Shown here piece after piece: positions 1-64,000 of a DNA stretch of 64,000 nt. The DNA is from a virus (lineage: Duplodnaviria; Caudoviricetes). The notes under the pieces are model-generated. The model ran no database searches and was not told where the DNA came from. It was given only the letters and a program-made list of their open reading frames with translations. Made by a program: the position numbers and the translations under genes. Within the stretch, counting starts at the first letter, position 1. Each line of letters begins with the position of its first letter. The DNA lies in the IMG/VR virus record IMGVR_UViG_3300021170_000017, positions 1,545 to 65,544 of that record. One strand, given 5' to 3'.

Positions 1-377
1 CGGATGCTGCGCGTGTAGTTGTCCAGTTTGACGCCACCCGTGGTCTGCCCTTCCATGCAAGCGGGCCCGACTTTGAGGATTCGCCCCACCGTCATCTGGT
101 ATGCCTCGGCTTCCATGGAAACGTCGACCACTTCGATACCGCCGTCGCTCTTGTTGCGCGGCTGCAGCGGCTCGACGACGATCATCCAATAGGCGGGCTC
201 GAACGGGAAGCCGGCGGTCAAGAGGTCAGGCGGCGGCTTATCGGCCTGCATGGCCGCGCGCGCGGCGGCCTCGACCAGGGCATTCGTGGCGGCCGCGCGC
301 GCTTTCGCCACCGCCTGCGTGGCCGGATTAGGCGTATTTGCTGGCTGGGGGCCGAGTGGGCGGGTTGAGTTCATCAT
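1..377 (-). CDS. groES: GroES/Cpn10-like co-chaperonin (partial, runs off left edge)
   Basis: Manual translation (not in ORF track): MMNSTRP...FEPAYWMIVVEPLQPRNKSDGGIEVV...MTVGRILKVGPACMEG, which fits the Cpn10 pattern. GGAGG RBS upstream of ATG 377. Confidence 0.8.
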   Translation of the reverse strand, partial: MMNSTRPLGPQPANTPNPATQAVAKARAAATNALVEAAARAAMQADKPPPDLLTAGFPFEPAYWMIVVEPLQPRNKSDGGIEVVDVSMEAEAYQMTVGRILKVGPACMEGQTTGGVKLDNYTRSI

Positions 378-570
378 CGTCTTGTCCTCCGGTCATACTC
401 TTGATTTGGGCACTGATCTTATCGACGGTGTCGGCGAGCTCCTTGCAGCGACCGACATGCTCGCGGTAACTGTCGATCTCGACACCCCGGGCCATCTTCT
501 CCATGAGTTCGCCGCGCCGCGTGCGCAGCATGATGCGCAGCGAGTCCAAGGCTTCGTAGGCGTCAGTCAT
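328..570 (-). CDS. Conserved small head-module protein preceding GroES
   Basis: MTDAYEALDSLRIMLRTRRGELMEKMARG..DSYREHVG. Resembles the helical ORF usually found between portal and GroES in this phage type. Confidence 0.6.
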   Translation of the reverse strand: MTDAYEALDSLRIMLRTRRGELMEKMARGVEIDSYREHVGRCKELADTVDKISAQIKSMTGGQDDDELNPPTRPPASKYA

Positions 571-958
571 TGGAGAGATTCTCGACGTCTGTCTTGAGCC
601 GGGCCCACCAATCGGCCGGCAACGCCGGGGAGGTGCCCAGGCGCAGCGACACCGTCGGCACCGCGTCGTAGCTCGTGGTCGGGCGCTTGCGCCACCAGAT
701 GTAGCCGCCACCGAGCTCTTTCAGGCGTTCGGTGACCCGGTCGACGACCGCGCGGGCGCGCGCCTGGTCGTGCACCCGGAAGTTGTGATACAGGATCCGC
801 AGCACCAAACGCGACGCTTCCGGATGGCCCTCGGGCTCAATCTCGCCGTTGGGCGTCGACCAGTAATCGAGCGGGATCTCGAAGAAGGCCATCGGCGGCC
901 CGTCGATCTCCATGATGGTGGGCTCATACCGCGCCGGGTCCTGGTAGCGCTTGTTCAC
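563..958 (-). CDS. Hypothetical protein
   Basis: 131-aa ORF overlapping both neighbours in the operon. Confidence 0.55.
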   Translation of the reverse strand: MNKRYQDPARYEPTIMEIDGPPMAFFEIPLDYWSTPNGEIEPEGHPEASRLVLRILYHNFRVHDQARARAVVDRVTERLKELGGGYIWWRKRPTTSYDAVPTVSLRLGTSPALPADWWARLKTDVENLSND

Positions 959-1503
959 GCGGGCAGATACTTCGTGCCGGCAATCAGGCGCTGTTCCTGC
1001 TCGCGCAGAATCTTGTATTCCTCCTCGAGCGTGCGCCCGAGGCGTGGCAGACCCTCTCGGAAGCGGCGGTCATAGTCGCCCACCGCCCAGTAGTTGTACC
1101 AGCCAAAGGCCGGATGAGAGGGCTTCGCGAACGCCACATTCTGGCGCGGTCGCCCGCTGCGTCCCGCCTCGTAACCCGAGTACTGCTGGTAGGCAACGCG
1201 CGTGCGCTCACCCTCCATCGCGTAGAAATCACGCTCGGCGCTCTGGAAGGTTTGCGCCAGATCAAGTGCGGACTCGCCGTCAGTCGACAGGCCGAGCACG
1301 ATGTCCTGGAAACGCTGATTCGCCTGGGCGACCGTGATCTTGTAGTACTCGAGCCATTCGGCAACCTGGGGCACAGTCGGAATCCATATCTGCCCCAGTT
1401 GCGGCAGCGGCAGTGCCTTGACTACCTCACCCGCAACGGCGATCGGTAGCGCGGCAGCCGCGGCGATCGAGACGGTCATCTGTAGGAACTGCCGGCGGTT
1501 CAT
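955..1503 (-). CDS. Hypothetical protein with twin-arginine-like N-terminus
   Basis: MNRRQFLQMTVSIAAAAALPIAVA. ATGA overlap with the upstream ORF. Confidence 0.65.
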   Translation of the reverse strand: MNRRQFLQMTVSIAAAAALPIAVAGEVVKALPLPQLGQIWIPTVPQVAEWLEYYKITVAQANQRFQDIVLGLSTDGESALDLAQTFQSAERDFYAMEGERTRVAYQQYSGYEAGRSGRPRQNVAFAKPSHPAFGWYNYWAVGDYDRRFREGLPRLGRTLEEEYKILREQEQRLIAGTKYLPA

Positions 1504-1670
1504 TTGGCCGTCACACGGGTCGGCAGTTTCGAAAGATCGTGGCCTTTGTCGGCTTGGACGAATTCGTGGGCTACCGATGGCTTGGCCTGGACGCCTTCGC
1601 GCTTGGCGGCCTCCGGGTTGTGCTCCACCCATTCCCAGAAGCGGTGCTCCTTCATTGAACGAGATGGCAT
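1500..1670 (-). CDS. Small conserved phage hypothetical protein
   Basis: MPSRSMKEHRFWEWVEHNPEAAKREGVQAKPSVAHEFVQADKG. Resembles the common phage MPS.S.KQ...VA.EF..ADKG peptides. Confidence 0.6.
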   Translation of the reverse strand: MPSRSMKEHRFWEWVEHNPEAAKREGVQAKPSVAHEFVQADKGHDLSKLPTRVTAK

Positions 1671-1879
1671 CACGGCTTCTCCTCGAACAACAGCGGATAT
1701 TCGGTCGGCAAGCGCTCGTACTCTTCCATGAAGGTCTTGACGGCAGCGCCCGGGAAGACCGGCACGCGCTGGCCACAATCGCAACTGCTGTATGTGTGCC
1801 AGGTGCGCCCGTGGATGACCTCGAGGTTGCACACCGTGATGGGATGGCCGCGCAGCCAGCAACGGAGACGCCTCAGCAT
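1670..1879 (-). CDS. Small Cys/His hypothetical protein
   Basis: MLRRLRCWLRGH...CDCG. Coupled to neighbours. Confidence 0.45.
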   Translation of the reverse strand: MLRRLRCWLRGHPITVCNLEVIHGRTWHTYSSCDCGQRVPVFPGAAVKTFMEEYERLPTEYPLLFEEKP

Positions 1880-2247
1880 CCGCAGCTCCCGTAGCTCTTG
1901 CCGTTGGCTTCGAGCCACCACTCGAGCGGCGTGGTTGCGTCGAGCACCAGATTGACGAAGGGCGCGAACGGGTTTTCGGCTGTGACCGCGCCCAGGCGCT
2001 TCAAGAGATACATGGTCGACAACTGCTCACGTGGGTGGACGTGCAGCGTGTAGATGAACGAGGGGCCCAGGCGTAGCGCGCATTCGGTGAGGCTCAATTC
2101 GGTGCAGGTGCAGGCCGGTCCGAAGCCTTTGTAGCGCTCGGTGCACTGACAATGCGTGAGGAAAAACCGGCAATCCGGGCAACGGGCTCGATCGTCGATG
2201 GCGGACTGGCTGGACACTGCGGCTCCCAGAGAGGCGAGCCGCATCAT
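1873..2247 (-). CDS. Cys-rich hypothetical protein
   Basis: CPDC..HCQC..CTC motifs; operon position. Confidence 0.45.
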   Translation of the reverse strand: MMRLASLGAAVSSQSAIDDRARCPDCRFFLTHCQCTERYKGFGPACTCTELSLTECALRLGPSFIYTLHVHPREQLSTMYLLKRLGAVTAENPFAPFVNLVLDATTPLEWWLEANGKSYGSCGC

Positions 2248-2269
2248 ATGCCAGTCGCAGGCGCGCGTG

Positions 2270-2776
2270 CTAGATGGTGTGCTTGGCGATCGTCTCGCGC
2301 TCGCCGTGGCCGATCACATGCTTCGCGGGTACGGAGCGCTCGCGGCCCATCGCGGCCTGCTCGTTTTCTTCGCGCTCGGGTTCCATCGCCTCCTTGCGAT
2401 TCGCCTTCGAGCTCGCCATGTCCGACTCGCCCTCGGCGCTCTTGACGCCGATCTTGCCGCCATCGCCGATCACATGGTCGGCCTCGACGGTCTCGTGCAT
2501 GATGCCGCGCCCGCCACGCACCTCGTGGTGCTCGCCCTCGCCGGCGTCTTCCTGTTCGCGCTGCGCGCGCCCCTGGGTCGACCGGGTACCGCTCGGGCTG
2601 CGCGCCATGCTCGAACCCTCATCGTCCTTCCCGCCGATCGGCTCATCGTGTTCTTTCGACACGTGCTCCTCGACGTTCTTCTCCTGGTCGCGGCGTGCCG
2701 CGGTACCGGAGCGGGCCATGCTCGAGCCCAAGCCGCGCTCCACTTCCTTATGCTCGTCCTCTCGCTTGATCGTCAT
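2270..2776 (-). CDS. Highly charged, low-complexity protein with internal repeats
   Basis: E/K/H/R/G-rich. SSMARS occurs twice and HVIG twice. Confidence 0.6.
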   Translation of the reverse strand: MTIKREDEHKEVERGLGSSMARSGTAARRDQEKNVEEHVSKEHDEPIGGKDDEGSSMARSPSGTRSTQGRAQREQEDAGEGEHHEVRGGRGIMHETVEADHVIGDGGKIGVKSAEGESDMASSKANRKEAMEPEREENEQAAMGRERSVPAKHVIGHGERETIAKHTI

Positions 2777-3054
2777 GTCTGCTCGCCCTCTTCGTCATCG
2801 GTGGATGGGCCTGCGCCCGGGGGACCCATCGACGGACCCGCGCCCATTTGCGGGCCGGCTCCCATGGGTGGCGCCATCGGCGCCGGCTGTGGTGGTTCGG
2901 CCGGCATCTGGGATGGCCCGGCGCCGCCGTGCATTGCGCCTTCCGGGCGCCCGGGCTGCGCGTGCAAGCGGTTCAACCGCTCGTGCGGGGTACCTGGATC
3001 GGCGCCGCGCGCCGGCCCGTGGGCCTTGTGGCCGTGTTTGGTCTTGGCTGTCAT
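2773..3054 (-). CDS. Pro/Gly-rich disordered protein, paralog of 3051..3371
   Basis: MTAKTKHG...RGADPG...PGRPEGA...GPSTDD. Confidence 0.6.
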   Translation of the reverse strand: MTAKTKHGHKAHGPARGADPGTPHERLNRLHAQPGRPEGAMHGGAGPSQMPAEPPQPAPMAPPMGAGPQMGAGPSMGPPGAGPSTDDEEGEQT

Positions 3055-3371
3055 TGCTGTCCTCCTCCGTCATCGGTTGCGGGGCCCTCGCCCGTGTTCT
3101 GATAGTCCATGGACGGCGGCCCGGCGCTCGGTCCCTCACCCTTGGGCGGTGTCTCGATCGGCTGCGGATACTGCGCATCATCGCGATTGCGATGCTGCGG
3201 CAATTCGCCGGCAGCCTCCTCATTGTCGTCCGTCTCGTTCATCGAGAGCGGCGCACCCTCGGGTCGCCCCGGCCGGCGATGGTCCTTGAGCAGCTGCTCC
3301 TGGGTCGAACCCTCGTCGGCGCCGCGGGTCGGCTCCCCGCCGTAGTAGCCGTGCTTGAGCTTGGCGGTCAT
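3051..3371 (-). CDS. Acidic disordered protein, paralog of 2773..3054
   Basis: MTAKLKHG...RGADEG...PGRPEGA...GPATDD. Confidence 0.6.
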   Translation of the reverse strand: MTAKLKHGYYGGEPTRGADEGSTQEQLLKDHRRPGRPEGAPLSMNETDDNEEAAGELPQHRNRDDAQYPQPIETPPKGEGPSAGPPSMDYQNTGEGPATDDGGGQQ

Positions 3372-3670
3372 TTGAGGTTGCCGGCGCGTAGGTGTTCGCG
3401 CAGCAGGTTCGCGAGGAGTATCACATGGTCGACGTTCGTCAATTCAACGGCGGGAGACTCGTTCTCCAGGTAGAAGGCTGGATCCTTGAGCCACAGCGTC
3501 ACCTCCTGCAGGGTGGCACGCACCTGGTTCACGTCCAGGGGATTGTGGCAGAGAAAGATCTTGCGGCCTTCGCTGTCGACGGCCGCGTGCACGGCGATCG
3601 CAGCGTCCTCGAGCGCCTGGCTGTGCTGGATGTGCGGAACAGGGCGACGCAGCGGATTCGTTTCGTTCAT
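3368..3670 (-). CDS. Hypothetical protein
   Basis: 100-aa ORF with 4-bp overlaps to both neighbours. Confidence 0.55.
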   Translation of the reverse strand: MNETNPLRRPVPHIQHSQALEDAAIAVHAAVDSEGRKIFLCHNPLDVNQVRATLQEVTLWLKDPAFYLENESPAVELTNVDHVILLANLLREHLRAGNLK

Positions 3671-3894
3671 TGGCCACTCCGGAGCCCTTCCTCGAGCGCC
3701 TGCTCGCGGTAGAAGCTCTCATTTTGGCCGCCAGCATAGAGCCGAGCGAGCACCGCGGCAACGCCGGAGAACGGCAGGTCGAGTTCCTGGGCGGCGTTCG
3801 CGAAATGCCGCGGGCTGATGTCCGACGTCCCTGCTTTGAGCTTCTGCCGGAGGAAACCGCGGGCGTTGCGAACATCGGAGGCGGGCGCTGTCAT
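3667..3894 (-). CDS. Hypothetical protein
   Basis: 75-aa ORF coupled to the portal stop codon. Confidence 0.55.
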   Translation of the reverse strand: MTAPASDVRNARGFLRQKLKAGTSDISPRHFANAAQELDLPFSGVAAVLARLYAGGQNESFYREQALEEGLRSGQ

Positions 3895-6605
3895 TTGACG
3901 CTCCCGCCCATATGACTGTCGGCTTCCGCTTCCTCGGCCGCGGCGGCTTGTGCGGTCTCATCCGCCTGCTTCAGACTTTGCTGATGCGAGGCTTCACCCT
4001 GCTCGAGCTGAGTCTCATGCTGTTCCTTCCCCTGATCGAGGCCCTGCTCGTGCGCCTCCTGACTCTGCTCCAGCGACTGTTCGTGCGACTGGACTAATTT
4101 CGCCTGCTCGAGGTTGTGCTGGTCCGTTGCGTGCGTAAGCCCTTGTTCGTGCTGCTGCTCGCCCTGGACTAATTTCTGCACGTGGCCGGCTTCTTTGTGC
4201 CGCAAGTCGACGTGCGCTTTGACCCCGCCGCGGATGGCATCGGTCGCCGCACTCGTATCGATGCGCGCTTCCTGATTGTTGAGCGCCTGATCCTTGCGCC
4301 GCTCTTCGTTGTCGAATGCGATCTGCTTGCGCTTCTCCTCGGCCTGGAACTTCTGCTCGTTCTGGTCGATGGTGGCCTGGCTCGCTTTGGCGGCGAATTC
4401 CAATTTCTGCTGCGCCGCCTGCTGTTCGGCGGACGGGGTGCCGGGCTTAGGCGGCGGATGCGGCAGTTGCGAGATGATCTGCGCCACCCGGTTCGAGATC
4501 TGCTGTTCGGTCTGCGGGTCGAGGCCCTGAGGGTTGCCGTCGGCGTCGAAGTTCACCTGCAGGCCCGCAGCGGCCATCACCTGCTTGTAATAGGCTTTCG
4601 CCATGTGATCGCGGATGTGCGCCTGCATCGCCGGCTGGATGACCTTCTCGAAGACGTCCGGCGGGTAGAGACTCGAGGCGCGCTGCAGCCCGTCCTGGTG
4701 AATCGCGATATGCGCCTTGTCGTCCTGGGTCGGGTACACCTTGACCGGCACGCCGGCGAAGATGTTGGCATTCTCGCCCACGGCATCCAAATACGGCGGC
4801 GTCTTCGCGACCGGGCCGATGGCGTCCAGATTCGGCACCTTGAGTGCCACCAGCATGCGGCGGTGCGCCTCGGCGCGGTGCGGCGGCGGGTAGAGGTCGG
4901 GGGCCTTCTCCTGGAGCTCGAGCACGGCCTGGGCGCGCATCACGCGCTGGGTGTCCGAGCTCACCGCCGGGTCGGTCACGCAGATGACATCGACGCCGGG
5001 CGCGAAGTCGGACTTGAGGAGGAACTGCTCCTCGTCGCCGATCTTGTAGTCGTAGCGGTCCGGCATGAAGTCTTCCATCAGCTCGCAGAGCATTTGCAGC
5101 TCTTGGCTCATGGAGACGTGCAGGCGTTTGTGGATCGCATTGATCGGCTTTTGCGCCTGGTCGATCAGCGCGACCGTGGTGCCGACCGGCCCGGTGTTGT
5201 TGCCATCGCCCACCGCGGCATCCGTCGTGCCGCAGAAACGCTGGCCGGCGTCGACCAAGGCGCCCAGCAACTGGAAGAGCGCGGGACTCGGTTCCTTGAA
5301 CGGCGGCGTGAAGAACGACTTGGCGAGATCCTCGCCCGAGGAGTCCACCTGCTTCCAGACGCCGAACTCGAGCCGGAACTCGCCGGCGAGCTTCGCCTCC
5401 TTGCTGACGAACCCGCCCTGGAAGTTCGCGGCCAGCGCAGCATCGAGCAGGCTGTTGACGGCACCGGAGGCGGCCATCCCTAAACTGCCGATCACATGCG
5501 GATAGCCCCAGCCATAGAACCCTAAGCCGGGCAGGAACTGGTGATGGGCGAACCAGATGCGCTTCTTGTAGTCCGAGTCCTTCTTGCGCCAATTGCGCCG
5601 CACCATCAGGACTTCGTCGTTCGAGGCGTCCAAGACCACGAGGTACGGGCGGCGCCCGATATCGCCCTCCGGCAATTTGCGCATCCCATCGCCCAAGCGA
5701 TCGCAGTCGAGCTGCAGGTCGACGTGGTACTCGAGCATCTCGTACAGACGGTCCGTGTCGTGCATCGACACCTGGCGCTGGTCCGAGATGTCCGCCGCCT
5801 GGTCGTGCTCGGCCTGGCCGACGGCAGGTTGTGGCAGGTAGATGTCCAGGAACATGCCGATCTGCATCGACTTGTCGATGTCCTCGCCGGTCATCGTGAA
5901 CTTCCACGCATAGCGCGGCATGGACTTGAGATCCGTGCCGGCGTAGGGAGCCACGAACTGGGTGCCTTTCACGTAGCGCAGGATCGGCAGGCCGGTCGTG
6001 AAGTCCTGACTCGCCCGGCGCATGGCGCTGCCGCCCATGGGCAGGTACATCGTCATCTTGTCCGTGTCGTTGAAGTAGCCCTCGTCGACGTCGGTCAGGT
6101 AGTGGTTGACGAAGGTGCGGATGCGCTTGGCCCGGGCCATCTTGGGCGCGGTCTGGGTGCCTAGTACTTTCGTTTCCGCGGGGCCGGCCGGCGGGAAGAG
6201 TTCGACGATCGCATTCGCCTGGAAGCGGCTGGTCGCCTCCATCAGCATCGGGTGGGTCGTGTCGTGGCCACCGAGTTGCTCATCGTCGGCATCCGCCACG
6301 GGCTTCGACTTCAACCCCAGCATCTGCATCGAGGTCTTCTCGCGGTTCTCCCAGTCGGCGCGGCTATCCTCGTCCGCCCGGCAGAATTCCTTGAGGCGCA
6401 TGGCCAGGAGCTTGCGCTCCGAGCTCTCCATCAATTCGGCCAAGTTCTCGTCGAAATCGCCCTTCTTGGGGATCCGGGCCTTCAAGGGCGTACCGGCTTC
6501 GACGGTAATCGAACCGTCGGGGGTCCGCGTGATGGTGTGGCCATCGAAGCGAGAGACTCCGGTCTTGACGTCCGGCGTCTGGGTGGCGATCGATTCGTAG
6601 GCCAA
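3891..6605 (-). CDS. Portal protein (podovirus type) with long C-terminal extension
   Basis: 904 aa. Motifs FDENLAE, HPMLMEATSRFQA..ELFPPAGP, FLPGLGFYGWG, GPVGTTVALI, AIHKRLH are typical of this portal family. Confidence 0.9.
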   Translation of the reverse strand: MAYESIATQTPDVKTGVSRFDGHTITRTPDGSITVEAGTPLKARIPKKGDFDENLAELMESSERKLLAMRLKEFCRADEDSRADWENREKTSMQMLGLKSKPVADADDEQLGGHDTTHPMLMEATSRFQANAIVELFPPAGPAETKVLGTQTAPKMARAKRIRTFVNHYLTDVDEGYFNDTDKMTMYLPMGGSAMRRASQDFTTGLPILRYVKGTQFVAPYAGTDLKSMPRYAWKFTMTGEDIDKSMQIGMFLDIYLPQPAVGQAEHDQAADISDQRQVSMHDTDRLYEMLEYHVDLQLDCDRLGDGMRKLPEGDIGRRPYLVVLDASNDEVLMVRRNWRKKDSDYKKRIWFAHHQFLPGLGFYGWGYPHVIGSLGMAASGAVNSLLDAALAANFQGGFVSKEAKLAGEFRLEFGVWKQVDSSGEDLAKSFFTPPFKEPSPALFQLLGALVDAGQRFCGTTDAAVGDGNNTGPVGTTVALIDQAQKPINAIHKRLHVSMSQELQMLCELMEDFMPDRYDYKIGDEEQFLLKSDFAPGVDVICVTDPAVSSDTQRVMRAQAVLELQEKAPDLYPPPHRAEAHRRMLVALKVPNLDAIGPVAKTPPYLDAVGENANIFAGVPVKVYPTQDDKAHIAIHQDGLQRASSLYPPDVFEKVIQPAMQAHIRDHMAKAYYKQVMAAAGLQVNFDADGNPQGLDPQTEQQISNRVAQIISQLPHPPPKPGTPSAEQQAAQQKLEFAAKASQATIDQNEQKFQAEEKRKQIAFDNEERRKDQALNNQEARIDTSAATDAIRGGVKAHVDLRHKEAGHVQKLVQGEQQHEQGLTHATDQHNLEQAKLVQSHEQSLEQSQEAHEQGLDQGKEQHETQLEQGEASHQQSLKQADETAQAAAAEEAEADSHMGGSVK

Positions 6606-6666
6606 GGTCCGCTCCAGGAGAGGGGGTCGGACGCGAGGTTACCGCGTGGGGCGGGGCCTCGACATG

Positions 6667-6870
6667 TCAGCGGTTGGCTCTGTTGGCGAATTGAGCGGCG
6701 GCTTCGGCTCTTAGCTTCGGGAGTTTGCGCAGTTCGCGCTTCAGGCGCCGGCGGTCGATCAGATGCCAATCAAGCCACTGGCGGCGTGGGTCGAAGACAC
6801 CGCCTTCACAAAAGCGGCCCAAGTTCAAATCTTCGACCAGTTCGCTGGAGACTCTGACCCGTTTGCTCAA
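6667..6870 (-). CDS. Hypothetical protein
   Basis: 67-aa ORF in operon. Confidence 0.4.
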   Translation of the reverse strand: MSKRVRVSSELVEDLNLGRFCEGGVFDPRRQWLDWHLIDRRRLKRELRKLPKLRAEAAAQFANRANR

Positions 6871-7052
6871 TTGAAGTCGAGCTCCTCGAGGTCCCCGTCA
6901 TCGTCGTGATACTCATCGTCGTATTGCGTACCGTCGTCGCGCTCGCGGTCCATGGGCTCCAATGGCAGCGGGTCGGGTATCGCCTCTTCGGGCGGTTCCT
7001 GCGGCGGCAGGCGCAGGTCCTCGGAGGGTTTGTTGCCGCGGCGGCCGCTCAT
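6867..7052 (-). CDS. Small acidic hypothetical protein
   Basis: D/E-rich C-terminus; 4-bp overlap with the next ORF. Confidence 0.45.
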   Translation of the reverse strand: MSGRRGNKPSEDLRLPPQEPPEEAIPDPLPLEPMDRERDDGTQYDDEYHDDDGDLEELDFN

Positions 7053-7175
7053 CGGTCGTCCCGGGTCAGCACGACTCCGCCCTCATCGTCTTGGGTCACC
7101 GTCCAATGCCGGGCCTCCTCGAGTGCAGCCGGGTCGGCCTTCGGAATGATCTCCTGCGTGTATTCGATTGCCTCG

Positions 7176-7514
7176 TTAGATTCCACCGACGATCTCTCCC
7201 TGGGTGATGTTGCCGTGCCAATGTCCCGCCGCGCCAGCGTTCAGGCTGGGCGTGACGGTGAGGGTATCGAACGGCACGCTGCTCGGGAAGTTCCACGCCA
7301 TCTCTTCCTTGCAGAGTACGGTGTCGACGGGATAGGCCGGCGGGTGTGCTTCGTTACCGTCCCAGCCCAAAAGGTGGCGCCAGACGATCTCGCGCTGCTG
7401 CCAGGTGTCCATCGCGACGTTCTTGCAGGTCAGGAATACGTTCTGGCAGTGCGGGCAGAGGAAGGCGAAAACGTTCGGCGTGAGCCAGCGGGGCAAGAGG
7501 TCGACTAAGCGCAT
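7176..7514 (-). CDS. DUF6527-like protein
   Basis: FLCPHC...WNF...LTVTPSLNA...HWHGNITQGEI matches the remembered DUF6527 pattern (CP.C...T..PSI...HG.I..G). Confidence 0.6.
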   Translation of the reverse strand: MRLVDLLPRWLTPNVFAFLCPHCQNVFLTCKNVAMDTWQQREIVWRHLLGWDGNEAHPPAYPVDTVLCKEEMAWNFPSSVPFDTLTVTPSLNAGAAGHWHGNITQGEIVGGI

Positions 7515-7517
7515 AAC

Positions 7518-7841
7518 CTACCGGTGCTTGCGCATATAACGGGCCCGGCGTGCATATTTGCGGGCAAGGCGCGACTCAGCGCGCTCGCGGGCGAGTTTGG
7601 CCACCGCCGTGGGGCCGTGCTCGTCATTGAACTCGGCGCCGCTGTAGGCGTACGCGAGCTCGGGCAGATTGGTCGGCAGCGGGATATCAATCTCGACCCG
7701 CTCGAGGCTGCCCTTGCTCAAGCGTGAGGGCGGGATGGGTCCGGATCCCATGGGATGGGGCAGCGACGTCAGAGCGACCCCATCGCCGCCAGGAAATAGC
7801 GTGGCAGCAACGCACAGCGGGATCAAGCCGCCGGGGCTCAT
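7518..7841 (-). CDS. Hypothetical protein
   Basis: 107-aa ORF with basic C-terminus. Confidence 0.45.
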   Translation of the reverse strand: MSPGGLIPLCVAATLFPGGDGVALTSLPHPMGSGPIPPSRLSKGSLERVEIDIPLPTNLPELAYAYSGAEFNDEHGPTAVAKLARERAESRLARKYARRARYMRKHR

Positions 7842-8278
7842 CCGGGCACTACCAGGTAGCGCCAGTGGCCGTCGATCTTCTCGAGGATGCGGCCGCCGGT
7901 GTCTGCCTGGTGCATGCGCGACGGCAGGCAGACCGGTTTGACGTTCTTGACAGACGCGAGCGCCAAGTTGTCGAGGAATCGTCGGTCGATGGCGCGTGAC
8001 TCCGCTGGCGTGATCAGACGGTTACTCCCAAAGGCGCCGCGCGGATCGGTCCAACCGACCGAATACCGGAAGGCGTCGGTCATGTCATTGCTTGCGCGGT
8101 CGATTTCCTCAAGCACCTCGAAGAGCGCCGGGTCCGGCTGCTTGAACGGCAGCGAATTGATCCAGCCGCCGTCAGGAGGCAGAAAGAAGGTGCGCTTGGG
8201 GACCAGGAGCTCCGGCACCGCGATCGCGGCGGCCGCGCCGGCGAGACATCCTAAGAACCCGCGCCGACTAACTCGCAT
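7838..8278 (-). CDS. Twin-arginine-like protein containing a capsid C-terminus-like peptide
   Basis: MRVSRRGFLGCLAGAAAAIAVP. Internal RYSVGWTDPRGAFGS resembles the MCP end RYSQGWTNPRGAAAS. Confidence 0.6.
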   Translation of the reverse strand: MRVSRRGFLGCLAGAAAAIAVPELLVPKRTFFLPPDGGWINSLPFKQPDPALFEVLEEIDRASNDMTDAFRYSVGWTDPRGAFGSNRLITPAESRAIDRRFLDNLALASVKNVKPVCLPSRMHQADTGGRILEKIDGHWRYLVVPG

Positions 8279-8504
8279 CGTCGACCGCCTTATCGGCTGC
8301 GCTGGTCGCATTCTTCATGGCCTGCGCCGCGCCACTCACGGTGGTATCGACCTTGTCCGCCGAGGGTGCCGGCTTAGGAGGCGCGGCGGCGGGTTTCGCC
8401 GGCGGCGGATCGCCGTCATCGTCGTCCTTCGATGCCAGGCCGATCGACTGGGCGAAGCGGTGCAGCGTACCTTGCATGAAATCTCGATTGCTGCGCCCGG
8501 GCAT
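8268..8504 (-). CDS. Small Pro/Ala-rich hypothetical protein
   Basis: 78-aa ORF coupled to the DUF3309 gene stop. Confidence 0.5.
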   Translation of the reverse strand: MPGRSNRDFMQGTLHRFAQSIGLASKDDDDGDPPPAKPAAAPPKPAPSADKVDTTVSGAAQAMKNATSAADKAVDDAS

Positions 8505-8662
8505 TAGAGTCGTCCGGCCAAGACCAGCACCAGCACGATGATCAGAATGAGGCCGATCACACCGCCCGGCATGTAGCCCCAGTTCTGCGAGTGCGGCCAG
8601 GTCGGGAAGGCGCCGACCAGCAGCAGCACCAGGACGATCAGCAGGATGGTACCCACACTCAT
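8504..8662 (-). CDS. DUF3309 family small membrane protein
   Basis: Manual translation MSVGTILLIVLVLLLVGAFPTWPHSQNWGYMPGGVIGLILIIVLVLVLAGRL. AGGAG RBS. Confidence 0.85.
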   Translation of the reverse strand: MSVGTILLIVLVLLLVGAFPTWPHSQNWGYMPGGVIGLILIIVLVLVLAGRL

Positions 8663-8677
8663 GGCGAACTCCTTTCT

Positions 8678-9319
8678 TTACTGGACGGTGAGGTTCGTCG
8701 GCGCCGCGGGCACCGGCGGCGGTAGCCCGGTGCAGGCTTCGATCGACTTAGGTCCCTCGACGGTACCCTCGACCGACGTCACGTAGAAGCAGGTGGACCC
8801 GACCACGATGCCCGTACTGATCACGGTCGTCACCCCCGTGATGCCGATCGCCACGCGCTGCTCATTGCCGGTCAGTCCCTGATAGATGTTGTAGGTCAGG
8901 GGCACGATGATCGTCGAGCCGTCGACGTTGATGGTGGGCGCGGTCCACAAGAGCGTGGCGGTCGCGGCGGGGAGCGGACTCGCGGCAGCGGGGCCGGTCC
9001 AGGGCGCGCTGGCGATCGTCTTGCTGTACCACGCCTGGGCGCTATTCTCCTGCCAGATGAGCCCGTTCACGTAGGCGATCGCGATTACATTGCAAGTCGT
9101 GGGGTCGACCGAGCCTTTCAAAGTCACCATGCTCTTTTGGCCCGGCGAGGCCCAGGTCGCGGTACACGGTGCGGTCTGAGAGATGCCCCAGACATTGCCC
9201 GCGGCATCGGTGATGGTACTGTTTGAACCGACGAGGACGACGGTGTTATTCGGGGAGGCGGCGGCCAGGGCGAGAGTCGCCACCAGGCAGCCTAGGAGGG
9301 CAAGTTTACGCATGGACAT
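8678..9319 (-). CDS. Secreted protein with C-terminal fibronectin type III-like domain
   Basis: Signal peptide. ITDAAGNVWGI..AYVNGLIWQEN domain, then LLWTAPT..DGS..LTYNIYQG..CFYVTSV..EGPKS..PAAPTNLTV. Confidence 0.7.
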   Translation of the reverse strand: MSMRKLALLGCLVATLALAAASPNNTVVLVGSNSTITDAAGNVWGISQTAPCTATWASPGQKSMVTLKGSVDPTTCNVIAIAYVNGLIWQENSAQAWYSKTIASAPWTGPAAASPLPAATATLLWTAPTINVDGSTIIVPLTYNIYQGLTGNEQRVAIGITGVTTVISTGIVVGSTCFYVTSVEGTVEGPKSIEACTGLPPPVPAAPTNLTVQ

Positions 9320-9321
9320 CC

Positions 9322-9651
9322 CTATGTGTGGGTGAAGGACTGACGCTCCCGCTTTATACGCCTTTTTAGATTCGCAAGCGCGCGCACGCTGCCGGGACCT
9401 CGCTGCCGTTTAGGCTTCGGTTGTTTGACGTGGCCAAACACGCGAGGGCCGTTTTGCCACTTGCGCTGGATGAGCGGCTTTCGGTCCGGTCTCCCCACGT
9501 CGTTGAGTCCATGCTCGCCCACCACTTTATGGAGATAGGTGCGGTTGACGCCGGTCAGCCGGGCCGCCGCTTTGATGTTCCCCCGGCAATCGGTGAGCAC
9601 TCGGCGCCAGTACTCGGCCTTGAATTGCCGCAGCGCCTCGCGGTAGGTCAT
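9322..9651 (-). CDS. Stand-alone Fis/NtrC-type HTH protein with basic tail
   Basis: YREALRQFKAEYWRRVLTDCRGNIKAAARLTGVNRTYLHKVV fits HTH_8. Confidence 0.75.
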   Translation of the reverse strand: MTYREALRQFKAEYWRRVLTDCRGNIKAAARLTGVNRTYLHKVVGEHGLNDVGRPDRKPLIQRKWQNGPRVFGHVKQPKPKRQRGPGSVRALANLKRRIKRERQSFTHT

Positions 9652-10265
9652 GAATCAAGCAGGGCGTCCCGAGCGGCGGTCACGCGCCGGAACTCCGCAG
9701 CATCGCCGCCGTTGTCCGGATGGTGCTGGCTCGCCAGGCGCCGGTAGGCTAGCGTCACTTCCTCTTTTGTCGCGTGACTTGAGACGCCGAGCACCTGCCA
9801 TGGCTGCTCGGGCGCCGGCAGTGCGGTAAACCCCTGGAAGGCGCGGTCGAGAATGAGCGCGCCGCCATAGCGTTCGATGGCGCGCATCGCATCCAAGGTC
9901 GCCGCGATCGCCGCTAAGTTGTCTGGCAGCCGATCATAGGTGTCGATGGCCATGCAGCGCTGGTTCTTGCCTTGGGTCCAATACACAGCGGCGCCCACGT
10001 CCGCCGGCATGGCCTGCGAGCGGTTCGGCGTACCGTCCAGATTCAGGCGCAGGTTGGTCGAGATAATGATCCGCGTGCCGCCTAAGCGGCGCACGGCCGC
10101 ATTCAGCCGGTCCATCCCTTGGCCCAAGGTGACGCGCTCTTGCCGCTGCCACTGACCGGGCTCAGCGCCCGGCTTGCTCGCTTTGCCGACGAACTTTGCC
10201 TTGAGGCGTACGCTGGTGCGCTTCCAGCCTGGGGGCCAACTGAGCGGGTAGGCCGTGGCGCTCAT
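9648..10265 (-). CDS. J-domain (DnaJ-like) protein
   Basis: N-terminal YPLSWPPGWKRT phage domain. C-terminal PWQVLGV..AYRRLASQHHPDNGG J-domain with HPD. Confidence 0.85.
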   Translation of the reverse strand: MSATAYPLSWPPGWKRTSVRLKAKFVGKASKPGAEPGQWQRQERVTLGQGMDRLNAAVRRLGGTRIIISTNLRLNLDGTPNRSQAMPADVGAAVYWTQGKNQRCMAIDTYDRLPDNLAAIAATLDAMRAIERYGGALILDRAFQGFTALPAPEQPWQVLGVSSHATKEEVTLAYRRLASQHHPDNGGDAAEFRRVTAARDALLDS

Positions 10266-10642
10266 GGGCCGCTCAGATTGACGATCATGCGGCGGTACTC
10301 GGGTCGCATCACCATGCCGTAACTGCCGAGCAGGTAGATCTTGTCCTTGAACGGGTCGTCGCGATAGCCGAAGAGCGCGATCAGTTCGTTATTGATCCGG
10401 GCGCGGAACTCCGCCGGCAGGAGGCGCGTCCCGTCCTTGAGTTTGATGTCGGCCACTTGAATCTTAGGCGCCGGCGGCGGGGCGTCCCAGATTTCGCGCC
10501 CCATGAGACGCGGCCGAGCGAACGGGTTGAACAGGTCCGATTCGGCCGGCGTTGGCGGCAGCGCGCGCATCATGTCGCGCAGTTTCTCGACGGTCAGCGT
10601 GTTCTCTGCCGTCGGCCCCCCACTCGTCGTATTACCCGCCAT
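10262..10642 (-). CDS. Hypothetical protein
   Basis: 126-aa ORF in operon. Confidence 0.5.
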   Translation of the reverse strand: MAGNTTSGGPTAENTLTVEKLRDMMRALPPTPAESDLFNPFARPRLMGREIWDAPPPAPKIQVADIKLKDGTRLLPAEFRARINNELIALFGYRDDPFKDKIYLLGSYGMVMRPEYRRMIVNLSGP

Positions 10643-11069
10643 GGCCCACCGGCTCGGCGCGGATGCTGCCGTCGGGCTGCACCGTGACCGCGAGTTTCTC
10701 CTCAGAGCGCAGAATCGCCTCGAGTTCCTGGACGCTCGGCCGTCGCTTCTCCAGTTCCTCGGTCTTCATGGCCTGGCCCTTCTGGAACGGCATCCACTCG
10801 CAATAGCGGCGCCCGGTCGGCCGCTCGCCCTCGCCCTGCCAGAGGTAGACGCTGTGGCGCGCGTGCAGTTTGGCACCGATATCGAACACCGCGAGGCTCA
10901 CACACTCATCGCCCCACACCGCGACTACGTGCGCTGCAAGTGGCTGACCGGGCAGCGTGTTCATGTCCGTGTCGTACCCCCAATCCTCCGATGTGAGCGA
11001 ATAGGCAGTGACGCCGGGCTGGATGTACGGGCGGTACCAAACGACGCGGCCGACGGTGGGTGTGATCAC
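10632..11069 (-). CDS. Conserved phage hypothetical protein
   Basis: ITPTVGRVVWY...QPLAAHVVAVW..VSLAVFD...YCEWMPFQKGQA, a recurrent phage family pattern. Confidence 0.7.
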   Translation of the reverse strand: MITPTVGRVVWYRPYIQPGVTAYSLTSEDWGYDTDMNTLPGQPLAAHVVAVWGDECVSLAVFDIGAKLHARHSVYLWQGEGERPTGRRYCEWMPFQKGQAMKTEELEKRRPSVQELEAILRSEEKLAVTVQPDGSIRAEPVGHGG

Positions 11070-11161
11070 GGCAATCTCCTAGTGATGGGTGTGTAACACG
11101 AGTGCAACGATGGAAACGACCAGGGCGGCGACGCTCAGCAGAAAGGCCAGGCCCGCGAGCT

Positions 11162-11371
11162 TCATTCGTCTGCCTCCACGGGTGGGAAGAATTCGGTCAG
11201 CCACCACCAGAAACGGCGGTACCAGGGCACGCGCTTGATCTGGAGGGTGCATCCATTCAAGCGCTCGACGATCAGATAAGGCGTGCCGTCGGAGAGTGTG
11301 AGGACGGTCCCCTCGGTGAGCAGCGGACTCGACTCGGTCATCGTCACCGTCATTTTAGCCTTCGTCTTCAC
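11162..11371 (-). CDS. Hypothetical protein
   Basis: 69-aa ORF with GTGA overlap. Confidence 0.45.
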   Translation of the reverse strand: MKTKAKMTVTMTESSPLLTEGTVLTLSDGTPYLIVERLNGCTLQIKRVPWYRRFWWWLTEFFPPVEADE

Positions 11372-11868
11372 GCGGCAAGTTCCACATCGCCGATGGTGAA
11401 CCCGGCGGTAGCGACGATCAAGAGCGCGGCGTTGGGCGTGATCTGGTGCGCCGGCACCGGCAGCGGGAATGGGACTTTCTTGATGTGCTGCAGGGCATTG
11501 ATCACCAGCGCCGAGCAGTCGTAGGTGCCCGAGCGGTGCAGGTCCTTGTTGAGGAAATAGCCCAGAATGTCCCGCTGCGCATAGAAATCGCCCACCTTGG
11601 CGATCAGATTGTCCTCCCAGTCCTTATACTCCGCGGCGGTTACCTCAAGGGTGGCGCGGCGCTTGCGGATCCAAGCTTCGGTGGATGGCTGGCGGAAGTG
11701 CACGCCGGGCTTGACCCCGCCGAGCTCGTCATTGCGGGCGTCTAAGTACCGGCCGTCCTTCAAGAGGCTGGCGCAGTGCGACCAGCCGTGCGGGCCTTGG
11801 CCGAACCACGCGATCCATCGCGAGGTCCAGTCCGGGCCCATCAGAAAGTCGATGGTGATGGTCTCCAT
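11368..11868 (-). CDS. Permuted papain-like (NlpC/P60, YaeF/YiiX-type) peptidase/amidase
   Basis: Catalytic His in WSHCAS precedes Cys in YDCSAL; ITP motif near the C-terminus. Confidence 0.7.
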   Translation of the reverse strand: METITIDFLMGPDWTSRWIAWFGQGPHGWSHCASLLKDGRYLDARNDELGGVKPGVHFRQPSTEAWIRKRRATLEVTAAEYKDWEDNLIAKVGDFYAQRDILGYFLNKDLHRSGTYDCSALVINALQHIKKVPFPLPVPAHQITPNAALLIVATAGFTIGDVELAA

Positions 11869-12422
11869 CAGTTGATCATCGTCTCTACGACCGTACCCGA
11901 CCCGCCCTGCAGCACGTTGACCAGGTAGGCGATGCAGCGACCGCGGTAATAATTGCACTTGGTGCCGACCACATAGGACGCGGTGACACTGAAGCCGACC
12001 GCGAGGTTATCGCTGGCTCCCCCGTATTCGCCAGTGTAGTAGGGACACGCGGTGGTCCCCGCCATGGTGTAGACGTCACCGACGTGCGTCCCGTTGCCGA
12101 CGGTGAAAGTCTTCGGCCCCCACGCAATCGGGTTGCAGCCGGCCAAGTACCCGTTGTTCAGGAAGCCGAACTGCCACGGCACATCGAGGTAGGAACCGCC
12201 GCCGCCTTCCGAATCGCCTTGGGCGAGGCAGATCGCGCCCATGTCCCCGGGGTAGGCGTTCGGGTTACCGTTCCACGCGGTGATACTCGAGCAGGGCGTC
12301 CCGCCATTGAAAGTGAAGCTATCGGACAACACGGCAGTCTGCGCATCCGCCACGCCTACTATCCCGGCGCAGAGCATCAGGCCCAGCAGCGTCGTCATCG
12401 AACTCAGTCTTGGAAATTTCAT
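11868..12422 (-). CDS. Secreted Cys/Gly/Tyr-rich protein
   Basis: Signal peptide ending ADA|Q. Six Cys in the mature part. GGGAG RBS. Confidence 0.6.
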   Translation of the reverse strand: MKFPRLSSMTTLLGLMLCAGIVGVADAQTAVLSDSFTFNGGTPCSSITAWNGNPNAYPGDMGAICLAQGDSEGGGGSYLDVPWQFGFLNNGYLAGCNPIAWGPKTFTVGNGTHVGDVYTMAGTTACPYYTGEYGGASDNLAVGFSVTASYVVGTKCNYYRGRCIAYLVNVLQGGSGTVVETMIN

Positions 12423-12442
12423 CGTCTTCTCCCGTTGGTTGA

Positions 12443-12754
12443 CTATGGTCTCGAAAAAATGCGGTTCCAGACGGCCTTGGCTTCGACCTTCGTGGCCCCG
12501 GTCGTCTCAACGTAATGATCGATGCTCGAGCAGAAGATCACCCAGCCCTTGGCATGGACCACGAGCTTCATCTTGGTCTCGCGGTCGTGCAGGCGCGCAT
12601 CGTCGGCGATGCCGCGCGGGAACCCGTTGAACCCCGTCGACAGCAGCCGATTGTCCCGCACAATGAGCGAACCCACCCGCGTCGAGGGGTCGCGCGACAT
12701 GCGGCTGGCCGATAGCGCCAAGTCGAGAAAGTATCGATCCCATTTTTCGTTCAC
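12443..12754 (-). pseudogene. Truncated dCMP deaminase fused to an unrelated C-terminus
   Basis: WDRYFLDLA..SRDPSTRVG..STGFNGFPRG..VVHA then K instead of catalytic E. No PCxxC in any frame. Confidence 0.7.
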
Positions 12755-13590
12755 GCGATTCGTTCCTTTGCTTGCGCGGCCTGGCACGCGGGATTGAGCC
12801 ACAGCACCTCGCGATTGATCTTGGTTCCCCGCCGCGCGTTGCCGCGGCTGTTGCACGAGTACTCGGTCCAATCGGTGAGCTCGGCGGCGTACATCTCCGA
12901 GTGGAAGCCAGAAATGATCACCATGCCTTTGAGATTTTTCAGGCAGCCGAGTAGGTCCATGTGCTGCCAGTCGGTCATCTCGTGCCGATAGTACTTGTCC
13001 GACTCCCAGCGCCGGCCGTTCCTAGTGCTGAAGACATACGGCGGGTCGCAATAGTGCAGCGTCGTCGGCGCATCGTGCTGCATGAGCACGGAAGTCGCCG
13101 GGCGGTGCTCGATGAGCACACCTGAGAGGCGCTCGCCGACTGAGGCGATCACCTGCGGGTATTTCTGCCACTGCGCGAAGTCGGTCGACCACTTGCGCCC
13201 GGAGTCGATCCGAAAGCCCGTGTTCTCCTTCGTTCCGCCGCTCGAGCCGTACCCCATACCGGCCTTGATGGCCAACTGCCGGGCGCGCTCAATCGGGTCG
13301 GGGGTCGGCGTGTAGGCGTTTTCGAACTCCTCCCGCGCGAACGGCGTCAGGGCCAGGAGCTCGCAGAGCGCCAGGCGCTGCTCGGGGTTCCGGAGCACCC
13401 GAAAGAAGTTCACGACGTCGCCGTCCAAGTCGTTGTAGACCTCGGCGTACGAGGGTTCTTTGGTCAGGAGCACGCTGCCGGCGCCACCAAAGGGCTCGAC
13501 GTACACCTGATGCGGCGGGAAGAACGAGCGTATCCAACTGGATAGCCTGAACTTCCCGCCGTGGTACCTAAGTACGGGCCGTTTGATCAC
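12751..13590 (-). CDS. D12-class N6-adenine DNA methyltransferase (Dam-like)
   Basis: [32 protein letters not shown]. Start at GTG 13590 (GGAGG RBS) or ATG 13605. Confidence 0.9.
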
Positions 13591-13765
13591 GCCGGAAGCC
13601 TCCATCCCGGGCCTTGCGCTCGGCGATCTCCTCGCGGTCGACCGCCGTCGTCTTGGGCGCGGTCACGCCGATGCGCACCTGATTGCCCTTGACGCCCATC
13701 ACGGTCACTTCGATGTCCGCTCCGATCTTGATGCTCTCCCCCACCCGTCTGGTCAGAATCAACAT
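13568..13765 (-). CDS. csrA: Carbon storage regulator CsrA/RsmA homolog
   Basis: [47 protein letters not shown]. Confidence 0.92.
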
Positions 13766-13775
13766 ACCCCTCTCC

Positions 13776-14069
13776 CTAGGTTCGAAACATAACGATGACG
13801 GCGAGTCCCGCGAAGAGCGCACTGCCCCAAATCATGAAACGCGCCGCTCCGGAGATCGGCGCGCGCCGTGCGTGCAGTTCCCGGTGGATGTCCGGCAGCG
13901 TCTTCCTGAGCCACGGCAAGCGCCCGGTCGACCACTGCGGCGCCAGCCACCAGACGCAGGCAATGTAGAACAGCACCGCCGGCGGGACACGGTGCATCAC
14001 CAGCGCGATCACCATGGCCGCGATCGCGCTGCCGAAACAGCCTCCTAAGGCTATGGCGTCGCGGTTCAT
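13776..14069 (-). CDS. Small membrane protein (about 3 TM segments)
   Basis: Hydrophobic stretches; ATGA-coupled to the upstream secreted protein. Confidence 0.6.
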
Positions 14070-14983
14070 GGCAGGTCACAGTCGACGCCGCACCAACTGT
14101 AGTCGTCGAAGTAGTAATACTCATAGCCTCCAGAATCGTAGGCCGGATAGAAGTCTGGCGAACTCACGAAGTCGATGACCTCGTCGATCAGTGCGCCCTC
14201 TTCGTCGCCGATCCACGCGTTGATGTTGGGGTCGATCTTGTCGTCGATGTAGTAAATCGCCCCCCCGATCTGATAGCCGATGGCGAAAGAGGCCGAGAGA
14301 TAGCTTCCCGCGTACGCCGCGGTCGACGCGAGACTGGCTTCGACGCTTAACCCCGCCGTCCACGAGTCCAGGAAGATGTCGTAGATGGTCATGTCCAAGT
14401 TGGGCGCCGGCGTCAGCCCCGCGATTCCTCTTTGGATATACAGCGCTTGGCTGCGCGCCAACACCGTCCTGGCGCCGCCCGCCGTGTAGCTCGCTTTGAC
14501 CGCAGCGGGCGCATAGGCATTGACGGCGGCATCGACGTTCGCCTTGCCAAACGCTGCTTGTAGTTTGAGCAGATTGGTGGCCGTCAGTCGTTTGGCGGCA
14601 ACTTCCAAGAGCGGCGCCAGGTTCCCGCCGCTGTGGATGTAGTACTCGCGCGAGAGCCGCGCCAAGTAGATATTCGCCGCGTTCGCGATGGTCGTGTTGA
14701 TGGTGGGCGAATAGGTGAAGTTGTACAGCACGACCACCGGAAACTGAGAGTGGATGGTGGCTACCGTCGTGCCCCTCGAGGGCATCGGCGGACTGCCTGG
14801 AAATGCCACCGGCGCGGTGGCGTGATCGGACATGCACTTAATGGGGAGCACTTCGAGTCCCCGGCTCGTGATGATGGGCATACGACACACTGGCGCGTTC
14901 GGTAACGCCGTAGCCCCTGCCGTCGTCGACAGCGCCACCGCACCTGCAAGAACCGCGGTCGCGGCTAATTTGGACTTGAGCAT
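14066..14983 (-). CDS. Secreted/membrane protein with acidic-aromatic C-terminal tail
   Basis: MLKSKLAATAVLAGAVALSTTAGA signal; GGAGG RBS; ends [27 protein letters not shown]. Confidence 0.65.
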   Translation of the reverse strand: MLKSKLAATAVLAGAVALSTTAGATALPNAPVCRMPIITSRGLEVLPIKCMSDHATAPVAFPGSPPMPSRGTTVATIHSQFPVVVLYNFTYSPTINTTIANAANIYLARLSREYYIHSGGNLAPLLEVAAKRLTATNLLKLQAAFGKANVDAAVNAYAPAAVKASYTAGGARTVLARSQALYIQRGIAGLTPAPNLDMTIYDIFLDSWTAGLSVEASLASTAAYAGSYLSASFAIGYQIGGAIYYIDDKIDPNINAWIGDEEGALIDEVIDFVSSPDFYPAYDSGGYEYYYFDDYSWCGVDCDLP

Positions 14984-15011
14984 AAAACCTCCAAAGATCT
15001 CGATTGGTTGA

Positions 15012-15287
15012 TCAATCGGCGTATTCGGCCCCAAGACGTCCTTCGATCTCCGACTGGCGGGCCAGGCCATGGATATATGCCAATACCTCGATTGGCGGTT
15101 CGGCGAGCGGCGCATTGCCGCCCAGGTTCGCGGGCTCTAAGAGCCGGCTATTGCGCCGGTCCCAGTAGACTCGGTGCTCTAGCATCCACTTGAGCGCGCG
15201 CTGCGCCAGGTGGTATTCGTCAAAGACCCGGACCATTGCCTCCGTGGTCCAGTCCATGCGCTTCGCAGGGAATTGCGGTCCGGTCAT
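15012..15287 (-). CDS. Hypothetical protein
   Basis: AGGAG RBS; coupled to upstream ORF. Confidence 0.45.
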   Translation of the reverse strand: MTGPQFPAKRMDWTTEAMVRVFDEYHLAQRALKWMLEHRVYWDRRNSRLLEPANLGGNAPLAEPPIEVLAYIHGLARQSEIEGRLGAEYAD

Positions 15288-15511
15288 GTCGTCGTCTCCT
15301 GTTGCCAGGCCCAGGCATTGAACGCCTTGGCTTTCATTTCCTCGAACTTCTCCGGCGCCCAACTGCGCTCAAGCCAGGCGCTATGCACCCGGGCCGAGAG
15401 CGTCCAGCCCAGGAGGCTGCGGTGCTGCGCGCAGGCGAAATAGTGCCGCGGGATCCAGCGCGTGCAGGTGGGCGCCTGGCACGTATGCATTTTTTCGTGG
15501 CCGTGTCTCAC
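15284..15511 (-). CDS. Small Zn-finger-like protein
   Basis: HTCQAPTC...FACAQH. Confidence 0.55.
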   Translation of the reverse strand: MRHGHEKMHTCQAPTCTRWIPRHYFACAQHRSLLGWTLSARVHSAWLERSWAPEKFEEMKAKAFNAWAWQQETTT

Positions 15512-15837
15512 GAGTCGTAACTCGAGGCTTCAGCGAATTCCTTGGGCGTCATCTCCCGTCCCCAGGTATCGCGCGCGACCTGCCGGATGATGCACTCGGC
15601 CGACGCCAGACGCTCCTCGAGCTCGCGGATCCGCTGATCTTTGGTCTTCGGCTTGTCGATGCGCTTGCCGCGCAGGAAGATGCCGGCCTGCACTAACTCA
15701 CTCACCCGGATGGCGCCGGCGAGTCCGCGCGCGACCTCGATGTCGCCGGTGGCATCAATGACCAGCCACGGACCCCAGAAGCCGGCGTCATGGCGCTCGC
15801 GCACCTTGATGACGTAGGTGTCAGAACGGGCGTTCAT
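15508..15837 (-). CDS. Hypothetical protein
   Basis: ORF with 4-bp overlaps on both sides. Confidence 0.5.
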   Translation of the reverse strand: MNARSDTYVIKVRERHDAGFWGPWLVIDATGDIEVARGLAGAIRVSELVQAGIFLRGKRIDKPKTKDQRIRELEERLASAECIIRQVARDTWGREMTPKEFAEASSYDS

Positions 15838-16184
15838 TGGCACCACCCAGCTCGCTTATAGGTCCGTTTCTTGTGGCAATTGGCACAGACGACGTCACAC
15901 ATTTTCAATTCCTTCATGAACTGGTGATGGCTGCTGGCACGAGAAATCAAGTCTGAGACCCGCCGCTGGCTCTTGGCCCCGATACCGACACGATGATCGA
16001 ACTCGAAAGGCGCCGCGGGGTCTGGCGGTTCATCGCAGTCCATGCACGGTTGTGCGGACAAAACCAAACGCCGAAGTCGCACGCACAGTTCCCGAGCGCG
16101 GCCCATCCTGATGCGGGCCTTCTCCCGCTGATCAGTCCGATTGCGGTCATACCAATTTCTCGCATAGTCGGGATCGGAGCGCAT
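15834..16184 (-). CDS. HNH endonuclease-like protein
   Basis: PCMDC...FEFDHR...ELKMCDVVCANCHKKRT. Confidence 0.8.
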   Translation of the reverse strand: MRSDPDYARNWYDRNRTDQREKARIRMGRARELCVRLRRLVLSAQPCMDCDEPPDPAAPFEFDHRVGIGAKSQRRVSDLISRASSHHQFMKELKMCDVVCANCHKKRTYKRAGWCQ

Positions 16185-16187
16185 CGT

Positions 16188-16910
16188 CTAGAAAGGAATA
16201 TCGTCATCGAATTCCGGGGCGTGCTGCTGACCCGTAGGCGGCGGTTGTCCGCCCCAGCCATCGTCAGATGGAGCCGGATGTCCAGCGTTCACCCGCTCGC
16301 TGATGGTGGGCGGCCGCTGGTGCTGCGCCGGCTGCGCGATTGATGAAGCAACAGATCCGGCAGCACCGTTTATTTCCCCGGTTTGCGCATCGACGAATTC
16401 CCATTTCTGCGTTGCCGCGTTCCACACGGGCGGCGGCGGCCGATTCGGCGGCGGAGCAGCGGCGGGTGGCGGGGTCGGTAAGATCCACTGCTGGCGGTTG
16501 GCGTCCCACACCGGCGGCGGTGGAGCTCCTGGCGGTAGCGGCGCATCACCCCAGGCGCCCGCGGCGCCATTCGCGCGGTAGACGACGCCGGCAGGGGTCT
16601 CGAGGCGCACGCCGCCGACCGGCTTGTCACCGAACATCACGGTCGGATCGTAGGAGAGTTTGACGCGCTTGCCGATCCAGAGCTCGGAGTCGGGCCCGTA
16701 GGCCATCTCCAAGATGAGGACCCGGCTTTTGTTGAGCTGCAGGCCCTTCAAGTGTTCCTGGAACCAGAGGAAACACTTGACGTCCTGCCCGTGTGCCCCG
16801 CGCCCCATGATCTCTTCGGTCACGTGGGCGATGGTCAAGATCATCGGGCGCTGGCCCTCGAGATCCCGACCGCGCCAATACTTGGACTTGACCATGTCGG
16901 CCGTTCTCAT
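16188..16910 (-). CDS. Putative ssDNA-binding protein (phage OB-fold type)
   Basis: SKYWRGRDLEG..LQLNKS..YGPDSELWIGKRVKL..GGVRL, Pro-rich linker, and an SSB-type acidic tail FDDDIPF. Confidence 0.75.
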   Translation of the reverse strand: MRTADMVKSKYWRGRDLEGQRPMILTIAHVTEEIMGRGAHGQDVKCFLWFQEHLKGLQLNKSRVLILEMAYGPDSELWIGKRVKLSYDPTVMFGDKPVGGVRLETPAGVVYRANGAAGAWGDAPLPPGAPPPPVWDANRQQWILPTPPPAAAPPPNRPPPPVWNAATQKWEFVDAQTGEINGAAGSVASSIAQPAQHQRPPTISERVNAGHPAPSDDGWGGQPPPTGQQHAPEFDDDIPF

Positions 16911-17221
16911 CGGTAGATCTCCATGATCATTTTGAAAGGGAGGGAGGAGGAAAACGACGCACGGAGCCCCGCGCGCATCATCCGATCGGTCTGCGTCATG
17001 CGGTTCATGACCAGCCAGCGCTTGGCGTTGATCTGCCGCTCGGAGAACCACAGCGTCCAGTGACTGCGCCACGTGGGCGACCAGGCGTCCGGATGATGCA
17101 TCCCCAACGCGCGGCGCAGGCGCCAGGCGCGGATCGCATCGGCATTCCTCTCCGCGAGCTCGAACTCCGCCATGATCTGATCGACCTCGAGATCGACCGC
17201 GACCTGGATGGGATCGGTCAT
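16907..17221 (-). CDS. Hypothetical protein
   Basis: 104-aa coupled ORF. Confidence 0.5.
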   Translation of the reverse strand: MTDPIQVAVDLEVDQIMAEFELAERNADAIRAWRLRRALGMHHPDAWSPTWRSHWTLWFSERQINAKRWLVMNRMTQTDRMMRAGLRASFSSSLPFKMIMEIYR

Positions 17222-17535
17222 AAACCCGCCTGCGTGAGCACCATGCGAGCGGCGATCACCATGGGGTCTATTTCCGGGTCATCCGAGTGACCGCAGTCGC
17301 CGCTCGCGATCACCGTCACGTAGCGCTCGAGCACGGTGCGCAAGGCTTCAGCGAGATTCGGCGCGGCAGCCATCACCTTGGCGTCCGCAATGGTCTCCAA
17401 CTGGTTTTGGATGGCTGCGTCGCCATCGAGTGCAGGATCGATATCGCAACTGGCGACGACGAAGCCCTCACGCGTCACGATATCGACCGGGAATTTCTCG
17501 GTCTTGGCCGTCCAAGGGCCCGGTGTGCCCGTCAT
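17218..17535 (-). CDS. Conserved phage hypothetical protein
   Basis: TPGPW...ADAKVMAAAPNLAEAL, the common phage TPGPW/AAPDLLEAL family. Confidence 0.65.
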   Translation of the reverse strand: MTGTPGPWTAKTEKFPVDIVTREGFVVASCDIDPALDGDAAIQNQLETIADAKVMAAAPNLAEALRTVLERYVTVIASGDCGHSDDPEIDPMVIAARMVLTQAGL

Positions 17536-17891
17536 GACGGCACGCGGGAGCAGATCTCCGCCTCTTGCTTGGCCGTATTCCAGCCTTCGCAGAAGTCGGC
17601 CTGCAGTTTGGTGTGGTCGAAGTAGCGGGCGGCCGCCTCATCGCGGTCATTCTCGCTCTGCCCCTCGGCGTAGTAGTCCTGGCCCCGTTCGAACGCGGCA
17701 TCGCGCGCGTCGCTGATGCGCTCCGATCGCTCGTCGAGCAGATCGGCATTGACTTCTGGATCGCCCAAATCAACCGGCTGCGCGCGTCGCTCGGGCTGGC
17801 GGGCCGCTTCCTCGCAGGCATGGCACTCGATCTCGAGGAAACCGCGCTCGTTGACGATGCAGTCGCAATCGAGTTTGCGGTACTGGGTCAT
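17532..17891 (-). CDS. Hypothetical protein
   Basis: MTQYRKLDCDC...CHAC; coupled ORF. Confidence 0.5.
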   Translation of the reverse strand: MTQYRKLDCDCIVNERGFLEIECHACEEAARQPERRAQPVDLGDPEVNADLLDERSERISDARDAAFERGQDYYAEGQSENDRDEAAARYFDHTKLQADFCEGWNTAKQEAEICSRVPS

Positions 17892-18070
17892 GACGTGGGA
17901 CCGGTGAGGGGCTCGGCCTCCACGGGCAGGCTGGCGAGCTCTTTGAGCAGCGGCACCAGCGCCTTCTCGGCGGACTTGGCCATGGTCGAGGCGGGGGCGT
18001 TGGTCCGCTGCAGGAGCTGCAAACACCGGATGGCGCGCAGCAGCCGATCTTTGTTGGTCTTCGCTTCCAT
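17888..18070 (-). CDS. First gene of leftward early operon, hypothetical
   Basis: AAGGTG RBS downstream of the leftward promoter; no HTH recognisable. Confidence 0.55.
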   Translation of the reverse strand: MEAKTNKDRLLRAIRCLQLLQRTNAPASTMAKSAEKALVPLLKELASLPVEAEPLTGPTS

Positions 18071-18101
18071 GAGACACCTTCGTTGCTGATTGGACGGTTG
18101 C

Positions 18102-18146
18102 ATCCTAAAAGCAGTGCTTGAATAAAGCAACAGCCTAATGCAATAT
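18102..18146. promoter_or_regulatory. Overlapping divergent sigma70 promoters with palindromic operator-like sites
   Basis: Minus strand TTGCTT-17bp-TAGGAT (18130..18102). Plus strand TTGAAT-17bp-CAATAT (18118..18146). AAGCA-g-TGCTT-gaata-AAGCA at 18109..18129. AT-rich island at the strand switch. Confidence 0.7.
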
Positions 18147-18152
18147 TCATCC

Positions 18153-18347
18153 ATGATCTATAAAACAGCGTGGGTCCATTACGAGTCGAGTCGCAACATC
18201 GCACGAGTCTGCGGGGTCACAGACCAAGCTGTCAGTCAATGGAAAAAGCGGGGAATTATCCCCATCCACTGGGCCCTAGTTCTTGAAAAGGACAGCGGCG
18301 GCGTGATCAAGGTCGACCCCGCGGTCTACTCCAAGTCGGCGATATAA
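18153..18347 (+). CDS. Cro/YdaS-like HTH regulator
   Basis: SRNIARVCGVTDQAVSQWKKRGIIPIHWALVLEKDSGG; first gene of the rightward operon. Confidence 0.8.
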   Translation: MIYKTAWVHYESSRNIARVCGVTDQAVSQWKKRGIIPIHWALVLEKDSGGVIKVDPAVYSKSAI

Positions 18348-18385
18348 CAGCGATGTGTATATTGCTTATGGCAAATGGACGGCGT

Positions 18386-18420
18386 AAAAATACGAACGCC
18401 TCCACAAGGGAGGCGTCGTA
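18386..18420 (-). terminator. Intrinsic terminator-like hairpin oriented for minus-strand transcription
   Basis: AAAAA-TACG-A-ACGCCTCC-ACAAG-GGAGGCGT-CGTA; the U-tract follows the stem on the minus strand. Confidence 0.55.
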
Positions 18421-18713
18421 TGCCGGGTACCAGCCCGGGCTGCGATTGAGTGATTGCGCCACGAACCGCGTCGCCATTCTACCTGCGCACGCTGTCTCCC
18501 GCAAACACCCAGTCCACGGCATACCGTCTGAGGCACGAAAGACTGTGGCCGAAACCGGCCTGGCCCTCAAGAAACGGTTAATCCGGGCAACGTTGCGCCA
18601 CTTGCGACCCGGTCCTGAAATGGAGCTCGCACTCGATGCGAGAGGGGACCCGAGTATCCGTACCAAGAGGGAGAAAGGGCAGGAGACTCGACCTGGGGCG
18701 AATTGTGCACCGT

Positions 18714-18734
18714 CTATTCACAGGGTTATCCACA
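18714..18734 (+). promoter_or_regulatory. Tandem DnaA boxes (candidate replication origin)
   Basis: CTATTCACA-GGG-TTATCCACA: one perfect box and one single-mismatch box, in a poorly coding stretch. Confidence 0.6.
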
Positions 18735-18911
18735 AGTGCGCTCTCTGAGTTCCTCGCAGGGCAATGGGCACCTCAGGCGTCACTATGTGCCTGAAAAGCA
18801 GCACTTCGCGCTTTGCGGCTTCCTGCCGTCTCGAGGCAGCACCTGGCGCCGGCCGCATGTCCGAGCTCGGGTGTGCATCACCTGCCACAAATTGCTCCGC
18901 TCGAGACGCTG

Positions 18912-19229
18912 ATGCCGCTCACGAAGATCGGTAACGAGTCGTTCAACATCGAGCGGATCTTGAAGCACGTCGAGGCCGCAGCCGAGGTGGCGTGGTCAGG
19001 CTCCGAGCGCACCATGATCAATCTGGTGGCGCGCTTGATCCGGCTGCAGAAGCAGCGGATCCAGGAGCTCGAGGCGCGCGTGGTGTTTCTCGAGCGGGAG
19101 GCATTGCTGCTGGAGGCATTGCTGCTCCAGGACAAGAACCGGCCGCTGGAGCAGGAACTGACGTATTTCAAGGCGGAGCACGCGGATCTGCTCCGGCGCT
19201 GGCATCTGATTATGGAGAGGACGCGATAA
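18912..19229 (+). CDS. Coiled-coil hypothetical protein
   Basis: Leu-rich heptads; TAATG overlap with the next gene. Confidence 0.55.
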   Translation: MPLTKIGNESFNIERILKHVEAAAEVAWSGSERTMINLVARLIRLQKQRIQELEARVVFLEREALLLEALLLQDKNRPLEQELTYFKAEHADLLRRWHLIMERTR

Positions 19230-20116
19230 TGACCGAGACCAAAATCGAGTGGTGTGACTACAGTTTCAACGCTTGGTGGGGCTGCACCAAAGTCTCGCCG
19301 GCGTGCGATCACTGTTATGCCGAGACCTGGGCCAAGCGCACCGGGTTTCCCGACCTCTGGGGCGTCCAGGCCGGCCGGCGCACCTTCGGCGAGAAGCATT
19401 GGCTGGAACCGCTCAAGTGGGATATCAAAGCCCTGCGGATGGGCAATGTGACGCGACCGCGCGTCTTCTGCAATTCCATGGCGGACGTCTTCGACAACCA
19501 CGAGGGCGTGGTCCTGGCGCGCGAGCGCCTCTGGAGGCTGATCCGGGCCACGCAGGGCCTCGACTGGCTGATCCTGACCAAGCGCATCGGCAACGTCCAC
19601 AAGATGCTGCCGCATGACTGGGAAGACGGGTATCCGAATGTCTGGCTCGGCATCTCGGTCTGCGAGCAGCGCGAAGCGGACCGCGACATCCCGAAGCTCT
19701 TGGACATCCCCGCGGCGGTGCGCTTCCTATCCTGCGAGCCGCTCTTGGGCCACATCGACCTCTTCCCGTTCCACCAGGGCTCCTGCATCGCCTGCGCGGG
19801 CGGCGGCGAAGTGGCGGCGTGCGGTCCGACCACGACGTTTCCGGAACATGACGACGGCCTCGAGCGCTGCTATGACTGCGGCGGTACCGGGCTCTGCGAG
19901 GACAATGAGGGCCTCGATTGGGTGATCGTGGGTGGCGAATCGGGCGCCGGCGCGCGCAGCATGAACGTCGACTGGGCGCTCAACATCGCCGCAGAATGCC
20001 GCTCGCAGGAGATCCCGTTCTTCATGAAACAGTTATCTCAGGCGGACACCAAGGAATTTAAGGACTTCGGCTCGTTTCCCGAGCCGTTGCGGGTGCGTGA
20101 ATGGCCGAAACCCTAA
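19229..20116 (+). CDS. DUF5131 (phage Gp37/Gp68) protein with inserted CxxCxGxG zinc finger
   Basis: TKIEWCDYSFNAWWGCTKVSPACDHCYA, FCNSMADVF, LTKR, RFLSCEPLLG, DWVIVGGESG, PFFMKQ. Confidence 0.9.
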   Translation: MTETKIEWCDYSFNAWWGCTKVSPACDHCYAETWAKRTGFPDLWGVQAGRRTFGEKHWLEPLKWDIKALRMGNVTRPRVFCNSMADVFDNHEGVVLARERLWRLIRATQGLDWLILTKRIGNVHKMLPHDWEDGYPNVWLGISVCEQREADRDIPKLLDIPAAVRFLSCEPLLGHIDLFPFHQGSCIACAGGGEVAACGPTTTFPEHDDGLERCYDCGGTGLCEDNEGLDWVIVGGESGAGARSMNVDWALNIAAECRSQEIPFFMKQLSQADTKEFKDFGSFPEPLRVREWPKP

Positions 20117-20475
20117 CCCCAGCCGCCAAGCGGCAACTGTTTGACGATGAGACCGCGGAGCTGCGCCTCGCCAAGGTACGCGATCGCATCCGCAAGAACT
20201 TCCCGAACGAGCGCGCAGCGCTGCACTGGCGCCGCGACACGCCGACCCGGCTGGTGTCGATCTGCGGCCGGTTCGCCATCGAGAAGACCGGCGAGGGCGA
20301 GGCGCTGCGCTACACGGCGAAACTCTTGCCGCATTCGGTCATCGGCAATCGGCGGTTTTCCCTCGAGCAGGCCAAAGAGGACTGCAATAGCCATGCCTCA
20401 CCACTACCGCTCGAACCCGCGCAGCCCGAGCTCGCGCCGGTAGTCGAGCGTGAACCGGGGAGCGATGACGAATGA
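20101..20475 (+). CDS. Hypothetical protein
   Basis: 124-aa ORF ending REPGSDDE. Confidence 0.55.
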   Translation: MAETLTPAAKRQLFDDETAELRLAKVRDRIRKNFPNERAALHWRRDTPTRLVSICGRFAIEKTGEGEALRYTAKLLPHSVIGNRRFSLEQAKEDCNSHASPLPLEPAQPELAPVVEREPGSDDE

Positions 20476-20705
20476 GCTTCGAGGTCGTGATCATCCGCAA
20501 CAGCGACGGCAAGCGCGTGACCTACGTCGACACCGACGACTGGACCGTAGGTGCAGAGTTTCGCTGGACCGAAGGCAACCAGGCGTGCGATTGCAACCGC
20601 CGCGGCTACTTCCTGTTCCTCGAAGGCGATCCTGACCCGGACTATGGCCAGTGCGGCGACACCGAATTCTCCGTGATCTTGCCCAAGGAGAAACCCCGTG
20701 AATGA
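20472..20705 (+). CDS. Small Cys-containing hypothetical protein
   Basis: WTEGNQACDCNRRGYF. Confidence 0.6.
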   Translation: MSFEVVIIRNSDGKRVTYVDTDDWTVGAEFRWTEGNQACDCNRRGYFLFLEGDPDPDYGQCGDTEFSVILPKEKPRE

Positions 20706-20804
20706 CGACGACATGATGGAGTCGATGATCGGCGCGCTGCTGGTCATGGGCCTGGTCGTGCTCCTGATCTGGTTTGGCTTGCCACTCGTGGAGGACTATT
20801 TCCG

Positions 20805-21404
20805 ATGAAACTCATGGTCTACGACGCAGAGATCAAGCACGCCATCCCCGAGCGCGGCCGCGCCAACTTGGACGGCATCCAATACTGTGACGGCTGGGGC
20901 GATCGCATCGGCATGGGCGTGTCGGTCATCTGCGCCTACGTCTGGGGCGACGGGTATCGGGTGTTCCTCGAGGATAACTTCGAGGCGTTCAAGACCCTCG
21001 CCGAGGACCCAAACACCCTCTGCATCGGCTTCAATAACCGCATATTCGACGATCTCCTGGTCCGGGATGCGCTAGGCGTGGTTATCGACCAGGACCGCTC
21101 CTTCGACCTCCTACGCGCCGTACGGGTCGCCCGCGGGGACAATCCGAGCGCGCCCGGCAGGGTCTCGCTCGACACCCTCTGCAAGGCGAACTTTCTACCC
21201 GGCAAGTCGGGGAGCGGGGCGTTCGCGCCCATCCTCTGGCAGAAGGGCAAGCGCGGGCAGGTGATCGACTATTGCCTGAACGATGTCATGCAGACCACGC
21301 AGCTCATTGAGCTCGTGATGACCGGCCGACTGCGGGATCCAGAGAACGGCCGCATCCTACCCGTGACCATCCCTGGGGAAATCGTTCGGGAGGACGTCGC
21401 ATGA
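20805..21404 (+). CDS. DEDD/RNase H-like 3'-5' exonuclease
   Basis: VYDAEIK (ExoI), GFNNRIFD (ExoII), IDYCLNDV (ExoIII). GGAGG RBS. Confidence 0.8.
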   Translation: MKLMVYDAEIKHAIPERGRANLDGIQYCDGWGDRIGMGVSVICAYVWGDGYRVFLEDNFEAFKTLAEDPNTLCIGFNNRIFDDLLVRDALGVVIDQDRSFDLLRAVRVARGDNPSAPGRVSLDTLCKANFLPGKSGSGAFAPILWQKGKRGQVIDYCLNDVMQTTQLIELVMTGRLRDPENGRILPVTIPGEIVREDVA

Positions 21405-21640
21405 GCGACCCGGGCGTTTGCTATTGCGGGGCATACGGCGGCGGCAAGCACACCCTCTCGGCACGCTGCAAGCCGACGCCTCCGGCCCTCGTCACCGATA
21501 TGCAGCGGCTCGATTCCCGTCTGAGCCAGGCCGCCTATCGCCTCAAGATGGCGAACGAGGAACTGCACCGTGCCGAGGTAGAACACCGGCTAGCGGGCGA
21601 GGCCGTCGACGCCGAACTCGCCCGCTTAGGAGGCCGCTGA
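21401..21640 (+). CDS. Hypothetical protein
   Basis: CYC..H..C N-terminus; coupled ORF. Confidence 0.5.
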   Translation: MSDPGVCYCGAYGGGKHTLSARCKPTPPALVTDMQRLDSRLSQAAYRLKMANEELHRAEVEHRLAGEAVDAELARLGGR

Positions 21641-21957
21641 TGCCATTCTTCCGCATGCCCGACGGCAGTGTCTGCCACGTCCGCATGGCCAAAGGCCGCT
21701 CGCGGCGCTGCACGGTCTGCAAGTTCCAGACGGTCCAAGTGCGCCTGCGCGAGTGCGATTTCCTGCTGCCCAACGGCAAGACCTGCGACAAACTGATGTG
21801 CATCGACTGCGCGCATCACGTGGGCCCGAACCGCGACCTCTGTCCCGAGCACTTCTTGCACCGCGAGGGCATGACCGCAGCCGAGCTCGACGCACACTGG
21901 GCCGAGATCGACGACCTGTTCGACCGCACTGACTGGCCACCGGAGAAACGACCATGA
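21640..21957 (+). CDS. Zn-finger hypothetical protein
   Basis: CTVC..ECDF..TCDKLMCIDCA..DLCPEH. AGGAGG RBS. Confidence 0.65.
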   Translation: MPFFRMPDGSVCHVRMAKGRSRRCTVCKFQTVQVRLRECDFLLPNGKTCDKLMCIDCAHHVGPNRDLCPEHFLHREGMTAAELDAHWAEIDDLFDRTDWPPEKRP

Positions 21958-22172
21958 CCGATAAAGCCTGGATCACGATGACCGTCGAGCCCTACGAACT
22001 GGTGGCGCTCGTCGACTGGCACCTCGAGCAGAAGCGCGTGTGCGCCATAGACGAGAGGTTCGAGCAGGCCGAGGTGCACCGCAAGCGCGCGCTCGAGCTC
22101 ATGAAACTGCGCGAGGCAGCCGGCGAGACGCGCCGGATCGCCGCCGAAGCCGCGAAGAAGGATCCGCCATGA
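21954..22172 (+). CDS. Hypothetical protein
   Basis: 72-aa coupled ORF with GGAG RBS. Confidence 0.5.
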   Translation: MTDKAWITMTVEPYELVALVDWHLEQKRVCAIDERFEQAEVHRKRALELMKLREAAGETRRIAAEAAKKDPP

Positions 22173-22258
22173 CCGACAAGATCGGTACCGCCGGCCGCGC
22201 CGTGATCGGCGCACTGCTCACAGCGTTCGATGCCGCCAAGTAGCAGCTCCCAGTCGGC

Positions 22259-22510
22259 ATGCGCGAGTGCACTATCCTCCACATGGAGTGCGAGAAAGGC
22301 CACAGCTGGCTCACCGCCACGAACTGGGTCCAGCACCCGTGTCCCACCTGCCAGCGCCAGGCGCTCGAGAAGGCCGGCGACATTCTGGCCCACCAGTTGA
22401 TGTACGGCGAGCACGCGGCCGAGTTGGCCGCATGGTGGGCAGCGCGCGATAACAAGTGCAGTTACTGCGACCCACTTCATCCCGAGGAGGGACCAGCCCA
22501 TGGCCTATGA
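22259..22510 (+). CDS. Zn-ribbon hypothetical protein
   Basis: CEKGH..CPTC..CSYC. Confidence 0.5.
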   Translation: MRECTILHMECEKGHSWLTATNWVQHPCPTCQRQALEKAGDILAHQLMYGEHAAELAAWWAARDNKCSYCDPLHPEEGPAHGL

Positions 22511-22988
22511 ACCCGACGAGCGGATCCTCGAAGCCTGCCCAGGCTGCGGCAGTGGCCGTCTGGCGTGCGTCCTTGGCACCAGCGAGGCGCTCGACTTCTG
22601 CATGGCCTGCCACCGCGTCTGGGAGCGGCTGCCGGCGGGCGAGCCCTACACCATCGACGGCGAACAATTGGCCTTCAAGGTCCCCTGCGATAACTGCGCC
22701 TACCGCGGCGACTCCAAAGAGCGCGCGGACCCCAGAGGCTGGGCGGAGCTCCAGTCGATGCTGGCGCACGGTGGGGAGTTCTACTGCCACAAAGGCGTGC
22801 CGTTCAATCCCCTGACCGGCGGCGCTGACGGGTTCGAGTTCCCCCGGAAGGAAGCGACCGTGGACCTGGCCGGCAAGTGCCACCCGTATCAGCAGTACGA
22901 CAAAGACCGCATGCGGCTTTGCCGTGGATATCTCAACGCCCACATTGGACCCCTGGTCAAAAGGATGTTCTCCCATGCCCAAAATTGA
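22500..22988 (+). CDS. Cys-rich hypothetical protein
   Basis: CPGC, CMAC, PCDNCAYR, FYCHKG, LCRGY. GGAGG RBS. Confidence 0.65.
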   Translation: MAYEPDERILEACPGCGSGRLACVLGTSEALDFCMACHRVWERLPAGEPYTIDGEQLAFKVPCDNCAYRGDSKERADPRGWAELQSMLAHGGEFYCHKGVPFNPLTGGADGFEFPRKEATVDLAGKCHPYQQYDKDRMRLCRGYLNAHIGPLVKRMFSHAQN

Positions 22989-23196
22989 AGGCCGCAAGGT
23001 CATCGCCCAGAAGAACCTGCCGATGCGGATCCCGCTCTGGCCGACCTTGACCACCTGGCTGCTCCTCGACCGCTTCCACGCGCCCGAGTGGCTGGCGGGC
23101 ATCATGATCTTCTTGATCGCGTTCGCCTGGCTCGTCTGGTTTCGCGATATGTACACCCGCGTCGACGTCGACGTCCTCACCAACCGTAGGGAATAG
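22975..23196 (+). CDS. Small membrane protein
   Basis: KNLPMRIPLWPTLTTWLLLDRFHAPEWLAGIMIFLIAFAW. Confidence 0.55.
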   Translation: MPKIEGRKVIAQKNLPMRIPLWPTLTTWLLLDRFHAPEWLAGIMIFLIAFAWLVWFRDMYTRVDVDVLTNRRE

Positions 23197-23199
23197 AAC

Positions 23200-23883
23200 A
23201 TGCAAAAACTCTCCGTCTCCAAGCGCCGCGGCGACATCGGCGGCTCGATCGTCAACCGCACCCAGATGCACGGCAAAAAGGAAAAGGTGCCGGCGATCTC
23301 CGTGCCCGTGGGCGGGATCATTCTCACGCCCGAGGAGTTCTGCGCGCTGATGCAGGACCCGCATGCGTACGAGGCGTTCTTCACCGACGAGCGCAGCCAG
23401 GTCATGGAGCCGCGCTTCCCCGGCATGGACCCGATCACCATCTCGGATAAGTTCGAAGGCGCGAAGGCGACCATCAAGCCGGAGGACGCCGAGGATGCGG
23501 TCATTTTGAAGCCGGCAACCATCGGGTCGATCGTCATCACACCCCTGGGCGCGCAGCCGATCATGAAGTGCATGATCTCCGGCGTCCCCGATGTCCACCT
23601 GCAGACGCTGACGCTGCTCAATAAACGCTGCACGATATCGATTCTGAACGGGGCACTGGCCGACCGGGACGAGAAGCAAAAAGACCTGCCGCTCGCCGGC
23701 GGGGGACCCAACGTCGACGGTACAGACGTACCCGACAGCAACGAGGCCGTCGATCCGCCGACGCTCGCGGACGCCAACAAGGAAGAGGCGGAGGCCACCG
23801 CGAGCGCCATGGGCCAGCAGATCGGCCGCTCAGATCGCGCGCAGAAGGCCAAGAAGGCGCGGGCGGCGAGGACCAAGAAATGA
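23200..23883 (+). CDS. Hypothetical protein
   Basis: 227-aa ORF with phage-like codon usage. Confidence 0.65.
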   Translation: MQKLSVSKRRGDIGGSIVNRTQMHGKKEKVPAISVPVGGIILTPEEFCALMQDPHAYEAFFTDERSQVMEPRFPGMDPITISDKFEGAKATIKPEDAEDAVILKPATIGSIVITPLGAQPIMKCMISGVPDVHLQTLTLLNKRCTISILNGALADRDEKQKDLPLAGGGPNVDGTDVPDSNEAVDPPTLADANKEEAEATASAMGQQIGRSDRAQKAKKARAARTKK

Positions 23884-24338
23884 CGACATCCCCGTCCTTC
23901 GAACGCTGCAGCATGTGTCCACTTCCGGCGGGGCACATCTCGCCTTGCGAAATCCCGGTTCCGATGCTGGCCACGCACCATCCGATCGGATCGGCCGAGG
24001 AGTGCCACAGCCGACGGGTGCGGTTCGATAAGTACTTCGCCATGCAGCAGTTGCTCATGGAAATCGTCGCTGCGGCGCCCGAGGACAACCACGCCATGCA
24101 GTTCCAGAGTAAAGCCAGGGAAATCCTTGCCGGCATGGTGCGGCCGCGTGGGCCCGCGGTGCGCAGTAAGGAGCGGGCGGACGAGCTCGAGACTCTGGTC
24201 CTCGCCTATCGCGTCGCCTCGGGCGTGTTCCCCGTCGAGTCGCCGCATCTGCCGGAGGCGCGTACGCTGATCGTCGAGGCCCTCAAGGCATGGGAACGCG
24301 CGCATCCGCCGGCGCCACTCGATCCGCTACTCCTATGA
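23880..24338 (+). CDS. Hypothetical protein
   Basis: Coupled 152-aa ORF. Confidence 0.55.
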   Translation: MTTSPSFERCSMCPLPAGHISPCEIPVPMLATHHPIGSAEECHSRRVRFDKYFAMQQLLMEIVAAAPEDNHAMQFQSKAREILAGMVRPRGPAVRSKERADELETLVLAYRVASGVFPVESPHLPEARTLIVEALKAWERAHPPAPLDPLLL

Positions 24339-24580
24339 GCATGCCCCATCAGTGTCGATGCGGGACCTGCGGTCTTGAGTTCATGCCACAGGTGCCGGAC
24401 CCATTGGACGCCGCCAATCTCGCCACCTACAACCGTGAGCAGGGCGTCAGACTATTGGCTGCGGCCATCATCAAGATCGCACCCAACGAGGCGCAGCAGA
24501 TCGCCCAGCGCTGGGAGCAGCTGCGGGAGTCGGAGCAACGCGCGCTCGATGATTTCTTGGCCGTGCTGCGCGCACCATGA
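24335..24580 (+). CDS. Hypothetical protein
   Basis: CRCGTC N-terminus; ATGA overlaps. Confidence 0.5.
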   Translation: MSMPHQCRCGTCGLEFMPQVPDPLDAANLATYNREQGVRLLAAAIIKIAPNEAQQIAQRWEQLRESEQRALDDFLAVLRAP

Positions 24581-24888
24581 GCGCGACGGATAAATGCGCC
24601 TGGGACCATGACGGCACGGGCGTCTATACGCTGGGCTGCGACGGTGGGGATTACTACGGATCGCAGAATGGCGACTTCGATGCGCCGCCTGACTTCATGA
24701 TTTATTGCTTCAACTGCGGTAAGGAAATTGACTGGTCGGCAGTGAACGACCAGGACGAAGAGCAAGCGACGCGGCCCGATGTCGTGGCGAAACACGCGCA
24801 CCAGGGGTCAGTCGGAATCGATCGGGGGGAGACCTGCTTGCACTGCGGTAAGGACATGCACGACCCGGTGCACGACGTCGGCCCATAA
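24577..24888 (+). CDS. Zn-ribbon hypothetical protein, last gene of rightward operon
   Basis: YCFNCGKEI and CLHCGK. Confidence 0.55.
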   Translation: MSATDKCAWDHDGTGVYTLGCDGGDYYGSQNGDFDAPPDFMIYCFNCGKEIDWSAVNDQDEEQATRPDVVAKHAHQGSVGIDRGETCLHCGKDMHDPVHDVGP

Positions 24889-24918
24889 AAAAGCCGCCTG
24901 GGGTCACCAGGCGGCTTA
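24887..24918. terminator. Intrinsic terminator at the convergence of rightward and leftward operons
   Basis: Perfect 11-bp stem AAGCCGCCTGG-GGTCA-CCAGGCGGCTT preceded by an A-run (U-tract on the minus strand). Confidence 0.8.
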
Positions 24919-24973
24919 AGTCCATTTGCAACGATCAACACAAGGCGAGCCGGACTCTACCCGCTTTTGCTTC

Positions 24974-25513
24974 CTACTGGAAGGTCGCTGCTAGGACCGG
25001 TGCGGCCGGAGGCGCGACGGTCACGGAGGCCGGAGCGACTTCGGCGTTCGACAAAGGGCTGATATTGCCCGCCGTGTCCGTCACGAACACCGTGTAGGTG
25101 TCGCCCGGGTTGGCCGAGGGGTCCGTGAAGGTGAGGTCCGTCGGCAGCAGGCCCGCGCCGGCAACCGCGCTGTTGGTCTGCAGCGTGGTCTCGGGTCCGA
25201 GCACCGGCGGTGTGCCGGTCGAGCGCTCAACCTGGTAAGTGATCGACGCGATGTCGGTGGCCGCGAGCGGCGAGCCGTCCGTGCGGGTCGTCGGGATGGT
25301 AGCAACGAGAATGGCTTTCATGGAATCTCCTGAAATGTCGAAGGTAGCCGCCAGTTTGGGCGCGGCCGGGGTTGGAAGGAAACGCCGCAAGATGGTGCGG
25401 ACCAGTTGGTCGACCAGTTCGAGATTCGCCTCGAGCTGCCTCAGCCTTCGACTCTCAAATTGTTCGATGCGCTCTAAGCGCGTAAGCCGGCGGTCGATAT
25501 CGTGTTCGTTCAT
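24974..25513 (-). CDS. Fn3-like beta-sandwich protein; internal start at 25321
   Basis: MKAILVATIPTTRTDGSPL..FTD..GDTYTVFVTDTAGNISPLSN..PAAPVL. AGGAG RBS before 25321. In-frame coiled-coil leader from 25513. Confidence 0.65.
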   Translation of the reverse strand: MNEHDIDRRLTRLERIEQFESRRLRQLEANLELVDQLVRTILRRFLPTPAAPKLAATFDISGDSMKAILVATIPTTRTDGSPLAATDIASITYQVERSTGTPPVLGPETTLQTNSAVAGAGLLPTDLTFTDPSANPGDTYTVFVTDTAGNISPLSNAEVAPASVTVAPPAAPVLAATFQ

Positions 25514-25640
25514 GGCGCGCACACTCTACAGCGGTCAGATGACGGTAGAAAGGCTCAAACGATGTCGGCGCTATCCTATACGACGATTGGCCATTGTCGC
25601 ATGCCAGCGACCGGCATCCGCGGTGGTAGAATCCGCGCCC

Positions 25641-25868
25641 ATGAAGTCTATGCGCACCATTGCGGTCGAGATTCGTCACAACGACGAGGCGCTCGGCCGT
25701 GTCTATCACAATGGCGCGGTCGAAGTGCACGATGAGGTGCCGGGCGCTGAACCCCGTTTCTGGATCGGCGCGCGTGCCTGGCACGCCGGCATGCACTCAC
25801 GCATACCGCTTAGCCGGAAGTTTCTTCCAAGCCCAGGGCGACACATCGTCCCGTTCGTCATCCGGTAA
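25641..25868 (+). CDS. Possible leaderless small gene antisense to the terL 3' end
   Basis: Extended -10 TGgTAGAAT (25624..25632) lies 8 nt before the ATG; 75-aa ORF. Confidence 0.35.
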   Translation: MKSMRTIAVEIRHNDEALGRVYHNGAVEVHDEVPGAEPRFWIGARAWHAGMHSRIPLSRKFLPSPGRHIVPFVIR

Positions 25869-27467
25869 CTGCAAGTCATGGTAGCGCCGGGCGTACATCC
25901 AGACGATGACGCAGGTGGAGACATAGTCGTCGTGGTCACCGTTCGGGAACTTGGAGCACTCCTCCATGACCGCGTAGGAGAACGGCCGCGGCGGGTACCA
26001 GACGCAGCCCTTCTCGAGCATCAGGGACGCCGAGTTCGCGCGGGCCACGAGATCCCCTTCCTTGCCCTGCTTGCCGGATGACCCCGAGAGCTTGACGCCC
26101 TTGATCGGCAGGCGCTTCTTGCGCAGCTCCTGGATCAGGCTGTGCCCGGAGACCTTCTTTTCGATCAAGATCAGGTTCGGGGCGAACTCCAAGTTCATCT
26201 CGATGGCTTTCTTGCGCAGGTCCGGATAGCTATAGCGCTCCTGGACTGCGTCGAGCAGCATGATGCTGGTGCGCGTCTGCCCGAGCACGGGCTTGCCCGT
26301 ATTCTTGTCCATGAACTGTTCGGTGTAACTGAACGTCCCCCAGGTCGTGCAGGCCGAGAAGTCATCCTGCTCCTCCTCCTCGAGCGCGGTGTCCCACACC
26401 TGGATGATCTGGTCGAAGCGCGGCATGGGGCGCTCCTCGCCGGCGTTCGCCCGCCATTGCGGCTGCACCCACGGCCGCCACCAGTGACGCTTCAAGATCA
26501 AGCCGCCTGTGCCCGCGGGGCGCTGGTTGTGCTGCGCCTGCCAGGCGGCCTCCGACATGATCCGTTTCTCGGCGTTGACGGTCTTCGCCGACATGCGCTT
26601 GGGGTCCAGGACTTCGCGCTCCTGGGTCCGCGGGTCCTCGAAGATGGGCTTGGCGTCAGGGAGGGGCCCGTCGCCTTTGTTCAAAAACGTGATGGTCTTG
26701 CGGGCCGGGTCGTACTCCTGGGGGATGATGAAATGGCACCAACGGCTGCCCTCTTGCTCGAGGACGTGGCCGAAGATGTCCATGTCGTGCGTGCGCTGAC
26801 CCACGTACACCTTGCGGGCCTGGTCGGGGTTGTTCAGACGCGAGCGCCAGGCGTTGTCGTGCCAGGCCAAGGCGTTATGGCGGGTCTTGTCCGACTCGAT
26901 CTTCTTGGCGTCGTGCGGGTCGTCGAGAATCTGAATGGTGCCGCCGACACCCGTGATGCGGCCCTGCAGGGAGCCGATCATCCGGTAGCCGCCCTTGCGG
27001 TTGCGGTACATGCCGGCGGTGTTCTCGTCGTCGTAGAGTTCGATTTCCCCTGGGTATTGCGTCTTCCACCACTCGGACTCGATGAGGCGGCGGGAGAGAA
27101 TCGAGGCATCGCGCGCGAGCTGGTCGTCGACGCCGGCGGAGAGGAACTGCTCACCGGGTTCGTGCAGCCAGTGCCAGTCGGGCCAGAGCACGGAGACCAG
27201 CATGGTCTTCGACATGCGCGGCGGGACGTTGATCATCAGGAACCGGATCTCGCCTAAGGTCACGTAGGCTAAGTGATCGCAGATGGCGTCCATGTGCCAG
27301 TTCCACACCATCTTCTGCGGCTGCAGCGTCGCCCAGGCGCGCTTCGCGAATGTGCGTAACGAGCGGCGCGCCTCTTCGGCGGCGACTTGGGTCAGGTAGG
27401 CGCGGACGTGGCCAGGGGTGAGTTCCGCACGAGGCGGCAGCAAATCGCCGGAGAGCAGTTCGTACAT
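25797..27467 (-). CDS. terL: Terminase large subunit
   Basis: INVPPRMSKT Walker A, ILDDPH Walker B, VGQRTH, QVWDTA, DDFSACTTWG, LIEKKVSG, FPNGDHDDYV. Confidence 0.95.
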   Translation of the reverse strand: MYELLSGDLLPPRAELTPGHVRAYLTQVAAEEARRSLRTFAKRAWATLQPQKMVWNWHMDAICDHLAYVTLGEIRFLMINVPPRMSKTMLVSVLWPDWHWLHEPGEQFLSAGVDDQLARDASILSRRLIESEWWKTQYPGEIELYDDENTAGMYRNRKGGYRMIGSLQGRITGVGGTIQILDDPHDAKKIESDKTRHNALAWHDNAWRSRLNNPDQARKVYVGQRTHDMDIFGHVLEQEGSRWCHFIIPQEYDPARKTITFLNKGDGPLPDAKPIFEDPRTQEREVLDPKRMSAKTVNAEKRIMSEAAWQAQHNQRPAGTGGLILKRHWWRPWVQPQWRANAGEERPMPRFDQIIQVWDTALEEEEQDDFSACTTWGTFSYTEQFMDKNTGKPVLGQTRTSIMLLDAVQERYSYPDLRKKAIEMNLEFAPNLILIEKKVSGHSLIQELRKKRLPIKGVKLSGSSGKQGKEGDLVARANSASLMLEKGCVWYPPRPFSYAVMEECSKFPNGDHDDYVSTCVIVWMYARRYHDLQLPDDERDDVSPWAWKKLPAKRYA

Positions 27468-27503
27468 CTACATCTCAGGCCCCTTGAGCCTGGCGGGTTT
27501 TAT

Positions 27504-27746
27504 TTATCGGTTCACGGGGTCGACACTGATCCGGATATGGACCTTGGCGGTTGCTGCCAGTCGAAACAGCCAATTGACGGAGAAATACTCGTGCCGGCCG
27601 CTCCTCATCCTCGAGAGACGCATCCAGGTAACGTCGGCAAACTCGGCGGCATCGGCCAGGGTGCGGAAGCGCCTACGCAGATCGGCATCGATCGCCCGCA
27701 TCAGCGCGAGCTTGAACTGCGCCTCGGTACTTAAGGGTTCGGGCAC
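27504..27746 (-). CDS. XRE/HTH_37 (HigA2-like) DNA-binding protein
   Basis: TLADAAEFADVTWMRLSRMRSGRHEYFSVNWLFRLA..IRISV. Confidence 0.7.
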   Translation of the reverse strand: MPEPLSTEAQFKLALMRAIDADLRRRFRTLADAAEFADVTWMRLSRMRSGRHEYFSVNWLFRLAATAKVHIRISVDPVNR

Positions 27747-28067
27747 CTAGCCGCCCGCCTTACTCACTACCTCGTCGATCGCGGCTTCGCGGGCCCGGCC
27801 GCCGCTGCCGACGGGGAGCTCGTCGGGGGTGCCGGAACTGCCGGAGGCTGCGGGGTTGTGGGGAGCAGGGTCGGAGGCGGAGTCGGCGCCAAAGGCGCTG
27901 CGGGTGGGTGGCGAGACGGTGCGGCGGCCACCTTGGCGGTTGCCGCTCGAGTCTCTGGGATCGCCCTCGGAGGGTACCGCGTGCTGCGGACCGCGGGACA
28001 CCGCGCCTTCCATGCCGGGCCGATGCGCCGGCTGATTGATTTCGCTTTCGTAGGTGGGATCGGCCAT
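27747..28067 (-). CDS. Disordered hypothetical protein
   Basis: AGGAG RBS; P/S/G-rich. Confidence 0.5.
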   Translation of the reverse strand: MADPTYESEINQPAHRPGMEGAVSRGPQHAVPSEGDPRDSSGNRQGGRRTVSPPTRSAFGADSASDPAPHNPAASGSSGTPDELPVGSGGRAREAAIDEVVSKAGG

Positions 28068-28128
28068 GGCGCGCTCCTAGATGATGCTATACGGGGCGCG
28101 TGCAAATATGTCATATCCCGGCAAGGCG

Positions 28129-28908
28129 TCAAGCGGAGGTCTTCTCCTGCACCGCGATGACACCCTCCTCGAGCGCGGCTTTCTCGACGTCCTCCGCCGT
28201 GAACCCCAGTCGCTGCGCGAACTCGAGACCGACCAGCGGCAGCATCTGGCGGGTGAGTGCGTGCAGTTTGCCGGTGGGCACGTTCTGGAACTCCAAGGTG
28301 TGATGGGTGTGCTTGTGGCTGTGGCGCTCGACGATGAGTTTCTCGGCGAACATGCCGTACTGCCTTCCTAAGCTGGTCAAGTACAGGTGCTGCTCGCGGA
28401 TGGTCGGCAGCCGGTAGGAGATGCGATCGCCGCTCGAGCTCGTGATCTCGACCACCGCCCGCTGCTCTGCGGTCAGTTCCGAGTAGGGCTTCAAGCGTTC
28501 GGCGAACACCGGCTTGCCGTGCCACTCGACCGTGCGCTCGGTCGCCTGCTTGGCGCCTTTCTCCTTGACCCACTCCGTGAGCGGCTTTTCGGACATTTCA
28601 TAGAACTCGGTCGGGTCGTAGAACACCCGCTTGACCATGCCCTGCAGGACCGCCTCATCGTCGATGGCCAAGCGCTCGGCGATGACCTTGGCCTTGGCCT
28701 CTTGGATGGGGCGCAGATAGTCGGCGAACTTCTTGAGCTTGGCGAGGGACAGGCGACTCGCGGCCGAGCGTGCAGTCGTGTAGCCGGCTTCGCGGTAGGC
28801 GCGGTCTTTGTCGAAGTGGTGCAGCCAGCGCTCGCAGAAGACCTTGTCCTGGTCGGTCTGGGGACCCAACTGCCGGGGGCGTTTTTTGATCCCCTTGCCT
28901 CGCCCCAT
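28129..28908 (-). CDS. terS: Terminase small subunit
   Basis: QDKVFCERWL..DKDRAYREAGYT..ASRL N-terminal HTH; LTSLGRQYGMF; upstream of terL. Confidence 0.8.
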   Translation of the reverse strand: MGRGKGIKKRPRQLGPQTDQDKVFCERWLHHFDKDRAYREAGYTTARSAASRLSLAKLKKFADYLRPIQEAKAKVIAERLAIDDEAVLQGMVKRVFYDPTEFYEMSEKPLTEWVKEKGAKQATERTVEWHGKPVFAERLKPYSELTAEQRAVVEITSSSGDRISYRLPTIREQHLYLTSLGRQYGMFAEKLIVERHSHKHTHHTLEFQNVPTGKLHALTRQMLPLVGLEFAQRLGFTAEDVEKAALEEGVIAVQEKTSA

Positions 28909-29177
28909 CAGCGCAACGCAGTCGCCCGCTCGGCGCGCTCCCGGTAGGCTTTGCTATAGGCGAGTACTCGCATCGCCGGTACCGCGTCCGGCAGTTGCCG
29001 ATACTTCCAGGGTGTTGCAAACCAACTGCCGTAGTCGATGAGCTCGATACCGACGGTGGCCATCAGTTTGCGCAGCACCTCTTCTTGGCTCACCGCGATC
29101 GCGCAGTGGCGGAAGGCGAGGCCCTCGACCTCGAATTCGAGGATCTCGCAGAAGATCGTGTCCTGGACCAGCCTCAT
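28908..29177 (-). CDS. Hypothetical protein
   Basis: Coupled 89-aa ORF. Confidence 0.5.
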   Translation of the reverse strand: MRLVQDTIFCEILEFEVEGLAFRHCAIAVSQEEVLRKLMATVGIELIDYGSWFATPWKYRQLPDAVPAMRVLAYSKAYRERAERATALR

Positions 29178-29413
29178 AGCAGGTGTTTCCAGGCCCGGCC
29201 CAAGATGATCTCGCGGATCCGCTCGTAACTCACGCCGTATTCCCGGCTCAAGCCGCGGTAGCCAAACTGGGGGTCACGCGGGACATAGACCTTGCGTATC
29301 CGCCGCACCTGGTGGGCGTACAGTTTGGCCTGCGGGTTGCGGCGCCCCTTCGTGCGCGCCCGGGAAAACGGGGTCGAGGACTCTCCACCGCTGCCTATAT
29401 GGATCACCGTCAT
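29174..29413 (-). CDS. Small HTH protein (HNH-associated C-terminal type)
   Basis: GRRNPQAKL..QVRRIR..LSREYGVSYERIREIILGRAWKHL. Confidence 0.7.
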   Translation of the reverse strand: MTVIHIGSGGESSTPFSRARTKGRRNPQAKLYAHQVRRIRKVYVPRDPQFGYRGLSREYGVSYERIREIILGRAWKHLL

Positions 29414-30036
29414 CGCGGCACGTAGCTCCGCAGGTAGGCGGTGATGATCAGCGCGGCAGCCTCCCAGCCGTTCGCCACCTCGCAGCGCCATCCCAGCGCG
29501 AGCATGCGCTCGTGAAAGGTCTTCTGGTCATCCGAGGCGCCAGGCCCGCGGGTGCGCTTCATCTCGAGCCAGAGACCCGGACACTTCGTCGCCCAGATCG
29601 GCACCGGCAGGATGTAGTCCGAGGCGCCCGGCTGCGTCCCCATGGCCTTCAACTTCCCCATCGTGATGCCGCGGGTCTTCTTGTCGGCCCCCAGGTAGGC
29701 ACCGTTGGGTACGTGGATCAGATAGTCTGAGACCAAGCCGCCGGCGAAGCGTTGCGTCTGCGCCCAGTCCATCAGCCAGCGGCACTCCTCGTACTCGAGC
29801 GGCACCGGCAACTGCGGCGTCCTCGCGCGTCTCGCCACTTTCGCCTTTTTAGCAGGCCGGATCTTCTCTGGCACCGGCGCCCCGTGGTGATCGCGCTTGA
29901 GCCCGTCGGCGTTCTCCATCGCCTTGACGGTCTCGGCCGGCAGCCCGCGGCCGCTGTTCTGCTGGAACTTGGCAAGGTTCGCGTCTTGGCGCGCCCGGAT
30001 GTCAGCTAGGTCCTGTTCGGTGTAGCGGTATGGCAT
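29410..30036 (-). CDS. VRR-NUC / PD-(D/E)XK nuclease (resolvase-like)
   Basis: HVPNG..KLKAMG..PGASD..LWLEMKR..SDDQKTF..LGWRCEVANG. Confidence 0.85.
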   Translation of the reverse strand: MPYRYTEQDLADIRARQDANLAKFQQNSGRGLPAETVKAMENADGLKRDHHGAPVPEKIRPAKKAKVARRARTPQLPVPLEYEECRWLMDWAQTQRFAGGLVSDYLIHVPNGAYLGADKKTRGITMGKLKAMGTQPGASDYILPVPIWATKCPGLWLEMKRTRGPGASDDQKTFHERMLALGWRCEVANGWEAAALIITAYLRSYVPR

Positions 30037-30392
30037 CAGCGCGGCACTCCCCTATTTTGCGTATCAAGGATGGCCTGCACTGTGTCGAGGCAGAACGCTA
30101 CCTCGGGCGGCGGATGCAACTGCAGTCCATCCTTGATTCCGATCCAACCACCGTTGTAGCGCTCCGGCCGGCACTCCATCAAGAATTGCACGGTCCTACT
30201 CATGGCCGTCAACTGGGCCGCGTATAGCCCCTGAATCTCCATGCCGCGCTCGACGACCTTGTAGACCCTATCGCGATGCGCCGGCCGCATCGCCGCCATG
30301 TTGGCCTTCAGCTCGGGGATGGCCATGGTCTGTCGCTGAACAAGCGCGCTGATCGCGTCGACGGACTTCAGCGGCAGCCCTTGTATCATCAT
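30036..30392 (-). CDS. Hypothetical protein
   Basis: Coupled ORF. Confidence 0.5.
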   Translation of the reverse strand: MMIQGLPLKSVDAISALVQRQTMAIPELKANMAAMRPAHRDRVYKVVERGMEIQGLYAAQLTAMSRTVQFLMECRPERYNGGWIGIKDGLQLHPPPEVAFCLDTVQAILDTQNRGVPR

Positions 30393-30655
30393 GAGTCGAG
30401 CCTCCGGAGTGTTTTGGGCGCCTTATGGCCGAACCGATCTTGCAGTAACACGCGCGTGACGATGGTGAGGTCCCGCCGGCAGTAGTCGTCGGCGATCTTC
30501 ATCCACTCGTTCTGCTTGATCGGGTTCAACTGATCGGCGTAGAGCTCGCGGTAGGCTGTGATCAGTTTCATGGCGAGGCGATCGCCCAAATCGGCGAGCC
30601 GTTTTATATGGACAGAATTCACCCGCTGCCACTCGAGCGTTTCGCCGAAGGTCAT
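30389..30655 (-). CDS. Hypothetical protein
   Basis: 88-aa ORF. Confidence 0.5.
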   Translation of the reverse strand: MTFGETLEWQRVNSVHIKRLADLGDRLAMKLITAYRELYADQLNPIKQNEWMKIADDYCRRDLTIVTRVLLQDRFGHKAPKTLRRLDS

Positions 30656-30708
30656 GCCAGTCTCGCGTCATATTGCGGATGGCGAGTGTAGCCTCTACGC
30701 TCCCCACC

Positions 30709-31008
30709 ATGCTAGATCTCGACCTCGAACGGTTCGCGAACGGCCTGCATCAGACCCGGGCCGGCTGGCATCTGCGCATGGCGATCCACGAGGCACGCAT
30801 AGCAGTCGAACAGATCGGGCGCCTGGAACGGCGCAACCACCCGTACGGCGCCAAAATGATCAACGACTGGCGGCGCACCTACATCAAAGCCTGCGAGAAG
30901 GCTTCAGAGGCCATCGACCAGCTCTGGGATAAGCACCAGTGGCCGGCCGATGGCGCGCGGCGCCGCGACTTCGAGTGGAAACCTAGACCTTCGGCTTCGC
31001 GGCGGTAG
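30709..31008 (+). CDS. Isolated plus-strand hypothetical protein
   Basis: 99-aa ORF filling the gap between lysis genes and 30655; no good minus-strand alternative. Confidence 0.55.
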   Translation: MLDLDLERFANGLHQTRAGWHLRMAIHEARIAVEQIGRLERRNHPYGAKMINDWRRTYIKACEKASEAIDQLWDKHQWPADGARRRDFEWKPRPSASRR

Positions 31009-31201
31009 TGGCTGCGGCTGCGTCGGCCGCCTGAATCGCCGCAACCAGGGCTGCATGGTCGGCTCCGTACTGCGTCAGGACCGCGTTCACGTCATTGGCC
31101 GACACCGGTTTGCCCTCGGTCGCCTGCTGGAACAGCGCGAGCAGTTGGGGCGCGGCGCCCAAGAGGCTGGTCAGCAATCCTAAGATCACCGCGGGCGTCA
31201 T
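30983..31201 (-). CDS. Small hydrophobic lysis-cassette protein
   Basis: MTPAVILGLLTSLLGAAPQLLALF; coupled to the lipoprotein gene. Confidence 0.55.
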   Translation of the reverse strand: MTPAVILGLLTSLLGAAPQLLALFQQATEGKPVSANDVNAVLTQYGADHAALVAAIQAADAAAATTAAKPKV

Positions 31202-31686
31202 GATTGCACCGCCGGCGGCGTCAACTTCACGGTACAGGCGTCGAACGTCTGGATGGTCAGCGGTTTGGTCGTTAAACACGCTGAGAGCACCGCCAGTGGC
31301 CCCAGGGCCTGGGCGAGGTTACCGGTCGCCACCCCCGTGTTGCCCGTCTGGGCGGCTCCGTACGCGACGTCCAAGGTCATTTTGATCGAATCCGTGATCG
31401 ACATGACCTTCTTGGCCTGCGCCGAACTGATGAGACCGGATTGCAGCGTCGAGGTCGTGGTCTTGATGACCAAGTCCTCGGCGGTCACGGCATTCGCATA
31501 GAGCGCATCAAACGTCTGTAGTGCCGTCGGCGCCGGCGTCCCTGGTGTGGCCGGGGGGACCTGACAGCCACTAACCGAGAGTGTGGCTGCCCCCAAGAGG
31601 GCCAGCACCAGGATTGGGAGTAGCAGCGGGGATAGCAGCCGGCGTGGCTGTGGCGGTCGCGGTAGCAGGTTTAGCAGGTGACGCAT
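31198..31686 (-). CDS. Lipoprotein (possible spanin component)
   Basis: Hydrophobic stretch ending in lipobox VSG-C; GGAG RBS; in lysis cassette. Confidence 0.65.
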   Translation of the reverse strand: MRHLLNLLPRPPQPRRLLSPLLLPILVLALLGAATLSVSGCQVPPATPGTPAPTALQTFDALYANAVTAEDLVIKTTTSTLQSGLISSAQAKKVMSITDSIKMTLDVAYGAAQTGNTGVATGNLAQALGPLAVLSACLTTKPLTIQTFDACTVKLTPPAVQS

Positions 31687-31975
31687 TCGGATCTCCAGGT
31701 TGAACGGACAGGGCAAGGGTCGGCGCCCCGGGGGGCGGCTGATTCGGGTCCGGCAGCGCCGCGGGGCGCGAGCGCGCGAAGAAGAAGTTCATCTGCAGCG
31801 TCAAGATGGTGATCAGCGCTGCGATGACGGAGGTCAAGATGGTCGTGCCGGTCTCGCTCAGTTGCGTGTGAAAGAGCACCAGCACGAAGACCAGCGCGAT
31901 GATGGCCATCAACAAAATGGCGGTGAACCCTACCTGGGCTTTGGCAAGCAGTAGGTCAAGGTCCGTCTGCTTCAC
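31571..31975 (-). CDS. Putative holin
   Basis: Two TM helices followed by MNFFFARS; downstream of the endolysin. Confidence 0.65.
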   Translation of the reverse strand: MKQTDLDLLLAKAQVGFTAILLMAIIALVFVLVLFHTQLSETGTTILTSVIAALITILTLQMNFFFARSRPAALPDPNQPPPGAPTLALSVQPGDPNASPAKPATATATATPAAIPAATPNPGAGPLGGSHTLG

Positions 31976-32142
31976 GTGGTCCCGTGCCGCAGCAACATGA
32001 TCGCTCCGATCAGGCAGGCGACGCCCAGCCAGCCAAAGTGCGGGGGCGGCCGCGGCGCCGGCGTGGTGAAGAACGTCCAGAACGCCTGGATGATGCAGAA
32101 CACCAAGGCGAAGACCAGCAGGATCAGAACCCAGTTATTCAT
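31972..32142 (-). CDS. Small 2-TM membrane protein
   Basis: Manual translation MNNWVLILLVFALVFCIIQAFW..PHFGWLGVACLIGAIMLL. Confidence 0.6.
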   Translation of the reverse strand: MNNWVLILLVFALVFCIIQAFWTFFTTPAPRPPPHFGWLGVACLIGAIMLLRHGTT

Positions 32143-32636
32143 GACGGCGCTCCCGGGACGGTGATATCAGCAGGCCAATTGCCAGTTTCTATCATGGTCT
32201 CGAGGCGTCCGGCTCGGGCGGGGCCGACTTGCGATGTCCATAACTGGTCACTGCGGATCTCGGCGACGGCGGAAGCATAGTCTTGTTTCGCCATGAAAGA
32301 CAAGAAATGCGGCCAGCGCAGGAGCCCGGCGACGCCGATGTTGTAGGCGATATCAGCGAGCGCCACCTGCCGGACCGGGTCTAAGGCGGCGTACCAGACG
32401 AGATACTTGGCAAGCCCGGCTTGCACCTTGGCAATCCGGTTCTGCTCAATGAACTGCAGTTCCACGGCGTCGAAGCCGGTCATGAGATTGATGCCGATGC
32501 CGGCCGAGAGGTTGCCCTTGAGTGTGTCGCCCTTCTGGAATGTCTTGCCGGTGGCGTCATCGTAGATGTACTGCCGGTCGCCCTCCTCGACCTCGAGTTC
32601 GGCGTCCAAGTGTTCAATCGGTGTGGGTGTGTTCAT
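32139..32636 (-). CDS. Endolysin, GH24/T4-lysozyme-like
   Basis: EEGDRQYIYDDATG..GIGINL..RQVALADIAYNIG..WTSQVGPARAGRL..MIETG. Confidence 0.88.
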   Translation of the reverse strand: MNTPTPIEHLDAELEVEEGDRQYIYDDATGKTFQKGDTLKGNLSAGIGINLMTGFDAVELQFIEQNRIAKVQAGLAKYLVWYAALDPVRQVALADIAYNIGVAGLLRWPHFLSFMAKQDYASAVAEIRSDQLWTSQVGPARAGRLETMIETGNWPADITVPGAPS

Positions 32637-33064
32637 GCGTGCCTCGTGAATGCAAAAACGGCGGATGCGATCGCGGCGGCGATCGAAATGACAGACACCA
32701 GCATCAGCCAACCCTGGTGCAGACCGACACCCTGGTCCTGCCGGCTGTTGACCCGCTTGGTGAGTTCTTCGATCTTGTCAGAGAGCACCCGGAAGGATTG
32801 CTCGGCTTCGCTGCGCGGCATGAGGAGGCGAGCCGAGTCGGCGAGCGCACCGCGGAATTCGTTCATCGACTCGAAGCGCTTCTCGCTCGCCGACTCCGCC
32901 TTGGTCACCGCCCGATCGGCCGCGGCCAGGGCGGCAGAGACCGCCTTCTCGGCGGCGGCGAGCGCGGCGGCCACCGCCTTTTCCTGGGCGTCGAACCGCA
33001 TGTCGACGTACTGCTCGAGGGAGATGTACTCGCCCGCGAGCGGCGCTTTTTGCGGGTCGCTCAT
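32633..33064 (-). CDS. Coiled-coil protein with C-terminal TM helix (lysis region)
   Basis: AEKAV repeats, EKRFESMNEFRGAL, C-terminal hydrophobic helix. Confidence 0.65.
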   Translation of the reverse strand: MSDPQKAPLAGEYISLEQYVDMRFDAQEKAVAAALAAAEKAVSAALAAADRAVTKAESASEKRFESMNEFRGALADSARLLMPRSEAEQSFRVLSDKIEELTKRVNSRQDQGVGLHQGWLMLVSVISIAAAIASAVFAFTRHA

Positions 33065-33399
33065 CGGCGCACCGGGTCGCTCGAGCGGGTACGTGCACCG
33101 GTGGAACGATAGGGGATCTCATCGATCCGCTCGTGGATACGCGACAGGCCGTCCTCGATGCGCTCGAGCTTGCGGGTGTTCTCGCTGTGCATGGCGGTGC
33201 GCGCCTGGGAGATGCTGTCCAGGTGCCGGGTCAACTCCTCCCGGGTCACATAGGTGGAGAGCAACTGCGTGTGTCCGTCCTGCAGGTCATCGATTTTCTT
33301 GCGGTAGATCGCGGCAAGCGCGCTCAACAAACCCACGAAGCCTCCGAGCAGCCAGTTGATGATGGTCTGAGTCGTTGAATCGGGTGTGACAGGTTCCAT
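33061..33399 (-). CDS. N-terminal TM plus coiled-coil protein (holin/antiholin-like)
   Basis: IINWLLGGFVGLLSALAAIY..YVTREEL..KLERIE..RIDE. Confidence 0.6.
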   Translation of the reverse strand: MEPVTPDSTTQTIINWLLGGFVGLLSALAAIYRKKIDDLQDGHTQLLSTYVTREELTRHLDSISQARTAMHSENTRKLERIEDGLSRIHERIDEIPYRSTGARTRSSDPVRR

Positions 33400-36300
33400 T
33401 CAAGCAAATGCCTCCAATGATTGCACCACGCGCGGTCGCGGCTGTTCGGGCAGTGAACGCCACAGTTCAGCGAAGGCCGGCATCCCGGCGTCGCGCAGGG
33501 CAGCCGCTGCGTCATCACGGCTCCTCCCCTCTATCAGCGACGAAATCTTATCCGCGGCCTCACGGGCCTTGATCTTGTCCTGCCGGATGTCCCGCTCGGT
33601 ACCGCGCTCCTTCAATTTGGAGTCACGGATCTCCTGCCGCAAGGCTTCGACTTCCTCTTTGTCGCCCTTCTCGGTGGCCTTTTTAAGGCGCATCTGCAGA
33701 CCCCGGATGTAGGACTTCTCCGTCTCCCGCATCTGGTAGCGATCCATCTGCTCAGGGGAGGTGACCCGGGCTGGCGCCGGGCCAAACCCGATGTACGGCA
33801 TGGTCGAGAGCACCTTGCCGCGCGCGTCCATCTCGCCCGCGCCTACGAACTGCTTCGTCCCCTGAATCGAGAACGGCACGACCTGGCGCGCCCCGTAGGC
33901 GAGGCTCTGCCAAGTCTGTTTCTCCCATGAGTCGTCTGGGAACCGGATGGCGTTGCCGAAGAAATCCTCATTGGCATAGATCGAATGCAGGATCCCGAAG
34001 AGCGGGTTCGCCTTGTTGATCAGCGTGGTCACCGGCTGGGTGCCGTACTCGTACAGGTCCTTGGTGTAGGAGGGCATCGAGATGCGTTCTTTGGTCCCGT
34101 ACTTCGTCATGCGCCCGGTCCACGGGAAAAAGTAATCCTTGAGCTCCTGCGGCCCTTTGCCCGTGAGCAACTGCTGAATGATGGCCCCAACAATCATGGT
34201 CGTACCGATGAGCGCCAGCGTGTACGGGATCTTGTGCCCGACCTTCTCCGCGACGCGCTGCAGTTTGGACTTCTGCGCCTCATAGTCGAGCCGCGCTTGG
34301 GATGTCTTCGAGAGCGGCGCCGCGGGCAGTTCCGCCGGCGCCCCGCGCGCCATGTAGTCCAAGAGCTTGACCACGTCGATGGGCGCGCCCCCGAGTTCGC
34401 GGATGGTGCCTAAGTTCCACCCCACCGCCCGGACCATCATGTGGTTGACGTCCTTGAACGTGCGGTTCCAGAAGACGTTGTCGTACACCATCTCGCCTAA
34501 GCGGTTGTCGACCGAGTTCCAGATGCGCTGCATGGCACCGGCGAAGGCGACCGGGTCCTCGAGCGGATTCCTGCGGATATGATCAGCCGCCAGGTCCGAG
34601 AAGACGCCCAGTTTCTGGAGCGGCACGATGTGCTCCATGATGATGCTGGTCGACGCCCGGGTCATGCGGCCGGCGATCTCGAGGCCGGACATGATGGGCA
34701 GCACTTTGAGCGGCTCCAACTGCCAGATTTGCTCGAGGTCACGCCATAGCCGCATCGCGTACTGCTGCGGGAAGGAGGTCAGGACCTTGGTGAGCGACTC
34801 GACCTCGCCGCGCGGTTTGGTGAGCGCCGCCTTGACGTCACTCGCCAGCGTCGCGAATCCCACGCCCTTGAACGGCGAGAGCCCTTGCGCGGCCTGGAAG
34901 TAGTTGTCCATCTTGACCCGGCCGCCGGCGGCGGACAGGCCCTCGACGATGCGGCGCATCTCGGGGCTCGCGGTTTTGGGATCCACGTAGGCCCGCATCA
35001 GGCGCTGGCCACGGATCAGGTTCATGGCCGCCCCGCCGATGCCGGTCGATGCCTCCAAGAACGCGGCCACGGCGCGCAGCGGCTCGCCGTGCGCCAGCCG
35101 CTCGATGGCGAGGGCATTTTTCGATATAACGGCATCCAGCGTGGTGAACCCTAAGTGAAACGCCGAGAACCCCAACTGCAGCGCATTGGCAGCGTTCGAC
35201 ATCGCGCGAAAGATCTGCGCCGGCAGGAAATTGCGCAGCGCCGAGCTCGACAGATGATTGTTGATCACCCGCGCGGCGTCGACCGGCATGATGTACTTGC
35301 CGCGCTCGATGAACCCCTGCTCGGTCTCGCTCCACTGCCGGACGCGCCCGACCGCGTCATTGATTTCAGCCCAGTCATCCGGACGAAGCTTGCCGCTCGG
35401 GAGGAACTTGGCCAGCCCCTCGTCCTTGAAGCGCTGCATGAGTTTTACGCCGGCGTAGAAGCGCTGCATCTCGCGCAATTTCGCAAAGGCCAGAACCAGC
35501 GGGTTGGTGCTGATCGGCGTCAAGCCTGCCTCGAGGCCCTCTTTGGTCGTCGGGATAGTCCGCTCTTTCAGGAACGATGCCGGGCCCTTGAGCGGTCGGC
35601 GGCCGAAGATCTGGCCGAATATCTTTTTGGCCTGCGCGTCGTTTTGCCAGATGTGAGGAAAGTAGTTCTCGATGAAATTGTCGAGCGCGCCTACGCCCAG
35701 GCCGCGGATGTTCTCCCGCCAGCCGTCGAGTAGCTTGCGGATGGTGTCCGCGGCCGGTTGCAGATCGGGGCGCGTCGGCCGCCCGCCCTCCATCGCGTCG
35801 ATGAAGTCGTACCGGTCCTGCGTCCCCAGCAAGTCGAATTGCTTGGAGTAGCGCTCGAGGTCCTGCAGCGCCGCCTCCGAAGCCTGCGCGAGCTCGCCCA
35901 GCGCTTCCCTGGTCACTAGGGCCGTCGCCCGGGCCGGCTCCGACACGCCGGCAGGATCGGCGATGCGGCGTAGCGATAGCGTGAACTCGTTGTTCGGGAT
36001 GGCGGCGACGGCGCGTCGCACCAGAGCGTAGGCGCCTTTCTTGGGTGAAGGCGGCTCGGTCCCCGCGCTGCCCTTGCGGCGTTTCAGGAACATCGGCTGA
36101 CCCGCCATGACACTATCCCGCATAGCGGGTGTGATGCGCACCATGTGGGCCGGTACCGGCGGTGAGAGCGACTGCGCAGCATCCAACGCGGCGACATGAT
36201 TGGCCAGGAAGTGACGCTGCTCGTTGGTCCCTGACTGCATGATCCGCTGGTATTGTTCCTCAGCGCCTTCGTGCGGCAGGTTTTGCGAGTCCTGCCAGCG

Positions 36301-39300
36301 GCGAAGCCCCTCGCTGAGCTTAGTCAATTGAGACTCTCGGCCAGAATTCTCGACTGGCAGATTTCCAGCCTCGACCTTGCCGCCCCACTTCTTGACCAGT
36401 TTGCCAACGGTCGCCGGCAGGATCTTGTCGTAGAAGGACTTCATGCCTTCGCCGCCGACCTTGAGGTCGAGGCCCTCGTACTTGACTGCTGGCAGGCCCG
36501 GCGGCTGATTGGCGATCTTGACTGCCATCTCCTTGCCGATCAGGCGCTCGAGCGCAGATTCCTGGACCTCACCGTTGTGGATCGTGCCGCCGGCCTTGTT
36601 GACGATGTGCACCGTGTAGGTATTGGACTTCTCGCCGCCGTGTACATGCTTGATCGCGCCGATCTTGCTGACGTGGTTCTGCAGGTTATAGCGCTCGGCA
36701 TTGGTCTCCCCGGTGTCCCACGACACCGCGTCATAGCCACGCTCGGCCGCGTAGCGCAGCATCCGCTTCATGGCGAGCTCGGGCCAGGTCGTCTTAAATG
36801 GCGCGTTGGGGACAGGCGCCCCGGTCGATCGCGACTCATTGCGGATATCCATATTCACCCGCGCCAGGGCTTCGCGTAGTTCCGGGGTGGTCCGCAAAAA
36901 GGCTCGGTGAGTACCTACCGCGTCCATGGCGTCCTGAGCCGTCGGGAAGATCACCTCCTGGTTGAAACTGCGGCGGTGGCTGCCCTCGTCCATGACCATC
37001 CAGCCCGGCTCGCTGATCCCGCGCAGCACCGTGACCTCGCCCTGAGCCGTCTGCGCCTTGTAGAGCACGCCCTCGTGGCCTTCCTGGTGGCTCTGCAGAT
37101 CCTCGCCCTCCTCCCACTCGAGCGGCGCGCGGGTTTCTTCAATCTGCCGCTCAATGTCCGCCTTCTTGTCCTGGAGCGCCTTGAGCGCGGTGTCCTCCCC
37201 GACATAGCCCTTGCGGCGTCCCTCCTGATGCCAGTCCGACTGCACCTCGTGGACGTGCAGGACGCGCTCGCCGTTCGGGCCCACCCGGTCATCGAAGCGC
37301 ACGTGCGCCAGCACGTTCTTCTGATCCCAGTGGGGGCTGTCATATGCTTGGGCCCGCAGCTTTTGCTGTTCGGCGTAGTAGGCATCGTGGCGCGCGCGGA
37401 GCTCCGCATAGCGCTGCTTCATGGCCGGCGAGAGCGCCTGCTTGGCGAGCAGTTTTTCGTACAGGATGGTGAGCTCACCATTCTCCGGACCAGTCAGGAA
37501 AGGCGTTTTGGCCTCGCGATCGAGCTTCATCAGGAGCTCGCGGTAATTCTCCCCGCCTGGCGTCTTCCACTGACTGTACTGCGTCATCCCGGTTACTTCG
37601 CCCGGCTCGTTCGTTTCATAGAACGGCGCCATGAGTTTCTCAGGTACGCCGTGCGACTCGAACTCGCCGATCGTCTCCTCATCACCGCCCATGGCGCGGG
37701 AGATCGCCTGGTTCAAGTCTTCCATGGCCGACGGGTCCAAGGCATCGACCTCGCCGTGTTCGAGGAACCACTGGCGCAGCGCATGCTCATCGGCGCCCTT
37801 ACCGCCCATGCCGAAGAGTTCCTCACCCAATTGCACGCGATGCGCATTGACGTACTCGGCCACCTCGTCCTTGGTGACCCGGCCACGGCCCTCGAGCCAG
37901 TCCTTGAGGCCGGTCCACTGGATCTCCTCCGCCTTGACGCCCGGCATGTTGCGTAAGGTCGCCTCCCACTCGGCGCCGGTGCCCTTGTCGCGCTTGGCGG
38001 CGTCGACCGCTTTCGCCAGGCCCGAGTAGAAGGTATCCTCAGGACCCGCGAACGCTGGGACAGCATCGGGACCGCCGTCTTTCGTCTGGGTTGCGGTACC
38101 CCGGCGTAGGAATGACTCGAGATCCCCCAGCGTTCGCTTCACGAAGAGGTCGTCGAACTTCTTCGGCAGCCCCATGACACTCCGTATCCAATCCCGCAGC
38201 ATTCCCATCAGACGGTCGAGCCATCGCTTGGCTTGGGCCGGTACCGACTGATCCGCCGCATAGCGCTGGCCGTAGTAGGCGAGCACCTCCTCCGCCGCGC
38301 GATTGCGATGGTGGGCATTGAGAGGATTGAACGTCCCCGGGAACTCCGACTGGCCACGGGCGCGGAACTCCGCCGGCATGGCCTTTCTGATCCCGTCCAA
38401 GATCGCCTGATATCGGGCATCACGGGTATCACCAAAGGCCGCGCGCAAGCCGTAGTGCGTGATGTACTCGTGGGCGATCGAGGAGATCACATCTTCCGGG
38501 CCCTCGAACTGGTCGCCCACCAGGTAGATCTTGTTCGTCTCCGGGTGCATGAACGCGATGACATCACCCGGGTCCTTGTCGGCAAGGTCGCTGGCCAGTG
38601 CCGGGTCGCGTTTGAGCTCGGCCAGGTTCTTGGCGATGACAACGTCCGGCTTAACCCCGAAGCCGCCGATGAACTTATCGACCGTCTGCCGGATCTCGGG
38701 CGTAGACATTGACGGCTCAATTTCCCCGCCTTCACCGCGGCGGTAGAGCACCGACTTCTCGCCGTCCTGCTTGGTCTGGAAGGTATCGACCAGGCGCTGG
38801 ATGGCCGCATTGATGGCCGGTCGATCCTCAAGCGGATAGGGATTGCCCTTGTAGCCGGTCGCATAGCGCTCGCCCTCGGCGCCCTGGACCAGGTAGTCGC
38901 TCTGGTTGCCCTCAGCCTTGATCTTGTCTTGGACATAGCCCTCGAAGGCGCGCGCGAACATCTCCGTCGGCCGGCGCCAATACTCGCCCAGCGCTTGGGC
39001 ATTCCGGATGTAATGCGTCGGTCGCTCGCCGAAGGTACCTTCCGGATTCGCCCGCGCGCCCTCGATGCGCTTGCGCACGTCGGGGATCTGCACATCGTTG
39101 AGGAACGACCGCTGATTGTTGAGGGCCGGGTCGCCAGGGCTCGTCTTCAACATCTCGTCGATACGGTCGATGCGCGCCCGCATGTTCTCGAGCGACAGTT
39201 CGCCATCGCGGATGAACTCCGCGGCGCCTACCTTGCGCTTGAACAGCGCCTCCATGACCCCGTTCCAGGCTTCCTGCATCTCGGGGCGCAGATGGGCGAG

Positions 39301-42300
39301 CGAGCGCCGATCGGCATACCAGCCAGACGCACCGCGAGCGCCCGTCGTGTAAGCATCCGAACGGCCGAACTCGCCCATGTAGTGATCGAGCGCATGGGCC
39401 CATTCGTGTGCAAGCGCGCCGGCGCCGTTGATCTTGGTCATGTTGATGACCAACTTGCCGGGCTCATAGTGCGCCGCGAACCGGCCGCCGCCTCGAGCTC
39501 CGAGCGCGAGGCCCATGGTGCCGTTCAAGCTCAGCGCCTTCGGGGGCAGGTTCATGATGCGTGCCAGGTCCTGCAGGCCCTCATAGGCATAGTTGAGCAG
39601 CCGCTGCCGCTCATCGTTCGCCGCCCAGTTACCGAACTCAAGGCCACGGAAGCCTAAGTCCTTGACGAAGTCGGTGCTGGTCACATCCCCGGTGCGCACG
39701 GGCGGCCCGATGCGGTTGATCTCGTCCAGGTGCGGCCGCTTGGGCTCCGGCGGACCTTTGTCCTTGACGACCGCGCCCGGTTCGGCGGCCTCCTTGACCT
39801 TCTTCGCGGGCCAGCCGGCGGCGAGCAGCTGGTCCGCCTTGCGCTGATCGCTGTAGGCAATGTGCAGCGTCGAACGGCGGCCTTTCTGAATGGACCAGAA
39901 CTTATCCCGCGCTTCTTTCTCCTCCGGCGTCGACGCAATCGAGTAGCCGCGGGGCATCTTGAGTTCGGTCGCCAGCGCATTGCCGATCTTGCCGATGTCC
40001 TCCGGAGTGTCGGCCGCGAGCATCATGTCGCGCACCCGCCCCATGATCTCGACGTAATGCCGGCGCCCTTCCGGGGTATTCATGCGCGGCTTGGCGGCCA
40101 ACTGGTCGAACAGCACCTTGGCCATGGCGAGGGTCTTCGGGCTATGACCGTCGTCGATCAATTGCTGCCAGTTGGGGTTCCAGACGGCCTTCTTGTTGAC
40201 CAGCGTTGCGGCCTCGCCTTCCGACATGCTGGAGAGGTCCGCGAGGCGCATGCCGCGCTCCGCCCATTTGTCCTTGCGCGCGCCACCGATCTTCTCGCCG
40301 GCGTCCTCGAGCGCCCCGGTCGGCTTGATACCCAACTGCTGTTCAACGGCGGCCAATCGCTCGGTGACCGTCTTCGGCACATCGGTGAGATCCGTCTGCT
40401 GACGCGCCTGGCTGAAGAGGTCCCCGGGCTTGCCGGTCTCGACCGACTCTTGTCCCGTGTTGCGCTTCTTGTCGAGCGCCGCCTCGAGCTTCTTGATCTC
40501 GTTCTTGACGTGATCGACCGCACCGAAGAGGTCCTGCTGCACACCCGGCGGCTTGCCACCGCGCTGGAACGGGATCCGGTCGAGCTCCTCCTCCGACTCG
40601 GCCTCGGTAGCCAACCCGGCGCGTTCAATCTCCCGCTCGAGGCGGTCCTGCTCCTGGCGCAGTTGCTCGAGGCGCGCCACGGCCTGGTCGACCGATAGCT
40701 TGGCGAGCTCGGCATCGCTCAACGGCGTGCGCCAGTCTTTGGCCGCCTCCGGCAGGCGTGAGTCGTTGTGGCTGGAGAAGTGCTGCTTGCCGCGCAGTTC
40801 GTCGTCGATGCGGTCTAAGAGGACATTCGGCGAGTAATGACCGTGCTCATCGGTGACCGGATAACCTGCCTCCGCCAGCGCTTCCGCTGCGTGGTCGAAA
40901 GACATGCCGCCTGCACGGAAAGCTCTCTTGATTCCAACATGAGCAGCTGCAAGCCGCATATCCGCGGGGTCGACACCCTGGGATCCAGCTTCTTCGCTAT
41001 CCAGGCCACGCGGATGGCGAGCCAGGAATTGGAGAATGCTGTCGTGGTGAGGATCTGGGCCAGGAGATCGTTTAACCGTGACGCGCGGTACCGACTCGGG
41101 GTCGATGGGCTTGGTGAGGTCGCCCTCTTTGAGCCAGCGCTTGAGCTGGGACGGGGACAGTTCCGTAATGCCCCCCAACCCTTTCCAGTCTTTCGGGTAG
41201 TGGGATAGATACTGAGCCCGAGCCTCCGCCTCATTACGTACGCCAACTTGGACCTTGTGCTCATCGAACTCACCCTTCGGGTTCAACTGGTCGATCACAT
41301 AGGCTTTGTCCGCGTCCGCGTGCGGGCCCATCATGATGTCGATGCCGTCTTCGTCGGCACCTTTGGTCCCCGGAATATACCCGTAGTCGGCGCGCATCAG
41401 GCGCTTGCCCGGCTTGCCGGTCCGCGCATCGACGAACCGCCGGTACTGGCCCTTCGTGTTCTCAATCTTGATCGGCAGCCCGTGCCACTCGACCGACGGC
41501 TTGAAGTAATTGCCGGCGGCCGCCTGCGGGCCGGTGGGGACGTCCGGCTTGCGCTTTACTTCTTGGCCGAGGACTTCGGCGGCAGGCGCACCCCCACCAG
41601 CCGGAAGCCCTGCTTCACGAGCCCGGATGCTCGCGTTCGGAGGCTGTTCTCCGCGGGCAGCACGGACGCCTTCGGCTTGCCGTCCTTGCTTGGCGGCGTT
41701 GAGGTTGCCTTCGGCTTCTTCGAGTGTGGTGCCTGTGCCATGGGAGAGTCCTACCCCTTTGAGTTCAATGGTGCGGCCGTCCGGATGCGCAAACGTGAGT
41801 GTTGCACCATCGAGACGCGCCTTCGCTCGAGCCATGGCCGCCTCTGCGGCCGCATGATCGTCGCCTTGGACGACGAATTCGTCCCCCGAAATATGATAGG
41901 CATTGCCGCCTGACTCCTCGTGCAGCGCCTGCGCCACGGTCTTGAGCAACTGGTCGCCGCCCTCGTGGCTCGCGTTGTCGTTGATCCACTTGAGTGAGTC
42001 CACGTCGACCGACACCTGCGACGGCTTCTTGGCCGAGTCCTCATAGGCCCGGCGGTTGGGGATCCCGGTCAGCTCGTGCGTGAGGAGCGCGGCCTTCATC
42101 TGCTCCGGCGTCATCTGGTCGACGCGCTGGCGCAGGCCCGTGGCGGAGCGGCGTTCGACCTGGGCAACAGGCTGCGTGCGCTCGAGCTCGGTCTCAGGCG
42201 CCCGCTCGCCCGTTTCAGTAATGTCCTTAAAAGTTGCAGGTTTACCCTGTTTCGTTTCACCTGAGGGAGCTTTTGTTGCACTGGGAGGCGTTTCCGTCTC

Positions 42301-44229
42301 ACTTGCGGCGGGTTTCGTACCCACGACCTTGCGCGCCTGCGCCATCGCCTGGCGTGCCGCTTCGACGGTATCGAACTGGGCAACCGGCTGGCCTTTCACA
42401 TGGACCGACCAGCCTTCTTCCTCGGGCTCGAGGGTTACATCCGACCGCTTCTCGGCCGCGGCCGCCGCGGTATTGAGTGCGTCGACCTTGGCTTGATACG
42501 TGGCCCGAGCACCCGCGGCGCCGGTTGGCGCCTCGGCACCGGCGGCAGCGGCGCCTCCGCCGGCAGGACCAGTTCCTCCAGGTCCAGGCGCAGCCCCCGG
42601 CGCGGCGGCTCCCGGGCCTCCTCCAATTCGGGGAGTGCCGCGAGGAGCGCCGCCAGCGCCAGGAGATGTCGGTTCATAGCGATGCGTGTCCTCGTTCCAT
42701 TCGTAGCCGGGATAGGTTTGCCCTGGCTTCATCTGCGGGCCGCCCATGGCATCCGATGCCGCCTTGACGCGGTTCAGGAGCTCATCGGCGTCCAGGTCCC
42801 GCCGCGCCTGCGCTGCTCGAGCGCGCTCCGGCGCCCCCATGGCGTCATGCGCGATCGCGATCGGCGCGGCCGTTATTGCGGACGTGACGCCCGTGTAGGC
42901 AATGTCTTTGAGCGCATCCGAGAGCGTCGTCTGCTCGTGGACGATGCCGGTATCGACCGCCTTCTGAATCGACGCCTGCAACATGCCACCGGCGCCGTTC
43001 GCGACCATGGTGCCCGCAATCCGCCCACCGGCAGTCTGGCCCACCGCGGCGCCCACGATGCGGTCGAGCACCGCCTTGCCGGCCGGCGAGCGGGAAAGGA
43101 CCGCCGAGACGGGGATGGCGCCCGCCGCATCGCCCACCGCATAGAGGAAGCCGGCGGTGTTGGCGATCTTGTCCGAGCTCGCCGCCAGGTCAGCCGCTTG
43201 CTGCCGGAGATCATTCGTGACCGGGTTCAAGCCGCGCTTGCCGCCGATCGGCGCGGCGTCATCTAACTGGTCCGCCTTCTCGAGGATGCGACTCACCTGG
43301 TCATCGATCTTGTTCTTGGCGTCCTCGCGTTGCGCCGGCGCAAAGAGTGCCGTCGCCGTCGCAGCACCGGCGCCCATGCCGACACCCGGACCGCCGACGG
43401 CAGTCCCGGCGACCGTTGCGCCCGTCACGGCCGCGAGATCGGGGATGGCGAGCGCGGCGTTGAAGGCGATGCCCTTGGCGCTCCACGGGTCGAGCTTGCC
43501 GTTCTTGAGGTCTGAGGGCTGCCAGACGCGCTCATCGGCCCAGGCTTGGTTGCGAGTCCCGCGGCCGGCGGTCACATTGTCGCGGCCCGCCTCGAGCGTC
43601 GCCTGCGCGCGCGCCGCGTTGTCCGCCTGCTGCTCCGGAGACAATCCCGATATCGCACTCCAGTCACCGGCGAACTCCTGCGGTGAGATCCCCAAGGACC
43701 GCGCCGTCTTCTGCACCAGCGGATCCTTGGCGAGCTGATCGGAGGGGACGATGCCCTTGTCCGCGCCCATCCGGGCCGCGACCTGGGGCAGGACATTGAG
43801 GGCCGCCGCCTGCCGCTCGGCGCTCTGCACCTGCGCCGCACCCGTCGTCTCCTGATACCCGGCCTTGAGCTTGCCGAACTCAGCACCGACCAGGTGCGGA
43901 TAGGCCGTGGCCAGCGTCGAGACGTCAGGCCCCGACGTGAACCGGTCCGCCTCCTCGCCCACCGATTGGCGCAAGGACGGCAGGATGCCGGTCACATAGC
44001 GCTGGTCGGTATCCGAGGGGCTCGCGGGTTCGTGGCCGAACAGCAGTTCCTTGCTGCGCTGGAGGAGGCCGATGGAGTTATCGACCGGATGTGCAGCCGG
44101 ATCCTGATGCGGCCGGACGAGCGCCGGGACCGATGCGGTATCGGGTCCGACCGGCTTCCACGGGTCTTGCGCGGGGGTCGCGGCCGGCGCTTGAGTATCG
44201 GCACCCTGAGCAATCCAGCCGGCGCCCAC
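33400..44229 (-). CDS. Giant polyvalent (putatively ejected) protein with GGDEF, inorganic PPase-like, LPD5-like, LPD1-like and zincin MPTase domains
   Basis: 3609 aa after the ejection genes. LTGIPNRR..DVDSLKWIND..GDQLL..ISGDEF (~41680-42090). IENTKG..DYGYIPGT..DEHKV (~41105-41490). DAGEKIGGARKD (~40300). EFGNW..LAHEWAHALD..EMFARAFE..PYP (~38780-39650). AHEYITHYGL..AEEVLA (~38250-38480). PGGENYREL..HEVQSDWHQ (~36400-38030). Confidence 0.9.
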   Translation of the reverse strand: MGAGWIAQGADTQAPAATPAQDPWKPVGPDTASVPALVRPHQDPAAHPVDNSIGLLQRSKELLFGHEPASPSDTDQRYVTGILPSLRQSVGEEADRFTSGPDVSTLATAYPHLVGAEFGKLKAGYQETTGAAQVQSAERQAAALNVLPQVAARMGADKGIVPSDQLAKDPLVQKTARSLGISPQEFAGDWSAISGLSPEQQADNAARAQATLEAGRDNVTAGRGTRNQAWADERVWQPSDLKNGKLDPWSAKGIAFNAALAIPDLAAVTGATVAGTAVGGPGVGMGAGAATATALFAPAQREDAKNKIDDQVSRILEKADQLDDAAPIGGKRGLNPVTNDLRQQAADLAASSDKIANTAGFLYAVGDAAGAIPVSAVLSRSPAGKAVLDRIVGAAVGQTAGGRIAGTMVANGAGGMLQASIQKAVDTGIVHEQTTLSDALKDIAYTGVTSAITAAPIAIAHDAMGAPERARAAQARRDLDADELLNRVKAASDAMGGPQMKPGQTYPGYEWNEDTHRYEPTSPGAGGAPRGTPRIGGGPGAAAPGAAPGPGGTGPAGGGAAAAGAEAPTGAAGARATYQAKVDALNTAAAAAEKRSDVTLEPEEEGWSVHVKGQPVAQFDTVEAARQAMAQARKVVGTKPAASETETPPSATKAPSGETKQGKPATFKDITETGERAPETELERTQPVAQVERRSATGLRQRVDQMTPEQMKAALLTHELTGIPNRRAYEDSAKKPSQVSVDVDSLKWINDNASHEGGDQLLKTVAQALHEESGGNAYHISGDEFVVQGDDHAAAEAAMARAKARLDGATLTFAHPDGRTIELKGVGLSHGTGTTLEEAEGNLNAAKQGRQAEGVRAARGEQPPNASIRAREAGLPAGGGAPAAEVLGQEVKRKPDVPTGPQAAAGNYFKPSVEWHGLPIKIENTKGQYRRFVDARTGKPGKRLMRADYGYIPGTKGADEDGIDIMMGPHADADKAYVIDQLNPKGEFDEHKVQVGVRNEAEARAQYLSHYPKDWKGLGGITELSPSQLKRWLKEGDLTKPIDPESVPRVTVKRSPGPDPHHDSILQFLARHPRGLDSEEAGSQGVDPADMRLAAAHVGIKRAFRAGGMSFDHAAEALAEAGYPVTDEHGHYSPNVLLDRIDDELRGKQHFSSHNDSRLPEAAKDWRTPLSDAELAKLSVDQAVARLEQLRQEQDRLEREIERAGLATEAESEEELDRIPFQRGGKPPGVQQDLFGAVDHVKNEIKKLEAALDKKRNTGQESVETGKPGDLFSQARQQTDLTDVPKTVTERLAAVEQQLGIKPTGALEDAGEKIGGARKDKWAERGMRLADLSSMSEGEAATLVNKKAVWNPNWQQLIDDGHSPKTLAMAKVLFDQLAAKPRMNTPEGRRHYVEIMGRVRDMMLAADTPEDIGKIGNALATELKMPRGYSIASTPEEKEARDKFWSIQKGRRSTLHIAYSDQRKADQLLAAGWPAKKVKEAAEPGAVVKDKGPPEPKRPHLDEINRIGPPVRTGDVTSTDFVKDLGFRGLEFGNWAANDERQRLLNYAYEGLQDLARIMNLPPKALSLNGTMGLALGARGGGRFAAHYEPGKLVINMTKINGAGALAHEWAHALDHYMGEFGRSDAYTTGARGASGWYADRRSLAHLRPEMQEAWNGVMEALFKRKVGAAEFIRDGELSLENMRARIDRIDEMLKTSPGDPALNNQRSFLNDVQIPDVRKRIEGARANPEGTFGERPTHYIRNAQALGEYWRRPTEMFARAFEGYVQDKIKAEGNQSDYLVQGAEGERYATGYKGNPYPLEDRPAINAAIQRLVDTFQTKQDGEKSVLYRRGEGGEIEPSMSTPEIRQTVDKFIGGFGVKPDVVIAKNLAELKRDPALASDLADKDPGDVIAFMHPETNKIYLVGDQFEGPEDVISSIAHEYITHYGLRAAFGDTRDARYQAILDGIRKAMPAEFRARGQSEFPGTFNPLNAHHRNRAAEEVLAYYGQRYAADQSVPAQAKRWLDRLMGMLRDWIRSVMGLPKKFDDLFVKRTLGDLESFLRRGTATQTKDGGPDAVPAFAGPEDTFYSGLAKAVDAAKRDKGTGAEWEATLRNMPGVKAEEIQWTGLKDWLEGRGRVTKDEVAEYVNAHRVQLGEELFGMGGKGADEHALRQWFLEHGEVDALDPSAMEDLNQAISRAMGGDEETIGEFESHGVPEKLMAPFYETNEPGEVTGMTQYSQWKTPGGENYRELLMKLDREAKTPFLTGPENGELTILYEKLLAKQALSPAMKQRYAELRARHDAYYAEQQKLRAQAYDSPHWDQKNVLAHVRFDDRVGPNGERVLHVHEVQSDWHQEGRRKGYVGEDTALKALQDKKADIERQIEETRAPLEWEEGEDLQSHQEGHEGVLYKAQTAQGEVTVLRGISEPGWMVMDEGSHRRSFNQEVIFPTAQDAMDAVGTHRAFLRTTPELREALARVNMDIRNESRSTGAPVPNAPFKTTWPELAMKRMLRYAAERGYDAVSWDTGETNAERYNLQNHVSKIGAIKHVHGGEKSNTYTVHIVNKAGGTIHNGEVQESALERLIGKEMAVKIANQPPGLPAVKYEGLDLKVGGEGMKSFYDKILPATVGKLVKKWGGKVEAGNLPVENSGRESQLTKLSEGLRRWQDSQNLPHEGAEEQYQRIMQSGTNEQRHFLANHVAALDAAQSLSPPVPAHMVRITPAMRDSVMAGQPMFLKRRKGSAGTEPPSPKKGAYALVRRAVAAIPNNEFTLSLRRIADPAGVSEPARATALVTREALGELAQASEAALQDLERYSKQFDLLGTQDRYDFIDAMEGGRPTRPDLQPAADTIRKLLDGWRENIRGLGVGALDNFIENYFPHIWQNDAQAKKIFGQIFGRRPLKGPASFLKERTIPTTKEGLEAGLTPISTNPLVLAFAKLREMQRFYAGVKLMQRFKDEGLAKFLPSGKLRPDDWAEINDAVGRVRQWSETEQGFIERGKYIMPVDAARVINNHLSSSALRNFLPAQIFRAMSNAANALQLGFSAFHLGFTTLDAVISKNALAIERLAHGEPLRAVAAFLEASTGIGGAAMNLIRGQRLMRAYVDPKTASPEMRRIVEGLSAAGGRVKMDNYFQAAQGLSPFKGVGFATLASDVKAALTKPRGEVESLTKVLTSFPQQYAMRLWRDLEQIWQLEPLKVLPIMSGLEIAGRMTRASTSIIMEHIVPLQKLGVFSDLAADHIRRNPLEDPVAFAGAMQRIWNSVDNRLGEMVYDNVFWNRTFKDVNHMMVRAVGWNLGTIRELGGAPIDVVKLLDYMARGAPAELPAAPLSKTSQARLDYEAQKSKLQRVAEKVGHKIPYTLALIGTTMIVGAIIQQLLTGKGPQELKDYFFPWTGRMTKYGTKERISMPSYTKDLYEYGTQPVTTLINKANPLFGILHSIYANEDFFGNAIRFPDDSWEKQTWQSLAYGARQVVPFSIQGTKQFVGAGEMDARGKVLSTMPYIGFGPAPARVTSPEQMDRYQMRETEKSYIRGLQMRLKKATEKGDKEEVEALRQEIRDSKLKERGTERDIRQDKIKAREAADKISSLIEGRSRDDAAAALRDAGMPAFAELWRSLPEQPRPRVVQSLEAFA

Positions 44230-44230
44230 G

Positions 44231-45523
44231 TTACTGCCTCGTCAGCGGGCCGCTGCTCACCTGAGTGGGCTGGCCATCGATGCCGATGGTCCACTTCCCC
44301 TGCGCGCCGAAGTCGCGAACCATGCCCGGCTTCAAGCCCTGCAGAGCCTGGGGCGGTGGCTTGTTGCCCGGCTGCACAATGGGCGCGTTCGCTTTGGTGA
44401 CCGCGCCGGCGCCGTACTGATCCAAGATGTACTGGTCGGCGACGCGCTTCGCCTTCTCATCATCGCCCATCGTCGCCTGCATCACCGACTTATAGATCGC
44501 CGCATGGTCCGCGTTGACACTGCCGGTCTTGGGCTTGAACGCAATCTTGGCGGCCGTGTCCTGGTCCATGCCGAGCACATTGGTCAGGTACTTGTGGGTG
44601 CGCACCGCGGCGGGGTCCTGGTTCGACTTGTCGATCCCGGAACCGGCTTCCTTGCCGAGTACTCGTCCCTGGAAGGGCTTGCCGTCGATGCCGGTCACGG
44701 GCTCCGCGTGCGCATGGCCGTCCTCATCACGCACCAGCGTGTGAATGACGCCACCGGGCCCGACCGCGTAGGTGGCGGCGCCCATCCCGGCGGATTTGGT
44801 GGCCGTGGCGCCAGCGATGTCCTTGAAGGCGCCGGCCACGTTCTTGGTCTCGGTCGTCTCATCGAGATTGCGCTTCTCCTGAGCGGCCATCGCGGCGGCC
44901 GGCGTACCGATCCCGGCCTGTTCTTTCGCGCGCGCGGTCTCGATACCCTGCGCCTGCGTGTCATACGCCTTCTGCTTGTCCGCAATCTGTCCCTGGTTGG
45001 CGTCGTGCTGATCGGACATGACGCCCGCGAGCACCGCGCCCTGGTTGGTCGTCGCCGGCGCGGAGGCTTTCATGAGGTGCAGGCCGAATTCGAGCAGCGC
45101 CGCGAACTTCTCCTTCTTGGTCTGCGGTTCATCGTCCGACGGGCGAGCGCCCATCTGGGACTTCATGTTGTCGTACTTCTCGTCGATGTCGCCGTGCTGC
45201 TTCTGCCACCAATCCATGTAGTCGGTGCGCGACTGCGGCTTCATGGCATTCAAGAGGTCCAACGTGGTCTGGGCCTTGGCGAGCTTCTTGGGGTCGTACT
45301 CGGGCTTGACGTCTGGAGTGGCGATCTCGCCCTTGCCCGTGCCCTGCTGGATGGTGCGGCCCGGCTGCGGCTGTGACAGCGGGGGAGCCGCGCCGGCGCC
45401 GGGTGCGGCTGGCTGCGACGGGGAGGCGGCGGGACCCGGCGGCTGGCCACCCTGAATGGGCGGCATCGACGGCTGCTGGACGTCGGAGAGGTCCGGATCG
45501 GGAGCGATGGTGCCGGCGGCCAT
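44231..45523 (-). CDS. Putative internal virion/ejection protein
   Basis: Position between the DNA-transfer-like gene and the giant protein; ALLEFGLHLM motif; helical and low-complexity. Confidence 0.6.
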   Translation of the reverse strand: MAAGTIAPDPDLSDVQQPSMPPIQGGQPPGPAASPSQPAAPGAGAAPPLSQPQPGRTIQQGTGKGEIATPDVKPEYDPKKLAKAQTTLDLLNAMKPQSRTDYMDWWQKQHGDIDEKYDNMKSQMGARPSDDEPQTKKEKFAALLEFGLHLMKASAPATTNQGAVLAGVMSDQHDANQGQIADKQKAYDTQAQGIETARAKEQAGIGTPAAAMAAQEKRNLDETTETKNVAGAFKDIAGATATKSAGMGAATYAVGPGGVIHTLVRDEDGHAHAEPVTGIDGKPFQGRVLGKEAGSGIDKSNQDPAAVRTHKYLTNVLGMDQDTAAKIAFKPKTGSVNADHAAIYKSVMQATMGDDEKAKRVADQYILDQYGAGAVTKANAPIVQPGNKPPPQALQGLKPGMVRDFGAQGKWTIGIDGQPTQVSSGPLTRQ

Positions 45524-45526
45524 GGC

Positions 45527-46570
45527 CTAGCCCCCCTCGATCGATGGCATGGTGGGCGCTTGACCCGGGTCGACCGTGATGTTGGAGAGACTGTTCGAAC
45601 CCGTGGTCGCACCCGAATCGTACATCCCCGCGCCAGAAGACCCCATCGGCGGCGCACCCGAGCCGCTCGAGGAGCCGCCACCGAAGAGGCCGGCAACCGT
45701 GGAACCCAACCCCAGCAACTGATTCGCCGTGTTCGACTGAATGGCCGGCGTCTGCGCGGGACTGCCCTTGGCACTGCCGACCGCAGAGATCAGCGAGCCC
45801 AACTGCTGCGCGCTCCAGTTCTGCTGACGCATGAACTGCGCGTACTGATTCGAGAGGTCGGTCTGGGCGATCACCTGGGCGACACCGCCCGTCTTCATGA
45901 GATCGCTGATCTGCGAGGAGGTCATGTTGGTGACGTCCATCCCCGCCTGTTCGTAGGCACTGGCCGCCGCCAACTTCTGCTGGTTGTCCGACTGCCAGGT
46001 CGAGATCGCCTTGTCGTAGGCGTTGGCGTTGCCGGTCGCCGTCAACTGCCCCACGTTCAAGTTCTGATCGGCCGCGAGCTGGCCCTCTTGGATGGCCTCG
46101 CGACTATTGCCGAATGATCCCGACCCCGCCGCACCGCTCTGGATGCCAGCCAAGCTTTGCAGATACTGCTTGTTCGAGGCCGCGACCGACGCATCAGTGA
46201 CCGCGGCCGTATAGGGACTCATGTACTTGGAGGCCGTATCGGCGTTCCAACCGTTATTCGCCACCTGACTGATGAGCCCGGTCGCTTGCTGGTTGTCGCC
46301 CTGGGCGATGCCATTGGTCGCGGTCGAGGACGCCAGGCTGTATGCCTGCTGCTGATTGCCGGACATGGGCGCGGTCATCGTGCCGGTGTAGGGCGTGAAC
46401 GGCTGTTGGGCGACGTTCTCCGCCTGGTTCAACATGCTGCCTTGCGCGCCCGCCAACTGCGCCGCGCCGGCGTTGTTCTTCTTGGCCGCCGATGCGGCCG
46501 ACTGGTTGCTGGCGATGCTCTCGCCCGCGTCGATCGCCGCGATACCTGCTGAGACCCATCCGGCTGGCAT
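45527..46570 (-). CDS. DNA transfer/ejection (pilot-like) protein
   Basis: Q/A/G/S-rich. PFTPYTG..APMS..QQQA, YMSPYT, GSFGNSR, QLLGLG are typical of podovirus ejection proteins. Confidence 0.75.
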   Translation of the reverse strand: MPAGWVSAGIAAIDAGESIASNQSAASAAKKNNAGAAQLAGAQGSMLNQAENVAQQPFTPYTGTMTAPMSGNQQQAYSLASSTATNGIAQGDNQQATGLISQVANNGWNADTASKYMSPYTAAVTDASVAASNKQYLQSLAGIQSGAAGSGSFGNSREAIQEGQLAADQNLNVGQLTATGNANAYDKAISTWQSDNQQKLAAASAYEQAGMDVTNMTSSQISDLMKTGGVAQVIAQTDLSNQYAQFMRQQNWSAQQLGSLISAVGSAKGSPAQTPAIQSNTANQLLGLGSTVAGLFGGGSSSGSGAPPMGSSGAGMYDSGATTGSNSLSNITVDPGQAPTMPSIEGG

Positions 46571-46572
46571 TG

Positions 46573-47223
46573 TTACCCTGCCTCGGCAGGCGGCGCGGCG
46601 CCCGCATAGTGATAGTCGTAGCACACCGGCTGCTGCAGTCGCATGCAGATGATGAGCGTGATCCGCTCCTCGTTCGTCGGGTTCTCGACCCAGTGCGTCT
46701 TCGAGTTATCGAAGGCGAAGAGATCGCCGGGCTTGGTCTCGAGTTTGTAGCCCTCGTAACAGAACTTCTGGCCCTTGGCCGCCTTGATCTGGACGCCGAA
46801 TTTGAGGTAATGCTCGGCGTGCCAGCCCTTGTCGATGTGCTTGCCGACGCTGCACTTGGGCGGTATGCGCGTAATCAGCACCATGCCTAACCGCTCGGCG
46901 TAGAACATGCGCATGAGATCGAACACCAGCGGTTGCAGGTACGGTAGTTTGTCGTACGCGCCCCACCACACCGATTCATGCTCGCCGTTGAAGGCCGCGC
47001 GATCGCCCGTCCAGTCCTTCCAATCACGGAAGCGGCAGATGATGTCGGAGATCTTCTGGTGCGGGTTGCCGCCGTAACTGCCCTCGGTACGGAACACGTT
47101 CTGGTCCCAGAGCTCAGGCGCAGCATCCAACTGCTGGATCAATGGGGCCACCACCACATTGCGGTGCAGGATGCGGATAGGGCGCTGAATCTTGGTGACG
47201 CTGACTTTGAGTCTGGCGTTCAT
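46573..47223 (-). CDS. Aspartyl/asparaginyl beta-hydroxylase-like 2OG-Fe(II) oxygenase
   Basis: ERLGMVLITRIPP..KHIDKG (HxD)..FDNSKTHWVEN..ERITLI (distal His and 2OG-binding Arg). Confidence 0.85.
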   Translation of the reverse strand: MNARLKVSVTKIQRPIRILHRNVVVAPLIQQLDAAPELWDQNVFRTEGSYGGNPHQKISDIICRFRDWKDWTGDRAAFNGEHESVWWGAYDKLPYLQPLVFDLMRMFYAERLGMVLITRIPPKCSVGKHIDKGWHAEHYLKFGVQIKAAKGQKFCYEGYKLETKPGDLFAFDNSKTHWVENPTNEERITLIICMRLQQPVCYDYHYAGAAPPAEAG

Positions 47224-47747
47224 GCACATGCCTCGATGAGTCGTTTGCGGAAGTCCCGTACACGGACGGGGTCTATCCGGACTTTATCGAAGCAAGGCTC
47301 GACGTGCATCTCGCAGAGCTGCGCATGGCGGTGCTCGTCGAAGTTCCGCTGCACCAGGTGCTCATAGATCGGCCGCGCCGTGACCGCGTTGAACAGGTCC
47401 TCATACTGCACGTGCATGCCCTCGAGGCGCTCGAGCGCGCCGCGCCAGAGCGAGCCCAGCGGGGTCAGACCCAGCGTGACCAGCGAGCGGTTCACGTCGT
47501 CCAAGTCACGGTGCACGATCACCTTGCGGGCTGGATGCGTGTTGACGAACGCCGGCAGGAGACCTAAGGCCGTGCAGGAGATGCCGAGCATGCGCCCGAC
47601 GTGGATCTGGTCCAAGAGCTCGGGACGGTGTTCGAAGACGGGGTCGTGCAGGCAGAGCGAATGCTCGGTCGTGAGCCAATTGGCCGCCCAGGTGCTTGCG
47701 GAGCGAGGCGCACTCAAGACCATGAACTTGACCAAGGAGGTCTCCAC
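47220..47747 (-). CDS. Sulfotransferase-like P-loop protein
   Basis: FMVLSAPRSASTWAANWL (5'-PSB-like), CLHDP, VIVHRDLDDVNRSL (3'-PB-like), VQYEDL. Confidence 0.65.
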   Translation of the reverse strand: METSLVKFMVLSAPRSASTWAANWLTTEHSLCLHDPVFEHRPELLDQIHVGRMLGISCTALGLLPAFVNTHPARKVIVHRDLDDVNRSLVTLGLTPLGSLWRGALERLEGMHVQYEDLFNAVTARPIYEHLVQRNFDEHRHAQLCEMHVEPCFDKVRIDPVRVRDFRKRLIEACA

Positions 47748-47793
47748 ATCACGCTGATGGGCAGCGCGGACGGGAGGAGCTTACGGGCGCGGG

Positions 47794-48183
47794 CTAGTTC
47801 GAGGGAATGCCAGTGGCGGGCTTGTCGAACCCCCGATTGAGGACTTCGGCGGCCATCGATTCACGCGCGACCTGCAGCGTGACCGGCGTCTCAAGTAGCT
47901 CCCATACCTGGCCCAGCACCAGCGGCGACCACATGGCACCCGCCTGTTCCTTCAGGAATACGACTTCCTCAGCGGACAGGTCGATGTAGTGATTGGCCTG
48001 GGCGATGCGCTTGGCCAGCGCATAGGCCGTGAGCTTATCGACCGCCGACGGCAGTTTGCCGCGATCGACGAAAAGCGCGGTGCGTACCAAAGCGGTTCGC
48101 AGCGTGTAGCCGGCAACGTCCTGGGCATCCGTGATCTGGACGCCAGCCAGGTCTTTCAAGGCGAGGGTGAGGTCGTATCGCAT
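47794..48183 (-). CDS. Tail fibre assembly chaperone-like protein
   Basis: DKLTAYALAKRI..IDLSAEEVVFLKE..WSPLVLGQVWELLE; directly after a tail fibre. Confidence 0.65.
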   Translation of the reverse strand: MRYDLTLALKDLAGVQITDAQDVAGYTLRTALVRTALFVDRGKLPSAVDKLTAYALAKRIAQANHYIDLSAEEVVFLKEQAGAMWSPLVLGQVWELLETPVTLQVARESMAAEVLNRGFDKPATGIPSN

Positions 48184-48193
48184 GGGCGCGATA

Positions 48194-50062
48194 TTACACG
48201 CCCCACTTGGCGTTGAGGTAGTTCTCGACGTTGGTGATCTCGGTGTTGGTCAGGATCCGGTTGTACACGATGAGTGCCGCGATCGATCCATTGAGCGGGC
48301 TGCTGTTGCTAACATCAGCACCGATCAAATCGGTGTATTCGCCTGAAGTATTGCCTGCCCCGGTCGTCCCTGTCCCGCTGCCGGCGGCCGCACGACCCTG
48401 CCGGAAGACGTAGGCGCCCGAGGTCGCGTTGTAGGTGACGTTGGCCTGAAATGGCGTGCCAGACACCCACGCGGTAGAAGATGAACCAATCACTGCAGCG
48501 CCTGTCTTTACGAGACCAATTTTTGCCGTCCCCCCGACGGACACCAAATACAGAGATAGCGCCCCGGTATTACCGCCAGTAATCGCTTGCGTGGCCGCGC
48601 TTGTATTCGGATTGGCTACGATGAAGAAAGTGCCAGCATTCCCGCTAAACCAAAAGCCCCCAGAGCCGATACTGTTGGTGGCACTCACTGGAGCGGGAAT
48701 AGCGTAGCGCCCAGCAAGCGTTCCCGGCCATTTCAGAGCAACGAGTCCATTGATTTTGTTGGAATCAATTACCACCCCAGCCCCGTCGCCGCTCGACGCA
48801 GCAAATGCCAACCCGCCTATCCAGGGGGTTCGCTCACGCATACGCGAAATTGCGGTGCCCGCAGCGCCTAGGATGTCGTCCGACTCCCACCAGAGCATGA
48901 GGTCGGGGATGGTGCCGGGCAGCGCCGGCGAGGCCGCTGCGATCGTGACCGTGGCGTTAGGCGTGCTGCCACTTACCGTCGCCCCGGAGAAGGTCAGGCT
49001 GGTCGTGCCGGCCACCGTATGCGTGCCATCGGTGACGCTCAGCGATCCGCCGCCGGTCCCCACTGCGGACGCCAGTTGCAGTTCATAGAGTTGGCCGCCG
49101 GCCATGACCTGCAGGTACGGATTGCTCGAGCCGCCGAGCGGATACGCCACCATCACGTCCAGGCCGTTGTAGGTGAAGTTATTGGCCGAGATCCCCACCG
49201 TGTCGACGACTTCGGCGATGCGCTGCACGTAGAGCCAATTCTCACCGTCCGAGCCGATCGTATAGCCCGGGTCGGGATCCGCGACCGAGGCCCACATCTC
49301 CTGGCCCGGTTCCACGTGCAACCGCCACGTCCCCTCGTCCGTGATGTCGTTGACGTTCTGGATCCGGTCCTCAACGCCTTCCGGCCCGAATTGCTCGAGG
49401 TTGCCGGTCAAGTCGATATCGCTGCCGGACACCAGGCCAGAAGAGAAGGTCTGCAGCCCGCTGAAGGTGTTGGGGGCACCGACCAGAGCGTACTGCGGAT
49501 GGTCGTCGGCCAGCAGGTTCAAGAGATTGCTGTGGTTCAACTGATGGTCGTTGACCGCGATGCTGCCGCTCATGAGCGTGATGCCGTTGCCGGCGATCGC
49601 CCACCGCAGGCCACCGGCGCCGCCATTCGCGAGCGGATCCCACATGATCAGCGCATCGTTCCCAGGATTGCTCAACCCCAGCCCCGTGGCGAGCGGCTCC
49701 GCCGACCAATAGCCGTTGACGAACGTGATCACATCGCCATTGACGGGAGCGGCGAAGGTACCGGGGTCGGTATCGGCGATCTGCGCGAAGGTTAGGAAGC
49801 CGAAATGTGCAGTCGTCGGCGATTCGGCAATGAGCACCTGGCCTGCCTGGAGGCCGGCGACGGTGTGATCAGGCCCTAAGCCGGTCTGGTCCGCGAGCTC
49901 GTGGACGGCGACGCCGACCGGCGTCGTGCTCGAGGTCTGATTGGCGAGCAGGTTGACCGCGCCGATGACTTGCTGCAGCGACTGGACGAGCTGGTTGCCT
50001 TTGACCTTGTCCCAGGCGTCGCCGAACTGGATGTCGAGGTTGCCGACCTTCTTGCCTGGCAT
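48194..50062 (-). CDS. Tail fibre/receptor-binding protein with C-terminal LamG-like domain
   Basis: HSNLLNLLADDHPQY fibre motif. IPDLMLWWESDDI..GSIAALIVYNRILTNTEITNVENYLNAKWGV. Confidence 0.75.
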   Translation of the reverse strand: MPGKKVGNLDIQFGDAWDKVKGNQLVQSLQQVIGAVNLLANQTSSTTPVGVAVHELADQTGLGPDHTVAGLQAGQVLIAESPTTAHFGFLTFAQIADTDPGTFAAPVNGDVITFVNGYWSAEPLATGLGLSNPGNDALIMWDPLANGGAGGLRWAIAGNGITLMSGSIAVNDHQLNHSNLLNLLADDHPQYALVGAPNTFSGLQTFSSGLVSGSDIDLTGNLEQFGPEGVEDRIQNVNDITDEGTWRLHVEPGQEMWASVADPDPGYTIGSDGENWLYVQRIAEVVDTVGISANNFTYNGLDVMVAYPLGGSSNPYLQVMAGGQLYELQLASAVGTGGGSLSVTDGTHTVAGTTSLTFSGATVSGSTPNATVTIAAASPALPGTIPDLMLWWESDDILGAAGTAISRMRERTPWIGGLAFAASSGDGAGVVIDSNKINGLVALKWPGTLAGRYAIPAPVSATNSIGSGGFWFSGNAGTFFIVANPNTSAATQAITGGNTGALSLYLVSVGGTAKIGLVKTGAAVIGSSSTAWVSGTPFQANVTYNATSGAYVFRQGRAAAGSGTGTTGAGNTSGEYTDLIGADVSNSSPLNGSIAALIVYNRILTNTEITNVENYLNAKWGV

Positions 50063-50065
50063 GGG

Positions 50066-53000
50066 CTACCGCTTCGCGTAGGGCGTCGCCAAGCCCTGCC
50101 AAATTCCCATCCTGAAACTCGAACCCAAGGAGGGCGCGCCGCCCGGGCCCGTGTAGTTGTCCAATTGGATGACCACCTGGCTGCCGTGCGCGTCGATGTC
50201 GATCTGCCCCGTGGTTTCGGTGAACAGCACCGGGCCCTCCTGGACGTAGGTCTGATCCTGCGGCCGGTCCTTGGTCAGGAGCGTCAGGTTCATGGAGCCG
50301 GTCATGTAGGCCCAGTCCGGCAGCATCGAGCGAATCAGCAAATGACTGTCCGAGCCGCCGATGGCGAAGCGCGCATCCGACCCGCCCATGGTGTACTCGC
50401 TTTTGGCGCCGCCGACCGTGATGTCTAAGGACTTCATGAAGAAGCCGATCGCTTGCGTGCCAAACGCTTCGACCGCATCGATGCCGACCTCGTGCTGGTA
50501 GAGATACCCAGCATTCACCCCGTAGGGATAGCCGTTCATGGCCGGCGCGCGTCCCGCCGCGCAGGTGCGCTGCCAGTACCCGTAGAACCAGGTGCCGTCT
50601 TCCCAGTTGAAGGTCACATAGCGGTCATTGCCGATGAAGAGCGCGGTACCCGCCGCGATGGGGCTCACCAGCGGCAAGTTCCAGGTGGCGTTCGTCTGAC
50701 CATTGGTCAAAAGCACCGGCCGCGACTCCTGGTCCGAGAACTGCAGTTCGTAGTACCCCGTGCGCCCGGTCCACGCCGTGGTGAGGCTGCCGGAGGTCGC
50801 CCACTGCTGGAGGATGCCGTTGAAGGTCACGGTAAAGGCGCCGTCGATCGACTGGTAGAGCCAGGTGATCTCGGTCTTGGGTTCGTAGGTGTAGCAGACG
50901 ACGCCTTCGGACTGTGCACGGTTCAAAGCCGTATGGAAGCCGGTGCTGTCGACGTAACTGGGGTCGAACACCGTCTCCCAGACATCGCAGGCTTGCAGAT
51001 TCAGCGTGCCTGAGTAGTTGTAGAAATTGTCGAAGCCCCAGAAGTAGGCGACGCCGTCGACGTCGACTGCAGCGTTCGGCCCCACGATGGTCACGCCACC
51101 CGCGGGGATGAAGTCGTACTCGTCCGGCTCACCCACGAACACCATGCGGTAGAGCGTGGTGTCGGTCCAGATCAGGTTCTGGCCCTTGGTCTTCAGGCCC
51201 GTGACGATCCGCGAGCCCGCGGTCAGGAGGTCATCGCCGGCGGTGTTGATGTCGGTCGGTACCCAGTCGGTGATGTCGTCGAACGAGCACCAGCGCACGA
51301 GGAGCGGATCGAAGGCCGAGGTCACATCGGTGCAGCCCAAGGCGATGATCACCCGCTGCTGGGCGTCGACAATGACGCGCTGGCACCCGGTCGGCGCCAA
51401 GGGGATGATCCCGGCCCGGCTGTTAGGTCCCGTGTTCCGCTGCCACCAGTAGATCTCGCCATCCGACTGCGAGGCGATCAGGTCCTGGCCATAGTTGTCG
51501 AGCGACCAAGTGCGCATGCGCGCGAACACTCCAGTACCGATGGCGCGCGCCGTGCCGTAGGTGCCGGCGCCATACAACCCCGTGCCGTAGCCCAAGAGCT
51601 GGCCATTCGCCGGCAGGCCCGTGGTGATCTCATAGGCAATCGAGAAATTGCCGCCGCCAGTCGCGCTCGAGACCGCCGGCGACGCCGCGAAGATGGTGTA
51701 GGTGTTGGGGTCGATAACCGAGAGCTCATAGCTACCGAGTAGTTGCAGGCCGCCGACCGGGGAGGCACCGATGATGTCGATGAAATCCCCGCTGTTCGCC
51801 TGATGTCCTGGGTCCACGATGCTGACGATGTTCGAGTTCGCGAACGTGGTGAGCGCATTGACGACGTTCGAGGTCTTCCTCTGCGGCGTGATGTCGTAGA
51901 GCGTCCCCTGGTTGACGACGTAGAGCTTTAAGTTTGTGCCGATGGCAATCCAGTACTGGCCATCGAGCGAGCTCCAATCATGGAGATCTCGAGCGAGACC
52001 CGCATAGATAGACGAGGAGAAGCCGGAGGGCGGCGTCGAACTCCCCGTGGTGTTGGGCAGGCCCAGGGTATTTTCGGCCGTGGCCGGCGTGTAGGTGGTC
52101 GTATAGAGCGCCAGGCGCGTCAATCGTACCTCGTCGATCGCGCCGGCGAAGGACGTGGTCCAGCCGCCCGCCACCGCCATGCTGCCACCGGCCGGGCCGA
52201 TGTTGCCCGCGTAGGAGAGCGTTCCGGCCGAGACTCCCCCGATGTAGAGGGTGAAGGTCCCGCCCTGCCGGACCAGCGCGACATCGGTCCAAGTGTTGAG
52301 CGCAACCGCGCCGCTGGTGATGTTGCCGTAACTGGATCCGGTCCAGATGAAGGCTTTGACCGTGCCCGCCGCCGTGTACTCGAGGTAGAAGCCGGCGGTG
52401 TCACCGTTCGAAGCGTCGAACAGCAGGCCCAGGACCGCCGAGGTCGGGTAGATCCAGAACTCCAAGGTGAAGTCGGTCTGCGACAAGTCCAAGGGCGTGC
52501 CCACCGTCACCGGCGTCGAGACTTCCGCGGTAGCCCCGTCCGACTGCAGCGCGCCGTTGCCGAACTTCGGCGTCGCGCTGTCCGAGGTCGCGGTCGAGCT
52601 CGCCGTCATCGGCCAGTTGTAGAAGGACGCATCGCTCGGCACCAAGGTCGAGCCGCCGATGTTGGGCGACAGCGGCCCGGCCGGCGCGTAGTTCGAGGTG
52701 TAAACCGCGGCCTTCGAGACCCGCACTTCGTCCAAGTTGAAGGGCGCGAAAGTCACGGAGGGCGCGCCACCGAACAGCACTCCCGTGGGCGAGGTCGGGC
52801 TATTGGTGCCCCAGTTGGTGGCCGTCGTGCCGAGCGCCGTGCCGTTCAAATAAAAAGTCGCCACCGCGCCGTGGCGCACCAGAGCGAAGGCGTACCAGGT
52901 ATTGGCCAACAGCGTGGCCACCGTATTCGAGAAGCCGGACCAGCCGCTCACATTGGTCGAGATCTGGATATCGGTGCTGTTCGGCACGGAGATGACGACA

Positions 53001-54283
53001 CCGGGCGACCCGCCGTTCATGTTGCCGTAGTCGACGATGGTGAAGACTGCGCCAAACGCCGGGGCCATGAACCAGCCTTCGATGGTGAAATCCCCGCCCG
53101 TGGGTCCGAAGAGATCGAGCGGACCGCCCGCGACAATCGCCGGGGTCGTGAGCTCGGACGAAGTTCCGCCGCCGCCCGGGAAGGAGCCCTCGCCGGCGCC
53201 GAACTTCGGGTTCGAGGTCGAGACCACCGCGGTCGTCGGCGTCATGGTGTAGTTGTTCACCGAGGAATCGATGAACTCCAAAATGTTGGGCTGCGTCGCC
53301 GGCGAGGTCAGGGGACCGCTCGGCGTGTAGTTCGCGGTATAGAGCGCGACGCCCTTCGTAATACGCAAGTCATCGAATTTGTTGCCGGCCAGTGTATTCG
53401 TCCACAGGCCGTGGCCGAGTTTCATGGTACCCCCGCCCCAGAGCAGCGGACTCGATGTCGGGGCGCCCAACGCACTCCCGACGCCATTGACGAACATGTA
53501 GAACCGATTGCCCTGCCGGCAAAAGGCGATCGCATTCCAGGCATTGGCGATCAGGGAACCACCAGGTGAGGACCCGCTGATCAATCCGGTGGGGACTACT
53601 TGGAGCTGGAAGTCCAACTGGCTGCTGTCTGGGCTGCCCGTCTGATAGAGCATGATTCCGCCATCCAAATACGACGGGCCCATGCCGATCTCGAAGATCT
53701 CGCAGTTGACACTGCTGACACTGGTCGGCCAGTACCAAAATTCGATGGTGAAATCGCCCGAGGTCAGATCAAGTGGTCCGGAAGCCGGGCATGGCACCGA
53801 GATGCTGTCGGTCGCCAGAGGGGTTATGAGCGCGCCCGTGCCGAATTCGGGGCTCGAGGTCGTCACCTGCGCCGTGCCATTCGCCGTCACCGTGAGATTG
53901 TTGGGCCCTGAATCCGGGAAGCTCGTCGAGCCGTTGGTGCCATCCATGTGCAGCAAGATCGCCACCGGCCAGGTGAGGGTCACCGGGTCCATGTGCAAGA
54001 GCAGGCTACACGGGATATTGCCGGCGACCGCGTTCAAGTGCAGCAGCAGCGTGGGCGCGCCCGGCACCAGCGTCTGATAGGTCTGCTCGCCCAGTAGCGC
54101 CTGGTACTGCCAGCCGCCTTGCTTCTCCGGCAGGAGCTTGTGCCAGCGCACCCAGGTGGAGTCTTTCCACCGGTCCCAGTTCATGTAGTTGATGCGCGTG
54201 CGCGCGCCGCGTCCGGTCGTGTTGGAGAGCACCCCGGGCCCCAGTGGGATGCTCACGTACTGCGCTTTGCGCTGGCCTGCCAC
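50066..54283 (-). CDS. Tail nozzle/DNA-stabilization-type protein with three inserted LamG domains
   Basis: N-terminal WVRW..LPEKQGGW. Core RTWSLDNYGQDLIA, DPLLVRWCS..TNTAGD-like, LIWTDT. Three DFTIEFW/W..DEVR LamG units. Confidence 0.85.
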   Translation of the reverse strand: MAGQRKAQYVSIPLGPGVLSNTTGRGARTRINYMNWDRWKDSTWVRWHKLLPEKQGGWQYQALLGEQTYQTLVPGAPTLLLHLNAVAGNIPCSLLLHMDPVTLTWPVAILLHMDGTNGSTSFPDSGPNNLTVTANGTAQVTTSSPEFGTGALITPLATDSISVPCPASGPLDLTSGDFTIEFWYWPTSVSSVNCEIFEIGMGPSYLDGGIMLYQTGSPDSSQLDFQLQVVPTGLISGSSPGGSLIANAWNAIAFCRQGNRFYMFVNGVGSALGAPTSSPLLWGGGTMKLGHGLWTNTLAGNKFDDLRITKGVALYTANYTPSGPLTSPATQPNILEFIDSSVNNYTMTPTTAVVSTSNPKFGAGEGSFPGGGGTSSELTTPAIVAGGPLDLFGPTGGDFTIEGWFMAPAFGAVFTIVDYGNMNGGSPGVVISVPNSTDIQISTNVSGWSGFSNTVATLLANTWYAFALVRHGAVATFYLNGTALGTTATNWGTNSPTSPTGVLFGGAPSVTFAPFNLDEVRVSKAAVYTSNYAPAGPLSPNIGGSTLVPSDASFYNWPMTASSTATSDSATPKFGNGALQSDGATAEVSTPVTVGTPLDLSQTDFTLEFWIYPTSAVLGLLFDASNGDTAGFYLEYTAAGTVKAFIWTGSSYGNITSGAVALNTWTDVALVRQGGTFTLYIGGVSAGTLSYAGNIGPAGGSMAVAGGWTTSFAGAIDEVRLTRLALYTTTYTPATAENTLGLPNTTGSSTPPSGFSSSIYAGLARDLHDWSSLDGQYWIAIGTNLKLYVVNQGTLYDITPQRKTSNVVNALTTFANSNIVSIVDPGHQANSGDFIDIIGASPVGGLQLLGSYELSVIDPNTYTIFAASPAVSSATGGGNFSIAYEITTGLPANGQLLGYGTGLYGAGTYGTARAIGTGVFARMRTWSLDNYGQDLIASQSDGEIYWWQRNTGPNSRAGIIPLAPTGCQRVIVDAQQRVIIALGCTDVTSAFDPLLVRWCSFDDITDWVPTDINTAGDDLLTAGSRIVTGLKTKGQNLIWTDTTLYRMVFVGEPDEYDFIPAGGVTIVGPNAAVDVDGVAYFWGFDNFYNYSGTLNLQACDVWETVFDPSYVDSTGFHTALNRAQSEGVVCYTYEPKTEITWLYQSIDGAFTVTFNGILQQWATSGSLTTAWTGRTGYYELQFSDQESRPVLLTNGQTNATWNLPLVSPIAAGTALFIGNDRYVTFNWEDGTWFYGYWQRTCAAGRAPAMNGYPYGVNAGYLYQHEVGIDAVEAFGTQAIGFFMKSLDITVGGAKSEYTMGGSDARFAIGGSDSHLLIRSMLPDWAYMTGSMNLTLLTKDRPQDQTYVQEGPVLFTETTGQIDIDAHGSQVVIQLDNYTGPGGAPSLGSSFRMGIWQGLATPYAKR

Positions 54284-54540
54284 TAGGCGGGTCTCCAGAC
54301 GCCGTGCTCGAGGTAGCCGTGATAGACCTCGAGCGGTTTGCCATCCCGGCTGGTGTACACCGCGATCGAGGGGCTCACCGTGATGGTGCCGTCCTCGTGC
54401 TCGACGACCTTGTGGCCGCCGAGATTGCCCGCGTGGTCATTCGGCGTGATGGCAATCCAGCACTCGTCCTCGATCGAGTAGCCATAGTCGCCCGGCGACC
54501 AGAGGTGCCAGTCGAAGCCCGGGACGCGGCGTCCTATCAA
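54283..54540 (-). CDS. DUF6527-like small protein inside the tail module
   Basis: HEDGTITVSPSIAV..YHGYLEHGVW. Confidence 0.55.
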   Translation of the reverse strand: MIGRRVPGFDWHLWSPGDYGYSIEDECWIAITPNDHAGNLGGHKVVEHEDGTITVSPSIAVYTSRDGKPLEVYHGYLEHGVWRPA

Positions 54541-56186
54541 CTGACCACTCCCTTGACGTTGGGCGATCCAGATCCAGAGATGAAGGTCGCACTGCCGCCC
54601 GAGAGCTCGATGGCCTTGCCGGCGGCGCCCGCCGCGCCACCCGGCATCTGGTAGGTGAACGTCGTGTCGTTGGCACCCGCCGTGCCAGCCGCTCCCCAGT
54701 CGCCGCCCGCACCGCCGTTCTGCGCATGCGCGCCGCTGCCGGAGACCGCTTGAACACCCGCGGCGCCGAACGTCCCATTGACACCCGAGGTCGAATCGCC
54801 GCCGGCCGTCGCCACCGCGGCGCCGACCTGGGGGTCACCCACCAGGCCCGGCTCACCGCCGAACGCGCCGCCGGATCCCGCACCGCCGCCGCCGGCGTTG
54901 GCGACACCCAGCACCGCCTGGCCATTGGAGACCCCGCCCCCGCCGCCGCCGCCGCCGCCACCCCAGATATGGCCGTTGCCGTTCGTGATGTTGAAGGTCG
55001 ACCCGGATCCCGGTCCCTTGATGGCCTGGCCGCCGGGCTGGCCGGCGAGCGCACTGATGTAGGTGACGCCACTCCCGGGAAAGCCCGTGCCGCCACCGCG
55101 ACCGCCGCGTCCACCCGTGCCCAGGATGTAGCCCAGGTTAGTGAGATTGATGGTGCAGCCACTGATGAGGCCGGAGAGGTCCATCGCCGGTGTGCCCGAG
55201 CTCGAACTCTCGACGACCACCCCGGCCGCTACCAGGATGTTGATGGTCGCGGGGCTTCCCAAGGTCCCGATGATCGCCTTCAAGTTCCAGTCGACGCTGT
55301 TGCTCGAGATGGTGATGGGCAGCGTCGTGCCGGCGCCCGAGTTCAAGTTCGGGCCCTGGATTGCGGTCCAGCGGTTGAGCGCGAAGTTGTAGCGCAAGAG
55401 GAAGCGATCGATCGCGCCAGCCGCGGTGCCGAGGGTAGGGGCCAAGCCATTCGCGAACAGGAAGATGCTGTTCCAGGTCAGCGTGCGCCCGCCCGTGCCG
55501 TCCTGGACCACGAGGAGGTCGATCTCCGAGCCGTCGCGCGGGTTGATCGGCGCTGCCATGGTGCGGTTGCCGGTCAGGGTCAGGATCTGACTGTTGCCGG
55601 CGTTGGCATCGATCGTCGTGGTCGGGCCTTCCGTCACCGTCTGATAGGGCCAGGCGGTGGGGATCGTCACCGAGTTCTGGACGATGGTGTTGGCGGCGAT
55701 CTCGGCCGCAGTGCGCGACTGGCGCACCCAGTTGGCCGCCGGCGTGCCGCCCAAGGACGTGGCAGAGGAGGCGTTGGCGACCACCGGCCAGCAGTTGGTG
55801 CCATCGCACCAGATGAGGCGGATCTCGCCATTGGCGACCGTCGTGGTGCTGGTGCTGCCCGAGTACGTGAAGGTGAGTGTCTGCCCCGTCTGGTTATTGA
55901 TCAGGTACATCTTGCCCGGGATGCTCGACGGGACGGTCACCGTCACCGCGGAGCCAGGCGTGCCGGTCATCAATAGCGAGAAGAACCTCGAGACGCTCGC
56001 GGTGCCAGCGGTGAGGGCGGGCAGCGAGTAGGAGGTCGCCGAGGCGATGTTGACGACCGTCCAGCCGCAGATGGCCGGGTCTAAGAGATTGATGGCGTCG
56101 GAGTTGAGGGTCGCGCCCCAGGTGTTGTTATAGGCGCCCGTCGCGATCAGGCGAACCTGATTGAACGTCGAGAATGAGTCTGCCAC
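54537..56186 (-). CDS. Tail fibre protein with Gly-rich C-terminal adhesin-like domain
   Basis: N-terminal TGAYNNTWGATLN. LTLTGN..QDGTGGRTLTW domain. GYILGTGGRGG..IWGGGGGGGGGG..GAAGAAGKAI. Confidence 0.8.
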   Translation of the reverse strand: MADSFSTFNQVRLIATGAYNNTWGATLNSDAINLLDPAICGWTVVNIASATSYSLPALTAGTASVSRFFSLLMTGTPGSAVTVTVPSSIPGKMYLINNQTGQTLTFTYSGSTSTTTVANGEIRLIWCDGTNCWPVVANASSATSLGGTPAANWVRQSRTAAEIAANTIVQNSVTIPTAWPYQTVTEGPTTTIDANAGNSQILTLTGNRTMAAPINPRDGSEIDLLVVQDGTGGRTLTWNSIFLFANGLAPTLGTAAGAIDRFLLRYNFALNRWTAIQGPNLNSGAGTTLPITISSNSVDWNLKAIIGTLGSPATINILVAAGVVVESSSSGTPAMDLSGLISGCTINLTNLGYILGTGGRGGRGGGTGFPGSGVTYISALAGQPGGQAIKGPGSGSTFNITNGNGHIWGGGGGGGGGGVSNGQAVLGVANAGGGGAGSGGAFGGEPGLVGDPQVGAAVATAGGDSTSGVNGTFGAAGVQAVSGSGAHAQNGGAGGDWGAAGTAGANDTTFTYQMPGGAAGAAGKAIELSGGSATFISGSGSPNVKGVVS

Positions 56187-56195
56187 GCGAGCTCC

Positions 56196-57077
56196 TTATC
56201 CGGCCGCGGCTGCCTGCTGTGGTGGCGGCCCCGGTATCGACGCGATAGGTGCCAAGGGTGCGTACACCCCTGATCTCGCTGCGATCATCACTTCGCCGCG
56301 GGCATTAGGTAGAAGTTCTTCATAGTATTTCGTTTTCATGTCGGCATAGCGGTCATCGGCTTTGAGCCACTGCTCGGCCTCCATGAGGCAGGCGACGAAG
56401 AGCAGCTGGCCCTCGTTATCGCCAATCCAGGTGTTCTGCGCGACGACGATCGATGGCGGCCGCTGCACATAGCGGCGCTTGATGGCCGTCGCGTTGGCAT
56501 CGGCCGCGGGCCCGAAGATCCAGGTCGACTGGCCCTGGTCCGCGTAGTAATACGGCCGCCCCGCCGCCGCGGCGAGATAGCCCTGCATGAAGTCCCACGA
56601 GCGCTTGACCATGAGCTTGGTCGCGCCGTTGTAGACCACCCACAAGTTGCGCTCGACCACGAACTGACTCGAGATGACCGCGTTCGCCGTCACGGCATTG
56701 GCCATCGGCAAGGTCCAGATCGCCGTGGTCTGTCCATTGGTCAGCGTCACCGACTGGATCTCATTATCGGAGAAGGTGACGACATATGGCCCGGTCGTGC
56801 CGGTCCAGGCGCTCGCCAGCGTCGCCGAGGTCGCATTCGGATTGATCGCCGCGTTGAAGACGAGCGGCTGGCTGCCGAGCGGCTTAAGGAGCGAGGTCGC
56901 CGCCGGGGCGATCGCCACCTGGTCATTCACATCGAAGATATCGAGGTCCAAGTCCACGACCACCCGCAGTTCGCCCAAGTAGATCAGACGATTGATGCTG
57001 GCGAGATACGCAGCGCTTGCCTTCAAGGGCCAGACCTGCAGGGCCGAGTACAACTGCTGGTAGCTAAATCCGAGCAT
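56196..57077 (-). CDS. Head-tail adaptor/tail tubular-type protein
   Basis: IYLGELRV..DLDL, GRPYYYA, NTWIGDN..LLFVACLMEA. Confidence 0.75.
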   Translation of the reverse strand: MLGFSYQQLYSALQVWPLKASAAYLASINRLIYLGELRVVVDLDLDIFDVNDQVAIAPAATSLLKPLGSQPLVFNAAINPNATSATLASAWTGTTGPYVVTFSDNEIQSVTLTNGQTTAIWTLPMANAVTANAVISSQFVVERNLWVVYNGATKLMVKRSWDFMQGYLAAAAGRPYYYADQGQSTWIFGPAADANATAIKRRYVQRPPSIVVAQNTWIGDNEGQLLFVACLMEAEQWLKADDRYADMKTKYYEELLPNARGEVMIAARSGVYAPLAPIASIPGPPPQQAAAAG

Positions 57078-57408
57078 TCGGCACCTCGTTATCGACTTCG
57101 TTGGAGGGCCCGGAGAGCGCGCTGCCGGCTTGGGCGATCAGGTAGTAGGCGGCCGAATCGATGTCATCGACGGGGTCGTCCGTGATGATGTCGATAAACT
57201 GAAAAAGACTGCCGGCCAAGGTCTCATAGAGCGCCCAGCCGTTGTTATTGGCGTTTTTGTAGAGAAAGAAGTTCGATATACCGCCCGTTGCGCAGGTCCA
57301 GGTGAGGAGAATCTGGCTGCCGAGTTGGTTGAGGGTCCCCTTGAGCACCGGCGCGGCCACCGGCGGGCTCAAGGTGATCTCGACCGTGTTCGACACCGCG
57401 CTACCCAT
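57064..57408 (-). CDS. Fn3-like virion protein
   Basis: APVL..LTWT..FFLYKN..YYLIA..SGPSNEV. Confidence 0.6.
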   Translation of the reverse strand: MGSAVSNTVEITLSPPVAAPVLKGTLNQLGSQILLTWTCATGGISNFFLYKNANNNGWALYETLAGSLFQFIDIITDDPVDDIDSAAYYLIAQAGSALSGPSNEVDNEVPNARI

Positions 57409-57919
57409 TCTGGGCGTTCTCGTTGATGTCGTAGCCGCGGATGTAGTACCAGACGGTGTTCGCCGGCGGACTCGAGTCGGTGTAAGTCAGGGTCTCGATG
57501 GCGAGCGCGCCGAACTCGTCCGCCGTGTTGGGGAGCGACACCAGCATGGTGAAGTTCACGCCATCGATGGAGCGCCAGACCTCATACGCGGCAGACAGGT
57601 ACGGTCCAAAGCCGCCGACGCGGTCTTCCCCGACAGGCGGACCACCGATACTGCTCCACGTGAGGACGACCGATCCGCCAGAGATGACGGCGGTAAGGAA
57701 AGGCGGTAGCACCGCGTAGGTATCGACCGCGGGCTTCCACAGCGCGACCGGATCCGACACGACGGCCAGGCGCTCTTGAGGCTGCGGGGGATCGTAACAG
57801 CCGGGACAGACGCGAATATTCGGGTAGTAGCCATCGAGGACGAGCTCGCGGAGGTAGTACCGCAGGCCGCATCGCTGGCAGAGCCCCCAGGCAAGTCGTC
57901 CCTTCGCGTATGCCGGCAA
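57401..57919 (-). CDS. Conserved CxxC neck-region protein fused to an Fn3-like domain
   Basis: YAKGRLAWGLCQRCG..VCPGCYDPPQPQ, then LTWS..YEVWRS..YTD..YYIRGYD. Confidence 0.7.
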   Translation of the reverse strand: MPAYAKGRLAWGLCQRCGLRYYLRELVLDGYYPNIRVCPGCYDPPQPQERLAVVSDPVALWKPAVDTYAVLPPFLTAVISGGSVVLTWSSIGGPPVGEDRVGGFGPYLSAAYEVWRSIDGVNFTMLVSLPNTADEFGALAIETLTYTDSSPPANTVWYYIRGYDINENAQNG

Positions 57920-57928
57920 GTCCTCACC

Positions 57929-58123
57929 TTACTTCTGGCCGATGCCAGGGTAGCGCGCGTGCACCTTGCGCTTGATCACTTCCTGCTCGGCAGGGCTCGC
58001 GTAGTGCGCCATCGAGAGCGCGGCGCGCGCATGGTTCTCGTCATGAATCGGATACCGGCGTCCCGGGAGGGCGAACTCGCCCCCCGGGATCTCGTCCCGC
58101 CGTTCCGTGGTGAGCTTGCTCAC
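57929..58123 (-). CDS. Small conserved phage protein (DUF6582-like)
   Basis: KLTTERRDEIP..FALPGRRYPIHDENHARAALS. Confidence 0.7.
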   Translation of the reverse strand: MSKLTTERRDEIPGGEFALPGRRYPIHDENHARAALSMAHYASPAEQEVIKRKVHARYPGIGQK

Positions 58124-58635
58124 GGCAGCAAGACCGCCCGCTGCTCGGGCGTGAGCTTAAGCGCATCCGCACGAGCGGCGTTCATGCCCCAGTTGGCTAC
58201 CTGGGCCGCCGTCACCCCGGTTGCGGTCAGTTGCGTGGTCGTGAGACCCAGCGCGGCCGCCTGCAGGGCCGAGAGCTTCAGTCCCTTCAACTGCTCGACC
58301 GACATGCCCGTGCCATGCGCGTGCGCGACCGCAGCCCCGGCCGCAGGAACACTCGGCGGCGTCGGCTTCTTGGCTGAGGCCGGGAAGCGCAGGTTCGCGA
58401 TCGGCGCGGGAGGCGTCGGCTTCGGCTTCGCAGCGGGAGCGACTCCAGGGCCGATGCGCGCGGCCTCGATCGGCAGGCCCGCCAAGATCAAGCGCTTGAC
58501 CTCAGCCAGGTTCCAGGTGGCGTCCGGCGCCGGGTAGCTCGCACTCACCGCGACGTCCTTCTGGGCGACGTAGTCATAGATCTGCTCGGCGTCCGGGTTG
58601 TAGCCAAAGCGCGGTTTCGGATTGATCAGGTTCAT
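58120..58635 (-). CDS. Hypothetical protein with short LT..Q repeats
   Basis: GGAGG RBS; MSVEQL/LSALQA/LTTTQL/VTAAQV/LTPEQR repeats. Confidence 0.6.
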   Translation of the reverse strand: MNLINPKPRFGYNPDAEQIYDYVAQKDVAVSASYPAPDATWNLAEVKRLILAGLPIEAARIGPGVAPAAKPKPTPPAPIANLRFPASAKKPTPPSVPAAGAAVAHAHGTGMSVEQLKGLKLSALQAAALGLTTTQLTATGVTAAQVANWGMNAARADALKLTPEQRAVLLP

Positions 58636-58653
58636 CTCAATGTCCTCCAGTGG

Positions 58654-59373
58654 TTACCAGCGACCGCGTTTCGGCCGCGACATAGTCAAGCGTACATCGC
58701 CCCAGTCACGGTTGGCGTCCAAGGCCATCGCGAGCTGCCCGCCGATGTTGCGCGGATTCGGGTCATCCCCCCGATAATACTTTTGCAATACTTCAAAACG
58801 GCCCGCGTTGAATTTCATGGCGAGCTTGGCCGCGAGGCCCGCGTGCATCGCCTCCTGCATCTCGGGGCGCGTCTGCAACTGCAGCGACAGGTCCGAGTCC
58901 CCGGGCAGCGCCGTGTTGACCATGCCCCAGTAGAAGATCGCATCGGTGCTGTTCTCGGGGCTGCGCCACACCGTCATGACCACCTGGTTGTATTGCCGGT
59001 CAATCAGATACCGATCCGGCCGGCCCTGCTGCGTCTTGTCGGGAATCTCGAGCCACTCCTGCCGCGACATCGGATTGATCGGCGTATCGCGGTTGTCGCG
59101 CCGCAAGATCGCATCCGATACGGTGATGAGGCCCGCCGGCAGGATGATCTGCGGCGTGTTGACGACGGTCGTGAAGTTGTACTCGAGGAACTGATAGGTC
59201 CGGATGCCTAAGGTCAGCCACTCGGAGTTCAGCATCAACGCGAGCGAACGGAAGGCCGACTCGATGTGATCGTTGCCGAGGGTCTTGGCCGACACGCCGG
59301 CGCGCTCAAAGCACTCCGAGAAGACTGAGGCTAGGTCCGGAGAGAGGTACCCAATGTTGGTGCCGATGGCCAC
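58654..59373 (-). CDS. Head-tail connector/adaptor protein
   Basis: FERAG..AFRSLALM..EW..G, MSRQEWLEIPDKTQQGRP..DRQ, AGLAAKLAMK. Confidence 0.8.
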   Translation of the reverse strand: MAIGTNIGYLSPDLASVFSECFERAGVSAKTLGNDHIESAFRSLALMLNSEWLTLGIRTYQFLEYNFTTVVNTPQIILPAGLITVSDAILRRDNRDTPINPMSRQEWLEIPDKTQQGRPDRYLIDRQYNQVVMTVWRSPENSTDAIFYWGMVNTALPGDSDLSLQLQTRPEMQEAMHAGLAAKLAMKFNAGRFEVLQKYYRGDDPNPRNIGGQLAMALDANRDWGDVRLTMSRPKRGRW

Positions 59374-59379
59374 CGCGGG

Positions 59380-59928
59380 TTAGCCACGCGCCAGGCCCTG
59401 AATGACCTCGAGGAACGCGGTGCCTCCGGTCAGGGCGGTAACGTGCAAGCGCACGGCCATGCATGGCTCGGTGATCACCCCATTGGCCCGGCCGGTCTGA
59501 CTGGTCAAGCCGGCGGCCAGCGCGAAGACGCGGCAGAGCACGGCCTGCGTGTAGGCGGTGCCCACCGTGGCCCCTGTGTTGGCGACCGTGTAGGTGAACG
59601 TCGTGAGGCCGGTCACCGTGATGATCTGGCTGCCGTCCAAGTTCGGGTCGCCCGAGTTATAGATGACCGCCGAGTCGCCGGTCACCAGGCCGTGCGGGTT
59701 CGCCATCGTCACCGTCGCGGTCGTGGTCGAGCGCGTGAGGGAGACGACGTTGTTGCCCTTGATGTAGTTCGGGTTGTCGGGCGTCGCCTCGATGGAGTAG
59801 GTGATCGCGTTCGCGTCCTCACTCACCGAGCCGTACAGGCCCACGTTGAAGAAGTACGCGAGATAGTCGAGCGGGATCCACGGGGTTACCCCGATGGCCG
59901 CCAAAGACACTCTGATCGGTGATCGCAT
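59380..59928 (-). CDS. Virion protein with inserted small beta-barrel (HGL.TGD) domain
   Basis: TATVTMANPHGLVTGDSAVI..DG..ITVTGLTTFTY inside a ..AVRLHVT..GT..LEVIQ fold. Confidence 0.65.
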   Translation of the reverse strand: MRSPIRVSLAAIGVTPWIPLDYLAYFFNVGLYGSVSEDANAITYSIEATPDNPNYIKGNNVVSLTRSTTTATVTMANPHGLVTGDSAVIYNSGDPNLDGSQIITVTGLTTFTYTVANTGATVGTAYTQAVLCRVFALAAGLTSQTGRANGVITEPCMAVRLHVTALTGGTAFLEVIQGLARG

Positions 59929-59931
59929 CGA

Positions 59932-60282
59932 CTATCTCCTCACTGCGCCCGGCGGCGGCGTCCCGATCTCCATACGTGGCACCCCGGGACTTACCGTCCC
60001 CGGTCCGGTCGCCCCTTGCATCGGCATGGGCGCAGGCATCGGCCGAGGCCCTGCGATGATCGGCCGCGTGGCCGTCGCGGGTCCGGTCGGCGCGCCCGGC
60101 AGTCCTGGCGGCGCTGCCGGCGGCATCGAGGCCCCCAGTCGCGGCTCAGGGCGCGGCAGCATGGGCTGCCTGGGCTGGAAGCCGCCCACCGCCGCGGGGA
60201 CCGGCGCCTGCGTCTGCGAAGGCAGGGGCGGCCGTCCCATGATGGGGCGTTGCATCATGTCCCGGTTGCTGCGACTGGGCAT
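59932..60282 (-). CDS. Pro-rich hypothetical protein
   Basis: Low-complexity ORF in operon. Confidence 0.5.
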   Translation of the reverse strand: MPSRSNRDMMQRPIMGRPPLPSQTQAPVPAAVGGFQPRQPMLPRPEPRLGASMPPAAPPGLPGAPTGPATATRPIIAGPRPMPAPMPMQGATGPGTVSPGVPRMEIGTPPPGAVRR

Positions 60283-60287
60283 GACTC

Positions 60288-61220
60288 TTAGACCGGTGTG
60301 ACGCCGAAAGAGCCCACCTGCGTGGTGTTGTCCATGACCTTGAACTCACCGCAGATGTATTTCGCCCCGTTGAGCGCTGCGTTGGTCGTGTAGGTCCCGC
60401 GCACATCCCCAGTACTCGTGGTCGCCGGCAGCGTGATGTCCGCTGCCACGAAGGTACCCGGGTCGGCCGCGTCCGCCACCAGCGCGCCCATCCAATCGCC
60501 TGACTGCACCCGGAAGGGCAGGCCCAGTGCGCTGCCGGTGCCGAAGGTCGCGAGCGTGATCGCCGCACTCGACTGAATCGAGGTGATGCTGGCGAATGCC
60601 TTCTTGCCGGTGAACGCGGTGCCGGTCTGCACTTCGGTCTGCACCTGGCCGTAATAGTCGGTGCCGATGACCGTGATGGTGGAGGACGTCGTCCAGGCGC
60701 CCACCACATTGCGGGGCACATCGGGCACGGTCGCCGCGAGTACCGCAAAGCCGCCCAAGCCGATCGAGGCGGAGACCGAGTAGAAGTTCGACACCGCGAG
60801 CTGGGGCGGCACCCCAGCCACCGTGACGTTCGCCGTGACGGCGTTGACCAGCGCGGCCTGCGTCGTGTAGGTGGGGTTCAAGCCGCCGCTCGAGACGCCG
60901 TAGCCGCCACCGATGGGTGAGGGCGTCGCGGGGTAGAACTTGACCGCCGTGCTGCCGTTGGTGAAGAGGCCGGTCAGGACCTCGCCGTCGGAGAACGTGA
61001 TCGGAAAGAGATTCGTGGGGCCAGCCCAGTTGCCGGTCAGCGTGCCACTGGTCGCACCGGCGGCAAGGCCCGCGGTGAAGGCTGCCGCGAAGGACGTGCC
61101 GGCCGGACGCCACCGATAGGTGAGATGGACTTCGCTACCCGGCTTGTCTGCCTGGTAGGGACCGAAGGTGGCGCGCCCGTTGAAGGTCTGGTTCGCCCGG
61201 GAGATCAATTGACGTGACAT
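60288..61220 (-). CDS. Virion structural protein following MCP (decoration-like)
   Basis: AGGAG RBS; DVPRNV..GTDYYGQ..GKKAF..GLP..TGDVRGTY motifs. Confidence 0.7.
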   Translation of the reverse strand: MSRQLISRANQTFNGRATFGPYQADKPGSEVHLTYRWRPAGTSFAAAFTAGLAAGATSGTLTGNWAGPTNLFPITFSDGEVLTGLFTNGSTAVKFYPATPSPIGGGYGVSSGGLNPTYTTQAALVNAVTANVTVAGVPPQLAVSNFYSVSASIGLGGFAVLAATVPDVPRNVVGAWTTSSTITVIGTDYYGQVQTEVQTGTAFTGKKAFASITSIQSSAAITLATFGTGSALGLPFRVQSGDWMGALVADAADPGTFVAADITLPATTSTGDVRGTYTTNAALNGAKYICGEFKVMDNTTQVGSFGVTPV

Positions 61221-61314
61221 GGAAAGCTCCTGATAGCAGCCGTCGTCGGCATCGTGGTCAGTCTTGGCCCGGCCTGCTTCTGCGGCTCAGCCGGGCACTC
61301 GTCGCTGGTTTAGC

Positions 61315-62220
61315 CTAGTTGCCGGACGCTGCCGCTCCGCGAGGATTGGTCCATCCCTGGCTGTAGCGTTCGGAGATCTTGTAGCGCAGGTTCCCGGTCT
61401 CGAAGTCGCCCTCAAGGCCCTTCTTGAGCGCGCGGCGCTTGAAGGCTCGCAGACCGTCGGGCACGTCCGTGATCAGGTACCACTGGGTCGGACTCGACAG
61501 ATACCGGTTGACGCTGAAGCCGTCGCGGATGGTGCCCAGTTTGAACAGGGCATTGATGTTGTTGTCCCCCGTGTCCGGCTGGTAGGGCGTCATCAGGAGC
61601 CGGGCTGCCACGAACTGGAGCTCGGTCGGGATGACCAGTTTCTTGATCATCGCCCGCACGGGGATCGACCGCTCGTCGGTCCACTCGGCGATCTGGATGC
61701 TGATCTGCTCGAGCGCGGCCTCGGAGAGCTGCGCCGAGGTCGCCAGCATGTTCGAGAGCACCCCTCCACCGCCGAGCGGATGAGCCGTGCTGAACAGCGG
61801 CACACCGTCACCGCCAGGATTCGTCGACGCGAACCCGTAGTTCAGGATGTTGGTGCGGTTGAGCTCCTTCGAGTACTTCATCGACCGGCCCATGGAGCGC
61901 GCGATCTGGCTGCCCATGGTCAGGTACAGGTTGTCCTCGACGGCCTCTTCCGTGATGGCGACCGCCTTGACGATCGTGGCGTGCTGGTAGCGCGACACGA
62001 AGGTCTCGAACATGTCGTCGTACTCGATGGCCGAACCTTCGGGCTTGGTCTGCCCCGGCCCGGTACCCGCCATCATGACGTCCTCTTCGTACGCCTTTTC
62101 CGAGGGACTCTCGGTAAAGATGTCCGGCCAGAGGTCCGGATACTCGGTGTAGGCCAGGCCCACCACGGCGTTCAGCCCCAGTTGGAGCTGCTTGCGTTCG
62201 TCTGCTCTCAAAATTGTCAT
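61315..62220 (-). CDS. Major capsid protein (HK97 fold, Mu gpT-like family)
   Basis: GLNAVVG..Y, S.KAYEEDV, KPEGSAIEYD, ITEEAVEDNLY, GGDGVPLFSTAHP, GDFETGNLRYK..ERYSQGWTNPRG. Confidence 0.93.
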   Translation of the reverse strand: MTILRADERKQLQLGLNAVVGLAYTEYPDLWPDIFTESPSEKAYEEDVMMAGTGPGQTKPEGSAIEYDDMFETFVSRYQHATIVKAVAITEEAVEDNLYLTMGSQIARSMGRSMKYSKELNRTNILNYGFASTNPGGDGVPLFSTAHPLGGGGVLSNMLATSAQLSEAALEQISIQIAEWTDERSIPVRAMIKKLVIPTELQFVAARLLMTPYQPDTGDNNINALFKLGTIRDGFSVNRYLSSPTQWYLITDVPDGLRAFKRRALKKGLEGDFETGNLRYKISERYSQGWTNPRGAAASGN

Positions 62221-62260
62221 TGTCAGATGCTCCTAATAGTTCGCTGAGACGAGCGCGGGG

Positions 62261-62872
62261 TTAGTAGACGACGCCGGCGCCGGCGACCGCGTTCTTGTAG
62301 TGCAAGAAGATGCTCACCAGGGCCCGGGCGTACTGCCCGTAGTTGTTGTTGGTGAGAAGTCTCAGCGACTGCACTTGGAGCTGCTGGTTGGTGGCGGAGG
62401 CCGACAGCGTGGTCTGGTCGACCATGTCGCCGCTCTGCCCGGTTTGGGACGATCCGGCCCCGACCACGACGTTCGCCGTGTTGCCGATGTTGGTGTTGGC
62501 GAGGCCCGCCGCACCCGACACCTGGGCGTCGAACAGAAGATCCGGGTCATCGAACACGGACGCCTCGACGGTTGATCCCGTCTGGATGGTCGTGCCCGAC
62601 AGCCACTTGCGCTGGAACTGCGTGTTGCCCTGCGGATCCACGTAGTTGCAGCCGGCGAAGGAGCCGATCGACGGGTTCGCGCCCGCCGCGACCACATCGA
62701 TGTTGGTACCGGTACCGGTCGGCTTCACCAGGCTGCCGCGGTAGATGTTGGAGGCCAAGGCGCCGGCAATGTTGTAGTCGGCACCGCTGTTCACACGGAC
62801 CGGTGTGCCGCCCATGGCGTGCTTGACGGCCGTGAAACCCGACGGGTTGTTGATGTTTGCTGGAGTGGTCAT
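62261..62872 (-). CDS. Minor capsid/cement protein preceding MCP
   Basis: NPSGF..IYRGSLVK..GSFAGCNYVD..VFDDPDLLFDAQ. Confidence 0.7.
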   Translation of the reverse strand: MTTPANINNPSGFTAVKHAMGGTPVRVNSGADYNIAGALASNIYRGSLVKPTGTGTNIDVVAAGANPSIGSFAGCNYVDPQGNTQFQRKWLSGTTIQTGSTVEASVFDDPDLLFDAQVSGAAGLANTNIGNTANVVVGAGSSQTGQSGDMVDQTTLSASATNQQLQVQSLRLLTNNNYGQYARALVSIFLHYKNAVAGAGVVY

Positions 62873-62902
62873 AGCTTGACGGTCCTCAAGGAGTGAATGG
62901 GA

Positions 62903-63604
62903 TCAGGTGTCGGCGTCCTGTTTGGGCGCCCGGCGGGCGCGCATCGTGACGTTCTCCTCGCTGATTTCATTACGATCCTCGACCAGCGGCATCTTCGAGT
63001 TCGCCTCGGCGAGTCCTGGACGTGGCTTGCGCACTGCGCGCGTCGCCGCATCCCGTCGCCGGTTGTAGTAAGCATCCCGTTGCGCCTTCATGTGGTCAGG
63101 CATTTTCATCAGGATGGTGGTTTCGTCCCCCACGACCTCGCCATGCTTGGCCAGGCGCCCGGTGAAGGTCTCGGTGGGGATGTCCTCCTCCTCGAGCTCG
63201 CCCGGTTTGACGAATTGCCAGCCTTCACGGATGGAGGCGAGCAAGTTCACATCATCGCCGTGCCGGCGCCGGTGGCGCGCGATCCAGCAGAGCGAATACC
63301 CGGGAGGGTCGGGGAAGGACGGCAGGGCGTAGGCGCGCTGCCAATTCTGCTTGGGGCCGCGATCGACGACATGGACACCCGAGGCGTCCTGGGCGCGGTC
63401 GGTGCCGGCCGTGCGATCGACGGCGTGGATCCCATCATTGCCCTTGGCCCGGGCGGCCCGGCGCTGCTTGGCGATCGCGGCACCGGTGGCCTTTTGCGTC
63501 CGCTGCTCTTTGAGCTCCGCGGCGCCGATCGACTTCGCCGGCACCTTGGCCTTGATCTGTGCTGCACTGGCGATATCGTCGCCACCAATGTCGATGGTGC
63601 TCAT
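62903..63604 (-). CDS. Conserved head-module protein
   Basis: LP..PPGYSLCWI..REGWQFVKPGE..ILMKMP..QRDAYY. Confidence 0.7.
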   Translation of the reverse strand: MSTIDIGGDDIASAAQIKAKVPAKSIGAAELKEQRTQKATGAAIAKQRRAARAKGNDGIHAVDRTAGTDRAQDASGVHVVDRGPKQNWQRAYALPSFPDPPGYSLCWIARHRRRHGDDVNLLASIREGWQFVKPGELEEEDIPTETFTGRLAKHGEVVGDETTILMKMPDHMKAQRDAYYNRRRDAATRAVRKPRPGLAEANSKMPLVEDRNEISEENVTMRARRAPKQDADT

Positions 63605-64000
63605 GATGCGGCCTCCAGTGCGGCAGCTTCTTTCATGAACTGCACCACGTCCTTATCGTTGTCGGGGTCGAGACGGCATGCCTTCATGGTCTCGATCTCC
63701 TGCTTGGTGAGCGTGCGGCTGGTCCGGCTGCGATCGCGGGCGCTCGCGGCGCCACGGTCGGCCAGATTCGCAGCGGCAGCGCGGCGTTGCTGGCGGGTCT
63801 CGCCGTCGCCTTCGCCCTCACCGCGGCGGACATCGTCATCCGGATCATCGTCGTCTTCCGGATCGCCGCCCTTGCGCCCGGCACGCACCTCGAGCTTGGG
63901 GAACTTGGCCTTCAACTGCTTGGCCACTTCCTTGAAGGTCTCATCGTCCTTCGGGTCAAAGCCTTCCTTGTTGACCAGGTTGACGTAGATCGTATTGGCC
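63601..64000 (-). CDS. Scaffold-like protein (partial, 5' end beyond right edge)
   Basis: Open to the edge: ..NLVNKEGFDPKDDETFKEVAKQLKAKFP..TLTKQEIETMK. Position upstream of the head genes. Confidence 0.65.
   Translation of the reverse strand, partial: ANTIYVNLVNKEGFDPKDDETFKEVAKQLKAKFPKLEVRAGRKGGDPEDDDDPDDDVRRGEGEGDGETRQQRRAAAANLADRGAASARDRSRTSRTLTKQEIETMKACRLDPDNDKDVVQFMKEAAALEAAS

Follow-up and report, generated by a model that had tools for sequence, protein, structure and literature searches.

A GGDEF cyclase-type domain beside a phage-type inorganic pyrophosphatase domain in a giant protein encoded among phage virion genes

Introduction

In the Caudoviricetes record IMGVR_UViG_3300021170_000017, one very large protein carries a GGDEF-type nucleotide cyclase domain followed directly by an inorganic pyrophosphatase (InPase) domain. 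This raises the question as to whether the two domains work as a pair, the second removing the pyrophosphate that the first releases, or whether they are separate cargo of one protein. A preliminary description of the locus had favoured a pair, and had proposed that an ejected protein could make a feedback-free burst of cyclic dinucleotide at DNA entry, which might serve to shut down pili or flagella, to exclude superinfecting phages or to interfere with nucleotide-based immunity. The window analysed here is a stretch of 64,000 nucleotides (positions 1,545 to 65,544 of the record), and all coordinates refer to it. The source record is a complete viral genome of 65,544 bp with terminal repeats, which rules out a prophage in a bacterial genome.

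Results

The giant gene and its protein

The feature singled out in the preliminary description (41105-42090) lies on the minus strand and corresponds to residues about 714-1041 of a single 3609-residue open reading frame. The gene and the regions outside the two domains are:

33400..44229, minus strand: gene of the giant polyvalent protein, from the ORF list and translation (GTG start, 3609 aa, end including the stop codon)
42160..44229, minus strand: conserved N-terminal region (aa 1-690) that includes stretches rich in Ala, Gly and Pro; the N-termini of close relatives share 51-64% identity with it
39292..39714, minus strand: region of zincin-like metallopeptidase type (aa 1506-1646) containing HEWAH; NCBIfam CLCA_X matches at E 3.7e-35 without reaching its whole-protein cut-off, and PHROG 616, 29900 and 18947 match as well
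38770..38988, minus strand: LPD1 domain (aa 1748-1820) containing HEYITH (Pfam PF18796, E 6.5e-17, over the cut-off)
36310..38772, minus strand: conserved region (aa 1820-2640) containing HEVQSDWHQ, with no Pfam match but recovered by tblastn in 12 of the 80 related viral loci
33550..36252, minus strand: C-terminal conserved core (aa 2660-3560), which defines a virion-protein family of varied cargo (96 relatives at E <= 1e-20)

The N-terminus agrees with the starts of homologs, and a six-frame search of the record finds an open frame of 3613 aa without stops at this position. One polypeptide combines GGDEF, InPase, LPD1 and zincin-type regions, which makes it a polyvalent protein. PHROG 10089, annotated as 'DarB-like antirestriction', covers residues 495-1042. 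In Pfam the N-terminal region has only a sub-threshold YtxH match, and no family reached its cut-off in the four segments of the protein that were left. The C-terminal core contains one strongly hydrophobic helix (aa about 3333-3357 in a hydropathy scan); it has no sequence match in the PDB and no tblastn match among 50,697 isolate phage records, so that these sequence searches showed no relation of the core to ejection proteins of the T7 gp16 or internal virion protein D type. A nucleotide search of the gene's 5' third against isolate phages returned only a chance-like match of 42 bases.

The GGDEF domain keeps its catalytic residues and lacks the inhibitory site

41620..42132, minus strand: nucleotide cyclase domain of the GGDEF type (aa 700-870), with its Pfam core at aa 719-849 (nt 41683-42075)
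41875..41889, minus strand: SGDEF active-site motif (aa 781-785), from the translation

Pfam GGDEF (PF00990) matches residues 719-849 with an E-value of 3.8e-8 and 33.7 bits (cut-off 23.8), and scores 39.8 bits in the six-frame search. Among PDB sequences the domain matches DosC and PleD. An AlphaFold2 model that includes it has a pLDDT of 89.2, and the top Foldseek matches of the two-domain model are SiaD, PleD, SadC and DgcB (E about 2e-7). By VIA, the match to DgcB has a Z of 16.2 (rmsd 2.7, 148 aligned residues), and bacterial diguanylate cyclases are reached at Z 14-16. An mCpol/Cas10-type polymerase in place of a GGDEF domain is ruled out by the clear GGDEF motif and the Pfam match.

The catalytic set claimed from the DNA is present: VDVD (D742, D744), K747..N750-D751, G758-D759..L762, and NAYHI followed by SGDEF. 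Across 198 related GGDEF segments, D742 and N750 are kept in all 198, K747 in 194 and D759 in 178; further along, G782 occurs in 198, D783, E784 and K847 in 197 each, and R850 in 182. The first position of the motif is Ser in 165, Gly in 26 and Ala in 5 of these segments; the remaining positions are G in 198, D in 197, E in 197 and F in 189. D742, N750 and D759 align with the metal-binding Asp and the guanine-recognising Asn and Asp of PleD, and K847 and R850 were placed as phosphate-binding residues by reading of the motif, not by the PleD alignment. We take the PleD counterparts of these five to be D327, N335, D344, K442 and R446. Residue 779, at the position of PleD Arg366, is His (H in 177 and R in 20 of 198).

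The preliminary description had also held that the domain is free of product feedback. RxxD is indeed absent upstream of SGDEF in the giant protein, and a canonical RxxD (the I-site, five residues before the motif) occurs in just 2 of 199 related segments. The GGDEF part is, as far as its sequence tells, apparently a working signal-making enzyme of the c-di-GMP type. Two such domains must pair, because one GGDEF domain binds only one GTP. The model shows no evident dimerising element upstream of the domain, and a two-copy complex prediction for residues 690-1045 scored 0.34 against a mark of 0.42, with controls at 0.00, a result that speaks neither for pairing nor against it. Tandem GGDEF pairs occur in 7 of 150 relatives, with the motifs kept in both copies in 6 of the 7, which suggests a need for two domains.

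The second domain is a diverged family I pyrophosphatase

41548..41619, minus strand: linker between the GGDEF and InPase domains (aa 871-894), with low pLDDT at model residues 184-191
41110..41547, minus strand: InPase domain, a family I inorganic pyrophosphatase of the phage type (aa 895-1040), of which Pfam covers aa 902-1034 (nt 41128-41526)

Pfam InPase (PF18823) covers residues 902-1034 almost end to end (profile positions 3-135 of 135; E 1.5e-41, 141.9 bits, cut-off 26.8). Its sequence matches in the PDB are the C-terminus of the Pa193 portal and bacterial pyrophosphatases. Because GGDEF matches took up the structural searches run with the two-domain model, the second domain was folded and searched alone. 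This InPase-only model has a pLDDT of 90.7, and all 8 chains that it matches at Z >= 5 are family I pyrophosphatases (Z 5.7-6.7, 101-136 aligned residues, rmsd 3.4-4.8; the next match has a Z of 3.7). These moderate Z values identify the domain as a diverged member of family I.

Here too the motifs are where they had been described: DYGYI (948-952), D959-E-D961-G-I-D964 and DEHK (989-992). Over 132 InPase segments, E923, Y949, D959 and D964 are invariant, R930 is kept in 131 and D961 in 121; the residues of DEHK are kept in 119-131, with D989, E990 and K992 at 131 each. An alignment to the pyrophosphatase chain 6k21_A puts K921, E923, Y949, D959, D961 and D964 at catalytic positions, of which K921 is not conserved among the 132 segments, where T is the commonest residue. 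In E. coli pyrophosphatase the acidic metal ligands and the Lys and Tyr of the active site are K29, E31, Y55, D65, D67, D70, D102 and K104.

Both domains are therefore real, with Pfam matches over the cut-offs whose E-values exclude chance, and with intact and strongly conserved catalytic residues (198 GGDEF and 132 InPase segments). They do lie close together, as first described; the gap, put at about 60 residues, is about 53 by Pfam envelopes and 25-30 by the envelopes of our custom profiles.

GGDEF and InPase are associated across relatives

A lack of association across homologs had been named beforehand as grounds for abandoning the idea of a pair. What we find in the family defined by the C-terminal core is association: of 96 proteins, 34 have both domains, 7 have GGDEF only, 20 InPase only and 35 neither (Fisher p 4.7e-6 with an odds ratio of 8.5, without correction for relatedness). 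The domains are direct neighbours in 33 of the 34, GGDEF preceding InPase in 21 and following it in 12. In 49 proteins of a wider set that carry both, the median gap is 75 aa vs 670 aa for random placement, in a test that ignores relatedness. All these protein sets consist of cluster representatives picked by search, and many of the metagenomic proteins are truncated; in one protein, P0269, the custom profiles called a GGDEF domain that the precomputed Pfam list did not.

The same data bear on a competing explanation, which we consider somewhat unlikely: both domains work, not as a pair but as independent cargo, with GGDEF an exchangeable module that tends to land at the same junction between modules. 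InPase would then have a general role, for instance the removal of pyrophosphate in support of early transcription or replication, or the cleavage of a nucleotide signal; both roles are listed in the main text of Iyer et al. (PMC5512222). InPase is far commoner than GGDEF, standing without it in 67 of 120 large relatives, and portals of PB1-like phages carry it as a fusion too. Among the closest 57 relatives by the C-terminal core, InPase is alone in 16 and GGDEF alone in 4. GGDEF in turn lacks InPase in 101 of its 150 best relatives among wider polyvalent proteins, a count to be read with the fact that 42 of 127 InPase-free GGDEF segments lie near a protein end and hence may be truncated. The closest relatives (P0050, P0267, P0030 and P0049) keep InPase and are missing only residues about 690-855, a clean presence or absence of the GGDEF segment beside a retained neighbour. 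What independent cargo does not readily account for is the direct adjacency in both orders in the core family and the short gap in the wider proteins. In addition, a domain tree (FastTree, support values not considered) requires at least 7 switches of order and at least 23 of adjacency, which one inherited block fits poorly.

Since either domain also occurs without the other, coupling is plausible and not obligatory, and the adjacency could stem from descent or from a site between modules at which insertion is favoured. Judged from these comparisons, InPase is the resident module in this phage lineage, and GGDEF a cassette that is gained and lost on either side of it.

Both domains together were found in no cultured phage among 50,697 records, and none of 509 matching records covers 80% of the query. 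When bacterial species genomes were scanned with the two-domain alignment, the matches were all to ordinary bacterial GGDEF genes, with no two-domain prophage copy and no clue to the host; the best 80 of 514 bacterial matches are all confined to query residues up to 182.

The giant gene lies in a virion and ejection module

45527..46624, minus strand: upstream neighbour, a DNA ejection protein homolog (PHROG 4287, E 1.5e-13)
32139..32711, minus strand: downstream lysozyme-like gene (PHROG 33534, PHROG 7, weak Pfam Phage_lysozyme match), its position kept in the related locus L083

The phage is short-tailed, and the giant protein is made with tail and ejection proteins. Genes for an adaptor, a fibre, a LamG protein, the ejection-protein homolog, the giant protein and the lysozyme lie on the same strand, and this order is retained in five related loci (L082, L083, L085, L088 and L092). 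Of 80 related viral loci, 8 have an ejection-protein homolog upstream of the GGDEF match. The phage also encodes a major head protein, terminase subunits and a portal. The gene thus sits in a virion and ejection module, as had been claimed; it is gene order that supports a putatively injected protein, and from this order we infer that particles probably contain the giant protein and deliver it to the cell together with the DNA. Neither a PilZ nor an EAL domain was found in the phage, and any target would therefore be in the host.

Late action in the producing cell, before or without packaging, is an improbable alternative, as is its variant in which the protein's own zincin-type domains cut off the cargo, which then never leaves with the DNA. 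Judged by position, the gene is expressed with late structural genes, and the protein does contain the HEWAH and HEYITH regions; metallopeptidase processing before packaging, as for P1 DdrB, is discussed in the text of Iyer et al. (PMC5512222). The place of the gene right after the ejection-protein homolog and the hydrophobic helix of the C-terminal core, on the other hand, fit an ejected protein, and the known packaged enzymes T4 Alt and N4 virion RNA polymerase are injected (PMC5512222, main text).

Product and activity of the cyclase

A product other than c-di-GMP, for example a linear product or a cyclic dinucleotide that is mixed or contains adenine, might saturate, mimic or decoy nucleotide-based immune signalling of the host. 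GGDEF-fold enzymes with different products exist: in the Panoptes system, a minimal GGDEF/Cas10-like polymerase makes 2',3'-c-di-AMP, and the text on that system has Ser vs Asn decide between adenine and guanine recognition (PMC12657218). The clade signature of SGDEF plus His at the PleD Arg366 position, and a cassette-like gain and loss typical of conflict genes, would suit such an enzyme. The guanine-specific base-recognition residues are kept, however (N750 and D759, in 198 and 178 of 198 segments), and the top structural matches are all c-di-GMP synthases, and we give a different product a low probability.

That the domain is catalytically silent, a nucleotide-binding or structural module, is very improbable: among bacterial GGDEF domains many are degenerate and act as receptors, the motif here begins with Ser in place of Gly, PleD Arg366 is replaced by His and the model lacks a dimerisation element, but SGDEF and AGDEF enzymes have been reported to be active, degenerate domains usually lose ligand residues, and here all metal, base and phosphate ligands are near-invariant over 198 diverged segments, as selection on catalysis produces.

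Discussion

From the identity and fold of the domains, their conserved residues, the statistics on adjacency and the gene context, we propose a polyvalent protein that would carry a feedback-free cyclase and an adjoining pyrophosphatase that clears its pyrophosphate. This reading, which extends to activity, product, pairing, coupling, packaging, ejection and purpose, has in our estimate a probability of roughly 0.45. The conserved N-terminal region and C-terminal core would flank a string of exchangeable enzyme modules. Residues about 700-870 would form a complete cyclase with metal-, base- and phosphate-binding residues and no I-site, most likely converting 2 GTP to c-di-GMP and 2 pyrophosphates, and residues about 895-1040 a phage-type family I pyrophosphatase with intact acidic metal-binding residues. 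Cyclase domains from two copies of the protein would pair up and make a cyclic dinucleotide without product feedback, and the adjoining pyrophosphatase would clear pyrophosphate on the spot. The predicted outcome is a sudden rise of a host second messenger, either at an early stage of infection or late, in the infected cell. Host cells have abundant pyrophosphatase, and the need for a private one is not obvious.

A bolder version, quite unlikely in our judgement, has a self-contained, feedback-free generator enter with the phage DNA, with pyrophosphate removal pulling the reaction, and has close relatives swap it as an arms-race trait. Such a generator may flood or decoy host sensors of cyclic nucleotides, among them guard systems that monitor the second-messenger pool, or may switch off c-di-GMP-controlled surface structures within seconds of infection.

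The further claim that this is an undescribed system does not hold. GGDEF and InPase in packaged phage polyvalent proteins were already described by Iyer, Burroughs, Anand, de Souza and Aravind (2017, J Bacteriol), whose main text proposes that InPase clears pyrophosphate from nucleotidyltransferase reactions, predicts that GGDEF makes cyclic nucleotides and calls GGDEF 'not very widespread' (PMC5512222). Our protein resembles theirs in being giant and multi-domain, in its place among virion genes, in its LPD1 and zincin-type regions, and in having GGDEF and a phage-clade InPase predicted to be packaged. The main text treats GGDEF and InPase separately and makes no mention that we found of their direct neighbourhood, in either order, or of cassette behaviour (PMC5512222). 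The present analysis adds the co-occurrence figures, the adjacency in both orders and the exact absence of the GGDEF segment in the closest relatives.

The phage domain shares its fold, its metal, base and phosphate ligands and the GG[DE]EF hairpin with the bacterial diguanylate cyclases PleD, WspR, DgcZ, DgcB and SiaD. Unlike them it has no sensory or dimerising partner and no RxxD, carries SGDEF and a His for PleD Arg366, and lies inside a 3609-aa protein. Stand-alone 145-aa proteins annotated as 'diguanylate cyclase GGDEF', from YuA-like Pseudomonas siphophages and the Bordetella phages CN2, MW2 and FP1, are about 38% identical to the present domain and have the same SGDEF, but are encoded by small separate genes of the early region, outside any virion protein and without an adjoining InPase; our literature search found no functional study of them. 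The closest comparison on the InPase side is the portal-InPase fusion of PB1-like phages (Pa193 gp19, PDB 9B41), which is closely related (E 4e-24 to 1e-25) and part of the particle but is fused to a portal and has no GGDEF. Residues 529-765 of Pa193 gp19 have no density according to the main text, so that this particle provides no structure of a phage InPase domain (PMC11456595). T4 Alt, N4 virion RNA polymerase and P1 DarB share the concept of an enzyme delivered with the DNA before phage gene expression (PMC5512222, main text); their activities differ from those of the giant protein, whose delivery is putative. In the main texts and listings that we searched, we found no tested phage GGDEF enzyme and no tested phage InPase.

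The general idea has thus been in print since 2017, and this locus adds association and conservation numbers to it and not a new kind of system. The near-identical pairs of phage proteins with and without the cyclase cassette offer a natural comparison. Should the module work as read, phages would bring a finished second-messenger synthase into the cell and not merely encode one, a candidate means of gaining control of bacterial signalling and nucleotide-based immunity or of confusing them.

Domain identity and fold of the giant protein

The segment at 41105-42090 is part of a single open reading frame (33400-44229, minus strand), which in the ORF list and translation encodes a giant protein of 3609 residues from a GTG start that agrees with homolog N-termini. 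The preliminary description had read a GGDEF cyclase and a pyrophosphatase-like domain here, and all the motifs that it quoted are found in the translation. Its call is borne out by the PF00990 profile, with a Pfam match to GGDEF at residues 719-849 (33.7 bits vs. a cut-off of 23.8); many NCBIfam diguanylate cyclase models also match the giant protein at domain level. The Pfam family Inorganic Pyrophosphatase (InPase, PF18823) matches residues 902-1034 (E 1.5e-41). Modelling of residues 690-1045 from 29 aligned sequences gave a mean pLDDT of 89.2, with a low-confidence linker, and the modelled cyclase domain aligns structurally with diguanylate cyclases of known structure (Foldseek E ~2e-7 to SiaD, PleD, SadC and DgcB; for DgcB, Z 16.2, rmsd 2.7 over 148 aligned residues). 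For the InPase domain modelled alone (pLDDT 90.7), all eight chains with Z >= 5 are family I pyrophosphatases (Z 5.7-6.7; the next row has Z 3.7), and the model suggests a diverged member of that fold. Its closest sequence relative among solved entries is the C-terminus of the portal protein gp19 of Pseudomonas phage Pa193 (E 4e-24). In PDB 9B41 chain L, the gp19 of this PB1-like myophage, the portal terminates in an InPase domain (residues 638-763) that is a close relative of the window's. Going by the text on the published reconstruction, gp19 residues 529-765 give no density, so the phage InPase domain is without a solved structure (PMC11456595).

Conservation of catalytic residues

We aligned 198 related GGDEF segments, taken from proteins returned by our searches, to the profile. 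The residues matching PleD D327 and N335 and the second glycine of the GGDEF motif are present in all 198, D783 and E784 in 197 each, and the aspartate aligned with PleD D344 in 178, with asparagine in 17; PleD numbers here and for R366 come from a printed sequence alignment. K847 (197/198) and R850 (182/198) are, on our own reading of the C-terminal motif, presumably PleD K442 and R446. The first motif position is serine in 165 segments and the position aligned with R366 is histidine in 177, and 'H-x-SGDEF' is therefore a clade signature. The preliminary description was also right that the protein lacks the RxxD feedback site: the window's protein has no canonical RxxD, and two of 199 segments carry one. 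The relative P0023, with InPase preceding GGDEF, has an RHTD site. The conserved asparagine and aspartate at the predicted base-recognition positions point to guanine; the text of the Panoptes paper links asparagine vs. serine to guanine vs. adenine recognition (PMC12657218).

Among 132 InPase segments, E923, Y949-G950, D959 and D964 are invariant, R930, D989, E990, K992 and Y1007 are each kept in 131, and D961 in 121. K921, E923, Y949, D959, D961 and D964 align to what we take, in E. coli numbering, to be active-site positions of a solved bacterial pyrophosphatase. Conservation of this kind in both domains, among proteins that have diverged, is the expected result of selection for catalytic activity.

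Association of the two domains

Four samples were used on pairing: the two-domain query, the cyclase alone, the conserved C-terminal core alone (residues 2660-3560) and the closest relatives by that core. The two-domain query against large proteins listed 120 proteins, a sample biased by the query, with both domains in 37, GGDEF only in 16 and InPase only in 67. The cyclase alone, searched against 1.84 billion representatives, gave 10,839 matches at E <= 0.001 and 216 at E <= 1e-30. Among the best 150, 88 are at least 2000 residues long; an InPase lies within 100 residues of GGDEF in 30 (after the cyclase in 16, before it in 14) and at 104-404 residues in 19, and 101 have none. The median gap in the 49 with both is 75 residues, vs. 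670 at random placement. Tandem GGDEF pairs occur in seven of these 150 (P0139, P0140, P0141, P0166, P0169, P0196 and P0198), six of which keep the catalytic set in both copies; the first copy of P0140 is degenerate. The C-terminal core, a query blind to cargo, returned 96 proteins at E <= 1e-20: both domains in 34, GGDEF only in 7, InPase only in 20 and neither in 35 (odds ratio 8.5, Fisher p 4.7e-6, uncorrected for relatedness). The pair is thus associated, as an adjacency survey proposed in the preliminary description was to establish, and in 33 of the 34 co-occurrences the domains are direct neighbours (21 GGDEF-InPase, 12 InPase-GGDEF). A FastTree tree built from 199 cyclase segments requires no fewer than 23 changes of adjacency, where shuffles need 43.8 on average and never below 38, and no fewer than 7 changes of domain order (shuffles: average 15.4, lowest 10). 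The neighbourhood is real, it recurs and it comes in both orders, all of which suggests that closeness brings some advantage. Even so, neither domain needs the other.

InPase is found in 50 and GGDEF in 38 of the 57 closest C-terminal-core relatives. The four closest (P0050, P0267, P0030 and P0049) align up to ~661-690 and again from ~856, with 55-88 unrelated residues in place of the GGDEF segment and InPase kept, so that in this phage lineage InPase is resident and the cyclase a cassette acquired or dropped next to it. The 455-residue protein P0122, on a phage-sized contig of 65,305 bases, has little beyond the GGDEF-InPase pair (67% identity); a giant gene that has been split or frameshifted is one possible reading, a genuine stand-alone protein another.

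Genomic setting

The source record, an IMG/VR virus, is 65,544 bases long, has direct repeats at its termini and is rated 100% complete; the window is almost the whole record. The giant gene and its neighbours lie on the same strand:

56196-57077, minus: SU10-type adaptor
54537-56186, minus: tail-fibre-like gene
50066-54283, minus: 1405-residue LamG-rich protein, with three Laminin_G_3 matches and PHROG baseplate or structural-protein matches
46573-47747, minus: overlapping genes for a PHROG 'hydrolase' (175 residues) and an Asp/Asn beta-hydroxylase-like cupin protein (218 residues)
45527-46624, minus: homolog of a PHROG 'DNA ejection protein'
44231-45523, minus: 430-residue protein, no family
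33400-44229, minus: giant gene, between the genes for the 430-residue and lysozyme-like proteins
32139-32711, minus: lysozyme-like gene, following the giant gene

The same phage encodes a major head protein, both terminase subunits and a portal-like protein. The gene set around the giant gene is a short-tailed phage virion module, in which the giant gene occupies the usual slot of internal or ejection proteins; from this position we infer that its product is packaged and ejected. We kept 80 related loci out of 135 IMG/VR contigs with a cyclase-pattern relative. Five of them (L082, L083, L085, L088 and L092) keep the order LamG protein, 622-residue protein, hydrolase, hydroxylase, ejection-protein homolog, giant gene, and the ejection-protein homolog is upstream in 8 of the 80. 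The LamG-rich protein is probably a tail nozzle or receptor-binding protein. The hydrolase/hydroxylase-like pair separates tail from ejection genes and is kept in five related loci. At 42001-44000, where the first third of the giant gene encodes long Ala/Gly/Pro-rich stretches, G+C reaches 0.69.

Elsewhere the giant protein has a zincin-type CLCA_X region with HEWAH (residues 1506-1646, NCBIfam) and an LPD1 domain (1748-1820, Pfam). In PHROGs it matches nothing but giant families without an assigned function, plus a 'DarB-like antirestriction' family that covers residues 495-1042. Residues 1820-2640 (window 36310-38772), ~800 residues with HEVQSDWHQ and other polar motifs, have no Pfam match; this conserved region recurs in 12 of the 80 related loci and may be an unnamed enzyme module.

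Possible mechanism and relation to known phage proteins

A single GGDEF domain binds one GTP; c-di-GMP synthesis requires two such domains to come together. The second would have to be supplied by another copy of the giant protein; internal virion proteins of T7-like phages are present at several copies per particle. The tandem GGDEF forms of relatives fit the need for two domains. Synthesis, which may take place at DNA entry or late on in the cell that makes the particles, would be free of product feedback because the I-site is missing, and each turnover would free two pyrophosphates, which the neighbouring pyrophosphatase could clear. A domain search found no PilZ or EAL domain in the phage itself.

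Among 50,697 isolate phage records, none combines the two domains: of 509 matching records, none covers 80% of the two-domain query. Stand-alone 145-residue 'GGDEF' proteins of YuA-like Pseudomonas siphophages and Bordetella phages CN2, MW2 and FP1 have ~38% identity to the window's cyclase and share its SGDEF, but their genes sit among early genes, unlike the giant gene in its virion module. Our literature search found no functional study of them. In Pseudomonas phage vB_Pae_HLL23 (L001), such a gene lies at 6022-6459 and a separate 'putative pyrophosphatase' is annotated ~6 kb away.

The preliminary description took the pair for its strongest candidate for an undescribed system. Its observation is confirmed and its reading supported in part. 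The motifs, folds and association stand; the system itself is already described in kind by Iyer et al. 2017 (PMC5512222), whose text defines polyvalent proteins, counts GGDEF among their domains as 'not very widespread', considers the type I InPase domains of the phage clade likely to be packaged and notes InPase-portal fusions. It proposes that InPase acts on nucleotide signals or clears pyrophosphate that inhibits nucleotidyltransferases and polymerases. We found no statement of a direct GGDEF-InPase neighbourhood in its running text, and our literature search, within the text available, returned no experimental work on a phage GGDEF or InPase domain. The window's pair is a well-preserved example of an already known kind of phage protein, with predicted activities, to which the present analysis adds residue-level conservation, association numbers, both domain orders, the cassette behaviour of the cyclase and the tandem forms.
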